Source of the DNA: Macrostomum lignano
Taxonomy: Eukaryota
Assembly: GCA_002269645.1 (NCBI GenBank)
Contig: NIVC01003910.1
Location: 1-64,000, forward strand
Direction of reading: 5' to 3'
DNA: 64,000 bases
The translations under genes and the position numbers were made by a program. Shown here piece by piece: positions 1 through 64,000 of this stretch (its first letter is position 1; the number at the start of each line of letters is the position of its first letter). The notes below the pieces were generated by a model. It was not told the DNA's origin, ran no database searches, and was given only the letters and a program-made list of their open reading frames with translations.

Positions 1-957
1 CAGCATCCACAATCCACAACCCACAATCACCAATCCGCAATCCGCAATCCAAAATCCACAATCCGCAATCCACAATCCACAACCCACAATCAACAATCCA
101 CAATCCACAATCCACAATCATCCAATCCACAAACCAAAATCCACAATCCACAATCCACAATCCACAATCCACAATCCACAATCCACAATCAACAATCCAA
201 AATCCAAAATCTACAATCAACAATCCACAATCCAATCCAACAACCCACAATCCGCAATCCACAATCCACAACCACATCAACAATCCACAATCCACAATCC
301 ACAATCAGCAATCACAAACCAAAATCCACAATCCACAATCCACAATCCACAATCCACAATCACAATCAACAATCCAATCCAAAATCTACAATCAACAATC
401 CACAATCCACAATCCACAATCAGCAATCCACAAACCAGCATCCACAATCCACAACCCACAATCCGCAATCCGCAATCCAAAATCCACAATCCGCAATCCA
501 CAATCCACAATCCACAATCAACAATCACAATCCACAATCCGCACCACAATCAGCAATCCACAACCAAAATCCACAATCCACAATCCACAATCCACAATCC
601 GCAATCCATCAGCAATCCAAACAAACCACAATCCACAATCCACAATCACACAATCCACATCCACAATCCACATCCGCAATACACAATCCACAATCAACAA
701 TCCACAATCCACAATCCACAATCCACAATCTACAATCCACAATCCGCAATACACAATCCACAATCCACAAACCAAAATCCACAATCCACAATCAACAATC
801 CACAATCCGCAATCCACAATCAGCAATCCACAAACCAAAATCCACAATCCACAATCCACAATCCGCAATACACAATCCACAATCAACAATCCACAATCCA
901 CAATCCACAATCTACAATCCACAATCCACAATCCGCAATCCACAATCCGCAATCCAC
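1..957 (+). repeat. Intronic 7-bp minisatellite (AATCCAC)n, left part
   Basis: Directly visible; variants AATCCGC, AATCAAC, AAACCAA. Confidence 0.95.
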
Positions 958-1690
958 TGTCGTAACCCGGGTCGGTTTGTGTACCCAGTCCCGAGTGTTA
1001 TACGTAATATAACAGGCGTAGTGACGCTCTGTCTAGTACTTATATGGATACAAGCTCTGCGATAACAGGTTGCTCCGTCTGGTGTTGTGACACTCCAGAG
1101 TTCGCGCTGCGGCTTGAGGTGTGCTCGAGTGCTCATACAGTGGGTATACAGTATTAAGTAGAGTACAGTTTAGTACGAGCTATATGCTCTCCCGGCGTTT
1201 TGACGCTTTGGCAAGGACTCCCTGAAGTCTAACAAGCTCCACAGAAAAGAGTGAACTCAAGCAGGCGGCTTACCACTGGCCAAAGTACTGTTCGCACGTT
1301 TATTGATTTTGCAGTCTCACAAGTCTCACTTGCAATCTTGGAGCGCAAAAAACAAACGAAGGGCGTGGCAAAACCCAGAGTCACGCAATAAATACCAACA
1401 AAACCCTGGGGCAGACGGCCCCACCGGCTAAGCCCACAAAACGAGCAAATCAGAGAAATAGAGACTGGCCGCGCCGGGCAGCCAAGCACAACCCGCCAAG
1501 GGGGGGGGCGCAACCGCGCCAAAGCCGGCCCGGCCGCAGCCAATCAGCGCTGAGCACGGGGCAGGGGCACGGCTGGGGAGGGACACGCGCAAAGCCCGGC
1601 CGCCGGCCAGACCCTGCCACACCCGCCAACCCCCCTAGCCAGCCCCAAAGTGCAACGCGCCCTGCCAACAGACAAGGCGCATGCACTACA
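958..1690. mobile_element. Probable solo LTR (733 bp) inserted in the 7-bp array
   Basis: Unique sequence with TGT...ACA ends and a short imperfect IR (TGTCGT / ACTACA). CCAC direct repeat at 954-957 and 1691-1694. The same array resumes on both sides. No coding capacity. Confidence 0.65.
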
Positions 1691-1835
1691 CCACAATCCA
1701 CAATCCGCAATCCAAAAACCACAATACACAATCCGCAATCCAAAAAACCACAATCAACAATCCACAACCCACAATACACAATCCGCAATCCAAAAACCAC
1801 AATCAACAATACACAATCCGCAATCCGCAATCCAC
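1691..1835 (+). repeat. (AATCCAC)n array, right part, ending just before acceptor 1846
   Basis: Same unit as 1-957. Confidence 0.9.
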
Positions 1836-1846
1836 ATCCGCCGCAG

Positions 1847-4800
1847 AGTGCAACTGCCACGGCCACAGCCAGACCTGCATCTTCAACCCGGAGGTGGCCC
1901 GCAAGCGGCTCTCCATGGACCTCGACGGCATCTACGAGGGCGGCGGCGTCTGCGCCAACTGCAGCGACAACACGACCGGCCTGAACTGCCGCTCCTGCAT
2001 CCCGGGCTTCTTCCACCCATGGGGCCGGGCGTGGAACCGCACCGACTCCTGCGTCAGTGAGTGGCCGCACAATGAGATCCCTTTGGGAATGCAGCTCGAA
2101 TGCCAAGTTCGATTCCGTTAGATGAGGGCCATCCCTGAGGCACAGAGATGTACATGCCTGACGATAAGAAAGTCAGGGCACTGTACACCCTGTGTGAGGC
2201 CTCATCGTCGCAAATTGTGCTTTGCTGTTTTTGGTTCGCGGCTCTGGGGCAAACTTTTCATGAAGTGCCTCCCGAAAAACCTGCTCCCGCAGAGTGCAAC
2301 TGCAGCACGCAGATCTCCAGCGGCGAGTGCAAGGATGGCTACGGCGAGTGCCTGTGCAAGAAGAACTTCACCGGGCTTAACTGCGAGCTGTGAGATTTCA
2401 ACTGTACTTTTGATTTTCCCCTCAACTGTACTTTTTTGATCCGCACTTCAACTGCACTTTTTATCTGCCCTTCAACTGTACTTTTGATCTGCCCTTCAAC
2501 TGTCCCCTGCAAGCCCCGCCAATTTTACAACCCCGGGATTTCCCGCCCCCGTCCAGCTGCGCCGCCGGCTACACGAACCCGCCGGCCTGCGAACCCTGCG
2601 ACTGCAACCCGGTCGGCACTGTGGCCGGCCGCTGCGACTCCGCCGACGGCCGCTGCGCGTGCAGGCCGACGTTCGGCGGCGACAAATGCGACACCTGCGC
2701 TGACGGATTCACCGGCTTCCCCGACTGCCAGAGTGAGTCACCGACTCACTCTGCACTTTTATTTGGAGCTTTTTGGCAACTTGATAAGAGTTGGTACATA
2801 GTATTACACAATGAGTCACACCGAATGGTGCACAATGCGCCACTCCTAGTAACACTCAGGCAAGCACATTCAATGAGTCCTTCAGGAAAGCACACAATGA
2901 GTGACTCAAGCAAGCACACAATGAGTCACTTAGGCAAGCACATAATGAGTCCCTTCAGAATAGGACACAATGAGTCACTCAGGCTAGCGTACAATTAATT
3001 ACTTAGGCAAGCACACAATGAGTCCCTCATGCAAGCACACAATGAGCCTCAGACTAGCACACAATGAGACACTCAAGCAAGCACACAATGAGTCACTCAG
3101 GCAAGCACACAATGAGTCACTCAGGCAAGCACACAATGAGTCACTCAGGCTAGCATACAATGAGTCACTGAGTCACCCTGAGTCACACGCGCACCTGCTG
3201 CAGAGTGCAACTGCTCTCTCAACGGGGCCACAAGCGAAGTCTGCGACCCCGACAGCGGCTCGTGCGACTGCAAGCCGGGCTACACGGGGCCGCTGTGCGA
3301 CCAGTGCGACACCGGCTTCTTCATGTACCGCGGCAGCTGCTTCAGTGAGTGCGGCCTGGGCTGGGGGATAGGACGGTGCAAGTAAATTCAATAAAGTGCA
3401 GATAAGATTCGGTAAAGTGCAGACAAAATTCAGTAAAGTGCAGACAAGATTCGGTAAAGTGCAGATAAGATTAGGTAAAGTGCAGACAAGATTCGGTAAA
3501 GTGCAGATAAGATTCGGTAAAGTGCAGACAAGATTCGGTAAAGTGCAGATAAGATTCGGTAAAGTGCAGACAAGATTCGGTAAAGTGCAGATAAGATTCG
3601 GTAAAGTGCAGACAAGATTCGGTAAAGTGCAGACAAGATTCGGTAAAGTGCAGACAAGATTCGGTAAAGTGCAAACAAGATTCGGTAAAGGGCAGATAAG
3701 ATTCGGTAAAGTGCAGATAAGATTTGGTAAAGGGCAGATAAGATTCGGTAAAGTGCAGATAAGATTCGGTAAAGTGCAGACAAGATTCGGTAAAGTGCAG
3801 ATAAGATTCGGTAAAGTGCAGACAAGATTCGGTAAAGTGCAGATAAGATTCGGTAAAGGGCAGATAAGATTCGGTAAAGGGCAGATAAGATTCAGAAACA
3901 TATCGGGTGAGATTCAGTAACTTTCGGGCCGCTCGCCCGCAGAGTGCAACTGCGACCCGGATGGCACCAACGCCTCGGTGTGCAGCGCCGCCACCGGCGC
4001 CTGCTTCTGCGAGCCCAGCTTCGGCGGGCCGCAGTGCTCCGAGTGCGGGCACGGCCGCTGGGGCTTCCCGAACTGCACCGGCTGCAGCTGCAACCCGGCC
4101 GGCTCCGACCGGACCGCCGGCTGCGACCCGACAACGGCCGCTGCTTCTGTCACCAGGGCTACGCCGGGCGGGACTGCTCCCGCTGCGCCCGGGCTTCACG
4201 CTGCTGCGTGACCATGGCAACGGCACGGTGGAGTGCCAGCCCTGCCGGTGCAGCGCCGCCGGCAGCGAAGCCGGGAGCGCCTGCGACCCGCTGACCGGCA
4301 AGTGTCGCTGCCGAGCCCGCGTGCGCGGCGCCAACTGCGACTCCTGCCGGATCGGCTACCGGAACTTCCCGCTGTGCGAGCGTGAGTGCGGCTGTTTACT
4401 GCTGTGTTTATGGGGGCTTGCGGCTGTTTACTGCTGTGTTTATGGGGGCTTGCGGCAGTTTACTGCTGTGTTTATGGGGAGTGCGGCTGTTTACTGCTGT
4501 GTTTATGGGGGCTTGCGGCTGTTTACTGCTGTGTTTATGGGGGCTTGCGGCTGTTTACTGCTGTGTTTATGGGGGCTTGCGCCTGTTTACTGCTGTGTTT
4601 ATGGGGGCTTGCGCCTGTTTACTGCTGTGTTTATGGGGGCTTGCGGCTGTTTACTGCTGTGTTTATGGGGGCTTGCGCCTGTTTACTGCTGTGTTTATGG
4701 GGAGTGCGGCTGTTCGCTGCTGTGTTTATGGGGGCTTGCGGCTGTTTACTGCTGTGTTTATGGGGGCTTGCGGCTGCTTACTGCTGTGTTTATGGGGGCT

Positions 4801-7800
4801 TGCGCCTGTTTACTGCTGTGTTTATGGGGGCTTGCGGCTGTTTACTGCTGTGTTTATGGGGGCTTGCGCCTGTTTACTGCTGTGTTTATGGGGAGTGCGG
4901 CTGTTCGCTGCTGTGTTTATGGGGAGTGCGGCTGTTCGCTGCTGTGTTTATGGGGGCTTGCGGCTGTTTACTGCTGTGTTTATGGGGGCTTGCGGCTGTT
5001 TACTGCTGTGTTTATGGGGGCTTGCGCCTGTTTACTGCTGTGTTTATGGGGGCTTGCGCCTGTTTACTGCTGTGTTTATGGGGGCTTGCGCCTGTTTACT
5101 GCTGTGTTTATGGGGGCTTGCGGCTGTTTACTGCTGTGTTTATGGGGGCTTGCGCCTGTTTACTGCTGTGTTTATGGGGAGTGCGGCTGTTCGCTGCTGT
5201 GTTTATGGGGAGTGCGGCTGTTCGCTGCTGTGTTTATGGGGGCTTGCGGCTGTTTACTGCTGTGTTTATGGGGGCTTGCGGCTGTTTACTGCTGTGTTTA
5301 TGGGGGCTTGCGCCTGTTTACTGCTGTGTTTATGGGGGCTTGCGCCTGTTTACTGCTGTGTTTATGGGGGCTTGCGCCTGTTTACTGCTGTGTTTATGGG
5401 GGCTTGCGCCTGTTTACTGCTGTGTTTATGGGGGCTTGCGGCTGTTTACTGCTGTGTTTATGGGGGCTTGCGGCTGTTTACTGCTGTGTTTATGGGGAGT
5501 GCGGCTGTTCGCTGCTGTGTTTATGGGGAGTGCGGCTGTTCGCTGCTGTGTTTATGGGGGCTTGCGGCTGTTTACTGCTGTGTTTATGGGGGCTTGCGGC
5601 TGTTTACTGCTGTGTTTATGGGGGCTTGCGCCTGTTTACTGCTGTGTTTATGGGGGCTTGCGGCTGTTTACTGCTGTGTTTATGGGGGCTTGCGCCTGTT
5701 TACTGCTGTGTTTATGGGGGCTTGCGCCTGTTTACTGCTGTTTTTAAGGGGGTTTTGTGTTTATAGCAGCAGCTCACATGACAGCCGCCGCTTCCCTTCA
5801 GCCTGCGCCTGCGACACCCGCGGCTCGAAGGTGTTCCCGAAGTTCCCCAACGGCCTGTGCATTCAGAACTCGCCCAAACCCTGCATCTGCAAGCCCAACG
5901 CCGTTGGCCCCCGCTGCCAGCGCTGCCGACCCGGCTTCTGGGACCTCAGCAGCGACAATCCGGAGGGCTGCCAGAGCTGCAACTGCACGGCTGAGGGCGT
6001 GGCCGGCGAGCTGGCCGACTGCGACTTGGAGACTGGGCGGTGAGGCACCCGAACACCAATCAGACACACCCGGACACCAATCAGCCACGCCCGGACACCA
6101 ATCAGACACACCCGGACATCAATCAGATGCACCCGAACACCAATCAGCCACACCCGGACACCAACCAGACACACTCAGACACCAATCAGACACACCCAGA
6201 CACCAATCAGACACACCCGGACACCAATCAGACACACCCGGACACCAACCAGACACACCCGGACACCAATAAGACACACCCGGACACCAATCAGACACAC
6301 CCGGACACCAATCGGACACACCTGGACACCAATCAGACACATCCGGACACCAATCAGACACACCCGGACACCAACCAGACACACCCGGACACCAATAAGA
6401 CACACCCGGACACCAATCAGACACACCCGGACACCAATCGGACACACCTGGACACCAATCAGACACACCTGGACACCCATCAGATGCAATAATCACCGCT
6501 GCACTCAAACGCCCCGTCCACCCGCGCTCCCCCGCTGTCAGCTGCACCTGCAAGCCGCTGGCTGTGGGCTCCGGCTGCTCCCGCTGCCCCAGCGGCTCCC
6601 GGGACCTGGCGGCCGGCCGCTGGCTCGGCTGCCTGCCCTGCGGCTGCGACACCGCCGGCTCCCTCGGCCCGAACTGCGTCGCCGCGCCCGACGGCGTCGG
6701 CAGCGTCTGCGCCTGCCTAAACGACTCGGTGGCTGGCCGCCTGTGCGACCGGCCAGCGTCCGAGCACTTCTGGCCGGGCCTCGGACAGCACCGAATCGAG
6801 CTCGAGACCTCCGCTCGAATCCCATCGTCGCCGGCCGACGCCCCCAACGGCGCCAACGGGACGGCGCCGCAGCTGCGCTACGCCTTCAACGCAACGCAGT
6901 TCCCCGGCTTCTCCTACCTCGGCTACGTGCCGCTCGACAAGCCGCAGCCTGCCGTGGAGCTCGAACTCGCGACCGTCAGCCCAGGGCCGGGGCCGCAGCG
7001 CCTCGCCATCCGCTACCTGGCGGCCGGCTTCCAGCCCGCCGGTGCCAACGACACCGCCGCCGGTTTTGCCCTGCGTGTGTCCGCGGTCGGCGGCCGGCAG
7101 CTGGCCAGCGTGCCCGTCGGAGCTCCCGCCGATGCCGGCGCCGCCTCCACGGCCACCGTGGAGCTGCCGGACGCCGGGAACCTCACTCTGCGGCTGGAGC
7201 TGGCCGACCCCGACGGCCGCCTCGCCCAGGAGGCGCTGCTGATCGACTGGCTGGAGCTGACGCCGGCCGAGCTGCTGACCGGCCAGGCCTGCGCGGCCGT
7301 CAGCCCGCCGCCCTGCCCGAGTTCAGCCGCCAACGACTTCGTTGTCTGCTCGGAGTTCGAGCTGCCCATGCTGGACGACAAGTTCAGGCTGGTGAGGCTG
7401 CACAGGGTTCGATAGGGTGCTTTCAGAACCTCATAGAAACTGCACAAACTGGAAAGTAGCAAGCCCTCAGGCCGTAGCCCTCAGGCTGTAGCCCTCAGAC
7501 CGTAGCTCTCAGACAGTAGCCCTCAGACCGTAGCCCTCAGACAGTAGCCCTCAGACAGTAGCCCTCAGGCTGTAGCCCTCAGGCCGTTGCCCTCAGGCCG
7601 TAGCCCTCAGGCCGTAGCCCTCATGCTGTAGCCCTCAGGCCGTAGCCCTCAGGCCGTAGCCCTCATGCTGTAGCCCTCAGGCCGTAGCCCTCAGGCCGTA
7701 GCCCTCAGGCCGTAGCCCTCAGGCCGTAGCCCTCAGGCCGTAGTCCTCAGCCCTGAACGGTGACTAATCCTGAACATTCCCACACGCACATCCCGCAGGA

Positions 7801-10800
7801 GTCCTCAGCCGAGCAGCGGTCCCTGACGGCGGACTCGGAAGTCGTCCTGGCGCTGAGCGTTACCCGTCCTGGGGGCCGCTTCCTGCTGCTGGACTTCGTC
7901 AGCGACGGGCCCGGAGGCCACACAGTGGTCCTGCGGGTGGGCGACAACAGCCTGGAGTTCCAGCTGCCCGCCTGCCCGAACTCCAAGCCCTGCCGGCACC
8001 CCGCCAAGAGAAGCAGCGCCCCCGACCTGCCGGCAGAGCTGGCGCTGAAGGCAGCCGACACGGAGATCCGCCTGCAGCTGCTGTCTGGGCCCGGGCTCAG
8101 CCTGGTGAGGCCGCCTGTGTGACAGTGCTGTGTGACAGTGCTGTGTGACAGTGGTGTGTGACAGTGCTGAGGCTGTGGCACTACTGTGTGACAGTGCTGT
8201 GTGACAGTGGTGTGTGACAGTGGTGTGTGACAGTGCTGAGGCTATGGCACTACTGTGTGACAGTGCTGTGTGACAGTGTGATCGCACAAATCAGTTGCAG
8301 CCGCCTCCCCGCACCGCAGAGAGCCGTGTACACCATTCCGCTAAGCCGCTGGTCGCCGCGGATGCTGGAGTCCCGCATCGCCCGCTACCGCCTGCCAGAC
8401 GTCGCCGGCACCGGCCGCCCCCGCGCCGCCATCGCTCCGGCCTGGGAGGCGCCGCAGGCAGCTGCCGGCCAGCCGCGCCCAGTCGCCGATGGCGGGCAGC
8501 CGCCGCCTCCGCCGCCTCCGCCTGGGCAGCCGCTGGAGCTGTCGGCGGGCGCGGCGGCGACCGTCAGTCTCCGGTTTGCTGACTCGGCCGACTCCGCTGC
8601 CCCCACTCGCTACCGCGCCTTCGCCATGGTGCGCCAGAAAGGCTCCGGCTTTGCCGACAGGCTGCCGGTGCTCAACGTCACCCTGACGGCCCCCACAACC
8701 GAGTCCGTCCGCAGCTCCGTGGCGCTGCAGTTCTGCGCCGCCGAGGCCGGCTGCCCTGTGGACATCGGCGAGATGCTGCGGCTGCCCGGAATCAACGAAG
8801 TGACCGCCGAGATCCGGGCGGAAGGAGACGCGACTCTGCTTTTGGTGAGCGCTGCTGTCTGTCTGGGGGGGTTGCTGCTGTGTCTGTGAGGCCTGCTATG
8901 TCTGTAAGGACTGCTGTGTCTGTGAGGGTTGCTGTGTCTGTGGATGGGCTGCTGCTGTCTTTCAGTGTCTGTCCACTTCAGCTTTACTGCCACCGCCACC
9001 CTTTTGAAGTTCTCCGCCTTCCTTACAACTTCGGAGGCACCGCTGCCGCAAAGCCCTGTCCGACTGGGCGCCACGTTCCGCCAAGACTGCCTGCTGGCTG
9101 ACGAGCTGGAAGTCCGGTGAGACCTAATGACGGCAGCCAATTCTCAATGACCACATCCAATGCTCAATGACCACATCCAATGCTCAATGACCACATCCAA
9201 TGCTCAATGACCTCATCCAATGCTCAATGACCACATCCAATGCTCACTGACCACATCCAATGCTCAATGACCTCATCCAATGTTCAATGACTTCATCCAA
9301 TGTTCAATGACTTCATCCAATGTTCAATGACTTCATCCAATGTTCAATGACTTCATCCAATGTTCAATGACTTCATCCAATGTTCAATGACTTCATCCAA
9401 TGTTCAATGACTTCATCCAATGTTCAATGACTTCATCCAATGCTCAATGACCACATCCAATGCTCAATGACCACATCCAATGCTCAATGACTTCATCCAA
9501 TGCTCAATGACCACATTCAATGCTCAATGACCACATTCAATGCTCAATGACCTCATCCAATGCTCAATGACCACATCCAATGCTCAATGACCACATCCAA
9601 TGCTCAATGACTTTATCCAATGCTCAATGACCTCATCCAATGCTCAATGACCACATCCAATGCTCAATGACCACATCCAATTCTCAATGACCACATCCAA
9701 TGCTCAATGACCACATCCAATGCTCAATGACCACATCCAATGCTCAATGACCTCATCTAATGCTCAATGACCACATCCAATGCTCAATGACTTTATCCAA
9801 TGCTCAATGACCTCATCCAATGCTCAATGACCACATCCAATGCTCAATGACCACATCCAATGCTCAATGACCACATCCAATGATCAAAGACCTCATCCAA
9901 TGCTCAATGACCACATCCAATGCTCAATGACCACATCCAATGCTCAATGACCACATCCAATGCTCAATGACCTCATCAAACCTGCAGGCGCTCGGACCCG
10001 CTGTGCTCCCGCTGCCTGCAGCAGGCCAGCGTAACCTACAACAAAGGCTACAGGCCCTGCCAGTGCCACCCGCAGGGAGCCTTGAACAAGACCTGCGACC
10101 CGCTGTCTGGCCAGTGCAGTTGCCGCGGCATCACGGTTGGCCGCACCTGCGACCGATGCCCCATCGGCTACTTCAGCTTCCCGGAGTGCAAGAGTGAGCA
10201 GATGGCGAAGAGAAGTGCTCGGGAGTCTGGGAGTCAGGAGACTGGGTGTCGGATCCACTGGGTGTCAGGAGAATGGGTGTCAGGAGACTGGCTGTCAGGA
10301 CACTGGGTGTCAGGAGACTGGGTGTCAGGAGACTGGTTGTCAGGAGTCTGGATGTCAGGAGTCTGGGTGTCAGGAGACTGGCTGTCAGGACACTGGGTGT
10401 CAGGGCCCACTGGGTGTCAGAAGTGTGGCTGTCAGGAGACTGATTGTCAGGAGTCTGGGTGCCAGAAGACTAGGTGTCAGGGCCCACTGGGTGTCAGGGC
10501 CCACTGGGTGTCAGGGCCCACTGGGTGTCAGGGAGACTGGTTGTCAGGAGTCTGGATGTCAGGAGTCTGGGTGTCTGGAGACTGGTTGTCAGGACACTGG
10601 GTGTCAGGGCCCACTGGGTGTCAGGAGACTGGCTGTCAGGAGACTGATTGTCGTCAGGAGTCTGGGTGTTAGAATACTGGGTGTCAGGACACTGGGTGTC
10701 AGGACACTGGGTGTCAGGACACTGGGTGTCAGGACACTGGGTGTCAGGACACTGGGTGTCAGGACACTGGGTGTCAGGACACTGGGTGTCAGGACACTGG

Positions 10801-13800
10801 GTGTCAGGACACTGGGTGTCAGGACACTGGGTGTCAGGACACTGGGTGTCAGGACACTGGGTGTCAGGACACTGGGTGTCAGGACACTGGGTGTCAGGAC
10901 ACTGGGTGTCAGGACACTGGGTGTCAGGACACTGGGTGTCAGGACACTGGGTGTCAGGACACTGGGTGTCAGGACACTGGGTGTCAGGACACTGGGTGTC
11001 AGGGGCCACTGGCTGTGAATGTCAGATGAAGCTGTGGTTGTCAGATAAAGCTGTGGATGTCAGATGAAGCTGTGGATGTCAGATGAAGCTGTGGGTACAG
11101 CGAAATTCAACAGGCTGCATATTGAATTTCGATACATATCGGCTAACCGCCGCAGAGTGCGACTGTCCGGGCGGTCTGCTGTGCTCGGAGCCGGACGGTG
11201 AGTGCATCTGCCCCAGAAACGTGGCCGGCAAGAAGTGCGACCGTTGCGAGCCCGGAAACTACGGCTACAACGTGGTCACCGGCTGCATGGTGAGAGGCGG
11301 GGCTGCTGCCGGAGATGCCAAAGGGGGAGCAGACGCCGGGTAACGAAACTCCGCCTTCCAATTTCAGCCCTGCCGCTGCAACTCGCTTGGCACAACTAAC
11401 GGCTCGGCCGCCTGCGACCTGGTGACGGGACAGTGCAGGTGAGCGGCGAATGAAGGGGAGAATAAGATCAGAGATTGGAACAGAGACTAGAGTAGAGCAG
11501 AGACTGAAGCAGAGACCGGAGCAGAGACTACAGCAGACACTAGACCAGACACTAGAGCAGAGACTAGAGCAGAGACTAGAGCAGAGACTAGAGCAGAGAC
11601 TAGAGCAGAGACTAGAGCAGAGACTAGAGCAGAGACTAGAGCAGAGACTAGAGCAGAGACTAGAGCAGAGACTAGAGCAGAGACTAGAGCAGAGACTAGA
11701 GCAGAGACTAGAGCAGAGACCAGAGCAGACACTAGAGCAGAGTCTCCCCTGCTCCAAACCCGGCAGCTGCGGCGAGAACATCGCGGGCCAAAAGTGCAGC
11801 CACTGCAAGCGCGGCCACTTTGCCTTTCCGAGCTGCGAGAAGTGCAACTGCACCTCCGAGGGCGTCACCGAGGAGATCTGCAGCGCGGAGTCTGGCGCCT
11901 GCGCCTGCAAGGTGAGCTGCGGGGATACAGGATACACGTGGATACACACTTCTATTGTGGCCGCTTGAAGGGTAGAGTGGCGCCAAGGTGCTACAAGGGT
12001 AGAGTGGCGCCATGGCGCTACAAGGGTAAAGTGGCGCCAAGGTGCTACAAGGATAGAGTGGCGCCAAGGCGCTACAAGGGTAGAGTGGAGCCAAGGCGCT
12101 ACAAGGATAGAGTGGCGCCAAGGCGCTACAAGGGTATAGTGGCGCCAAGGTGCTACAAGGGTATAAGTGGCGCCAGAAGGCAGCAAAACCCTTAAAATGC
12201 TTAAAGCGGCTGTTCTGGTCTTTCAATTTCTTTGAAAATCCCGATTTTCTAGGAAAACGTGGCCCCGCCCACGTGCTCGAGGTGCAAGGCGGGGTTCTTC
12301 AACCTGGACCCGGCGAATCCTTCGGGCTGCACCGCCTGCTTCTGCAGCGGCCTGCCGAATGCCACCTGCACCGAGGCCGCCGCCAGGATGGTGACGGTGA
12401 GTCTCTGGGGAGACATTTTGCTTGAAAGCAGCTTTTTCTGTCACCCTGCCGGTCCCTGTCACCCTGTCTGTCACTCTCACCCTGCCTGTCACTCTCGCTC
12501 TGCCTGTCATTCTCACCTTGTCTGTCACTTTAGCCCTGTTTTTCACTCTCACCCTGCCTGTCACTCTCACCATGCCTGTCACTTTCACCCTGCCTGTCAC
12601 TCTCACCCTGTCTGTCACTCTCACCCTGCCTGTCACTCTCACCCTGTTTGTCACTCTCATCCTGTCTGTCACTCTCAAGCCACCCGTCACTCGCACTGCC
12701 TCCACCCCGGCCCCACAGCAATCGGTGAAGCGGCTGGTGCAGCCGCTGCCTTCTGGCAGCTCCGCGCCATCCCAGCAGCTGAACGACGTTCTCTTCTCGC
12801 ATCCGGCTGGTAGCAACTTCGACAGCTCGGCGAACCTGCTGATCCCCGTGGAGCGGCTGACCAACGAGACGGTGCGGCTGTATCTGGGCCGCCTGCGGCT
12901 TTCCATGCGGCTGGAGTTCGATGGGGCGCCTGCGGCTGCTGAGCTGGACAGCTTCCTCACGCTCTGGGTGAGGCTGGGAGTTGGGATAAATTTTCGGTGG
13001 GAAAACCGAGAGGAATCGAAAAATCTTCAATTGTGAATTGCAGACCAACCAGGGAGGCTCGCTGAGGCACCGCATTGTGCAGGCTGGCCGGACACCCGGC
13101 CAGGAGCTCCGAGTAGAGCTGCTGCTGCACGAGGTGAGTCTCTTGCGTCACTGGGGATTTGCTCAGGTTCTGTATCGCAAGAAAGTCGCTGGCAGTAACT
13201 AAGAGTCACTGAGAGTCACTGAGAGTCACTGAGAGTCACTGAGAGTCACTAAGAGTCACTGAGAGTCACTGAGAGTCACCGAGAATCCCTGAGAGAGTCA
13301 CTGAAAGTCACTGAGAGTCACTGAGAGTCACCGAGAATCCCTGAGAGAGTCACTGAAAGTCACTGAGAGTCACCGAGAATCCCTGAGAGAGTCACTGAAA
13401 GTCACTGAGAGTCACTGAGAATCACACAGTCACTGAGAATCACACAGTCACTGATAGTCACAGTCGCTGATAGTCACACAGTCACTGAGAGTCACTGAGA
13501 GTGAATGATAGTCACTAGGGGTCACTGAGAGTCACTGAGGGTTACTTATAGTCACTGAAAGTCTTGAGAGTCACTGAGAGACGCTGAGAGTGATTCTGGG
13601 AGAGTATCCATGACCGGCCGACGCCCGACCCCCGCAGAGTTCGTTCACCAACCAGAACGGGTCGGCGATGTCCCGCCTGCAGTTCCTGAACTTCCTGGCC
13701 CGGATGCGCCGCATCTCTTGGCCGATGGCCGTCGTTGGCAACGTGCGGGCGGTCAGGTGAGCCTCGAGCCCGCGTTAGAGCTGTCATTTTTTGAGAACTT

Positions 13801-16800
13801 TCAGTGACGAGTTGCATTTGTTTTGCAACCGCCAGGCTGCAGGACGCCTCGCTCGAGCTGGCCGAAGTGTCGGACGCGTCCTCGGCTGCCGGCCGGCCCG
13901 TCCGGGGCGTGGAGCGCTGCGCCTGTCCGAAGGAGTTCTCAGGCCTCTCCTGCCAGCTGCCCGGTCGCGGCTTCTTCATCGATACCAGCGGCGGCCGCGA
14001 CGTGAGCCAGCTGACCATCAAGCCCTGCGCCTGCAGCAACCGCTCCGAGCTCTGCGACCCCTTCAGCGGCCAGTGCCTGGTGAGCCCGGGCGACTTGATG
14101 ACCGAAGAAAATCCCAATCCCATCCCGCTTGATCCCATATTCACTCCAGAATCCCATCCCATCACAATCCCATCCCTTCACAATCCCATCCCATCACAAT
14201 CCCATCCATTCATAATCCCATCCCATCATAATCCCATCCCATCACAATCCCATCCCATCACAATCCCATCCCATCACAATCCCATCCCATCAGAATCCCA
14301 CCCCATCAGAATCCCACCTCATCAGAATCCCATCCCATCAGAATCCCATCCCATCAGAATCCTATCCCGTCAGAATCCCACCCCATCATAATCCCACCCC
14401 ATTCCCAACACACAAGCACTTTAACTTTCCAGAACTGTCGCGACGGCTTCTACGGCAAGAAGTGCGAGGTCTGCCCGCCGGGTCACGTGATTGAAACCGG
14501 GTCCGATAGGAAGACAATCTGCCGGCCCTGCCGCTGCCCCGGGCCAGCCGTGTCCAAGTAATATTCCCCGCTTTTCTTTAATTTACTAACAGTAGCACTA
14601 CTTGCACTTTCTCTCCTTTTATAAACATTCAGAGAACCCGCCAACCCGACCATTGCAGCAGTAGCCAGTGCCCGCACTTCCTGAACTCCGCGTTGCAAAG
14701 ATATCCCCGCTGCCCGAGGAATTTCGCCGAGAGATGCGAAGCGCTTGGTAGCGATATGGATATTTGCACCTGCAAAGAGGGATACGATGGGGTGAATTGT
14801 GAGAGGTGAGTTCCTGTTCGTTATTTACCTCAAATCTGTTTATTGGAATCCTGAACACTGCCTATCAGAGCGGATCGATAAAATAGGGTGGTCGGTGCGT
14901 ACACTGCCAGTCAGAGCGGATCGATAAAATGGGGTGGTGGGTGTGTACACTGCCGATCAGAGCGGATCGATAAAATGGGGTGGTGGGTGCGTAAACTGCC
15001 GAACAGAGCCGATCGATAAAATAGGGTGGTCGGTGCGTACACTGCCAGTCAGAGCGGATCGATAAAATGGGGTGGTGGGTGTGTACACTGCCGATCAGAG
15101 CGGATCGATAAAATGGGGTGGTGGGTGCGTACACTGCCAGTCAGAGCGGATCGATAAAATTGCAAAAATAGAGGCTACGTACTTGTGCTCAGATTATTAA
15201 CTTGAAATTAATACTAGTAGATTAATAATCAGTTTAAACCGAACCCTGCCAGGTGCAAGCCCGGTTACTATGGCGACCCGGCTCGCAACCTGCCCTGCCA
15301 ACCCTGCCCGTGCAGCGGCAACATCCTGATGGAGCCGGGCTCCTGTCACAATATCACTGGCGAGTGCCTGCGCTGCCAGAACTCCACTGGCTACTACTGC
15401 GAGCTGTGCACCGACTGGATGTTCGGCGACTCAGTGGACGCGAAGAACTGCACAGGTGAGCCATACTCTCATCCACCCCTGACACTTTTCCGACGGCCCG
15501 TGTGTCTGATCGAAAAGGGTCTAATTAAAGGATATGCAGTGTCAGAGCTGTGTAATACTGTGTCAGACTGTGTCAGACAATGTCAGGCAGTGTCAGACTG
15601 TGTCAGACAGTGTCAGGCAGTGTCAGACTGTCAGGCAGTGTCAGGCAGTGTCAGACTGTCAGGCAGTGTCAGGCAGTGTCAGACTGTCAGGCAGTGTCAG
15701 GCAGTGTCAAACTGTGTCAGACTGTGTCAGACTGTGTTAGACTGTGTCAGACTGTGTCAGGCAGTGTCAGGCAGTGTCAGAGCTGTGTAATACTGTGTCA
15801 GACTGTGTCAGACAGTGTCAGGCAGTGTCAGACTGTCAGGCAGTGTCAGGCAGTGTCAGACTGTCAGGCAGTGTCAGGCAGCGTCAGACTGTGTCAGACT
15901 GTGTCAGACTGTGTCAGACTGTCAGGCAGTGTCAGGCAGCGTCAGACTGTCAGGCAGTGTCAGGCAGTGTCAAACTGTGTCAGACTGTGTCAGACTGTGT
16001 CAGACTGTGTCAGACTGTGTCAGACTGTGTCAGACTGTGTCAGACTGTGTCAGACTGTGTCAGACTGTGTAATACTGTGTAATACTGTGTCAGACTGTGT
16101 AATACTGTGTCAGGCAGTGTCAGACTGTGTCAGACTGTGTAGACAGTGTCAGATAGTGTCAGACTGTGTCAGACTGTGTCAGACTGTGTCAGACTGTGTC
16201 AGACTGTGTCAGACTGTGTCAGACTGTGTCAGACTGTGTCAGACTGTGTCAGACTGTGTCAGACTGTGTCAGACTGTGTCAGGCAGCGAACCCTTCACGC
16301 TGCGACTCCCTAATTAGCGGCAGGTCTCGCAGACCCCGAGCTCAACTCCCCATCCTGCTCCAGGCTGCGCCTGCGACCGCAACGGCACCGTGAAGTGCAA
16401 CCGGCGCACTGGCGAGTGTCTCTGCCGTCAGGGCGTCAGCGGCGCCCGCTGCTCCGAGTGCGAGCCCGACCGCTGGGGCTTCGGGTCGGCCGGCGGCTGT
16501 CGCGACTGCGGCTGCGGCAACGCCAGCCTGAGCTCGCAGTGCGACCGCGACACCGGCCTGTGCCAGTGCCGGCCGGGAGTCACCGGCGACAAGTGCGACC
16601 GGTGCCTGCCCGGTTACTATGGCTACGGACCTGACGGGTGCACAGGTGAGAGGGGGGATTTCAATTTAGGGGTTTGTGATTAAACATTGTGATCTCTGAC
16701 ATTTGGGGTTTAATTGGGATTTCTGAGTTCGGATTCCAGCATGAGGATTTCTGTGTTTGGATTCCAGCATGAGGATTTCTGTGTTTGGATTCCAGCATGA

Positions 16801-19800
16801 GGATTTCTGTGTTCGGATTCCAGCATGGGAATTTCTGTGTTTGGATTCCAGCATGAGGATTTCTGTGTTTGGATTCCAGCATGAGGATTTCTGTGTTTGG
16901 ATTCCAGCATGGGAATTTCTGTGTTGGGATTCGCGCCTTGGGAATTAAATTTTGGGATTTCAATATCAATTTTCTCAAATTCCAAATGGGAGTCTCCAAG
17001 TGAAGATATCCCATCAGTCTGAGGAATTCTTTACCGGGATCTGGCCAGCCCATAACGGAATCCCACGCCGCCCGCGCCCCCAGAGTGCACCAGCTGCATC
17101 GGCGCGAACTTCGCCGGCTGCGACAATGTCACGGGCCAGTGCCAGTGCGTCGACGGGGTCCGCGGCGAGCGGTGCGACATCTGCCGGCGCGGCTGGCTGA
17201 ACACCCCGCAGGGCGGCTGCAAAGTCTGCGACAGCTGCATCTTCATGCTGATCGACAGCACCGACTCCGCCAACTCCAGTCTGCAGCGGCTGCGGGCCGA
17301 CCAGGCCGCGGTGCTCAACGGCAGCGAGCTGGAGCGGCTGCTGGTGCGGATCGACTCGGAGCTGCAGCAGTTCGATGTGAGGCTGCTCAGTGTCATGATG
17401 GCGAAACCGCCCCCCCTCTTTAGTATAGGAAGCCTTTACTCATATGTTCTCTTCATTTAGGCGCTTACATCACTCATTTCAGCGCTTACAGCAATCATTT
17501 CGGTGCTTACAGCAATCATTTCGGTGCTTACAGCAATCATTTCGGTGCTTACAGCAATCATTTCGGTGCTTACAGCAATCATTTTGGCGCTTACATCACT
17601 CATTTCAGCGCTTACAGCAATCATTTCGGTGCTTACAGCAATCATTTCGGTGCTTACAGCAATCATTTTGGCGCTTACATCACTCATTTCAGCGCTTACA
17701 GCAATCATTTCGGTGCTTACAGCAATCATTTCGGCGCTTACAGCAATCATTTCAGTGCTTACAGCAATCATTTTGGCGCTTACATCACTCATTTCAGCGC
17801 TTACAGCAATCATTTCGGTGCTTACAGCAATCATTTCGGCGCTTACAGCAATCATTTCAGTGCTTACAGCAATCATTTTGGCGCTTACATCACTCATTTC
17901 AGCGCTTACAGCAATCATTTCGGTGCTTACAGCAATCATTTCGGCGCTTACAGCACCCATTTAGGCGCTTACAGCATTCATTTAGGCGCTTACAGCAATC
18001 ATTTCGGTGCTTACAGTAATCATTTCGGCGCTTACAGCAATCATTTCGGTGCTTACAGCAATCATTTTGGCGCTTACATCACTCATTTCAGCGCTTACAG
18101 CAATCATTTCGGTGCTTACAGCAATCATTTCAGTGCTTACAGCAATCATTTTGGCGCTTACATCACTCATTTCAGCGCTTACAGCAATCATTTCGGTGCT
18201 TACAGCAATCATTTCGGCGCTTACAGCACTCATTTAGGCGCTTACAGCATTCATTTAGGCGCTTACAGCAATCATTTCGGTGCTTACAGTAATCATTTCG
18301 GCGATTACAGCAAGTAATTTTGCGCCGCAGCACAGATTTCAGCCTCAAGGATCAGATTTGGCTCGCTTGTTAGTTTCAAAAACTTATCCCACTTCCCCCC
18401 TCACCCGCTGTTCCGAGTATCCCAGTTTTCCTCTTCAGTCCTCTTCCCATTCCCCGCCCTGCAGGCCGAAGCCGCCACCCTCGCCAGCGAAGGAGGTCGC
18501 GACGTGGGCCTCGGCCCGGTGCAGGAGAAACTCGACCAGCTCAGGAAGCGACAGGAAGCCGAAGATGCTCAGGTGAGCTCGCTGGCAGATTCGCCTGTCA
18601 TTCTGGAGATTTATTTGAGCTGTGGTATTGAAAACTGGCTAATTCCAGACTCTGGCTCTGATGAAGGACCAGAATGACACCAGAGACCAGGCTGAGGAGG
18701 CCCTGACCAGCCTGCAGTCACTGCAGAACTCCAGCCAGCTGATGGACGCGGATGCAACCGGTGCGTTGGCCCCGACTGAGAGCCACTTCGCCCCTGATCG
18801 AATCCATACTCCTGCCCCCACACACCCCTGCCCCACACACCCCTGCCCCACAATTCCCTGCCCCCACACCCCTGCCCCACAAACCCCTGCCCCACAAACC
18901 CCTGCCCCACAAACCCCTGCCCCACACATTCCTGCCCCACAAACCCCTGCCCCACAAACCCCTGCCCCACAAACCCCTGCCCCACACATTCCTGCCCCAC
19001 AAACCCTGCCCCACACACCCCTACCCAGCAAACCCTTGCCCATGCCCACTAACCTAAGCCACCAACCGCCCCCATCCCGCAGACTTCCTCCGCCAGCTGG
19101 AGGCCAGCAAGTCTCGCGGCGATGCCTTTGTCAGCCAGCCGGACTATTTGGAGGCCACTCAGCTGCTGGCGAAAAAAACCGAGGACTTCTGGACCCGGAA
19201 GAACCGGGTGCTGATCCCGGTAAAGGACCGGCACAACAGCACCCTGTCGCAGGAGCAGGCCAGTACGTATTGCGAAGTTTAATGCTCCATAAGCTTTGAG
19301 CCTGAGTCTGACAGATCCCGTAACCCCCACCCAACCCATCAGTGAAAAGTCGGCTGGCCGAGGTGCAGGCCCGGATCAGTGCGGGCGCAGCCGAGGCCGG
19401 CTCCCAGTCTCTGGGGATCTCCTACGCCTCATCGTACCTGACGGCCGCGCTCAACCTCACTGGAGCTGCGATGGACGGCGCCGGCGCCGCTGATGTCCGG
19501 CTGCTTCAGCTGGGCACCGAGATCACTGCGCTCAGCACCGCGGCCGAAGGTGACGCGGCGGAGGTCCGGCGCCTTCAAGTCAATGCTGGCGACGCCAACG
19601 ACCGGTTGAATGCGTCCTTGGAGGTGAGCAGGGATGTTAGTGGTGCTGATCTGGGATCTCAGAGAGGTTGAGATGGGATCTCATTAGGGTTGAGCTGGGA
19701 TCTCAGAGAGGTTGAGATGGGATCTCATTAGGGTTGAGCTGGGATCTCAGAGAGGTTGAGCTGGGATCTCAGAGAGGTTGAGCTGGGATCTCATTAGGGT

Positions 19801-22800
19801 TGAGCTGGGATCTCAGAGAGGTTGAGCTGGGATCTCAATGAGGTTGAGCTGGAATCTCAGAGAGGTTGAGCTGGGATCTCAATGAGGTTGAGCTGGGATC
19901 TCAGAGAGGTTGAGCTGGGATCTCAATGAGGTTGAGCTGGGATCTCATTGAGATAGAGCTGGGATCTCAGTGAGCTTGAGCTGGGATCTCATTGAGGTTG
20001 AGCTGGGATCTCATTGGGGTTGAGCTGGGATCTCATTGAGGTTGAGCTGGGATCTCATTGGGGTTAAGCTGGGATCTCATTGGGGTTGAGCTGGGATGTC
20101 ATTGGGGTTGAGCTGGTATCTCATTGAGGTTGAGCTGGGATCTCAGAGAAGTTTAGCTGGGATTCAGGATTTCAGTTGTGACTGAGCAGGGGATCTCAGC
20201 CTGAAGTTCACCCAACCCCACAGTGGCTGACGAACCTGTCGGAGTCCACCGAGCTGGACGGTCTCCGGGCCCGTGTGTACAAGGCGCACGGCGAGCTCCG
20301 CGACCTGTCCAGAAGCTCCGCCATCGTCGGCGTCCAGCTGGCGCTCCGGCGCTCCCGGCGCGAGGCGGCGGCCGCGATGAACCTGGAGGAGGCGCGGCGG
20401 GCCGTGGAGGCCAAGGTGCAGGACATGCAGAACGTCGACGTCTTCGCGAAGGTCGTGCTCCAGCCGCTGCTGTCAGCCCCCGGCTACCCGCTGCTGCAGA
20501 CCAGCGGCAGCATGGCGGTGGCCTCGAAAAAGACCGCCGAGCGGGCGACCTTCCTGGCGAACATGGCCCGGGCGGCGCTGCTGGAGATCGACAACTCCAC
20601 CCGCCTCCGGCTGGACGCCATCAACAACTCCGACTGGGCCCGGGTGGCGGAGAAGCAGGTGCAGGGTGAGTTGCAGGTGCAGGGGGACATAAAAAATTTC
20701 AAACCCAGTGTCCCGCCAATCGCTACTTGCCTCAGTAGCAGACGCAGTCCCGCCCCCTCCCGCATCCGCCCCCCGCAGCCGTGGCCGACAAGGTGCGGGA
20801 GAAGAGCCTCCAGATCAACGAGCTTAACTCCCGGGCCCTGCAGTTCCGACAGCCGAAATTTTCTACCGAAGCCGACGCGGTGGTGACGGAGCTCGGGGAG
20901 ACTGCGGACTCGGGTGAGTGAGTGCGGCTGGGAGTGATATCACTCCTGAGAACCTGAGTGAGATCACTCCTGAGACCTGAGTGAGATCACTCCTGAGAAC
21001 CAGAGTGAGATCACTCCTGAGAACCTGAGTGAGATCACTCCTGAGACCTGACTGATATCACTCCTGAGAACCTGAGTGAGATCACTCCTGAGAACCCGAG
21101 TGAACTCACTCCTGAGAACCAGAGTGAGCTCACTCCTGAGAACCAGAGTGAGATCACTCCTAAGAACCCGAGTGAACTCACTCCTGAGAACCAGAGTGAG
21201 ATCACTCCTAAGAACCCGAGTGAACTCACTCCTGAGAACCAGAGTGAACTCACTCCTGAGAACCTGATTTCTGTAGTGGACGCATCTCTTACACAGAAAA
21301 ATGCAAGGTATTTTGCCTTCTACTGCAAGTAGCAACTGGCGGACTCACCCCCCCCCCTACTGCAGCGCAGGTCCGGTTGACGGAGCTGCAGCAGGCGAAC
21401 TCCAGCCGAGTGCGGCAGGAGGACATCCGGGCCAAGCTGGTGGGCCTGGAGGCCAGCAGGGAGGAGATCCGGGCCGACTCCGAGGCCATCAAGAGGAGGA
21501 AGGCGAAGGCGAGCACCGACCTGCGGCTCAACGATGACAAGCGTGAGTGGCCTGAGCAGTGCTCAGGTTGAGGCTGAGTGGCCTGAGCAGTGCTCAGGTT
21601 GGGGCTGAGTGGCCTGAGCAGTGCTCAGGTTGAGGCTGAGTGGCCTGAGCAGTGCTCAGATTGGGGCTGAGTGGCCTGAGCAGTGCTCAGGTTGGGGCTG
21701 AGTGGCCTAAGCAGTGCTCAGGTTGGGGCTGAGTGGCCTGAGCAGTGCTCAGGTTGGGGCTGAGTGGCCTGAGCAGTGCTCAGATTGGGGCTGGGCTCGC
21801 CTGGTTGAGCTCACTGGCGACAACGTAGCAGAGTTGGCAATGCCATCAATGCTATCAACCCATCAATGCTATCAATCCATCAATGCTATCAACCCATCAA
21901 TGCTATCAATCCATCAATGCTATGAATCCATCAATGCTATGAATCCATCAATGCTATCAATCCATCAATGCTATCAATCCATCAATGCTATGAATCCATA
22001 TCAGTCCATTGACACTGTCCGCAGTGCTGGAGCTCCGCGACAACCTCAAGGCGATGCGGCGCGCCCTGCGGCCGTCGGGCAACTCGAGCGCCGGGCCGCC
22101 CAGCCTGACCGACCAGCTGCGCGGCCTGCGGCAGCGGCTTGACGAGCTGCGCCGGCAGATCAACAGCACCCGGCTGAGCCTGCGGTCCCTGGCTGACCGG
22201 GTCAACTCGGTGAGTCTCCTGAGCCTCTGAGCACACCCATAGCAACTCAGAGATCTGCGCGGTCTTCTCACAGCATCCGCCCTCGCACCGCCCACAGCTC
22301 GAGTACGTGAGGCAGTTCGGCCGGAACGACTCCCTGACGCTGCCGGTTGAGGATGTGGCCGACCTGGCAACGCTGAACCAGCTCAAGATCAGCTTCATCC
22401 CGGCTGAGCAGAGCGGCGTTCTGGCAGTCCTGGCCGACGTGAGAGCGGTGCGAAATCTTGCTGCCAAGCCTCCCTCAGCTTCCTCATCCATAACTTGTTT
22501 GGCTTCGTTAGTTTTATCAACTTTCATAGCTTCATCAGCTTCAACAGCTTCACCAGTTTCATCAGCCTCATCAGCTTCATCAGCCTCATAAGCTTCATCA
22601 GCCTCATCAGCTTCATTAGCATCAAAACATCATTAGTTTCATAAGCGTCATCAGTCTCATCAGCTTCATCAGCTTCGTCAGCTTCATCAGCCTTCATCAA
22701 CTTCATCAGCCTCATCAGCTTCATCAGCTTCATCAGCTTCATCAACATCCTTTGTTTCATCCACTTCTGCTAATTCAGCTTCACCAGCCTTACAAGCTTA

Positions 22801-25800
22801 ATCAGGTCTCTCAGCTCCCCATCTGCACCAGCTCACTCAGTTTCCTCATTCACTTTATTACCTTCCCCGCCTTAATTAGCTTCCTCAACCTGCGCTTTTT
22901 TGTCATTTTTGCATTCATCCCATAGCTTCATCATCCCGATTAGACCAGCTTCCCAGCTTTCAAAGGCCAACCCGAAACCTCGCCACCGACCAGCCCACCA
23001 GCTCCGTCCGTCTCCGCGAACCTCTGCAGGGCAAAGTCGGCTACTTCAGCTCCGTCCACGTGCTCGACGGCCGCCTGGCCTTCGCCGGCAGCAACGCCAG
23101 CCTGCAGACGCTCCAAAGCCTCCGCCTGCGGCCGGGTGTCGCCTACTCGGCCACCGTCCGGCGCTACCGCCGCACCCTGGCCGTGTCTGTCCGGGACTCG
23201 GCCACCGGCCGCTACCACAGCGGCCGCTTCGGGCTGCCGAACGCCGAGCAGTTCCCGGAGCTGAGTCCCTTCTCCACCAGCCTGCACCTGGGCGGCCTGC
23301 CGCCCAACCTCGCTGCACTGGTGAGCCGCTGGGGTGCCACTGGGGTGCCAGCGACAGGGAGGGCACAGAAGAGACCGCCTACTGAAGAGTAGCAAGGAAA
23401 AAAATTCAGGCGAATCTCTCATAGTGTGTGGGAAAGCTTCTGCACAGATAGTTGAATAGAACTTCGGGGTCTGTCCACAGCTGAGGTCCTGGGCTCATCG
23501 CGAGTTCGAATCTCATTGTTGGACAGGCATGTAGCAGCTCACAGTGCTTCACCTACCGGGAGTCGAACCCAGGGCTTTCAGGAATGAATCCACCCCAGTC
23601 ACCGGTGGAGAAGCCACCGCACACATCCGGCCCAGTCACGGGTGGAGAAGCCACCGCACACACCCCAGTCACGGGTGGAGAAGTCACCGCACACACCCCA
23701 GTCACCGGTGGGGAAGTCACCGCACACACCCCAGTCACCGGTGGGGAAGTCACCGCACACACCCCAGTCACGGGTGGAGAAGCCACCGCACACACCCCAG
23801 TCACGGGTGGGGAAGCCACCGCCCACCGCACACATCCCATTCCCAAAATCCAAAGGGCTGATCCAGCTGGCAGCTAACCAGCTCAAGCATCTCTCCTTCC
23901 AGTTCCCAGCCGAGCAGCTGCAGCAGTGGAGCGGATTCGCCGGCATCATTTTGAAGGCTTCGCTGAACGGCGAGCCGCTGAACTTGTGGCAGTTCACCGC
24001 CAGGACTGGGGTGAAACTGCATCAGGTTGCAGGGTGAGTTGCTTCAAGTTGCTGCCAAATTTTGCTTTCATATTTTCGTATTTTCGCAAATTTAACTAGC
24101 TCAAGATCCCAACCAGCTCAAGATCCCAACCAGCTCAAGATCCCAACCAGCTCAAGATCCCAACCAGCTCAAGATCCCAACCAGCTCAAGATCCCAACCA
24201 GCTCAAGATCCCAACCAGCTCAAGATCCCAACGAGCTCAAGATCCCAACCAGCTCAAGATCCCAACCAGCTCAAGACCCCAACCAGCTCAAGATCCCAAC
24301 GAGCTCAAGATCCCAACCAGCTCAAGATCCCAACCAGCTCAAGATCCCAACCAGCTCAAGATCCCAACCAGCTCAAGATCCCAACCAGCTCAAAATCCCA
24401 ACCAGCTCAAGATCCCAACCAGCTCAAAATCCCAACCAGCTCAGGATCCCAAACAGCTCAAGATCCCAACCAGCTCAAGATCCCAACCGGCTCAAGATCC
24501 CAACCAGCTCAAGATCCCAACCAGCTCAAAATCCCAACCAGCTCAAGATCCCAATCCCAAATTCTCCCACGCCACTTGCAGTCCGATTCCTGGCCAGGCC
24601 GCCCGCTACTACCTGGACGGAGACACCTGGGCCACCATCAGCGAAGCCTTCGGCAGCTCTGCCGTCAAGTTTCTGTCCGACGAGCGGCTCGAACTCGCGC
24701 TGGCCACGCACTCGCCCGACTCGGCGCTGCTCCGCCCCGGTGCCGCCTCCGCTCGCGGCAGCCACGGCCTCATCGAGCTGCGGACAGAGTCCGGCCGACT
24801 GGTTGTCATAGTAACCACGCCGAGCTCGACCGGCGAAACTCGCAACGTCATCCGGCTGAGCTCTCGCGATCGAATCGACGATGGCAGCGAGCGAAGCGTC
24901 TTGCTCGAGATGAAGAACCGGAAGCTGCGCCTATCTGTCGATGGCCAGACTCAGGAGGAGCAAGAATTCGAACCCACGACCTTCTATAACGAGTTTATAC
25001 TGGCGCCGGAGCCCGAGGATGCCAGGTTTGGAAATTTATGATTTTCTGTATTGGGGCTGTAGCCAAGTAGTTAAAGCGTCGGACTCCCGATTTGAAGGTC
25101 GGGGGTTCGATTCCCGATCCCACTGGAACTATTTGTATCCTTGAGCAAGACACTTAATTCTGCATTTCTTCAGTTCACCCAGCTGTTAAATGGGTGCCAG
25201 CATTAGCTGGGGTAACTGAGGGTATGTGTGGCGACCCCCCAGTCCTTGGACTGAACAGCCGTACGCAGCCTTCAGATGCACCGCGCAATTGCTGCGGCTG
25301 AGCTGTCGGCTGCACATCTGCCTATTAGGGCAGGTGCAGTCAATTTTTGAATTATTATTCTCATTATTATTACTATTATATTGGGACGAGACGCAGATAT
25401 GGGATGTGGAATCCCCGGGTTCGATTCCGCTGCTCAGGGCTCAGAGGAATGTGCTTGGCTGCGGGCCGCCTGTCGCTACTGACCTCAGTAGGCAAGTTGG
25501 GATCGCAGCAAAACAAATCTGCCGCATTTCAGCAGCTTCAGGCCGCGCTTCATCGGCACCATCGCCGGCCTGGCCTTCAACGGCAACGAGTCGCTGGACA
25601 TCCGGTTCTTCGGCAACTCCAGCCGGGCCGTCAACTCCAGCCGGGACAGCCTGGTGAGGCCGCTGGTCTACGCTCTGCTCGCCCATCCGCTGCTCCCAAT
25701 CAGGTTTCTTAGAAAGCTAAAATAACATTTCAATCCCGCAGCTATCCCGGTTCGTCAAGGTGGGCGGCGACTCGCTGCTGGAGCTGCCGCTGGGGCCGGG

Positions 25801-28800
25801 CAGCCTGAGCAGCTCGGGCGACGCCGTTGAAGTGTCCGCCGGAGTTCTCGTGCGCCGGCTCGAGGGCGTCATCATGAAGCTGCGGGATGGTGAGATCCGC
25901 CCCCTAGCATCCGCCCCTAGCATCCGCCCCTAGCATCCGCCCCTAGCATCCGCCCCTAGCATCCGCCCCTAGCATCCGCCCCTAGCATCCGCCCCTAGCA
26001 TCCGCCCCTAGCATCCGCCCCTAGCATCCGCCCCTAGCATCCGCCCCTAGCATCCGCCCCTAGCATCCGTGTTGTAAAGTGAGTTTACTCACTGGGTTGT
26101 TTTGCTAGTCGGTGTTTGGGGGTCAAGGGATCCGATGTACATGCGCGCTCTGTTTGTATATGTACATGCGTTCTCGAGTAAATATAAGAATAGCTCCACC
26201 CTTTGGGTGAGGGTTTGAATTTTGTTTGTTGGACTAAACCTGACTGGCTTGTCTCTCGCTCACCACATTTTGGCGTCGCGCGGAGAAATCAATTGATTTG
26301 GGCCAGCGTGATTCAGCACAAGCGCGAACTCTAAAATCTGCCAAGTCATGAGCAGCACAGAAGGCGCAAATGCAAGTGCAATTGGCGACCCACAGAGAGG
26401 GTCTCAACAAGCAGCAGCCCAACAGTCAAGCAGAGATACAGCTAACAGAATGAGTGTCAACATTTCGCCACCGCAGCCGTTTCTGCCAGCCGCTGGAGCA
26501 CCGCTGATTGAATGGAACCGATGGAAAGCAATGTTCAGCAACTACCTGCTAGCATCGGGAGCCATCGATCTGCCGGAGCAAAGAAAACAAGCGTTGCTTA
26601 TCCACTGTTTGGGTGCAGAGGGACAAAACATCTACATGTCTCTACAAGCCAGCAGCAATCAGGAGGAAGGAGAGCAACCGCCATCAACAGTTGATGACAC
26701 GCTGAAGCTACTGGACACGCACTTCGGACCCAAGGTCAACGTAGTTGCTGAGAGGCACAGATTCCGACAGAGAGCTCAGCGACCGGGCGAAAAGATCAGC
26801 GACTTCGTTGCCGCGCTGCGAAACCTGGCGTCGAACTGCGACTTCAAGACCTTCCAGGAGGAGATGCTGCGTGACCAGCTCGTCGAGAAAGTGCTCAGCA
26901 ACCACATCAGGGAGCGACTGCTTATGGAGCCGGAGCTGACCTTGGCGACAGCTGTGCAGTTGGCGGAGCGACTGGAAACTGGACTGCTGGAGGCCCAGGC
27001 CATCAAGGGAGGCAGCCACACAGACCCAAACAGCTCGTGTGGAGTCCAGCAGATCAGCAAGGCTAAGAACAGTGGAGCAGCGGCAAGACAGCACGAGGCA
27101 CTGAAGCCGACAACCGACGGCCGGAGCTGCGGCTACTGTGGCTCAGCGGCGCATGTCGGTGGACAGACCTGCCCAGCAAAGGGGCAGAAGTGCAAGTCCT
27201 GCGGCAAGCGCGGGCACTTCGCCAGAGTCTGCAGGAGCGGCAACCGAGTGCGACAGCTTCAGGATGAGTACTCCATCTGCACTGTGTCGACAGCTGCGGC
27301 AGCAAGCAAGCACTGCGAAGTGCTGCTGAACGGGAGGCCTGTCAAGCTGCTCGTTGACTCCGGTTCGCGAGTCTCCATCATCACCAAGACGACGTACAAC
27401 AGACTTCTGTCCAACGTGCCCCTGCAGGCGTCATCACGGAAGCTGGTCGCTTTCAACGGCAGCAAGATCGGCGTGCTTGGTGACATCCTGACCTCGGTGC
27501 AGCTCAAGGACAAAGTAGTGCCTTACGTCAACCTTAGCGTGGTCAATACCGGATCTGACATCCTGGGGTGCGACCTCATGGATCAGCTGGGACTGTGGAT
27601 CGTCACTGCAGACGGTGAGCGAGTGCAGACAGTCGGCACCAGAGCCCTGCCTGACTGGATCCCAGGCCGGTTCGACCAGTTGACTCAGGGACTCGGACAC
27701 ATTAAAGGATTTCAGCACAGGCCGCGAGTCAACCCCGCGGTGCAACCGACTGCTCAACCGTTGCGCAGAGTGCCGCTCAGCCTAAGAGATTCGGTTCAAA
27801 AGGAGATCGACCAGCTGCTGCAGCAAGACATCATCGAGGAGGTCGACGCCTCAGACTGGGTGTCAAACCTAGTCGTGGTGCCAAAGGCGAACGGCTCGAT
27901 CCGGATCTGCAACGACCTGAGAGGCCCAAACAAGAGCATCATACCGGACAGATACCCACTTCCGACCTTTGAGGAGCTCTCCGCCGAGTTTGCCGGGTCG
28001 CGATGCTTCTCCAAGTTGGACCTGAATTCGTCTTACCTGCAACTGGAGTTGTCCGAGGACTGCAGAAATCTGACCACGTTCGTGACGGAGCGAGGCCTAT
28101 ATCGATATCGGAGGGTGTGCTTCGGCCTGAGTAGTGCACCGGCTGCGTTCCAGAAGGTGATGGCTAAGATCCTCAGTGGCATCAAAGGCGCAGTGCACTT
28201 TATTGACGACATCGTAGTGCACGCGGCATCAAGAGAAGAGCACGACAAGCGCCTGTTCAAGGTGCTGCAAGCTCTGATGACGCACAACGTGACTATCAAT
28301 ACGGCCAAGTGCACCTGGCGCCAGGACAAGGTCAACTTCCTAGGCTATGAGCTGAGCGCTTCTGGAGTCCGCCCGTTGCAGTCACACGTCGAAGCTATCG
28401 AGAAGGTACAGCCGCCAACGAACACCAAGGAAGTGGCTGCGTTTCTAGGCGTCGTGAAGTACTTCGGCAACTTCATTCCCAGCCTCTCCAGCACGGCGGA
28501 GCCCCTCATGAAACTGCTGAGGAAGGACGAGCCGTGGAAGTGGACCAGTGAGTGCCAGCAGGCTTTTGAGCAGCTGAAGGCAGGAGTGTGCAAGCCACCT
28601 TGCCTCAAGTTTTTCGACGCAGATCAGCCGATCATCGTCAGCTGCGACAGCTCAGCATCAGCTCTCGGTGCGATTCTCCTCCAGCAAGACTCCGACGGCC
28701 AGTGGCGCCCGGTTGCCTTTGCGAGCCGAACTCTGAGTGCTACGGAGCGCCGCTACTCGGCGAGCGAGAGGGAAGCCCTGGCCTGCATCTTCGCCTGTGA

Positions 28801-31800
28801 GCGCTGGAACTTCTTCCTTTACGGCCGACGGTTCGAGCTCCACACCGATCACCAGGCTCTCACCACGCTGCTATCATCATCTGGGAGCGGACACCGGCCA
28901 CTCAGACTGCATCGCTGGGCTGATCGTTTGTTAAACTACTCCTTCACCGTCAAGTACGTCCCGGGTGCCAAGAACATCGTGCCTGACTTTCTGTCGCGCT
29001 GCCAGGACACGGCCGAGCCGACGGAAGGCGATGAAACAGACGGTCTGGAAGTCCAAAGAGTGCTCCTGGCCGAGGCGCTGACCGTGGTCACCGAGGACGA
29101 ACTGGCGGAGGCAACGTCAAAGGACGAGCTCCTGGCACGAGTCGCAGAGTTCACAGTTTCCGGTTGGCCAGACAAGAAAAAGCTCGATGAGCGCCTGCTG
29201 CCCTACTGGAGTGTTAGGAACGAGCTGACTGTTTGGAGCAACGGCAGGTGCTTGGCCATGGGAACTCGTGCCGTCATACCGGAAGAATTGCGCCAGCGAG
29301 TGCTCGACTTAGCGCATCAAGGTCACAAGGGAGTCAGCAGGACCAAGCATCACTGCCGAGACACCGCGTGGTGGCCCAAAATGGACAGCGACATCGAGAG
29401 GTTCGTCAGCAGCTGCTCTGCGTGCATCATCAGTGAGAAGAGCTTTAAGCCGCATCGGACAGTGCTGACCCCGACCAAGTGGCCGAAGGAACCGTGGACA
29501 GAGCTGCAGATCGACTTGTTCGGAGAGCTGCACGAGGGTGCACCACAGAACTGCCGTTTCATACTCGGTGTACATGACCTGCATTCAAAGTGGCCCGAAC
29601 TGGTCTGCCTCTCTTCAGCGACGTCTGCGACTATCATCAAGAGTCTCACGGCGCTGTTTTGTCGCTGGGGCATTCCGCGCGTAATCACCACCGATGGAGG
29701 ACCCCAGTTCATCTCCCAGGAGTTCAACGACTTCCTAAAGGCGTACGGCATCAATCATCGTCAGACTCCGTTCTACCACCCTCAAGGAAATTCCGGAGTG
29801 GAGCGCCTGAACCGCGTAGTCAAAGAGGGCTTGAAGAGCCACCTTCAAGACGGCTACTCGTTCCTGGAAGCGGTGCAGTCCATCCTGTGGGCGTACCGAT
29901 CGACACCGCATGCGCTGACCGGCGTGACGCCAGCGGAGCTGATGCTCGGCCGCAAGATCACCACGCCGCTGTGGACGCTGCAGCCGAAGCGAGCGACTCG
30001 AGAGCACCCACTGGCCGATCAGATCCAGGAGCGGCAAAGACGGCAGTTCAAGCGGCTCAACAGATCCCGGCAGCCGCCGCGCCAATTCCGGGTCGGCGAC
30101 CTGGTGCGAGTGCGATCTCCGCGGATGCGAGGCAAGCTGCAGAGCCACGTGTCACCACCTCTACGGGTCAGCGACATCATCAGCCCGACGATCGTCAGGT
30201 TAGAGGACGGCTCAAGGTGGCACACCAGCCTCTGTATGCCTCATGCGGAGCCCGAGGGTGCCAGCACGACTTCAGCAACGGCAATGCCGCCACAGCCGCC
30301 AGTGGCTGCAGAGGCGGCAGCGCCAGAAGGCCCGACGGACCCGCCGCCGGCGACCGCTGAGGCCGACGCGGAGCTGCGGCGCAGTACGCGACTGCGGGCA
30401 CCACCGTTGTGGTACGGCCAGGTCGTGACGCATTGATTGCCAGCTGTGAAGGGAATTAGTGACTGTTAAGGAGGAGGGTGAATGTTGTAAAGTGAGTTTA
30501 CTCACTGGGTTGTTTTGCTAGTCGGTGTTTGGGGGTCAAGGGATCCGATGTACATGCGCGCTCTGTTTGTATATGTACATGCGTTCTCGAGTAAATATAA
30601 GAATAGCTCCACCCTTTGGGTGAGGGTTTGAATTTTGTTTGTTGGACTAAACCTGACTGGCTTGTCTCTCGCTCACCACAATCCGCCCCTAGCATCCGCC
30701 CCTAGCATCCGCCCCTAGCATCCGCCCCTAGCATCCGCCCCTAGCATCCGCCCCTAGCATCCGCCCCTAGCATCCGGCCCCAGCATCTAGCCCTGACCCT
30801 ACATGCAGCATCCGCCCTGTGATGCTTGGTGTACTTTTCACTCGATCACCCCAGATGGCTTGTCTTGCATCATAAATAGACCGCACAGTTCCAAAGCTGG
30901 CCAGCCAACCCACTCCGCAGACTCCCAGCGCAAGAACCTGACGGTGTTCTTCCACAACGGCATCCTGTCCCTCGGCCAAGAGTACATCAACAACGACAAG
31001 GTGGTGCAGGACGTCCTCAGCCAGTTCATCGGCATGAGCGAGTCCAAGTTTTACAATCTGATCTTCCGGTTCAGCCCGGGCGAGTAAGTCTGAATTTAAA
31101 AAAACTGCTGCCATTACTACGAGTAGGCTGGTGCCAGCTCAGAATTTTGTTTCTTTCCGAATTTAATATTCTGAAAAATTCGCCCCCAGGGTCAGCCTGG
31201 AGCTGAACGGCATCCGGCGGAACCGCATGATCAGCCGGAACATCAACCTGCAGAGCCTGCAGCTGGGCGGAGGCTTCCAGGGCTGCGTAAAGGACCTGGT
31301 GGTTGGCGACACGTGAGCTCGGATTGAATTCGCTGCAATTAGTTACTAGGGAGTTACTCGAGTTACTACGGACCTACTCGAGTTACTAAGGATCTACTCT
31401 AGTTACTAGGGATCTGCTTAAGTTACTAGGGACCTACTCGAGTTACTAGGTACCTACTCGAGTTACTAGGTGCCTACTCGAGTTACTAGGTACCTACTCG
31501 AGTTTATAGGGACCTAATCGAGTTACTAGGGACCTACTCAAGTTACTCGCACTCAACGTCCAGCTCGCCGCCAACTCCAGGCTCATTCACCTTCGCTCGC
31601 TGCTGCGAGTTGTCGCCGGCGGCTCGGCGGTGCAGTTCGAATCCTGCGGCTCAGCTGACGCCGACGGCCATGTTGGAGGCGCCGGCACCGGCGGCGACGT
31701 TCGTGTGCTGGACGGCTGCGGCCGCGGCAGGCTGCCGGCGAGGCGCAACTTCGCTGGCGCGGTGCTGTACCGCTCAGCCCTCGGGGGCTTCACCCGCCTT

Positions 31801-33711
31801 GGCGAGCCGTCCAGTAGCTTCGCCAGCTTCCGGTTCAGCTTCCGGGCAACCAGCGGCGTCGGCGTGCTGCTGAACTTCGACAACCTCATGGACAACCTGA
31901 TCCTGTTCCTGCACGGCGGCCGCCTGTTCGTGTACAACGATATCCAGAAGTCCTACTGTCGCAGCGGCCGAGACTTCGGAGACGGCCGCTGGCACCGGCT
32001 GGAGTTCAGCAGCGCGCTGGGCGGCATCAGCGTCGACAACCAGACGATGAACTGCAGCATCACCAGCAGCTTCTACAGCGTCATCCCAAATTACTTCCGG
32101 GTCACCCTGGGCGGCCTGCCGAGCGACTTGCTGGCTAACAGGCGGGACTCCATCGCCAAGGTGAGATTCCAGTGTGAGACCCTGTAGCTAAGGTGAGATT
32201 CCAGTGTGAGACCCTGTAGCTAAGGTGAGATTCCAGTGTGAGACCCTGTAGCTAAGGTGAGATTCCAGTGTGAGACCCTGTAGCTAAGGTGAGATTCCAG
32301 TGTGAGACCCTGTAGCTAAGGTGAGATTCCAGTGTGAGACCCTGTAGCTAAGGTGAGATTCCAGTGTGAGACCCTGTAGCTAAGGTGAGATTCCAGTGTG
32401 AGACCCTGTAGCTAAGGTGAGATTCCAGTGTGAGACCCTGTAGCTAAGGTGAGATTCCAGTGTGAGACCCTGTAGCTAAGGTGAGATTCCAATAGAATAC
32501 TAGTTGTAAACTATGACTATCTGAGCATGAACGGAGGTTGTCCAATCCGCAGGATCTCCAAACGTTCTCCGGCTGCATCCGGGATGTCGCCTTCCTGAAC
32601 GAAGCCGGCCGGCAGATTAAGCAGAAGGCGAGCGTGCAGGTGAACACCAGCTCCTGCAGCGAGGATATCGAAGAAGGCGTCGGTTTCCAGGCTTCAGACA
32701 TCGCGAGGAGCCTCTACAGCATCTGTAAGCCCCAGGGTATCCCTGCATTTGAGTCTGGCAGTTTGAGAAGCATTAGGGACGGGCATATGATAGTCCCCAT
32801 CACTCTCCAGCATCTCTGACAGTTCCCATCACTCTCCAGCATCTCCAAAAGTCCTCTCATCACTCCAGCATCCAAGCAACTACCCCTTTCCTCCTGCAGC
32901 CAAGGTCAGCGTGCAGCCCCGCACCCGAGTCAGGCTGATGCTGAAGCCGCGCCTGTCCACCGGCACGGTGCTCGGCCTGCTCGACAGCACGTCTGATGTC
33001 CAGCGAGCGCTGACTGTGCACCTCCGGGACGGCGACATTGTCATCAGCGTCCAGGAGGACGGCAACGTGCTGAACGAGGTCCGCGCGGCCATGCCTAGCT
33101 CCTTCCTGTTGTGCGACGGAGACTGGCACACAGTTGTTGGTGAGTAGGCACTGTTGATGAGGCAGTGAGCCTGGAAATTAGGCAGTAAGGTTTGGATGAG
33201 GCGGTGAGGCTGGGGATGATGCGGTGAGGCTGGGGATGACGCGGTGACGCTGGTGATGCTAGGATGATGCGATGAGGCTTGGCATTGCATAGTTTCCGGC
33301 CTTCCATCCCGCAGCCGAAGTGGACTTCCGCCGGGTGCGCGTGTGGGTGGACGACCGGCTGTCGGTGATCGGCGCGCTGCCGCAGCAGCTGAAGGGCTTC
33401 GACTGCGCGCCCTTCCTTGGCGGCCTGCCAACCAACGGTGAGCTGCAGTGCTGATTGAGCTATAATCTGCTGTTGACCTGCTTTGACCCACCTTCTTTTG
33501 ACACTTGACTCCCCTGACCTAACCTGACCCACTATGAAGCACCCTCTGACCCTCTCCACCCGCAGACATAGCCAGCCGGCTGAACTATCTGCCCGGCAAC
33601 TACGTTGGCTGCCTGAAGTCGCTCAGCATCAACGGGGAGGCGCTGCCGCTGGCCAGCTTCCACACCAGCAACCCCGAGCTGGTGCTAAAGAGCAGCTGTT
33701 TCGTAAACTGA
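1847..33711 (+). CDS. LAMA5: Laminin alpha chain, alpha3/alpha5 (Drosophila LanA / C. elegans epi-1) type; 5'-partial, 45 exons in window
   Basis: Exons rebuilt from GT-AG sites with consistent phases: 1847-2056, 2293-2389, 2557-2732, 3204-3344, 3943-4381 (2 nt short), 5802-6039, 6542-7391, 7799-8104, 8320-8844, 9010-9116 (acceptor uncertain), 9988-10193, 11156-11289, 11368-11438, 11767-11911, 12253-12396, 12719-12967, 13044-13133, 13638-13756, 13836-14079, 14433-14557, 14719(or 14701)-14805, 15253-15455, 16364-16645, 17084-17376, 18465-18572, 18649-18760, 19083-19262, 19343-19623, 20224-20665, 20779-20913, 21366-21542, 22025-22209, 22298-22438, 23030-23320, 23903-24033, 24582-25025, 25533-25653, 25742-25889, 30921-31083, 31190-31312, 31581-32160, 32553-32724, 32900-33139, 33315-33437, 33566-33711 (TGA). 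Motifs: CNCHGH..GGGVCANCSDNTTGLNC (LE), many 8-Cys LE repeats, a long IVb insert (HFWPGLGQHRIELE; CPNSKPCRH), L4/IVa (VERCACPKEFSGLSCQ), coiled coil after CDSCIFML, five LG domains (FAGIILKASLNG, FQGCVKDL, FSGCIRDV, YVGCLKSLSING..SSCFVN*). The symbol is the nearest vertebrate type, not proven orthology. Confidence 0.93.
2805..3175 (+). repeat. Intronic 24-bp minisatellite CACACAATGAGTCACTCAGGCAAG
   Basis: Degenerate tandem copies. Confidence 0.85.
3394..3895 (+). repeat. Intronic 21-bp minisatellite AAAGTGCAGAYAAGATTCGGT
   Basis: Near-perfect tandem; explains the 7-aa periodic ORFs. Confidence 0.95.
4384..5760 (+). repeat. Intronic 32-bp minisatellite GCGGCTGTTTACTGCTGTGTTTATGGGGGCTT
   Basis: Begins inside the donor GTGAGTGCGGCTG; explains the 450-620 aa spurious ORFs. 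Confidence 0.95.
6047..6485 (+). repeat. Intronic 21-bp minisatellite CACACCCGGACACCAATCAGA
   Basis: Tandem copies starting right after the donor at 6040. Confidence 0.95.
7463..7750 (+). repeat. Intronic 14-bp minisatellite GTAGCCCTCAGGCC
   Basis: Directly visible. Confidence 0.95.
8115..8280 (+). repeat. Intronic 13-bp minisatellite GTGTGACAGTGCT
   Basis: Directly visible, with interspersed variants. Confidence 0.85.
9140..9978 (+). repeat. Intronic 20-bp minisatellite TGCTCAATGACCACATCCAA
   Basis: About 40 copies, with a homogenised TGTTCAATGACTTCATCCAA sub-block. Confidence 0.95.
10220..11010 (+). repeat. Intronic 15-bp minisatellite GGACACTGGGTGTCA
   Basis: Degenerate 5' part, perfect from ~10676 to ~11000. 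Confidence 0.95.
11480..11740 (+). repeat. Intronic 12-bp minisatellite GCAGAGACTAGA
   Basis: Directly visible. Confidence 0.95.
11970..12175 (+). repeat. Intronic 27-bp minisatellite AGAGTGGCGCCAAGGCGCTACAAGGGT
   Basis: Directly visible. Confidence 0.9.
12437..12690 (+). repeat. Intronic 18-bp minisatellite CTGTCACTCTCACCCTGC
   Basis: Directly visible. Confidence 0.9.
13195..13590 (+). repeat. Intronic 10-bp minisatellite GAGAGTCACT
   Basis: Directly visible. Confidence 0.9.
14110..14400 (+). repeat. Intronic AATCCCATCCCATCA(C/G)-type minisatellite
   Basis: 16-17 bp degenerate units. Confidence 0.85.
14858..15160 (+). repeat. Intronic 46-bp minisatellite ACTGCCAGTCAGAGCGGATCGATAAAATGGGGTGGTGGGTGTGTAC
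   Basis: Units at 14903, 14949 and onward. Confidence 0.9.
15538..16285 (+). repeat. Intronic 10-bp minisatellite GTCAGACTGT / GTCAGGCAGT
   Basis: Directly visible. Confidence 0.95.
16730..16930 (+). repeat. Intronic 28-bp minisatellite GGATTCCAGCATGAGGATTTCTGTGTTT
   Basis: Directly visible. Confidence 0.9.
17460..18315 (+). repeat. Intronic 21-bp minisatellite GCTTACAGCAATCATTTCGGT
   Basis: Recurring variant blocks (GCTTACATCACTCATTTCAGC). Confidence 0.95.
18810..19020 (+). repeat. Intronic 15-bp minisatellite CCTGCCCCACAAACC
   Basis: Directly visible. Confidence 0.9.
19645..20160 (+). repeat. Intronic 22-bp minisatellite GAGCTGGGATCTCAGAGAGGTT
   Basis: Directly visible. Confidence 0.9.
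20930..21268 (+). repeat. Intronic 24-bp minisatellite GAGTGAGATCACTCCTGAGAACCA
   Basis: Directly visible; internal hairpin GAGTGA-GA-TCACTC. Confidence 0.9.
21543..21795 (+). repeat. Intronic 31-bp minisatellite CTGAGTGGCCTGAGCAGTGCTCAGGTTGGGG
   Basis: The first copy is the splice donor itself (GTGAGTGGCC...). Confidence 0.9.
21840..22005 (+). repeat. Second array in the same intron: 17-bp CATCAATGCTATCAATC
   Basis: Directly visible. Confidence 0.85.
22520..22760 (+). repeat. Intronic 9-bp repeat CTTCATCAG
   Basis: Directly visible. Confidence 0.85.
23590..23830 (+). repeat. Intronic 33-bp minisatellite CACACACCCCAGTCACGGGTGGAGAAGCCACCG
   Basis: About 7 copies, abutting a tRNA-like B-box on the minus strand. 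Confidence 0.9.
24095..24555 (+). repeat. Intronic 17-bp minisatellite CCCAACCAGCTCAAGAT
   Basis: Directly visible. Confidence 0.95.
25053..25345 (+). mobile_element. tRNA-derived SINE, copy 1 (intronic), with CORE-like central domain
   Basis: Head with A-box-like TAGCCAAGTAG and B-box GGTTCGATTCC. Body TCCTTGAGCAAGACACTTAA..CAGTTCACCCAGCTGTTAAATGGG. Aligns end to end with the copy at 56719-57016. Followed by an (ATT)-rich tail to ~25382. Confidence 0.85.
25895..26069 (+). repeat. Intronic 13-bp minisatellite ATCCGCCCCTAGC, left of the Gypsy insertion
   Basis: 13 copies plus ATCCG, starting 5 nt after the donor GT at 25890. Confidence 0.95.
26070..26267 (+). repeat. 5' LTR
   Basis: TGTTGTAAAG...GCTCACCACA, identical by eye to the 3' LTR. 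Confidence 0.95.
26348..30436 (+). CDS. Gag-Pol polyprotein (1362 aa): Gag with double zinc knuckle, aspartic protease, RT, RNase H, integrase
   Basis: CGYCGSAAH..CPAKGQKCKSCGKRGHFARVC; LLVDSGSRVSII; FGLSSAPAAFQ..FIDDIVV; CDSSASALGAIL..VAFASRTL; HQGH..WWPKM..CSAC; ITTDGGPQF..GNSGVERLNR. Confidence 0.97.
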   Translation: MSSTEGANASAIGDPQRGSQQAAAQQSSRDTANRMSVNISPPQPFLPAAGAPLIEWNRWKAMFSNYLLASGAIDLPEQRKQALLIHCLGAEGQNIYMSLQASSNQEEGEQPPSTVDDTLKLLDTHFGPKVNVVAERHRFRQRAQRPGEKISDFVAALRNLASNCDFKTFQEEMLRDQLVEKVLSNHIRERLLMEPELTLATAVQLAERLETGLLEAQAIKGGSHTDPNSSCGVQQISKAKNSGAAARQHEALKPTTDGRSCGYCGSAAHVGGQTCPAKGQKCKSCGKRGHFARVCRSGNRVRQLQDEYSICTVSTAAAASKHCEVLLNGRPVKLLVDSGSRVSIITKTTYNRLLSNVPLQASSRKLVAFNGSKIGVLGDILTSVQLKDKVVPYVNLSVVNTGSDILGCDLMDQLGLWIVTADGERVQTVGTRALPDWIPGRFDQLTQGLGHIKGFQHRPRVNPAVQPTAQPLRRVPLSLRDSVQKEIDQLLQQDIIEEVDASDWVSNLVVVPKANGSIRICNDLRGPNKSIIPDRYPLPTFEELSAEFAGSRCFSKLDLNSSYLQLELSEDCRNLTTFVTERGLYRYRRVCFGLSSAPAAFQKVMAKILSGIKGAVHFIDDIVVHAASREEHDKRLFKVLQALMTHNVTINTAKCTWRQDKVNFLGYELSASGVRPLQSHVEAIEKVQPPTNTKEVAAFLGVVKYFGNFIPSLSSTAEPLMKLLRKDEPWKWTSECQQAFEQLKAGVCKPPCLKFFDADQPIIVSCDSSASALGAILLQQDSDGQWRPVAFASRTLSATERRYSASEREALACIFACERWNFFLYGRRFELHTDHQALTTLLSSSGSGHRPLRLHRWADRLLNYSFTVKYVPGAKNIVPDFLSRCQDTAEPTEGDETDGLEVQRVLLAEALTVVTEDELAEATSKDELLARVAEFTVSGWPDKKKLDERLLPYWSVRNELTVWSNGRCLAMGTRAVIPEELRQRVLDLAHQGHKGVSRTKHHCRDTAWWPKMDSDIERFVSSCSACIISEKSFKPHRTVLTPTKWPKEPWTELQIDLFGELHEGAPQNCRFILGVHDLHSKWPELVCLSSATSATIIKSLTALFCRWGIPRVITTDGGPQFISQEFNDFLKAYGINHRQTPFYHPQGNSGVERLNRVVKEGLKSHLQDGYSFLEAVQSILWAYRSTPHALTGVTPAELMLGRKITTPLWTLQPKRATREHPLADQIQERQRRQFKRLNRSRQPPRQFRVGDLVRVRSPRMRGKLQSHVSPPLRVSDIISPTIVRLEDGSRWHTSLCMPHAEPEGASTTSATAMPPQPPVAAEAAAPEGPTDPPPATAEADAELRRSTRLRAPPLWYGQVVTH
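30483..30680 (+). repeat. 3' LTR
   Basis: Preceded by the polypurine tract, followed by TSD ATCCG. Confidence 0.95.
30681..30780 (+). repeat. 13-bp ATCCGCCCCTAGC array, right of the Gypsy insertion
   Basis: The same unit resumes. Confidence 0.95.
31340..31550 (+). repeat. Intronic 20-bp minisatellite GAGTTACTAGGGACCTACTC
   Basis: Directly visible. Confidence 0.9.
32161..32491 (+). repeat. 32-bp perfect tandem array of the 5' splice site: (GTGAGATTCCAGTGTGAGACCCTGTAGCTAAG)x10 plus a partial copy
   Basis: Units at 32161, 32193 ... 32449, partial at 32481; no spacers. Confidence 0.97.
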
Positions 33712-33930
33712 GCGAACTCCTGCTTTATCGGGTCGTGGGCAGAACTTTGTCTAGGGAAATTATTTGCGAACCCTATTGGCTAGTCATTAACTGCAACCTA
33801 ACCCTGCATATTTAATTAATTCTATCGTACGTTCGTTTTTATCGCTAAATTTTTCTTTTAGCTATATTTGCAAAAGGCAATACTTTATTATTCATATTTA
33901 GTATTTCCGCACGTCTAATACTGTTTATTA

Positions 33931-33936
33931 AATAAA
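33931..33936 (+). terminator. Candidate polyadenylation signal of the laminin gene
   Basis: AATAAA 220 nt after the stop, in AT-rich sequence. Confidence 0.45.
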
Positions 33937-34688
33937 TTTAAACTCAGCCTTCAAGGCTTTAATCCAAATAAACAAATTGATATCAATCAATAAATTAGTT
34001 TTAATTAATCGGAGGAGGACTCGCTATAAATAATGGTTTCGAATCAAATTTTAATTGATCTTATATGCCTACTAACAGTAATACATATAGCTGACAAAAT
34101 TGCTCGCTTGTTGAGCAAACTTCTCACAGTCAATTTTTATGGCAAGTTAATATGCTCGTAATAAGACAATAAATATTATCCCAGTCCCAAAAGCGGGGAA
34201 GAACGACAACAGCCCCTCCGCTTGTGGGTTGGCGCAGCTGAGAGAGACAGCAGAACTGATTGCGGATTGCGGGGCACTTGGTTGAATGGGCCAGAGAGCG
34301 CGTTGGCGTTAGTATTGGGCCTTATCGCAAATCAAGTGCGTGCCTCTGCACCCCCCCCCCCAACCCCCAGGGCCGGCCAACCCCCCCCCCACCCCCAGCA
34401 GGGGGTCCCGCTGGCTGGCTGGCGTAGAACTGTTAAGCTAAGGGTTTCCAGCGTTTGCTGAGTCACGGTGTGCGTGTCTGCGACACTGGGGTGGCTGCGC
34501 CCGCCTTTAAGAGAAGTAAAGTGATTGCGGGTTTAGACACAACGGCAGCCTATTGTAGCCCTACTGGAGAAAATCTCTCACTTAAAAAGTGAAGGTCGCA
34601 AAGAAATAATTTTCTCAGCCGGCCAAGGAATTTTTCCTCCTAAGAGGTTTGCCTATCGATCGCGCAAATTCTTTTCGCTCTTAAAGGC

Positions 34689-35157
34689 ATGGAATTCTAC
34701 TATTACCTGGCCTTTCTGGTGCCGGTTCTGGTTATGGGTGAGTTCTTGAGTCTTACACTGCACTGTTCCACATCCACTGACGAGTTCGACTTCAAAGATT
34801 AGTTTTCCGTCATGCATGCAGCTGTTATAACTCATTTTATCATAGATCAGTGGCCTTTCATAAGATCTTATTATCTAATCCAATCTTATCTTATCAAGAT
34901 CTTATCAAATAGATCGTAGATCTTTTTTCTAGCAGAGCTAAGCTACCTAAATTCAATGGATGAATCTTTTAGTGGATCTTCAAATCTTCAAATGTCTCGC
35001 ATAGACCTCCAACCCGCCCCCGTCCTCAGGCCTGATCACGCACAGAATACTGAAGAGCTACAAAGACAAAGAAGCTGCCCGCCTCATGAAGAAGAAGAAG
35101 CGCGAAGAGAAGCGCGACGCCAGGGATTCCAAGAAACCGAAGCTGGCCACCTCTTGA
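34689..35157 (+). CDS. Putative 58-aa single-pass membrane microprotein, 2 exons (34689-34737, 35030-35157)
   Basis: MEFYYYLAFLVPVLVM G|GTGAGT ... CCTCAG|GC joins in phase 1, giving MEFYYYLAFLVPVLVMGLITHRILKSYKDKEAARLMKKKKREEKRDARDSKKPKLATS*. Hydrophobic N-terminus, Lys/Arg-rich tail, exon-like codon use, ATTAAA ~20 nt after the stop. Confidence 0.62.
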
Positions 35158-35699
35158 GTTGGCGGGAGTTGTGTTATTAAAAATACAAGCACTGACTGGG
35201 GCTTCTTCCAATGCCCAATTCAGTTCAAGCCAATTCGAATCAGCAAGCCTCCTTATCAGGTGTATCTGTTAGATTCCCACACTTCATTCGACTTGCTACT
35301 TTGCAGATCCCCTACACAGCCTACTGTTAGCAGTACATTGCGCGTATGTCAGTCAGATTTTACCCTCCCCCTTATATGCTTGTGCGTGCTCGCTGATGGT
35401 TGCTCGCATTTTTGTTTGCCTTCCGGGTTTGCCCCCCTTGTCAGATGAACTTCTTTGATTTGACTTTAAATACAAATTATCGATCTAGTTATGATTGAGA
35501 ATTTTTGAATCAGAAATCTTGCTGGATTTTGTGAAATAAAGTTATTGCTTTCTGACCGTTTGCTCTTTGGCTGTTCTCATTCCTGCAACGGCTGTCTGCG
35601 CTCTCCCTTAGCTTTGGGTGGCCTCGACTCCCGCGGTGTCTGATGCTTGGGCTAATCCATGCTTAACCCATTGAGTGTCCGCGATGTCATTCGGCGTCC

Positions 35700-36960
35700 T
35701 TGCCTAATCCTTATCTGGGCGACCCATCCTTTGGTGTCCATGCCTGATACTTTGGTGTCCACACTCCTAATCATTGAGTGTCCATGGCTAATCCTTGGGT
35801 GTCCATTGGCTAATCCTTGGGTTTCCATTTCTAGTCATTGGGTGTCCATGTCTAATCCTTGAGTTGAGTGTCCATGGCTAATCTTTGGGGTGTCCGTGTC
35901 TAATCCTTGAGTGTCCATGGCTAATCCTTGGGTGTCCACTGGCTAATCCTTGAGTGTCCATGGCTAATCCTTGGGTGTCCATGGCTAATCCTTGGGTGTC
36001 CATTTCTAGTCATTGGGTGTCCTTTTGGCTAATCCTTGGGTGTCCATTTCTAGTCATTGGGTGTCCTTTTGGCTAATCCTTGGGTGTCCATTTCTAGTCA
36101 TTGGGTGTCCTTTTGGCTAATCCTTGGGTGTCCATTTCTAGTCATTGGGTGTCCTTTTGGCTAATCCTTGGGTGTCCATTTCTAGTCATTGGGTGTCCTT
36201 TTGGCTAATCCTTGGGTGTTCATTGTCTAATCCTTGGTTGTTAATTGTCTAATCCTTGCATCCATGTCTAATCCTTGTATCCAAATGTCTAATCCTTGTA
36301 TCCACGTCTAATCCTTGGGTGTCCATTTCTAGTCATTGGGTGTCCTTTTGGCTAATCCTTGGTGTCCATTTCTAGTCATTGGGTGTCCTTTTGGCTAATC
36401 CTTGGGTGTCCATTTCTAGTCATTGGGTGTCCTTTTGGCTAATCCTTGGGTGTCCATTTCTAGTCATTGGGTGTCCTTTTGGCTAATCCTTGGGTGTCCA
36501 TTTCTAGTCATTGGGTGTCCTTTTGGCTAATCCTTGGGTGTCCATTTCTAGTCATTGGGTGTCCTTTTGGCTAATCCTTGGGTGTTCATTGTCTAATCTT
36601 TGGTTGTTAATTGTCTAATCCTTGCATCCATGTCTAATCCTTGTATCCAAATGTCTAATCCTTGTATCCACGTCTAATCCTTGGGTGTCCATTTCTAGTC
36701 ATTGGGTGTCCTTTTGGCTAATCCTTGGGTGTCCATTTCTAGTCATTGGGTGTCCTTTTGGCTAATCCTTGGGTGTCCATTTCTAGTCATTGGGTGTCCT
36801 TTTGGCTAATCCTTGGGTGTTCATTGTCTAATCCTTGGTTGTTAATTGTCTAATCCTTGCATCCATGTCTAATCCTTGTATCCAAATGTCTAATACTTGT
36901 ATCCACGTCTAATCCTTGGGTATCCATGTCTATTAATCCTTGGGTGTCCATACCCAACCC
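35700..36960 (+). repeat. Intergenic satellite: 44-bp dimer GGCTAATCCTTGGGTGTCCATTTCTAGTCATTGGGTGTCCTTTT with higher-order blocks
   Basis: Two related ~22-bp monomers; an interrupting block recurs three times. Confidence 0.9.
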
Positions 36961-37732
36961 TTTGGCCTTAGAGCCAAGGTGTCCATGCCTAATTTTTGAT
37001 GTCCACATCTAAGCCTTGGATGACCAACGCCTAATCCTTGAGTATTACTGTCTAAGTCTTTGGTTTCCGGATGACTAATTATTGGGTATTTAAGCTGCCT
37101 CCGAGCCAAGGCCCAAGAAGTTGTCCTCACTGTCAATACTACGGTGTCCCTTGGTTGCATTGCAGTGTAATACCCTCAAGTTATTATCTCAAGAAATTCC
37201 GCGTTAAATTACAGAGAATTTCCTCACTTGAACTTTCAAAGAAGAGCCGCATCGACCAAAGTTGTCGTTATTCGCAAATGATAGCAACGGCCCCTACCAG
37301 CTGCTCATGAATTATTCATTAGCCAGACATTAGCGCTCCACTTTTTATCTTCTTTGGCGTCAGTTTTGGAACACGCGGCTTCCCGGATCTTGTCAGCTCT
37401 GGGAGCTCCACACCGAGGCTCGGTGGGAAATTTTCGAGCCCCGGGCCGTATCGCCGACGGAATCGCGACAGCCCCGTTAGCCGGATCCTTCCCGACACCT
37501 CTTTAATCCCCGGGGGCTTCACCCCCCTCAGCCAGCGTGATGTAAAAATTCGCGTGCAAACCTTTTATGACTTGGAGACTTCGATCAGAGCGAGATCGAT
37601 CTGCCCAGCAGCAGCCTCCCTGATCCGCGATGCAATTTTAACGACCTGCTCACAGCACGGAGCCTGGCGGTCTGCTGCCGCAATGCAGTGGCACTCCGGC
37701 TTGGTCTCGGAGACACTTTTGCTCCTGAAGCT

Positions 37733-38260
37733 TTGCCCCTGAACTCTTGCCTCTGAACCCTTGCCCCTGAACCCTTGCCCCTGAACCCTTGCCCCTGAAC
37801 CCTTGCCCCTGAACCCTTGCCCCTGAACCCTTGCCCCTGAACCCTTGCCCCTGAACCCTTGCCCCTGAACCCTTGCCCCTGAACCCTTGCCCCTGAACCC
37901 TTGCCCCTGAACTCTTGCCCCTGAACCCTTGCCCCTGAACCCTTGCCCCTGAACTCTTGCCCTGAACCCTTGCCCCTGAACCCTTGCCCCTGAACTCTTG
38001 CCCCTGAACCCTTGCCCCTGAACCCTTGCCCCTGAACCCTTGCCCCTGAACTCTTGCCCCTGAACCCTTGCCCCTGAACCCTTGCCCCTGAACCCTTGCC
38101 CCTGAACCCTTGCCCCTGAACCCTTGCCCCTGAACCACAGCCTCTGAACCCTTGCCCCTGAACCACAGCCTCTGAACCATAGACTCAGAACCCAACCCTA
38201 GACCCTGAACCCAACCCTAGAACCTGAACCCTTGCCTATGAACCCTAGACCCTGACCCCT
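37733..38260 (+). repeat. 14-bp minisatellite GAACCCTTGCCCCT
   Basis: Directly visible, decaying at the 3' side. Confidence 0.95.
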
Positions 38261-38779
38261 AGACCCTGTTAGACCATGAGTCCTTGCTCATGAACCCTTG
38301 CACTTTAACCCATTGACTCTGAGGCCCTGACACTTAACTCTTGACACGGCACCCCTTGCTTTAAAACCTTGAACTTGAACATCTGAGGTTAAGAAAATAA
38401 ACTATTGAAGTCCCTAAAACCCTCGACGTGATCTAGATCCGGCCACTTCTCAAAACTCCGCTACGAGACCCAGCCTCCCAAGCGATGAAGCATGCTCATA
38501 CGAGGCCTCACGGAGAGTCAATATTGTCCGGGCCAAGCCGGCCGGCCCGGTCTCATTCCCTGTCACGAATTTCTGCGATCGTTCAAAACTTTGAGAGTTC
38601 AGGAATGCTTTGACAATTTTCGGCCCCCAGTCCGCATTGGCCCGGCCACGTCGCTGGTCCCCCGGGGCCGTGCGGCCGACAGCCTTCCATAAAAGCCGGG
38701 CAAAGTCGGCCACTTCCACCTCCAGAGGAGCGACAGCAGCCAGGAGATCCCCGAGCCCCGACGACAGTTTTCAGCCATC

Positions 38780-39202
38780 ATGAGCAGCAGCCGCGACCTG
38801 TTTAACGCCTTCGACGTCGACGGCAACGGCAGCCTCGACCTGCGCGAGTTCGGCGCCCTGATGCGCGCTTTCGGCGCCAGCGCCAACGGGCGCCGCCTGA
38901 CGGAGGCGGAGGTGGCCGGCATTCTCGGCCGGGTGGACAGCGACGCCAGCGGCTGCGTGGACTTCGCCGAGTTCGAGGCCGCCGCCGACGTCCACCTGCG
39001 CCGGCCGCTGCCGGACCTCGGCCGCCTGGCCGAATTTCGGGCTGCCGACGCGGACTCCGACGGCCTCCTCACCGTCGAAGAGGCGGCCGCGGCCGCGCGC
39101 AAGCTGGGCCGCCAGCTGCGGGATGTCGGCGCCGAGAACTGCGGAGGCTGCGATGGCCGGCGCCTCATCAACTACGTTGAGTTCCTGCAGCTGCTGGCGT
39201 GA
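38780..39202 (+). CDS. Calmodulin-like EF-hand calcium-binding protein (140 aa, intronless)
   Basis: EF loops DVDGNGSLDLREF, DSDASGCVDFAEF, DADSDGLLTVEEA and a degenerate fourth (..DGRRLINYVEF); GC-rich codon use. Confidence 0.88.
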   Translation: MSSSRDLFNAFDVDGNGSLDLREFGALMRAFGASANGRRLTEAEVAGILGRVDSDASGCVDFAEFEAAADVHLRRPLPDLGRLAEFRAADADSDGLLTVEEAAAAARKLGRQLRDVGAENCGGCDGRRLINYVEFLQLLA

Positions 39203-39479
39203 AGCCATCGGGCGATGAAATCCGCTCGGCTACTGACCTTTTTTCTTTCCTGCTCCCTTTGTGCACCGCGTTTAGCCTTTTTTATTGTCAACATCTCACG
39301 GATACAAATACAGCTGCACTCGCTTGCGCCATCGAATCTGCTCAAGTCTCCTTTGTTTTGCATTACGAGTATTTACTGAGCTCACTTCAGCACGTTGAGT
39401 TAGGGAATTTAATCCCATTCTAATCCTCGATCACACACTGCTATCTCACTCTACGAGCGTAATCTTACTGTAATTCTCA

Positions 39480-39880
39480 CTCTCAACTCATTCTATTCTT
39501 TCTCCAACCTCACTCGAATCTCACTCGAAACTCACTCGAATCTCACTCGAATCTCACTCGAATCTCACTCGAATCTCACTCGAATCTCACTCGAAACTTA
39601 CTCGAATCTCACTCGAATCTCACTCTATTCTCACTCGAATCTCACTTCGAATCCCATTCTAATCCTCGATCACACACTGCTACCTCACTTTAATCTTACT
39701 GTAATTCTCACTCATCTCATTCTATTCTCATTCCAACCTCACTCTAATCTCATTCTAATCTCACTCTAGTCTCACTCAACTCTCACTCGAATCTTGCTCA
39801 AATCTTACTCGAATCTCATTCTAGTCTCACCCTAATGTCACTCTAATCGCACTCCAACCTCGCTATAGTCTCACTTCATC
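39480..39880 (+). repeat. 11-bp degenerate repeat GAATCTCACTC
   Basis: Directly visible. Confidence 0.8.
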
Positions 39881-42800
39881 ACTGTCTCTAAACCCCACTT
39901 TAACCCCGCCTTCCAGATTACACAATAAACAGTTCAGTAAGTGAACATTGTGCACACATTATTGTTTCTCATGCGTTTCTCTTTTTTTGTCTCTACAATT
40001 GAATGCCAAATTTTTGGCGCCAATACGTGAGTTCTGACTAAAACTAATGTTTCTAAATTGCTACTCAAATTCTCTCTAGTAAGTAGCGAGATACTTATAA
40101 TGAAGACCTTGTCTTGTTTTCATTAAACTTTGAATTTCAACACGGCTTGAAGGTCAGCGGCTGAGCAAGGCGCTCCAGACTCCGGCCTCATCCATGCGGC
40201 TCCTCACTGCATGAGAGGTGGGGCTCGGGGGGGAGGGTGGGAGATGCCGTGGCTAATCCATAGTCGGGTAAAACCGGAGAGCTGCAGCTGTTTCAATATT
40301 AGGGGAGAATAATCCCCCTGGCGGAGCACGGCTGCGATGAGGCTGGCAGCTGCAGGGATCCGAATCAAAGTGGGATTTGACACGAACCTGGCTGCTTGAT
40401 CTGCTGCGGCTGTCGAAGTATTTGGGACGCGGATCCCAATCTGATACAGATATCCCTAGCCTTCCTTTTCTCCCCTTGAGCTAGTCAGGTGGCTTCGTGA
40501 CTCGCAGCGCAAAAAATATAAAGAGGATTTTTTCAGCAGGGGACCGGGGCGCGGCCTTCTCATTTCCGCTGCTCGCTCCGAGTCCCTGCTCAAGCTTCTC
40601 CAGGGATATTTATCCCAAGAAGGCGTGTTCCCGGCTCCGCTTCCCCACCCCATATTTTCCCATATTCGCCACGATTTCCCGGCGCTGAATAAAAATCCCC
40701 GCTAATCCTGAGGCCAGGTGGAAATCCCATTCCCGCTGATGAAGCTCGGTGTTCGCCCAGGTGAAAGAGAAAATCCTGGCGAACTCGAGAGCCTCGCCGC
40801 CGCCGCCGCCGCCGCATCTCCGCGTGCACCGGGCGGAAAATCTCCGGCAGCTGCAGCCGAGAATTTGCGGACTTGACTGATGCAGCCCAGCCTCTGTGTG
40901 GCAACTCCCAGCAAATATATTTGCTCTACTCGCCTACTTGCAGTAAGCTGTAGTGAAAATTATTTCATTTGACAGCGAGAAAATATAAATTCAAAGACTA
41001 AAAAATAGGCTAAATTCTGAAAACTAAAACGGCCCTTTTAAGGGCCACCCAAGCAAGTTGCAACTCGTTGGAATGATGACGTGGGTGGGGATGATGACGA
41101 TGATGAAGAATCTGGATGCGCCTGCGGGCGGCCGGCCATTCAGGCAAACTGCTCGATTTTGAAAGCCCTTCCGATCCATTGAGAGTTCATGCAGCCCCGC
41201 CCCGGAGATGCTGAAAGCAAGGGGAGGCCAGAAGATTATAAACTCGTCTTCTCCCGGTCCGTTTTGATGAAGCAGTCCAGCCTCTCCTGCTTTCCCTATT
41301 CAGCAGCTCGAGCAGCTCTTTGGCCCGCCTCCCTCAGGGGCTCTCAGGGCCGCCCGGGACGGGACGGGCAGGTAATTATCCATTTACCTGGACCGGGAGG
41401 CGGTCAAAGAGGAAGTCGAGTCGTAGGGAGGGGGGGAGAGAATCTGTGCGGGGCTGATGAGGCCAGGATGCTGGCGTAGTGAATCGGACTCGGCCGCTGA
41501 TTACCGGACAGGCCCGGCCAGGCCGGCCGGACAGCACGGGACAAGTCAGGTGAAGTCAGAGACAAAGCAGCTCGCAGACGGCAGCGGAAAGCAGCGGGAA
41601 ACTGAGCGAGTTGAGCGGCTCAGAGAGCAGCAATGATAAGGCGGGGATGCTGCACGCGTGTCCGCCTCATCAACTTCACTAGGCAGCTGCGCCGATGACG
41701 GCAGAAAAGTTCCAGCACTGCAGAGGCCGGCTGCCCCGTGCAGCTGCCTCAGCTTCCCCTCTGCATCTGCGCCCCAGCCTCTGCCTGTTTCTGCCCAGAT
41801 GAGTCCTTGAGCGGCTCCGCAGCGGCTCCGCAGCTGCAATCAAGAGTAGAAGGGGAAGGGGAGTTGTCAAAGGCAGGCCCGAACTATTCGGGATTCGGAG
41901 AGCTGCTCTGAGCAGCAGCAGCGGCAGCGGCTTCCCCTGCCGGAGCCGGGCTGCAGTGCGGGCGAGCGGCTCGTGGGGGCTGCGTGCGATGGAGGCAGGC
42001 CGGAGGCTGCCTTTTCCCCAAGGAGGCTGCAGCTGCAGACAGGGGAGGCTGAGTTGCCCGGCAACCGCTGCCGGCCCAGCGAGCAGCGAGTCGGAGGCGG
42101 CGATCGCTCGGGGATCGCGGATATCGATTTTCCCTGCTCCCGGCCAGCCTCCTCCAGCCTCACTGAAGGCTGCGAGTGCAGCGGCGGGGCAGAGGGGGCG
42201 GCCGCGGCCCGAGTGCTCAGCTGCTGCCCTCTGCGATCGCGAGCTGCCGGAGGAGGCTGCGGCCAGCCGCCCAGCCCGCCGCTCTCAAAGCCCAGCCTCT
42301 GCCTCATCTCTCCTTCCTCTCTCCCTTTGCCGAGCGGGCCTCAATTTTTGCGTGCGAAATCCCCTCGCTTCCTCTCTCGGCTCTGCCCCCCCCCCCAACC
42401 GAGCAGGGAGCGGGCGGAGAGGCTGCCAACAACTCTCTGAGTCCTCTGAGTCACCCAAGCAGAACCGTGCCGGCCTGGCTTGCTGCTCGGGTAGATGAGG
42501 AAGGGAAGCCCCAGCCTCTCTTTGGCCAGGCTCGCCATCTCCTTCCTGCTCCCCTTTGCGCTTGTCTGCTTGGCACGCAACCCTGAACTCTAAGGCTAGG
42601 GAACCAAGCTATGGGAGAAAAATCCCCCTCTCATTTCATTTCTTCCAATTCATCCTCTCTGCAGGGCCCTCTGGCGGGGCTTAAACAAATGTCTTTGTGC
42701 CTCACCGCAGACAAAGACCTCAGCCGAGACCGGCCTGCGCGCTAATGGAGAGGCGGTGTCGCGGAAACCTGAGCCATTGTGCCTGCCGGTTGCGCCGACA

Positions 42801-43273
42801 GATGCGCGGGGGGGGAGGCGGTTGCGTCAGATCTGGGAAGTGGCGATGACTGAAGAGGAAAGCAAGAATTCACGAGCTGGCTGGCTAAGGGGCCGATATT
42901 TGGAAAACAATGGCCAAGGGGCTCTGAATTAATTCGCCAGCTGGGCATTGCTGGGGGGGGGGGGGGTTGCGCCACTCTCCCCAATGCCCACAGCTCTGCG
43001 CCCCGAGAAATCCGAGACGGGCGAAGTCGATGGCGATGTCTTCTGCTGTTGCTTTTTTCTCAACACAGCCGTCTCGAATTTCCCTCACCTGCCCAGGTTG
43101 GACTCTGTTACTGTGGAAACTGGGAGGGACACTCGCGATTTGCATTGGCTTCGGGTCTGAGAGTTCGGCTTGCCTTTGCGTTTGCCCGCTTGCAACTGCG
43201 GGCCTGCATGGCTCTGGCGCTGGCCGAACCCAGCTACGGATTGGGCCTGTGGAGTGCGAGGGACTCTCGGAGC

Positions 43274-43995
43274 CGCAGGTGGGGTCAGTACAGGCTAATG
43301 GGAGATAGAGGGGGCAGGTGGGGTCAGTACAGGCTAATGGGAGATAGAGGGGGCAGGTGGGGTCAGTACAGGCTAATGGGAGATAGAGGGGGCAGGTGGG
43401 GTCAGTACAGGCTAATGGGAGATAGAGGGGGCAGGTGGGGTCAGTACAGGCTAATGGGAGATAGAGGGGGCAGGTGGGGTCAGTACAGGCTAATGGGAGA
43501 TAGAGGGGGCAGGTGGGGTCAGTACAGGCTAATGGGAGATAGAGGGGGCAGGTGGGGTCAGTACAGGCTAATGGGAGATAGAGGGGGCAGGTGGGGTCAG
43601 TAGAGGCTAATTGGAGATAGAGGGGGGCAGGTGGGGTCAGTAGAGGCTAATGGGAGATAGAGGGGGCAGGTGGGGTCAGTACAGGCTAATTGGAGATAGA
43701 GGGGGCAGGTGGGGTCAGTAGAGGCTAATGGGAGATAGAGGGGGGCAGGTGGGGTCAGTAGAGGCTAATGGGAGATAGAGGGGGGCAGGTGGGGTCAGTA
43801 CAGGCTAATTGGAGATAGAGGGGGGCAGGTGGGGTCAGTAGAGGCTAATGGGAGATAGAGGGGGGCAGGTGGGGTCAGTAGAGGCTCTAGTGGGAGATAT
43901 AGGGGGCAGGTGGGGTCAGTACAAGCTAATGGGAGATACCCGAGGCAGGTGGGGTCAGTACAGGCTCTAGTGAGAGATAGAGGGGGCAGGTGGGG
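43274..43995 (+). repeat. 39-bp G-rich minisatellite GCAGGTGGGGTCAGTACAGGCTAATGGGAGATAGAGGGG
   Basis: Explains the 13-aa periodic ORF RWGQYRLMGDRGG. Confidence 0.95.
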
Positions 43996-44375
43996 TCAGC
44001 GGTGTCGGAACATGTTTCAAAGTGGGGGGGGGGCTATTGGTGGGAAGGCACATTGCACATGATTTTTTTAATCTAAGGGCACACAAACTCCGGCTGTTAT
44101 GTCAGTTTGTGACATTGTGACAACCAGGCCAATATTCAATTCTGTGTTGAAAGTGGCCAAAATTCTGAAAAATGTTCAAATTTTCAATTAATTCAAACAT
44201 TGCCCAACTCCACTGCACTATCAATTTATTTAGTAAATATCTCAAATGAATGAAAATTGCCAGGGCAAGACCAGTAATTTTCTGGATCTCTTGGCTGCCT
44301 CCTTCAGTTCCTCTTGGCGCTGTCTATTTATTATTTTATCTGACGGCTTTTTAGTGCTTTTACGAGCTACCAAAA

Positions 44376-45275
44376 CAGGGGTGGGCAAACTCCGGCCTGA
44401 GGGCCAAATGTGGCCCGCAAAGCCTCTCTATCCGGCCCTTGGGTCCTTTGAATCTTCACAATAGCAATCCGGCCCGCTCGATGTGTGTCTCTTCTCAGCT
44501 CTCTCTTCTCTCACCTCTCTCTTCTCTCACCTCTCTCTTCTCTCACCTCTCTCTTCTCTCACATCTCTCTTCTCAATTCTCCTGTCCTCTCCTCTCCTCT
44601 CCTCACCTCTCCTCTCCTCACCTCTCCTCTCCTCACCTCTCCTCTCCTCACCTCTCCTCTCCTCACCTCCCTCCTCTTCTCTCATCTCCTCACCTCTCCT
44701 CACCTCTCTCCTGTCCTCTCATCTCATCTCCTCACCTCTCTCCTCTCCTCACCTCTCTCCTGTCCTCTCATCTCATCTCCTCACCTCTCTCCTCTCCTCA
44801 CCTCTCTCCTGTCCTCTCATCTCATCTCCTCACCTCTCTCCTCTCCTCACCTCTCTCCTGTCCTCTCATCTCATCTCCTCACCTCTCTCCTCTCCTCTCC
44901 TCTCATCTCCTCACCTCTCTCCTCTCCTCTCCTCTCACCTCCTGTTTCCTCTCCATTCTCTTCTCCCTTCCCTCCTCACTTATGTCCTTCCTCCTCTCTC
45001 ACATATTTCAACTCTCCTCTCCCCATTCATCGCCCAACTCCTCCCTCCTCTCTCCTCTCCTATTTCATCTCTCTTATTCTTTTTTCCTTCGCCTCTCCTT
45101 TCTCCTGCGCTCGTATTTCTCTTCTCTATTCCCTATCCTCTCTCCCTAAAGCCCGCAGTCATCAGGGACTCCTGGGCGCGCATTTCGCTCATGGGGCCCA
45201 GCGAAGCGGACCCAGAAGGGCAGCCATGCGCTGTTCTCAATCCGGCCCTTGAGGTAAAAAGTTTGCTGATCCTTG
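44376..45275. mobile_element. Old hAT/Charlie-like non-autonomous DNA element with an internal CT-rich expansion
   Basis: Left end CAGGGGTGGGCAAACT, right end AGTTTGCTGATCCTTG (12/16 inverted match). Repeated subterminal TCCGGCCC motifs. No conserved TSD. Family likeness recalled from memory. Confidence 0.5.
44480..45140 (+). repeat. CT-rich low-complexity tract (CTCTCCTCAC-like units)
   Basis: Directly visible. Confidence 0.9.
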
Positions 45276-45459
45276 CACTAAAGCACTAGGCTTAGGCACA
45301 TTAGATAAAAATGTAGTGGTATGAGATTGAGAACAACATGAACTTTTATATCAGCTGGTACCCACAGCTTCCAAGACTCAGTAAAGCCAAAGCCAAAAAC
45401 TGACCGACACTTGCTTGAAATTCAAAAAGGGCACTTGGAGGATCATGCAAAATGCCCCC

Positions 45460-45565
45460 CACTGAGGCTGGCACTGAGGCTGGCACTCAGGCTGGCACTC
45501 AGGCTGGCACTCAGGCTGGCACTGAGGCTGGCACTGAGGCTGGCACTGAGGCTGGCACTGAGGCC
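45460..45565 (+). repeat. 12-bp repeat GAGGCTGGCACT
   Basis: Directly visible. Confidence 0.9.
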
Positions 45566-46592
45566 CATCTCAGATGGCCGCGTCTTCCTCCAGCCTTCCC
45601 CCTTCTTTCAATTTTGGCAACAGCAGGCCGTGGGGGCGCCCGCATATTCGAAACTGCAGCCTGAGAGGCAAAATTGTCGCGAGAGAGGGAAGGGGCATTT
45701 CCGGCCAAATCGTCTGTGTTTTGTCTTCAATCGCGAGACGGCAATTCTTGGAATTCGGAAAAAATTAAGCAAGAGAAAGGAGTGGAGGATGGCGCTGAGG
45801 TAAACAGGAGAAGGGGATCTCTAGCCCGGCTCTCACTCGAGTCCCACTTGCGGTATCCAAGGCAGGGGGAAGCTGGCTGTGACTCTTAGCGGTTGGCAAA
45901 AAGCGACATGTCGAGATGAAGCAAAGCACAGGCGGTCTGTGACTCACCGGTGCGGCTCGGAGACTGCGATCGGGTAGGCAGATGATGCAAAGGGGGGGGG
46001 AGCGGAAGCCCCGGTGGGCGCAGGTTGAGCGGGGCCGCCAGGTGCGGGACAGCCGTAATTACTGGCCTCAGCCGCCACCTGCCGCTATCCTGTTCGAAGC
46101 CCTGGCCGGCTGGGGGAAAAATCTCCCTAAAAAATCTACTTTCCCCCGAAAATCTCTTCGTCCCAGCGAGGCAGCGAGAAGGAAAGAGATGATGAAGAAT
46201 CTTGGTGGAGAAAATGGAACAGCAGTGCGATGACAGCCCAGCTTAGAAGCCTCAGGGCGGGTGCGGCATTGCGCAAGGCCTCCGCCAAGACCCCCCTTGG
46301 AGCGCCCGACCTTGCGTCACAGCCTTAGGAGGCCGGCTGGCGTCAGTGGAGTGGAAACGCTTGCGCAACTCCTTTGACGGGGAATGCGAGAATTGCCTCT
46401 GAGTGCCTCGGGTTGAGCCGCCACCCACAGAGCAGCTTTGCGCTCATCGGACATTGGCCGGCCATTAGCGCCTACGGCCGGCTCTGCATGGTCTGCGGGA
46501 ATCTTCACTTGGTTCAGTTCCCACTGTGCCTGCTGTGGGGCCCGGATTTGGGACCCGGCTGGGCAGGCACACACTAAGATAGGGGGCAGACA

Positions 46593-47059
46593 CATAGGCG
46601 AAGGAGCGTTTCAAAAAGTGGGGGGGGGGGGCAGCCCCGTCGAGTTCGACACATTATCATGTACCGATTATTTTCAGAATCCATCTTGTCAGCACTCATT
46701 TTATAAAGCGCCGCAGGCACTCATTTTAGCGCCGCAGGCACTCATTTTAGCGCCGCAGGCACTCATTTTAGCGCCGCAGGCACTCATTTTGGCGCCGCAG
46801 GCACTCATTTTAGCGCCGCAGGCACTCATTTTGGCGCTGCAGGCACTCATTTTAGCGCCGCAGGCACTCATTTTGGCGCTGCAGGCGCTATGTTTTGTCT
46901 CCCTGCAGCAAAATGCATTCATGCAAAGCAGCAAAAACCAAAAATAAGCAAGAAGTCTACATTTTACATTTAAAATGTGGAGGGGCTATATATTACTGGC
47001 CTCCCGATTTTAAAAAGTGGGGGGGCATGGCCCCACTGCCCCCCGTTCCTACGCCTATG
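46593..47059. mobile_element. hAT-type MITE (467 bp) containing a 21-bp tandem array (46708-46890)
   Basis: TIRs CATAGGCGAAGGAGC / GTTCCTACGCCTATG (13/15); 8-bp TSD GGCAGACA at 46585-46592 and 47060-47067. Confidence 0.85.
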
Positions 47060-47231
47060 GGCAGACAGACAGGCACAAAGATAGATTGGCGCCTAGACAG
47101 ACGCTAAGGCAGGCTGACAGACATGTAGACACAAACTATATCTACGAACTACGGGAGACATACGTTAAGACAGACAGACATTAATGGATACAGACAAGAC
47201 AGGCACACTGCCACAGAGCCCCTAACACACA

Positions 47232-47390
47232 CAGCTGGGCTGCACACTCAGAAACAGGCGGGCTGCACACAGGGACAGGCGGGCTGCACACACAGGGACA
47301 GGAGGGCTGCACACAGGGACAGGAGGGCTGCACACACAGGGACAGGCGGGCTGCACACAGGGACAGGCGGGCTGCACACACAGGACAGAT
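47232..47390 (+). repeat. ~20-22-bp repeat GGGCTGCACACAGGGACAGG
   Basis: Directly visible. Confidence 0.8.
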
Positions 47391-49754
47391 GCGGAAACGA
47401 AGCCGCATGAGAAACTGCAGTTGCTGGCTGGATTCGGGGCCACAGCAGGGCCCTGGAAGCAGCAAAGCTCGCTGACCAGGAAACGCCTGCAGCTCCTTTC
47501 TATCGTGCGGACAGAGCAATAAACTGAGGGGGGTCGCAAGTCAAGTCTTCGGGGCCCCGGGACCCGGGGGCGCCGCACGCTGCTGAGGGCGGTCACAATA
47601 AATGAAAATTATTAATGGTCCAAAAATGGCCTGCAGAACGCAGTGCGCCATGCAGCTGATGGGGAAGCTCTTGAAGGGGAGAAATTTCCCAAAAATGGAA
47701 AACATCTGCCGGAGGGGCGCAACGTGCCCGTCTGGGCCGGTCGGGGCAGCGCAGATTCCAAGAACAACCGGGCATGCTGCGCCCCATCAGTTTGTACTTG
47801 TAAACAAGAGGAGTCAGGCTATTGCGAACTCAGGCCGTGAGCTGCCCATTGCAAGCAGCAGCAACCGCCAACAAAAGCTCATATCATCAAATTATAGTTC
47901 AAACTGTGAGCTGGCGGAATTGACAAGCAAGCAACTTGTCAAATTGTGAAATTTCGAGCTTGTGAAAGACTCTGTCGCTTACGAAACGCCTCTCTTGCTT
48001 GCTGGATAGGAGGAAAGAAGGAGGAAAGCAGAGGACACGCCACAACTCCTACTAGGCCTAGCACGAAGCAGGGCAGACAGAGCTGGCCCGCGGCCCCTCC
48101 GGGTGAGGCTGCAGTCTGGGGGGGGGAGAATGTGGGGACTCGAGCAAGAGGGGAGAGGGGCTTCCTTCTCCCCCGGGCCTATGGCGGCGGCCCGGGCGGG
48201 CTCTGGGGGGTTCGGCAGGGCGGGGGTGGCGGTGCCACGGAAGGCTATAAAATGCGCTGCCCCGGGCAGAGACAGGCCTCTCCAGACCTCCTCTGCACAG
48301 CCCGGCTCGCTCCAACAGCTCCCCGTCCCGTGTGGGAGCAGCGGCCAGCCGGAGTTCCTCATCCGCCATTGCCCTCAGCTGAGGAATCGATCGCGCAAGC
48401 CGATTGCGGCTCTCTGCCGATGACCAGGTGAGTTCAGCACAAGCAAATTGGTAACCCGAGAGCCCAGGCCGTACGGCCGCGCACTCCCCATCCGTAGGCG
48501 CAACTTTGGTATCCACTGCAGGTCTTATTCCGCCATGCGCAGCGGCTTGCTGGCCAGGGGTGGCCTGCCGAAATCCCCTTTGCAACTCCGGCCCAGCTTC
48601 CCAGCCAGAGCCGCCAGCTTCTCCACCCCGACGGTGCCCTGCGGTGGCGGCCGGCTCCACTCCGAGTGAGGGGAAGCCGGGCAGCCGCCGAGCTGAGGGG
48701 CGCCGCGGTAGTGGCAGAACAGGCGAGCTTGGTGGAGGCTGGAAGCTGGCTTGCAGAGAGCGGAGATGACGGAGTCCACCCCAGCCCAGGCTGCAGCCAA
48801 ATAAGGCACGCGGTGAATGCCAGTGATGTGTCGTTGAGCAGCAACTGCCCCAACCGATTCCCCGTCCACTTGAAATCGTTCCTGAACAGTTCGAGCCCCG
48901 CTTGCATTTAATTTCCCTGTCTACAGAATATAAATAAAATGCTGATATTTCTACTTTCAGTAGTCTGAAATCGCATAGTAAGCGATTCCTACTAATAAAC
49001 TGCATATTAGTAGGAACCATGAGCGTCAAATCTTTTGTCAAAACGCAATGTACCGCATTAGCGGGAAAACTGCCATTTCTCCCGTCTCATTTATTTCACA
49101 ACCTGCCGTTGTGCTGAAATGAACTGAAAAAAGAAACTAGTGTATATAATTAGTATTGCCAAAAAGCAAGCCAAAGCTGGTGAGACAACAGCTGATAATG
49201 AGGCCTCATTAGCGGGCAGTGGATTGTATTTTATTCATAAAACATCTGCGAACGCCAGGAGCAGCTGTGCAAACTCTGCGGGCGGTCTACATGTAGTTGC
49301 TGTTTGAGAAAGATTTAATCCGGCAGCTGAGCAGGCAGGATGCGGGAATCACAGTCAGGTGGGACAGACAGGTGAGGGCTGCACAGGATTAGCAGTGCAA
49401 TTAATTGGACAGGTTGCAGATTAGCTGGACACAGCGAATGTTCAATTCGCTTACTGACAGATATGAGTAGTGCGCGCGGATATTGCGCTAAAAATTAAAC
49501 TGATATTGGTTTGAAAGTAAAAAAATAAAACTTCATTCGTAAAACACTTGACTTCAGCTGAGGATAAGTCTTCTGGACAGCTTCAAGGAAATCCAACAGG
49601 CAACAGAGAGAGATAAGCAAAATGGACAATCCTTATTAAATGTAAAAAATAACAAAAAACAGCAAATGCTACTGACAGTAGCAATTTAAACGATTGAAAT
49701 GACTTCGAATTCACATGGGTAACGAATCATCGCAGCACATTGACACTTTTATTT

Positions 49755-50340
49755 ATGCAGGGTCAGTCAGTGGGGGAATGCAGGGTCAAGTCAGTGGGGG
49801 ATGCAGGGTCAGTTAGTGGGAGATGCAGGGTCAGTCAGTGGGAGATGCAGGGTCAGTCAGTGGGGGATGCAGGGTCAGTTAGTGGGAGATGCAGGATCAG
49901 TTAGTGGGAGATGCAGGGTCAGTCAGTGGGGGATGCAGGGTCAGTTAGTGGGAGATGCAGGGTCAGTCAGTGGGGGATGCAGGGTCAGTTAGTGGGAGAT
50001 GCAGGATCAGTTAGTGGGAGATGCAGGGTCAGTCAGTGGGGGATGCAGGGTCAGTTAGTGGGAGATGCAGGATCAGTTAGTGGGAGATGCAGGGTCAGTC
50101 AGTGGGGGATGCAGGGTCAGTTAGTGGGAGATGCAGGGTCAGTCAGTGGGGGATGCAGGGTCAGTTAGTGGGAGATGCAGGGTCAGTCAGTGGGAGATGC
50201 AGGGTCAGTCAGTGGGGGATGCAGGGTCAGTCAGTGGGAGATGCAGGGTCAGTTAGTGGGAGATGCAGGGTCAGTCAGTGGGGGATGCAGGGTCAGTCAG
50301 TGGGAGATGCAGGATCAGTCAGTGGGAGATGCAGGGTCAA
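49755..50340 (+). repeat. 22-bp minisatellite GATGCAGGGTCAGTYAGTGGGR just downstream of the aftiphilin stop
   Basis: Directly visible. Confidence 0.95.
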
Positions 50341-50402
50341 TAAAACCACAGTGGCAGGGGGCTACACACAGAACACGCAGTCCCAGCAGCCCCAGCAGAG
50401 AT

Positions 50403-50842
50403 TCAGTGGCGCGGTCCGGGCGCAGGTGAGAGCGGGCGCAGCGCCTTGGGCAGGCGGGCCAGGAGGCCGCGCGCCCGCAGCGTCACCGGGGGGGTGGCGG
50501 GCCGGCGGTCGCCAGCGCCGCCGAGGTCGGCCGAGCCGTCGAAAGGCTGGGAGGCTGCGGCCGCTGCTGCTGATGGGGCTGCGGGAGATTAACGATGTGG
50601 TGGAGTCTGGAGACTGGCCTAGACCAGTTCGATCAAAGCCCGCCTCCTGTAAGCTCTGTAAGTGGAGTAAAATTTGAGGGCAAATGGGCAATTTGGGATG
50701 GAAATGTGAGACTAGAGAGCTGATTGAATAGGCCGAGTTGGGCTGGCCAAGGACAAATATGACTGATCAGCAGACACCAGACAGACAGACAGACAGACAG
50801 AGAGACAGACAGACACATAGAAAGACAGAAAGACAGTCAGTC

Positions 50843-50891
<49 letters not shown>

Positions 50892-50978
50892 CATAGAAAG
50901 ACAGAAAGACAGTCAGTCAGACAGACAGACAGACAGACAGACACACAGACAGACAGACACACAGACAGACACACACAC

Positions 50979-51015
<37 letters not shown>

Positions 51016-54000
51016 GTCAGACAGACACACAGACAGACACACACACAGACAGACAGACAGACAGACAGACACGCAGCCACAACCCATGCGGAGGTCAAAC
51101 GGGCCGCCAACCGGATTGATTTGGCATGCGGAAAGGCGGCACCGGAGGAAGGCAGTTTTATAACACGGATTGGCGGCTATCAACAGGTGAGATAAATACT
51201 TAGCCAGCACAGATAAGTACAGGTGAATTCGAGTCCTCAGCACCAGCAGCATGAGCTAATACACCTGTCACTAATTAATGCATTAACAATACCTATGCCA
51301 GCGGCAGCCACTGGCGCACCGCTGCGATTGCAGCTGCCGTGGCTGCCAAAGCTGGTCAAATCGAGAAATGCGGGCTGGCCGCCGCCGCCGCTGGCTGAAA
51401 GCGAAGTTGAAGCAAGAGGGGCAGGAGGCAGTGAGGCACTACTGCTGACAGGATGAAGCGCAGAGGAATCTGGGCGGCCTCTATTAAACAATATTAAAAA
51501 TGAAATCAACAAGCACTGAGACTGACAGCTGCTGAGATGCGACAGACCAACACCGGATTAAAAATTTTAATGAGATAAAAAACTTTAAAACCGCTGGAAA
51601 CTGGCAGCTGCGTTCCATGAAACCGTTAGTTAACAATAGGAGCAGATGAAGGGTGAAAGAGGAAGGAGGCTGAACAATGGGAGCAGACGAAGGATGAAGG
51701 AGGAAGGAGGCTGAACAATGGGAGCAGACGAATAATGAAGGAGGCTGAACAATGGAATCAGATGAATGATGAAGGAGGCTGAACAATGGGAGCAGATGAA
51801 TAATGAAGGAGGCTGAACAATGGAATCAGATAAATGATGAAGGAGGCTGAACAATGGGAGCAGATGAATAATGAAGGAGGCTGAACAATGGGAGCAGATG
51901 AATAATGAAGGAGGCTGAACAATGGAATCAGATGAATGATGAAGGAGGCTGAACAATGGGAGCAGATGAATAATGAAGGAGGCTGAACAATGGAATCAGA
52001 TAAATGATGAAGGAGGCTGAACAATGGGAGCAGATGAATAATGAAGGAGGCTGAACAATGGGAGCAGATGAATAATGAAGGAGGCTGAACAATGGGAGCA
52101 GACGAATAATGAAGGAAAAAGGAGGCTGAACAATGGGAGCAGACGAATGATGAAGGAGGCTGAACAATGGGATCAGACGAATGATGATGGAGGCTGAACA
52201 ATGGGAGCAGACGAATGATGATGGAGGCTGAACAATGGGATCAGACGAATGATGAAGGAGGCTGAACAATGGGAGCAGACGAATGATGATGGAGGCTGAA
52301 CAATGGGATCAGACGAATGATGAAGGAGGCTGAACAATGGGAGCAGACGAATGATGATGGAGGCTGAACAATGGGATCAGACGAATGATGAAGGAGGCTG
52401 AACAATGGGATCAGACGAATGATGAAGGAGGCTGAACAATGGGAGCAGACGAATGATGAAGGAGGCTGAACAATGGGAGCAGATGAATAATGATGGAGGC
52501 TGAACAATGGGAGCAGATGAATAATGATGGAGGCTGAACAATGGGAGCAGATGAATAATGATGGAGGCTGAACAATGGGAGCAGATGAATAATGATGGAG
52601 GCTGAACAATGGGAGCAGATAAATGATGAAGGAGGCTGAACAATGGGAGCAGATGAATTATGAAGGAGGCTGAACAATGCGATCAGACGAATGATGAAGG
52701 AGGCTGAACAATGGAATCAGATGAAGGATGAAGGATTATGGGTAAAGGAGGCTGAACAATGGGAGCAGACGAAGGATGAAGGAGGAAGGAGGCTGAACAA
52801 TGGAATCAGATGAATGATGAAGGAGGCTGAACAATGGGAGCAGACGAAGGATGAAGGAGGAAGGAGGCTGAACAATGGAATCAGATGAATGATGAAGGAG
52901 GCTGAACAATGGGATCAGACGAATGATGAAGAAGGCTGAACAATGGGAGCAGACGAAGGATGAAGGAGGAAGGAGGCTGAACAATGGAAGCAGATGAATG
53001 ATGAAGGACGAAGGAGGCTGAACAATGGAATCAGATGAATGATGAAGGAGGCTGAACAATGGAATCAGATGAATGATGAAGGACGAAGGAGGCTAAACAA
53101 TGGGAGCAGATGAATAATGAAGGAGGCTGAACAATGGGAGCAGATGAATAATGAAGGAGGCTGAACAATGGGAGCAGATGAATAATGAAGGAGGCTGAAC
53201 AATGGGAGCAGATGAATAATGAAGGAGTATGGGTAAAGGAGGCTGAACAATGGGATCAGACGAATGATGAAGGAGGCTGAACAATGGAATCAGATAAAGG
53301 ATGAATGATTAAGGATGATAGAGGTTGATTAAGTCCACCACCGCAGATCCACCAGATCCCGCCACAACCCCACCACAGCCCTCACAGCCAAAGGGGTCGG
53401 TGAGGCCGCTGGAGCCCCAATCAAACTGCAGAGCCGCTCCAGGCGCCGAGCTGTCAACTGGCGAAGCTTCCTCATCCTGTGCGGGGTCACCGGTGAACTG
53501 ATAGCTGAATGATTGCCAGCTGGCTTGAGCATTCGACACACTTTAAAAAGTAATCTACGCAACATATCGGTAGCGGATGTGGGTAGAGTTTGAATTTACT
53601 GCTCTCACCTGCAGGGCCGCTGCGGCGCCGCCGAATCTGCCGCAGTCGTCGAACTGCTGCGAGGCTCCTTGGGCGGAGCAGAGCGCGGACTGGGCCGCCA
53701 CAGGCCTGCGGCTGACCAGCTGCGGGCGGGCGGAAGCAGCAAGGGGCAATGCTGAAACCCTGTTGACTGCTGACATCCTACAGACTCCCCTGCTGACACC
53801 CTACGGATCCACTGCTGACACCCTACTGATTCCCCTGCTGACACCCTACTGATCCCCTGCTGACACCTTACTGACTCACCTGCTGACACCTACTGATCCC
53901 CTGCTGACACCTTACTGACTCACCTGCTGACACCTACTGATCCCCTGCTGACACCCTACTGATTCCCCTGCTGACACCCTACTGATCCCCTGCTGACACC

Positions 54001-56401
54001 CTACTGACTCCCCTGCTGACACCCTACTGATCCCCTGCTGACACCCTGCTGATTCCCTTGCTGACACCCTACTGATTCCCTGCTGACACCCTACGGATCC
54101 ACTGCTGACAACCTACTGATCCCCTGCTGACACCATGATTCTCCCGCATACTTACAGCCATAAATTCCCCTATATATAAGCTCGTAGTCAGCCCCCACTG
54201 CGATAGATTTCATGTTACTTCATCTCAGCCCAGCCTCACTGACCACATTGTTCGGATCGATCCGCATGGTGCTGAGCAGGTCCTGGTAGAAGCGGGACTG
54301 GCTCCACTGGTACTTCACGGCGGGCGAGTTGTCCAGGTCCAGCAGGTTGCTCCACACGTTGGCGGTGGCCGGCTGGCTGCGGAGGCGGCGGCGAAAGTAG
54401 CGGGGGTGACTGACTGACTGACTGACTGGCTGACTGACTGGCTGACTGACTGACTGACTGACTGACTGACTGACTGACTGACTGACTGACTGACTGACTG
54501 ACTGACTGACTGACTGACTGACTGACTGACTGACTGACTGACTGACTGACTGACTGACTGGCTGACTGACTGGCTGACTGACTGACTGACTGACTGACTG
54601 ACTGACTGGCTGACGACTGACTGACTGACTGACTGACTGACTCGAGTGACTGACTGACTGACTGACTGACTGACTCGAGTGACTGACTGACTGACTGACT
54701 GATTTGAGTTGGTGACTGACTGACTGACTGACTGACTGACTGACTGACTGACTGACTGGCTGACTGACTGACTGACTGACTGACTGACTGACTGACTGAC
54801 TGACTGACTGACTGACTGACTGACTGACTGGCTGACTGACTGACTGACTGACTGACTGACTGACTGACTGAGCGATGCAGGGCAAACAGCACCAAAAACA
54901 AGACAAAAAAGAGATAAAAATGTTGCGATCCCATTTCCCAAAAAGAAGACTATTAGCAAAAAAATGGAAGCAGATTGAAGGAAAACCCAGCGCAGTCACT
55001 GGAATTCGCTAACCAGTGGGTGCAGCGGCACACCTGCTGCTGCTGCCTGCAATTCGCAAAGCAAGAAAAAACTCAGTGCTCAGCATCCTGACACGGCATC
55101 ATGGGGATTAAATTGAGACACAGCAAAACTCACCTGTGAGCAGCTCGGGTCACGATGTCGCTCACAGCTTCCATCTGGGCGGGGCTCTCAGCCAGCAGCA
55201 GGCTGCTCAGCACGGATTCGTCTATGGCCGCGGCCTCCTCAGCCGGGCAGTGCGGCACAGCGGCATCTGCGTCTCCAAGTGCATCATTGAGCAGCTTCTC
55301 AAGCGCTGCGTGCAAGTCTGAGCACATCCGGGTGAGGTGTCGCTGCTGCTGCTGCTGCTCCGGGCCCTCCACCGTGGCCGATTGAAACTCTTCAAAGTCG
55401 TCGAAGTCATCGTCGTCAAGGCCGGCGTCTGAGGAGTTCGGGAATCTTCGTGATGGTGATGATGATGATAGTGATAGAGCACGTTTATGATGATGATGAT
55501 ATTGATGATGGGAGGGTGATGATAATGATTATGATGGTGATGATGGTGATGATTATGATGGTGATGATGATTATGATGGTGATGATTATGATGATTATGA
55601 TAGTGATGAAGCAGGATTATGATGATGGGAGGGTGATGATAATGATGATTAAAATGGTGATGATCCTGATGATGGTGATGATGATGCTAATAATGATGGA
55701 GTCTAGGGCATTCACAGTTTCCGATCTTTCTCTCAGTCTAAGAAAATTGTTTTACCTGCAGTACCGGTAGTTTCTATGGCAACGGCTTCACCAAAATCTG
55801 CCCATTGGTCGTCGTCGTCGGCAGCGACCTGATTGCCTGGCTGGCCGAAGCCGCTAGGAGGGCCGGAGAAGTCGGCAAAGTCCACCGGCCAGTCAGCGGC
55901 TGCGCTGGTGGCCAAACAATTTCCACTTTCGCTGTCATTGGTTGCTAAGGGACTATCAGCTTTTCTGACACCGGTTGCTAAGCAACTGTCACTGCTGTCA
56001 TTAGCTAAACTGGTTGCTAAGCAGCTGCCACTGCTACTGTCGTCGGCTGGACTGGTTCCTAAGCAACTGCCATTGTTGTTGTCATTAGCTGCACTGGTTA
56101 CTAAGCAACTGCCATTGTTGTTGTCATTAGCTGCACTGGTTACTAAGCAACTGCCATTGTTGTTGTCATTAGCTGCACTGGTTGCCAAGCAACTGTCCAT
56201 GTTGTTGTCACTGCCAGCATTGGTTGCTAAGCATTCGTCAGTTTTACTGACACGGGCTTCCTTGTCCTCACCCTTGGCTGCATCAACCGCGTGCCATTCG
56301 TTGTAATTTTCTGTGCCAGCACCAACATCTGTTGCTAAGTGACCATTGCTGTTGCCAGTGGCAATGCTGTCCTCCAATGCCATTGAAGAATTGTCGCCCA
56401 T
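50403..56401 (-). CDS. AFTPH: Aftiphilin-like AP-1/clathrin accessory protein, ~562 aa, 7 exons
   Basis: Phase-consistent exons 56401-55756, 55428-55134, 54376-54244, 53751-53609, 53504-53386, 51469-51293 (least sure), 50578-50403 (TGA). Acidic gamma-ear motifs DFADF, DDDDQWADF, DDDDFDDFEEF. Conserved blocks VWSNLLDLDNSPAVKYQWSQSRFYQDLLSTMRIDPNNV, AAGL..PKEP and QFDWGSSGLTDPF resemble the aftiphilin C-terminal region as recalled. Confidence 0.8.
50765..51072 (+). repeat. (AGAC)n microsatellite in an aftiphilin intron
   Basis: Directly visible. Confidence 0.95.
51640..53300 (+). repeat. 34-bp minisatellite GAAGGAGGCTGAACAATGGGAGCAGATGAATAAT in an aftiphilin intron
   Basis: Longest single array in the window. 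Confidence 0.95.
53765..54130 (+). repeat. ~23-bp minisatellite CTGCTGACACCCTACTGATCCCC in an aftiphilin intron
   Basis: Directly visible. Confidence 0.9.
54407..54870 (+). repeat. (TGAC)n microsatellite in an aftiphilin intron
   Basis: Directly visible. Confidence 0.97.
55450..55700 (+). repeat. (ATG)n-like degenerate microsatellite in an aftiphilin intron
   Basis: Directly visible. Confidence 0.9.
55770..56343. promoter_or_regulatory. Cluster of about 10 RFX X-box-like palindromes inside aftiphilin coding exon 1
   Basis: GTTTCTATGGCAAC (55770), GTTGCTAAGCAAC (55974), GTTCCTAAGCAAC (56055), GTTACTAAGCAAC (56097, 56139), GTTGCCAAGCAAC (56181), plus degenerate copies. Function not shown. 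Confidence 0.45.
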
Positions 56402-56718
56402 GCAGCCATGCAGTTAAACAAAAAAGTTGAAAAGTTGAAACTAAAAAAGACTGATTTGAGGTTTGACAAATCTGGTTAAGATTAGCAGATTTTTTTAATA
56501 ACAAGCTTACAAAATACCTAGAACTTTGAAGGTTCAAAGGCAAATTGTGGCATGAATAAAAAGAAATAATAATTTAAATAAATAGGCATTCCCAAGGACT
56601 AAGAAGATAGGTGAGTGGTAGTCATATTGCTAAAAATTGCAACATTGCACAATGGAACAGCTAAGCACATCTTTTTCAATGTGAAAAATATGCTTGATAT
56701 TAGCTTTTAATAGTGCCT

Positions 56719-57016
56719 TCTAGGGGTTGTAGCCTAGTGGTTAGGGTGTCGGACTCACGACTTGAAGGTCGGGGGTTCGATTCCCGATCCCTCTGCAACA
56801 ATTTGTGTCCTTGAGCAAGACACTTAACTCTGCGTTGCTTCAGTTTACCCAGCTGTAAAATGGGTACCAGCATTAGCTGGGGTAATTGAGGGTGTGTGTG
56901 GCGACCCCCCAGTCCTTGGACTGAACAGCCGTACGCAGCCTTCAGATGCGCCGCGCAATAGCTGCGGCTGAGCTGTCGGTTGCACATCTGCCCATTGGGC
57001 AGGTGTAATCAACAAA
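56719..57016 (+). mobile_element. tRNA-derived SINE, copy 2, with CORE-like domain and 10-bp TSD
   Basis: A-box TAGCCTAGTGG, B-box GGTTCGATTCC; GTGTCCTTGAGCAAGACACTTAAC..CAGTTTACCCAGCTGTAAAATGGG; TSD AATAGTGCCT at 56709-56718 and 57017-57026; homologous to 25053-25345. Confidence 0.9.
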
Positions 57017-57241
57017 AATAGTGCCTACAATTTTGCCTACTTTTTGTTTGCTAAGAGTCTAAGACTGATAGAACAATGATAAAAAAGAAACAATTGTCAA
57101 AAAATAATATAACTTTCAGCAATTTATTATGACTGATTATTTTCATTAATCAATTCATATTTTTTCTGCTTAGTATATAAATCATAGATTGAACAATGAT
57201 AGGAATTTTTCTGACTAGATACTACACACATAAGATAGAAA

Positions 57242-57427
57242 CAGTGGCATAGCCAAGAATTTTTTTAATTCAAGGGAGACCTATTTAGCACCTATAAGAG
57301 AGGGTATAAGAGGGGAGATTTTTTCTCTAAAATTGAGGGGGGGGTTACTTCTTTGCAGAATTTCAGGGGGGATAATATTGGAAGGCAGGCCTTTTAGCCC
57401 CCTTAGGGCCTCTTGGCTATGCCAAAA
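57242..57427. mobile_element. Decayed hAT-type MITE (186 bp)
   Basis: Perfect 14-bp inverted repeat TGGCATAGCCAAGA (57245-57258) / TCTTGGCTATGCCA (57411-57424); 8-bp direct repeat GATAGAAA at 57234-57241 and 57428-57435. Confidence 0.7.
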
Positions 57428-59699
57428 GATAGAAAATGGTACTATTGCTAAGTATATATATATATTTATAAAATAACATTTTATTATAGAATGATTTTAT
57501 AATAATAATTAAGGAGAAAACTAGACAAAGAATTATTTTGATAAGAATCAAAAATAAAAAAGCATATTAATTCTATTAAAAATTATTAATCTGCAAACAA
57601 AAAATTTAGAAAGTAAATGAATGACTCAAGATAACAATTACAATTTTGAAAATGGTCTATTAAAAAATCATTTAGGTGAGATATAAAGAAATCTATCTAA
57701 ACTAGACAATAAATAAAGTTACAATAATTAATTAAAAATAAAAGTAATTATTATTTACTTTTAGATTTTTTTGTCAAATGATAATATGGTCAACAAAATT
57801 TTAAGCTACAATACTTTTAATTCAATATTCATTTATAGCAGACAGTAGCAACCTAAGGGGTCAGTAGCATAAGCACTTTCAAATCAGCAATGAGGCAATC
57901 AGTTAGATTTAGAGTGGCAAATTTAGCCTGGCCATAATGCAAATTGCTCAATTGGCCAATAATATATTGGTTAAAACAGAAAGTTTTTGTAGTTTGTGAA
58001 GATAAAACCATAGAATTTCTAGAAGCCTTTCTATGTGCAAAGATATAAAAAGGCTATTGACTAATATAGAGCAACCTGAATTCAAGTTTTAGCTATATTG
58101 CTGCAGTACCATTACATATACTGCAAGTATTCATTTCATAGAAGGCTTCAAAAACTGTGATAACTTTTTATTTTATCCAATAGCAAGGCCAAGGCCATAG
58201 AAATAGATAAATTATTGTCTAAGATCCTAAAGCAATGGCCCAAAATTCAATAATTAAAAAAATTATTTAAAAAATACTTTTTCATTTTAAATATTTTTAT
58301 TATGTTTTTATTCTGAAAATTGAGTTCTTTGTTTATCATAATCAGTGTGTGCTATTTATTAATATTATACTTGTTAGCAATTTAGCATGGCAAATATTTA
58401 ATTTTGAAAAAAATTGTGAGACAGAACAATGCTAAAATTAGGAACAGAAAATTAGGTAAAGAGATGCAAAATATATCTGAAAAATGCATTTAATAGCTTG
58501 AAAAACATAACTTGGTTTAAAACTATTCCTATATCTAGATCTAGACACCTGCATCTGGATTCTGGTACATGTATTTATAATAAAAAAAGTTAACCTAGTA
58601 GATGCAAATTTATTTTTCTTAAAAAATCACAGACAATTAGCAATGGTCTAACCCTGGCCAACTAGAGAAGAGAAGAAGTCAGTGAGTAAACTTTTTAATG
58701 TTTGAAGTGTAAACGGGACAAGTTGTATTTAGGACAAGTTCATTGTAATAGTTTGCCTAAAAAAGCTGCCACTATTAGCTTAATCTTGAATAGTTTTTCT
58801 AACTTTTTTAGTACACAACTGCATTCTGTCGCCAATAGAGATGTGCATAGTAGTTAGTTAAGACGTGCTAAGATTTTAAACTGTTTATAATAGCAAATCT
58901 ATAATTTTCCTGGAAAACCCTGGAATTTAAACAGGAATAGAAACAATTTGCGAAACAGTAATGAGTTAAAGACTGTTGTAATTAAAATAGTCCTTAAATG
59001 ATTTAAGACTAAAATTGTTCATTTAGAGAACACAATGCAACTTGATTTACTATTTTTCTTATAATGCTGCAGCTTTAGCATGTTAAGTTTAATTTGAAAT
59101 TTTACAACATTTTTTCCTTGCTTAATTATAAGTCATACTCGTACTTGCACATGTAGATATAATATTTTGTATTGGAGGGGGCGCAATCCTTAGGGGCGCC
59201 AATATTGGGTGTCTTGTGAAGGGCGCAATTTTTGTGGGGGGGGGCGCAATTTTGGTGGGGGCGCAATTGTGGGGGCCCCCTGCGTCCAAGTCAAAGACTT
59301 AAAAGTTAAGGGATTGCACCCGATATTATGGAGCTGGGCTGATGAGGAAAATTCGCTTGGCCCCTGAAGAATGGGACGACGATGCCCCTTGGTCATTCCC
59401 GGTAAAATTATGGTATTGAAACCTATAGAAAAATCATACCAGCAGTTAAATTTGAAAAATTAAAACTCGCTTTGAAACAAGCAAGAGGTTCTGAGGAAAT
59501 GTATTTTCCTCGAAAGTCACGACTGCATACAATTAGCTGATTTCAGTCGATTGCAGTTGCAGTCCTTTTGACTAAGAAATAATGCACTGTATTAGACTCA
59601 TCCATCGACTGTAAGGAAGAGAAATTTGGGTTCTCAGAGGCAGAAAGGGCAGGAAACTTCTTGAATTCAATGTACAGCCGACCTGAAATGTTTTCTTCG

Positions 59700-59714
59700 G
59701 TTGCTATGCGATAC
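59700..59714. promoter_or_regulatory. Candidate X-box (RFX site) in the IFT88 upstream region
   Basis: GTTGCTATGCGATAC ~275 nt before the ATG. The left half-site is canonical; the right half is imperfect and has an extra base. IFT88 is a known RFX target in other animals. Confidence 0.4.
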
Positions 59715-59988
59715 GCGCACAAATTCTCTCATATCTCTCTCTCCACCTGCCCCAGCCCAGAGTACAGTTGCCCTCCTCGCGGAGAGGCCAGTTGGCTGTC
59801 TCCTGAGCCCCCTCCTCACCGCCTCACCTCTCCTCTCAGCCGCGGCAAAATTTGGCGCGAAATTCAAACTGTGGAATTCCAGCGAATTTTTGTTCATGGC
59901 CCGCAGTAGTGAAGCAGCTGCTTTTGTATTTTGAAAGCTTTTCCATCTAACGAATAATTTAGTGTGTTTTCATCAACTGCCTCCAGCG

Positions 59989-62538
59989 ATGAACCAATTC
60001 GACGCCATGGAGGATGAGGACGACCTATACGGCGGCTTTAACGAGTACTCCGCTCTGAACACCGAGGAGATTCTCCGGGACGAGTCCGTGCAGCAGGCTG
60101 TGCGCACCAGCCACGGCAGGCGGGCCCCGAACATCGCTGCCGCCGGCACCGCGGGGAAGCCGCCGCCAACGGGCACGCGGGCCGGCCTGCGCACCGGACA
60201 GGTCGGGGCCGGAGCTGCCGGCACCGAGGCCCGGCCGATGACCGCCGTGCGAGCCGCCGGCTTCACCCGCAACGCTCGCAAAGGATCCGCTGGCGACATT
60301 CGACCGGCGCCGCCGCTCGAGGCCAAGGCGGATAACAGTCCGGAGGAGAAGATCCGGGCGCTGGAGAAGGAGGTGGTGCAGCTGGTTGAAGAATCCTGTC
60401 TGGCGCTGTCGCGTGGCGAAAAGGGCGCCGCCTTGCAGAAGGCGAAGGAGGCAGCCAAGAAGGAGAAGGACCTGCTGCGGAAGCGAGAGGACCTGAGCAG
60501 CACGGACCAGGCAAACATGGACCTGACGTACATGGTTCTATTCAACCTGGCCAATCAGTACCAGGCGAATGACATGTACCAGGAGGCCCTCAATGCCTAT
60601 CAGGCCATCGTGAAGAACAAGATGTTTGCCCACGCCGGGAGACTCAAGGTCAACATGGGCAACATCTACTTCCGGCAGAAGCAGTTCGCCAAGGCCATCA
60701 AGTTCTACCGTATGGCCCTGGATCAGATCCCCAACACGCACAAAAGCCTGCGCATCAAGATCATGCAGAACATCGGCATTGCCTTCATCAAGATGGGTCA
60801 GGTGCACGACGCCATCACGTCGTTCGAGCACATCATGCAAGAGCAGCCGGACTTCAAAACTGGCTTCAACCTGTTGCTGTGCTACTACACCATTAACGAA
60901 AGGAACATGATGAAGATGGCTTTCACAAAGATGCTCTCCGTCGACTTGAAGCTGGGTGACCCGGACCGCTACACCCTCGCGCCCAACAGCGATAGGCAGA
61001 CGGAGCTCATTCAGGAAGTCATCCGCAATGACGACCTGCGCAAAGTGGAGATGGAGAGGGAGCAGGACGCTGAGCGGCGCATCAAGATGGCTGCCAAGAT
61101 TATCGCGCCGGTCATCGAGGAGACTTTTTCGGACGGCTACGACTGGTGCATCGACCAGGTAAAGTCCTCCGCCTTCCTCAACATCGGCCACGATCTGGAG
61201 ATCGACAAGGCCATGATGTTCCTCAAGCAGCGGGACTTCCACCAAGGTGAGGAGTCTCTCCACCGCAAAGCCATCGAATCATTGAAGTCCTTCGAGAAAA
61301 AGGACACCCGGCTGGCCTCCGCTGCCGGAGTGAATTTATCGTTCCTGCACTACTTGGAAGGCAACCTCCAGCAGGCGGACAAGTATGCTGACCAGTCGCT
61401 GCAGGCTGACAGGTACAATCCGGCCGCTCTGGTCAACAAGGGCAACGTGTTCTACCAGCAGAAGGACTTCGAAAGGGCTCGCGACTTCTACAACGACGCA
61501 CTGAACAACGACAGCTCCTGTGTAGAGGCTCTGTACAACCTGGGCCTGGTCAACAAGCGGCTGGGCCGCATGGAAGAGGCTCTGGACGCGTTTCAGAAGC
61601 TTCACACGATCTTCAAGAACTCGGCGCAGGTCATCTACCAGCTGGCCGATGTGTTCGAGAAGATTGGCGAGCGCAACCAGGCGCAGGAGTGGTACCTGCA
61701 GCTGAACGGCATTCTGCCCACCGACCCCAAGCTGCTGCAGCGTCTGGCCGCTTTCTGCGAGGATGAGGGTGACAAGTCGCAGGCGTTCTCCTACTACTAC
61801 GATTCCTTCAGATACTATCCGGCCAACCTCGATGTAAGTGGACGGGGTGCCTTCTGTGATTTAGGCTTGCCTGACAACATATCCTTATTAGGAATGAGCT
61901 GGTTTATTTTAAGACTTACGTGATTTCAAGTCGAGACCCCTACCGCTTTGCTCTTCCAGGTGATTGAGTGGCTGGGCGCCTACTACATCGAGGCGCAGTT
62001 CTGCGAGAAGGCCATCGGTTACTTTGAGCGGGCCGCCATGATGCAGCCGGGCCAGGTGAAGTGGCCGCTGATGATCGCCAGCTGCCACAGGCGCAGCGGC
62101 AACTACCAGGTGGCTCTGGAGACCTACAAGTCCGTGCACAGGCGCTTCCCAGACAATGTTGAATGCCTGAAGTTCCTGGTGCGGATCAGCACCGACCTCG
62201 GCCTGGACGAGGCGGCCGAATACACTGCCAAACTGAAGAAAGCCGAGAAGAGCCAGGAGGCCCGAGAGCAGCGGCAGGCCAGCGCTGGACGGCGCAGCAG
62301 CGTCGTTGGCCAGGCGGGCAGCAGAGAGAACTCGGCGGGCACCGGCGGCTACCGGCCTCAGGCGCAAATGCCGCCGCAGCCGCACCAGCAGCAGCGGCAG
62401 CCCCTGCAGCAGCAGCCCAGCATGGACTACGAGGACCCACTGGGAGCGGAGCGCGAGCGCCCGAGGACGGCGGCGAGGCGCGCCCCGGTGGACGAGTTCG
62501 CGGACGAGGAGCTGGACGACACCCTGCTGCCAGAGTGA
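59989..62538 (+). CDS. IFT88: Intraflagellar transport protein 88 (TPR protein), exons 59989-61833 and 61960-62538, ~807 aa
   Basis: EDEDDLYGGFNEY N-terminus, RPMTAVRAAGF, VLFNLANQY, AGRLKVNMGNIY..AIKFYRMALDQIP, ALVNKGN, IEWLGAYYIEAQFCEKAIGYFERA, FPDNVECLKFLVRI, DPLGAERERPRTAA, ADEELDDTLLPE*. Intron GAT|GTAAGT..TTCCAG|GTG is phase 0. Confidence 0.97.
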
Positions 62539-63072
62539 CGCCTGACGACCGCCGATTCGTTTGCTGCGTTTTCAACTATAAAATTTCACTCTCTCGAATG
62601 TGCTGCTCTGATATTCTCCTATTGCTAAGCGATGGTTGGAATGGATCGTTCATACCTTGGTGTCTTTACTGTTGTCCAAGAGTTTGAGCACACAATACTG
62701 AATTTTAGCACCAGTCTCCCTTCCCGAGCCCAGGAAGCTGCCATACGAAAGCAATGACTGTCAGTTGCTATTCGCTCCCAAGATTCTCCCTAAAACTCAA
62801 TATAAAAGCTAAATTATACGCATGCTATTTTGTCTAAAATTTGAGTTGACCAAAAGTTAGCTCTTCTGTGCGATTTTATTCTCTTCCGGGTGCGAATTCG
62901 ACTTGCATTGGATTAACAAACAGTAGTGCAAGGAATAAAACCTTCTCACTGCAAAAAAAAATCATAAAAAGGAGTCCTGTCTCATTCACAGAGACACGGT
63001 CTAGGATTTAGCAGAAGTCTTTACTAAGCAAGGGATAAAATAAAGAAAATCACGGCACGAGAGGGTCAAAGG

Positions 63073-64000
63073 TTATTCAATCACGTACTCCGGCTTGCGG
63101 CCGCTGGCAATGTACAGCGGACTCTTGCCGAACAAGTCCTCCTCCTGCAGCCACATCGGGTCCTCCAGGTGGCTGACGCACCAGGCCAGCATGTCGCGGC
63201 ACAGCTCATTCTCGGCGGCGTAGTGCACCAGCGTGCGCCCGTCCCGGTCGGTTGTTCGGAACACCAGCCGGTAATCCAGGCTGTCCAGGTAGTCCAGCGC
63301 CTCCGTGTCCAGGTGCCGCGCCATCAAGTGGACTGGCTTGATACCCTGCGCATCTGTCTCCTTGACCAGACACGAAGGCCCGAGCAGGTCGACGATCCAC
63401 CGCAACGCCGAGTCGCTGGCGGTGTTGGTGGCCGCGTAGTGCACGGCGGAGCGGCCGGAGCTGTCCACGGCCTCCAGGCACGGCCGGCCGAGTGCCTCAA
63501 ACAGCAGCTGCAGCGACTCCGCCGTCTGGTTCTCTGCTGCCCGATGGGTGACGGTCTTGCCCCAGCAGTCAGCGGTGGCCAGGCGCTCCGGGCCCATCTC
63601 CCGGATGCACCAAGCCAGCACTTCGCCGCTCTGCGTGTTCTGGGCGGCGCTGTGAGCCAGGGTCTCGCCGTCCTCGCCGGACAGGTCAAACATCTCTTCA
63701 CCCAGGTGCTCCTTCAGCAGCTCCATGGTGTCCACGTCCTGGCACCAGGCGGCCAGATGCACCGGCGTGTTGCCTGAGATGTCGCGAGCCACCAGGAAGC
63801 TGCCTTCGCCGTCCAGCTCGCTGATCAGCCAGCGCAGGTTGTCGGCACTCTCATTCATGGTGGCGCAGTGGAAGACGGTCCGCTCTCGACTGGTCGTCTC
63901 CTCGAAGATGGAGAGGCCAGCCTCGCGCTTGTACAGCTCCAGAGCGTCGGGGCACTGGTACAGTGCAGAGTAGTGCACCGGGAGGCAGTGCGAGGCGTCA
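63073..64000 (-). CDS. Ankyrin-repeat protein, 5'-partial (frame stays open past the window edge)
   Basis: About 9 repeats of the G.T(P/L)xHxAA type: LPVHYSA, RTVFHCA, NTPVHLAA, ETLAHSAA, KTVTHRAA, RSAVHYAA, IKPVHLMA, RTLVHYAA, KSPLYIAS. Convergent with IFT88. Confidence 0.88.
   Translation of the reverse strand, partial: DASHCLPVHYSALYQCPDALELYKREAGLSIFEETTSRERTVFHCATMNESADNLRWLISELDGEGSFLVARDISGNTPVHLAAWCQDVDTMELLKEHLGEEMFDLSGEDGETLAHSAAQNTQSGEVLAWCIREMGPERLATADCWGKTVTHRAAENQTAESLQLLFEALGRPCLEAVDSSGRSAVHYAATNTASDSALRWIVDLLGPSCLVKETDAQGIKPVHLMARHLDTEALDYLDSLDYRLVFRTTDRDGRTLVHYAAENELCRDMLAWCVSHLEDPMWLQEEDLFGKSPLYIASGRKPEYVIE

What the first reader, a model, noticed from the sequence alone, without database searches (positions are those of the whole stretch)
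55770..56343. Phased array of RFX X-box palindromes written into the aftiphilin coding exon, facing the cilia gene IFT88
Seen: GTTTCTATGGCAAC (55770), GTTGCTAAGGGAC (55941), GTTGCTAAGCAAC (55974), GTTGCTAAGCAGC (56013), GTTCCTAAGCAAC (56055), GTTACTAAGCAAC (56097, 56139), GTTGCCAAGCAAC (56181), GTTGCTAAGCATT (56223), GTTGCTAAGTGAC (56331). From 56013 to 56223 the spacing is exactly 42 bp, or four helical turns. The sites force codons rare in this window (TGC TTA GCA ACC; GCC ATA GAA) where other exons use CTG/GCC/ATC. Established: RFX binds GTNRCY-N0-3-RGYAAC and controls IFT genes, including IFT88/osm-5. Inference: a dual-coding exonic enhancer or RFX sink amplified by a coding minisatellite 3.6-4.2 kb upstream of divergent IFT88. 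I do not recall such an arrangement being described.
Basis: partly seen in the sequence, partly recalled or inferred. Interest (0 to 1): 0.75.

Follow-up and report, generated by a model that had tools for sequence, protein, structure and literature searches.

The report
Coding minisatellite spelling RFX-like palindromes
A 42-base tandem repeat in the first coding exon of a flatworm (Macrostomum lignano) aftiphilin-like gene spells a palindrome resembling an RFX binding site, so the "phased array" comes from ordinary repeat amplification, and nothing here shows that it controls the neighbouring cilia gene IFT88.

Summary
Every listed string is at its coordinate, six sites are exactly 42 bp apart, and the 13-mers resemble proven RFX sites (polyomavirus EP element GTTGCCTAGCAAC).

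The window is Macrostomum lignano contig NIVC01003910.1. The sites lie in exon 1 (56401-55759, minus strand) of a Clathrin_bdg/aftiphilin-family gene, head-to-head with IFT88, whose ATG is at 59989.

The number and phasing of the sites come from a 42-bp (14-codon) coding minisatellite, SCLATSAANDNNNG x 6.4. It is one of 59 tandem arrays that cover 33% of the window, and one homeologous copy has one unit fewer.

- The "rare codons" are exon-wide: GC3 is 0.52 outside the motifs and 0.82-0.89 in neighbouring genes.
- A tenth peptide copy (NCLATS, 55908) keeps the peptide but not the palindrome.
- Differences among copies preserve the consensus no more often than chance (7 of 14).
- The same window holds "phased" SOX-like cores and X-box-like hits made by laminin PGYYG codons.

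A matrix built from 31 validated C. elegans X-boxes finds three independently arisen site types in the exon, against 0.16 expected, and IFT88 has no proximal X-box.

The regulatory reading is untested and unlikely (about 10%). This is an ordinary feature.

The parts
55759..56401 (-). Exon 1 (first coding exon) of the Macrostomum lignano Clathrin_bdg/aftiphilin-family gene. ATG at 56401, donor CAG|GTAAAA after 55759. It encodes a Ser/Asn/Asp/Ala/Gly/Thr-rich repeat region followed by acidic Trp/Phe motifs (DWPVDFADF, DDQWADFGE).
   Evidence: 222-codon ORF. Donor and acceptor sequences, in frame with exon 2. NCBI gene models of 406 and 441 aa on the sister contigs span it. It is identical in three genomic copies apart from 1 substitution and one 42-bp indel, while flanking non-coding DNA differs by about 3.5%.
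55969..56233 (-). 42-bp (14-codon) coding minisatellite, 6.4 copies. Consensus peptide SCLATSAANDNNNG, coding-strand unit AGT TGC TTA GCA ACC AGT GCA GCT AAT GAC AAC AAC AAT GGC.
   Evidence: TRF period 42, 85% matches, score 325. Unit alignment. Homeolog L001 has exactly one unit fewer, in frame.
56331..56343 (.). Degenerate outer copy, peptide GHLAT, coding strand GTCACTTAGCAAC. Fits the RFX consensus.
   Evidence: matrix score 13.2
56223..56235 (.). Copy ECLAT, AATGCTTAGCAAC. Only one half-site, does not fit the consensus.
56181..56193 (.). Copy SCLAT (TTG codon), + strand GTTGCCAAGCAAC. The best 13-mer; differs from the polyomavirus EP RFX site only at the central base.
   Evidence: matrix score 16.8; PyEP sequence in PMC2859551 and PMC3834807
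56139..56151 (.). Copy SCLVT, GTTACTAAGCAAC. Fits the consensus.
56097..56109 (.). Copy SCLVT, GTTACTAAGCAAC. Its unit is identical to the one at 56139. Fits the consensus.
56055..56067 (.). Copy SCLGT, GTTCCTAAGCAAC. Does not fit the consensus.
56013..56025 (.). Copy SCLAT with Ser = AGC, GTTGCTAAGCAGC. A synonymous change that breaks the consensus.
55974..55986 (.). Copy SCLAT, the perfect palindrome GTTGCTAAGCAAC.
55941..55953 (.). Copy SPLAT, GTTGCTAAGGGAC. Does not fit the consensus.
55908..55920 (.). The peptide is kept and the palindrome is lost.
55770..55783 (.). Independent 14-bp X-box-like site GTTTCTATGGCAAC from codons GCC GTT GCC ATA GAA ACT (AVAIET), 11 nt before the splice donor. 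One base from the C. elegans osm-5 (IFT88) X-box GTTACTATGGCAAC.
   Evidence: matrix score 17.0; table of validated X-boxes
56351..56365 (.). Independent 15-bp X-box-like site ATTGCCACTGGCAAC from codons ATT GCC ACT GGC AAC (IATGN).
   Evidence: matrix score 16.2; half-site GGCAAC from Gly-Asn codons
55136..55426 (-). Exon 2 of the same gene (AGLDDDDFDDFEEF...TRAAH), GC3 0.72.
   Evidence: Matches UniProt M. lignano Clathrin_bdg models P0121 and P0122; coordinates
54244..54378 (-). Exon carrying the first half of the Pfam Clathrin_bdg (PF15045) domain and an LLDLD clathrin-box-like motif (SQPATANVWSNLLDLDNSPAVKYQW...), GC3 0.96.
   Evidence: PF15045, 27.2 bits, E = 3.6e-6, cut-off 22.5
56402..59988 (.). 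AT-rich (about 36% GC) intergenic region between the divergent aftiphilin-family and IFT88 start codons. It contains a tRNA-derived SINE-like element and no X-box scoring 11 or more.
59989..62538 (+). IFT88 coding region: two exons (59989-61836 and 61963-62538) with one 126-nt intron.
   Evidence: 100% identity to M. lignano BOX15_Mlig014944g2 and about 60% to IFT88 of many animals; exon mapping

Best explanation
This is a lineage-specific coding minisatellite. A 42-bp (14-codon) unit encoding SCLATSAANDNNNG was duplicated head to tail, by replication slippage or unequal exchange, in the first coding exon of the M. lignano aftiphilin-family (Clathrin_bdg) gene. The result is a low-complexity, probably disordered N-terminal spacer in front of the acidic Trp/Phe adaptor-binding-type motifs.

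The founder unit happened to encode Ser-Cys-Leu-Ala-Thr as A-GT-TGC-TTA-GCA-AC-C, which reads as the palindrome GTTGCTTAGCAAC. Each duplication copied that palindrome, so the number of 'X-boxes' and their exact 42-bp phasing are by-products of repeat amplification. The unusual codons reflect the AT3-rich composition of the whole exon. No cis-regulatory role is needed.

Shown here: the tandem structure, the coding frame, copy-number difference between genomic copies, the exon-wide codon bias, and the lack of preferential preservation of the consensus.

Inferred: the slippage mechanism, the disordered-spacer role, and the absence of regulatory function.
For: - TRF finds a 42-bp array at 55969-56233, 6.4 copies, 85% matches.
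- All CLAT-type sites share one frame and one codon pattern, so they are alike by descent. Thirteen of the 15 strict half-sites in the exon come from the SCL and LAT codons.
- Homeolog L001 differs by exactly one in-frame 42-bp unit.
- The window is M. lignano. In that genome simple and tandem repeats make up 15% (PMC5730564).
- The window has 59 tandem arrays covering 32.7% of its bases.
- Three of 53 minisatellite units carry a perfect 6+6 palindrome, against 1.2 expected.
- A SOX-like core AACAATGG occurs 49 times against 2.25 expected, as 34-bp and 42-bp phased arrays.
- Other X-box consensus hits (15264, 16613) are laminin-EGF PGYYG codons, which shows that coding motifs produce such matches.
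- GC3 is 0.42 in motif codons, 0.52 in the remaining 159 exon-1 codons, 0.72-0.96 in later exons and 0.82-0.89 in neighbouring genes.
- The founder peptide GSCLATS encodes a consensus match with probability about 0.05-0.06 under background codon usage.
- The tenth copy keeps NCLATS but not the palindrome.
- Among the copies, 7 differences are consensus-compatible and 7 are not, against 33-38% compatible expected; p = 0.15-0.27.
- The array RNA folds no better than shuffles, z = +0.64.
- The repeat region has no homolog among 1.8 billion representative proteins. This fits aftiphilin being a fast-evolving HEATR5 cofactor (PMC10798858).
- 72% of residues 15-170 are S, N, D, G, A or T.
Against: - The sequence match to RFX sites is very good. 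The half-sites GTTGCT/AGCAAC equal those of the validated che-13 X-box. A 13-bp site with a 1-nt spacer (polyomavirus EP, GTTGCCTAGCAAC) is a proven RFX1 site.
- A half-site matrix from 31 validated C. elegans X-boxes puts 7 of the window's 12 sites scoring 13.0 or more inside this 643-bp exon. These include two sites unrelated to the repeat, 55770 and 56351.
- That makes three independent origins, where codon-order shuffles give 0.16 sites per exon and P(>=3) = 0.001. The test is post hoc.
- Across units the 13-bp core varies less than the rest of the unit: 4 of 13 columns against 25 of 29. Flank misalignment inflates that contrast.
- IFT88 has no X-box scoring 11 or more within 3.6 kb upstream of its ATG, so a distal element is not redundant.
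- The three genomic copies are too similar to test conservation: 1 substitution in 604 nt.
Confidence: 0.78

Rival explanations
1. Functional RFX cluster. The exon is a homotypic cluster of RFX (X-box) sites bound in ciliated cells. It acts as a distal or shared enhancer for the divergent IFT88 gene, or as a promoter-proximal element of the aftiphilin-family gene itself. Repeat expansion increased the number of sites.
For: - Five 13-mers fit GTNRCYNRGYAAC.
- Seven sites score at or above the 10th percentile of validated C. elegans X-boxes. They have three independent origins, against 0.16 expected from codon shuffles.
- Site 55770 is one base from the osm-5 (IFT88) X-box.
- 13-bp sites are real RFX targets.
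- IFT88 has no proximal X-box.
- RFX control of IFT genes is established in nematodes, flies and vertebrates.
Against: - The multiplicity and phasing are fully explained by tandem duplication.
- Divergence among copies shows no preferential preservation of the consensus, and one copy has lost the palindrome while keeping the peptide.
- The codon bias is exon-wide.
- 30 of 31 validated nematode X-boxes lie within 285 bp of the ATG, and all are 14-15 bp long. Here the distance to IFT88 is 3.75-4.2 kb.
- In M. lignano, 2 kb or less of upstream DNA sufficed for tissue-specific reporters for the genes tested.
- An X-box match on its own is not predictive of RFX dependence (PMC2375033).
- The finding comes from a genome-wide scan, so a large look-elsewhere factor applies.
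- RFX involvement in flatworm ciliogenesis was not documented in the papers found.
Confidence: 0.1
2. RFX sink or decoy. The array titrates RFX protein away from its targets.
For: Only the local density of sites. Decoy arrays are a known concept (own knowledge).
Against: There are about 7 sites per gene copy and 3 copies in the assembly. Equally good matrix matches, extrapolated from the rest of the window, number roughly 60,000 in the 764-Mb assembly. The array would therefore hold a negligible share of the sites.
Confidence: 0.01
3. Peptide-motif selection. The conserved core is a short linear motif, x-C-L-A-T-x, repeated to add binding valency in the aftiphilin-family N-terminus. The DNA palindrome is incidental. 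This is a refinement of the best explanation, not a contradiction of it.
For: Leu and Thr are invariant in all 10 copies, and the core varies less than the rest of the unit. The copy at 55908 keeps the peptide with four different codons.
Against: The Cys and Ala positions change (H, P; V, G). Among units, changes fall about equally on all three codon positions (read from the codon alignments). No homolog or known motif was found.
Confidence: 0.25
4. Exon 1 is not translated across the repeat: it is a 5' UTR or a mis-annotated start, and the array is a non-coding minisatellite that happens to stay open.
For: UniProt models P0121 and P0122 start at exon 2. GC3 of 0.5 is unlike the other exons. 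Repeat-derived long ORFs are common in this window, and the opposite strand is open for 157 codons here.
Against: ATG-initiated 222-codon ORF, in frame across a canonical donor into exon 2. NCBI models of 406 and 441 aa include it. The indel between copies is in frame. The exon is about 20-fold better conserved between homeologs than flanking DNA. The aftiphilin-like acidic W/F motifs lie at its 3' end.
Confidence: 0.1

Closest known systems
Coding minisatellites / in-frame VNTRs in disordered protein regions (for example the human DRD4 exon-3 48-bp VNTR, mucin repeats, yeast FLO1; own knowledge)
   Same: Head-to-tail units whose length is a multiple of three, an open reading frame maintained, low-complexity peptide, copy number differing between gene copies (5 versus 6 units), and units diverging through both synonymous and non-synonymous changes.
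   Different: Short (about 6 units) and confined to one flatworm lineage as far as the databases show. The unit happens to contain a 13-bp palindrome.
RFX X-box cis-elements (C. elegans ciliary X-boxes such as che-13 GTTGCTATAGCAAC and osm-5 GTTACTATGGCAAC; polyomavirus EP element GTTGCCTAGCAAC)
   Same: The half-sites GTTGCT/AGCAAC are identical to che-13. The 13-bp geometry is that of the EP element. Site 55770 is one base from the osm-5 site.
   Different: Validated ciliary X-boxes are single or double sites 60-767 bp upstream of the ATG (30 of 31 within 285 bp). They are 14-15 bp long in C. elegans and conserved between species. Here the sites are inside a coding exon of a non-ciliary gene, 3.75-4.2 kb from IFT88, and were multiplied by tandem duplication. 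Neither binding nor conservation has been tested.
Exonic transcription-factor sites ('duons') and decoy binding-site repeats (own knowledge)
   Different: No occupancy data exist here. The codon bias is not site-specific, and the array is far too small to act as a sink.

Membership tests
Coding minisatellite (in-frame tandem repeat) | Head-to-tail repeats with a unit of 10 bp or more | tested here: met
   TRF: period 42, 6.4 copies, 85% matches, 55969-56233
Coding minisatellite (in-frame tandem repeat) | Unit length a multiple of 3, lying within a translated open frame | tested here: met
   42 bp = 14 codons. 222-codon ATG ORF spliced in frame to exon 2; NCBI models include it. Translation itself was not shown.
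Coding minisatellite (in-frame tandem repeat) | Copy-number variation between alleles or paralogous copies | tested here: met
   L001 has exactly one unit (42 bp) fewer than L002, L003 and the window
RFX X-box cis-regulatory element | Match to the consensus GTNRC(C/N)-N0-3-RGYAAC, or to a matrix of validated sites | tested here: met
   5 of 10 repeat copies fit GTNRCYNRGYAAC. 7 exon sites score 13.0 or more on a matrix from 31 validated C. elegans X-boxes.
RFX X-box cis-regulatory element | Position in the promoter of the regulated gene (validated nematode sites -60 to -767, 30 of 31 within 285 bp of the ATG; fly screens used 1-3 kb) | tested here: not met
   3.75-4.2 kb from the IFT88 ATG, inside the coding exon of another gene. 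No site scoring 11 or more in the 3.6 kb upstream of IFT88.
RFX X-box cis-regulatory element | Conservation of the site in orthologous loci, or preservation beyond neutral expectation | tested here: inconclusive
   No other Macrostomum sequences were retrievable. Homeologs are nearly identical across the whole exon. Among paralogous copies, 7 changes are compatible and 7 incompatible, p = 0.15-0.27.
RFX X-box cis-regulatory element | RFX binding and RFX- or X-box-dependent expression | not testable with these tools
   Needs EMSA, CUT&Tag, RNAi or reporters
Aftiphilin / CLBA1 family (Pfam PF15045 Clathrin_bdg) | Clathrin_bdg (HEATR5-binding HR2-HR3) domain above the Pfam cut-off | tested here: met
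   27.2 bits against a cut-off of 22.5, E = 3.6e-6, on the half of the domain in the exon at 54244-54378. UniProt names the M. lignano proteins 'Clathrin_bdg domain-containing'. The domain is shared by aftiphilin and CLBA1, so 'aftiphilin' in the strict sense is not proven.
Aftiphilin / CLBA1 family (Pfam PF15045 Clathrin_bdg) | Acidic WxxF/FxxF adaptor-ear-binding motifs (own knowledge of mammalian aftiphilin) | tested here: inconclusive
   DWPVDFADF, DDQWADFGE and DDDDFDDFEEF are present. This is resemblance by eye only.
IFT88 | Full-length similarity to IFT88 orthologs with a TPR architecture | tested here: met
   100% identity to M. lignano BOX15_Mlig014944g2; 55-62% identity over 93-94% of the query to IFT88 of many animals; TPR Pfam hits

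The most novel reading that the evidence does not exclude
Through repeat expansion plus two independent sites, the first coding exon of the M. lignano aftiphilin-family gene has become a dense cluster of real RFX sites. The cluster is bound in ciliated cells and acts as the X-box input for the divergent IFT88 gene, which lacks a proximal X-box. This would be a protein-coding minisatellite doubling as a ciliary enhancer whose strength changes with repeat number.
Probability: 0.07. Interest if true: 0.6.

Novelty: new member of a known kind. Interest (0 to 1): 0.17.

Why it matters
As it stands, the finding mainly matters as a caution. In a genome where a third of the sequence is tandem repeats, any motif caught in a repeat unit becomes a "phased array" that beats every shuffle control. 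Peptide motifs (PGYYG, SCLAT) can also spell long transcription-factor consensus sequences. Independence by descent has to be removed before enrichment is counted.

If the minority reading were true, it would be an unusual case of a coding VNTR tuning a ciliary gene. It would also give a first handle on RFX-dependent ciliogenesis in flatworms, testable with existing M. lignano transgenesis.

Tried and rejected
- **Ortholog test of the palindromes.** Homology searches with exon 1, IFT88, the C-terminal exons and a full HMMER scan of 1.8 billion representatives returned no other Macrostomum species. The representative scan gave only unrelated 14-aa-repeat proteins. The cross-species test could not be run.
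- **Homeolog comparison.** The three contigs of GCA_002269645.1 are identical across the exon apart from 1 substitution and 1 unit indel. Expected synonymous differences are about 2, given 8 synonymous changes in 2550 nt of IFT88. The comparison has no power to separate motif bases from other bases.
- **RNA-structure role.** The array RNA folds no better than shuffles, z = +0.64. Rejected.
- **Proximal IFT88 X-box that would make the array redundant.** None found with four consensus forms, mismatch scans or the matrix.
- **Intergenic region as one recent transposon insertion** (which would imply a formerly short bidirectional promoter). Only a SINE-like element and no terminal repeats were found. 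Not supported.
- **Genes next to the other strong palindrome at 42053.** No Pfam hits on the surrounding ORFs.
- **Independent synonymous recoding of each copy.** It gives P < 1/5000 for 5 sites, but it was rejected as a null model because the copies are alike by descent.
Full report
**Where the window comes from.** The 653-codon ORF at 59962-61923 is 100% identical to Macrostomum lignano protein BOX15_Mlig014944g2 and about 60% identical to IFT88 of many animals. The same 807-aa protein is encoded on three contigs of assembly GCA_002269645.1. One of them, NIVC01003910.1, is identical to the window, and window coordinates equal contig coordinates. The second copy (L002) is 99.65% identical, and the third (L001) is a more diverged homeolog. 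This redundancy is a known property of the sequenced DV1 line (PMC5730564).

**The observation.**
- GTNRCYNRGYAAC matches 11 times counting both strands, against 0.49 in shuffles.
- Only 5 of the nine 13-mers fit that consensus.
- Tandem Repeats Finder reports a 42-bp array at 55969-56233, 6.4 copies, 85% matches.

**What the region is.** On the minus strand, an ATG at 56401 opens a 222-codon frame. A canonical donor (CAG|GTAAAA, after 55759) joins it in frame to an exon beginning AGLDDDDFDDFEEF.
- That exon and the following ones match two UniProt M. lignano 'Clathrin_bdg domain-containing' proteins.
- The exon at 54244-54378 hits Pfam PF15045 above its cut-off.
- NCBI gene models of 406 and 441 aa on the sister contigs span the first exon.
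- PF15045 is shared by aftiphilin and CLBA1, both fast-evolving HEATR5 cofactors (PMC10798858). 'Aftiphilin-family' is therefore the safe name.
- IFT88 lies head-to-head. Its ATG is at 59989, and its coding region is two exons with one 126-nt intron. The listed sites are 3.75-4.2 kb from it.

**Anatomy of the repeat.** The exon holds ten copies of x-[C/H/P]-L-[A/V/G]-T. The tandem core is SCLATSAANDNNNG, encoded AGT TGC TTA GCA ACC AGT GCA GCT AAT GAC AAC AAC AAT GGC.
- The palindrome is A-GT-TGC-TTA-GCA-AC-C. All copies share the same frame and codons, so they are alike by descent.
- Thirteen of the 15 strict half-sites in the exon come from the SCL and LAT codons.
- Homeolog L001 has exactly one unit fewer, in frame, which is typical minisatellite behaviour.
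- Residues 15-170 are 72% S, N, D, G, A or T.
- The region has no homolog in two very large protein searches.

**Is it more than chance?** Counted naively, yes. With descent removed, much less so.
- If each copy is recoded independently with the neighbours' codon usage, the exon gets 0.27 sites and never 5 in 5000 trials.
- The right question is whether the founder peptide GSCLATS would be encoded as a consensus match. That probability is 0.05-0.06.
- The window is one-third tandem repeat, with 59 arrays.
- Three of 53 minisatellite units contain a perfect 6+6 palindrome, against 1.2 expected.
- The SOX-like core AACAATGG appears 49 times against 2.25 expected, as 34-bp and 42-bp phased arrays.
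- Two further X-box consensus hits (15264, 16613) are the codons CCC GGT TAC TAT GGC for the PGYYG motif of laminin-type EGF repeats.

So in this window, phased motif arrays and peptide-driven consensus matches are routine.

**The codon argument.** TTA is 4%, GCA 6% and AGT 8% of their families in IFT88 plus the ankyrin gene, against 75%, 39% and 61% in the exon. But the bias is exon-wide.
- GC3 is 0.42 in the 55 codons that touch a motif and 0.52 in the other 159.
- It is 0.48 in the non-repeat first 56 codons.
- It is 0.72-0.96 in later exons of the same gene and 0.82-0.89 in the neighbours.
- Outside any site, AAT, GAA and GGT are also over-used.

The sites do not force the codons. The exon as a whole is AT3-rich.

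**Tests for DNA-level constraint.**
- The tenth copy at 55908 encodes NCLATS as AAT TGT TTG GCC ACC. The peptide is kept and the palindrome is gone.
- Of 14 distinct base differences from the consensus 13-mer, 7 keep the X-box consensus and 7 break it. Random substitution would keep 33-38%, so p = 0.15-0.27.
- The core varies less than the rest of the unit, 4 of 13 columns against 25 of 29. Several flanks are not truly alignable.
- Between homeologs the whole exon is nearly invariant: 1 change in 604 nt, against 106 in 3019 nt of intergenic DNA and 8 synonymous changes in 2550 nt of IFT88. This supports a constrained coding exon but cannot separate motif bases from other bases.
- The array RNA is not unusually structured, z = +0.64.

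- The sequence likeness is real. GTTGCT/AGCAAC are the half-sites of the validated che-13 X-box.
- A 13-bp site with a 1-nt spacer, the polyomavirus EP element GTTGCCTAGCAAC, is a standard RFX1 probe and tethering site.
- I built a half-site matrix from the 31 validated C. elegans X-boxes in PMC3245922. It gives 12 sites in the window at or above the 10th percentile of validated sites, and 7 of them are in this exon.
- Those 7 include two that do not derive from the repeat. One is 55770 (GTTTCTATGGCAAC, one base from the osm-5/IFT88 X-box). The other is a new 15-mer at 56351 (ATTGCCACTGGCAAC).
- That makes three independent origins in 643 bp, where codon-order shuffles give 0.16 and P(>=3) = 0.001. 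The test is post hoc.
- At half-site level the excess disappears: 4 independent origins against 3.0 expected.
- IFT88 has no X-box scoring 11 or more in the 3.6 kb upstream of its ATG. The best is 10.9 at -1085.

**What speaks against a regulatory role.**
- Validated nematode X-boxes are 14-15 bp long and lie 60-767 bp from the ATG, 30 of 31 within 285 bp.
- In flies, an X-box match on its own does not predict RFX dependence. Conservation between species was needed (PMC2375033).
- In M. lignano, up to 2 kb upstream sufficed for faithful reporters for the genes tested.
- As a sink, 7 sites per copy are negligible against roughly 60,000 equally good matches extrapolated to the 764-Mb assembly.
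- The finding comes from a scan of many windows for many kinds of motif, so the look-elsewhere factor is large (inference).
- The papers I found did not document RFX control of cilia in flatworms. The one planarian study found concerned FoxJ1.

**Verdict.** The feature is a real, lineage-specific, copy-number-variable coding minisatellite in the fast-evolving N-terminus of an aftiphilin-family protein. Its RFX-like palindromes are best explained as a founder coincidence multiplied by tandem duplication (confidence about 0.78). RFX binding in vivo is plausible on sequence grounds and was not testable. A selected enhancer role for IFT88 is unlikely, about 7-10%. The decisive tests are sister-species comparison, an RFX binding assay, and recoded reporters in the NL10 line.

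Noticed in passing
window 56720-57010 (+); second tRNA-like hit at 25053-25122: A tRNA-derived SINE-like element. Its head matches the Rfam tRNA model (35 bits; ARAGORN calls no gene). The body, ...cttgagcaagacacttaac...cagtttacccagctgtaaaatggg..., resembles the CORE/MIR SINE core (resemblance from memory). It sits 320 bp upstream of the aftiphilin-family ATG.
   Followed up: partly
whole window: There are 59 distinct tandem arrays covering 32.7% of the bases. Almost every intron of the laminin-like gene (about 3900-16650) and of the aftiphilin-family gene carries its own minisatellite, for example 34 bp x 44 at 51703-53227 and (TGAC)n x 116 at 54407-54871.
   Followed up: partly
window 59989-62538 (+): The IFT88 coding region has a single 126-nt intron (61837-61962). 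IFT88 of other animals has many introns (own knowledge), so this suggests extensive intron loss or a retro-copy origin. The 5' flank is AT-rich and carries no recognisable X-box.
   Followed up: partly
window 42053-42065: The best-scoring X-box-like site in the window, GTTGCCCGGCAAC (perfect 13-bp palindrome, matrix score 18.3), lies in a GC-rich stretch. No Pfam-recognisable ORF is nearby.
   Followed up: partly
window 15264-15277, 16613-16626, 4208-4221: X-box consensus matches at 15264 and 16613 are generated by laminin-type EGF repeat codons (CCC GGT TAC TAT GGC = PGYYG). The hit at 4208 lies inside the ORF 3907-5766, which carries an EGF_laminin Pfam hit. They serve as an internal control showing that peptide motifs can spell long TF consensus sequences.
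   Followed up: yes
window 26348-30436 (+), with identical 13-bp arrays (ATCCGCCCCTAGC) at 25895-26069 and 30681-30787: An intact-looking Ty3/gypsy-type LTR retrotransposon polyprotein ORF of 1362 codons (gag-like/PNMA, protease, RT, RNase H, integrase). It is flanked by matching minisatellites that probably lie in its LTRs.
   Followed up: no
window 20932-21267 and 21544-21793: Two other minisatellites whose units contain perfect palindromes: GAGTGAGATCACTC x 14 and CTGAGCAGTGCTCAG x 8. Phased palindrome arrays are therefore not unique to the exon.
   Followed up: yes
window 55833-56306 (+): The strand opposite the repeat is also open for 157 codons (LVAKQLPLLLS... repeats). This is a by-product of a stop-free repeat unit and is not evidence of an antisense gene.
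   Followed up: no
window 56409 (minus strand), 8 nt upstream of the exon-1 ATG: An out-of-frame upstream ATG (ATGGCTGCATGGGCGAC) overlaps the start codon, read directly from the sequence. The NCBI model on L002 starts at the second in-frame Met (codon 7). The true start codon is therefore uncertain.
   Followed up: no
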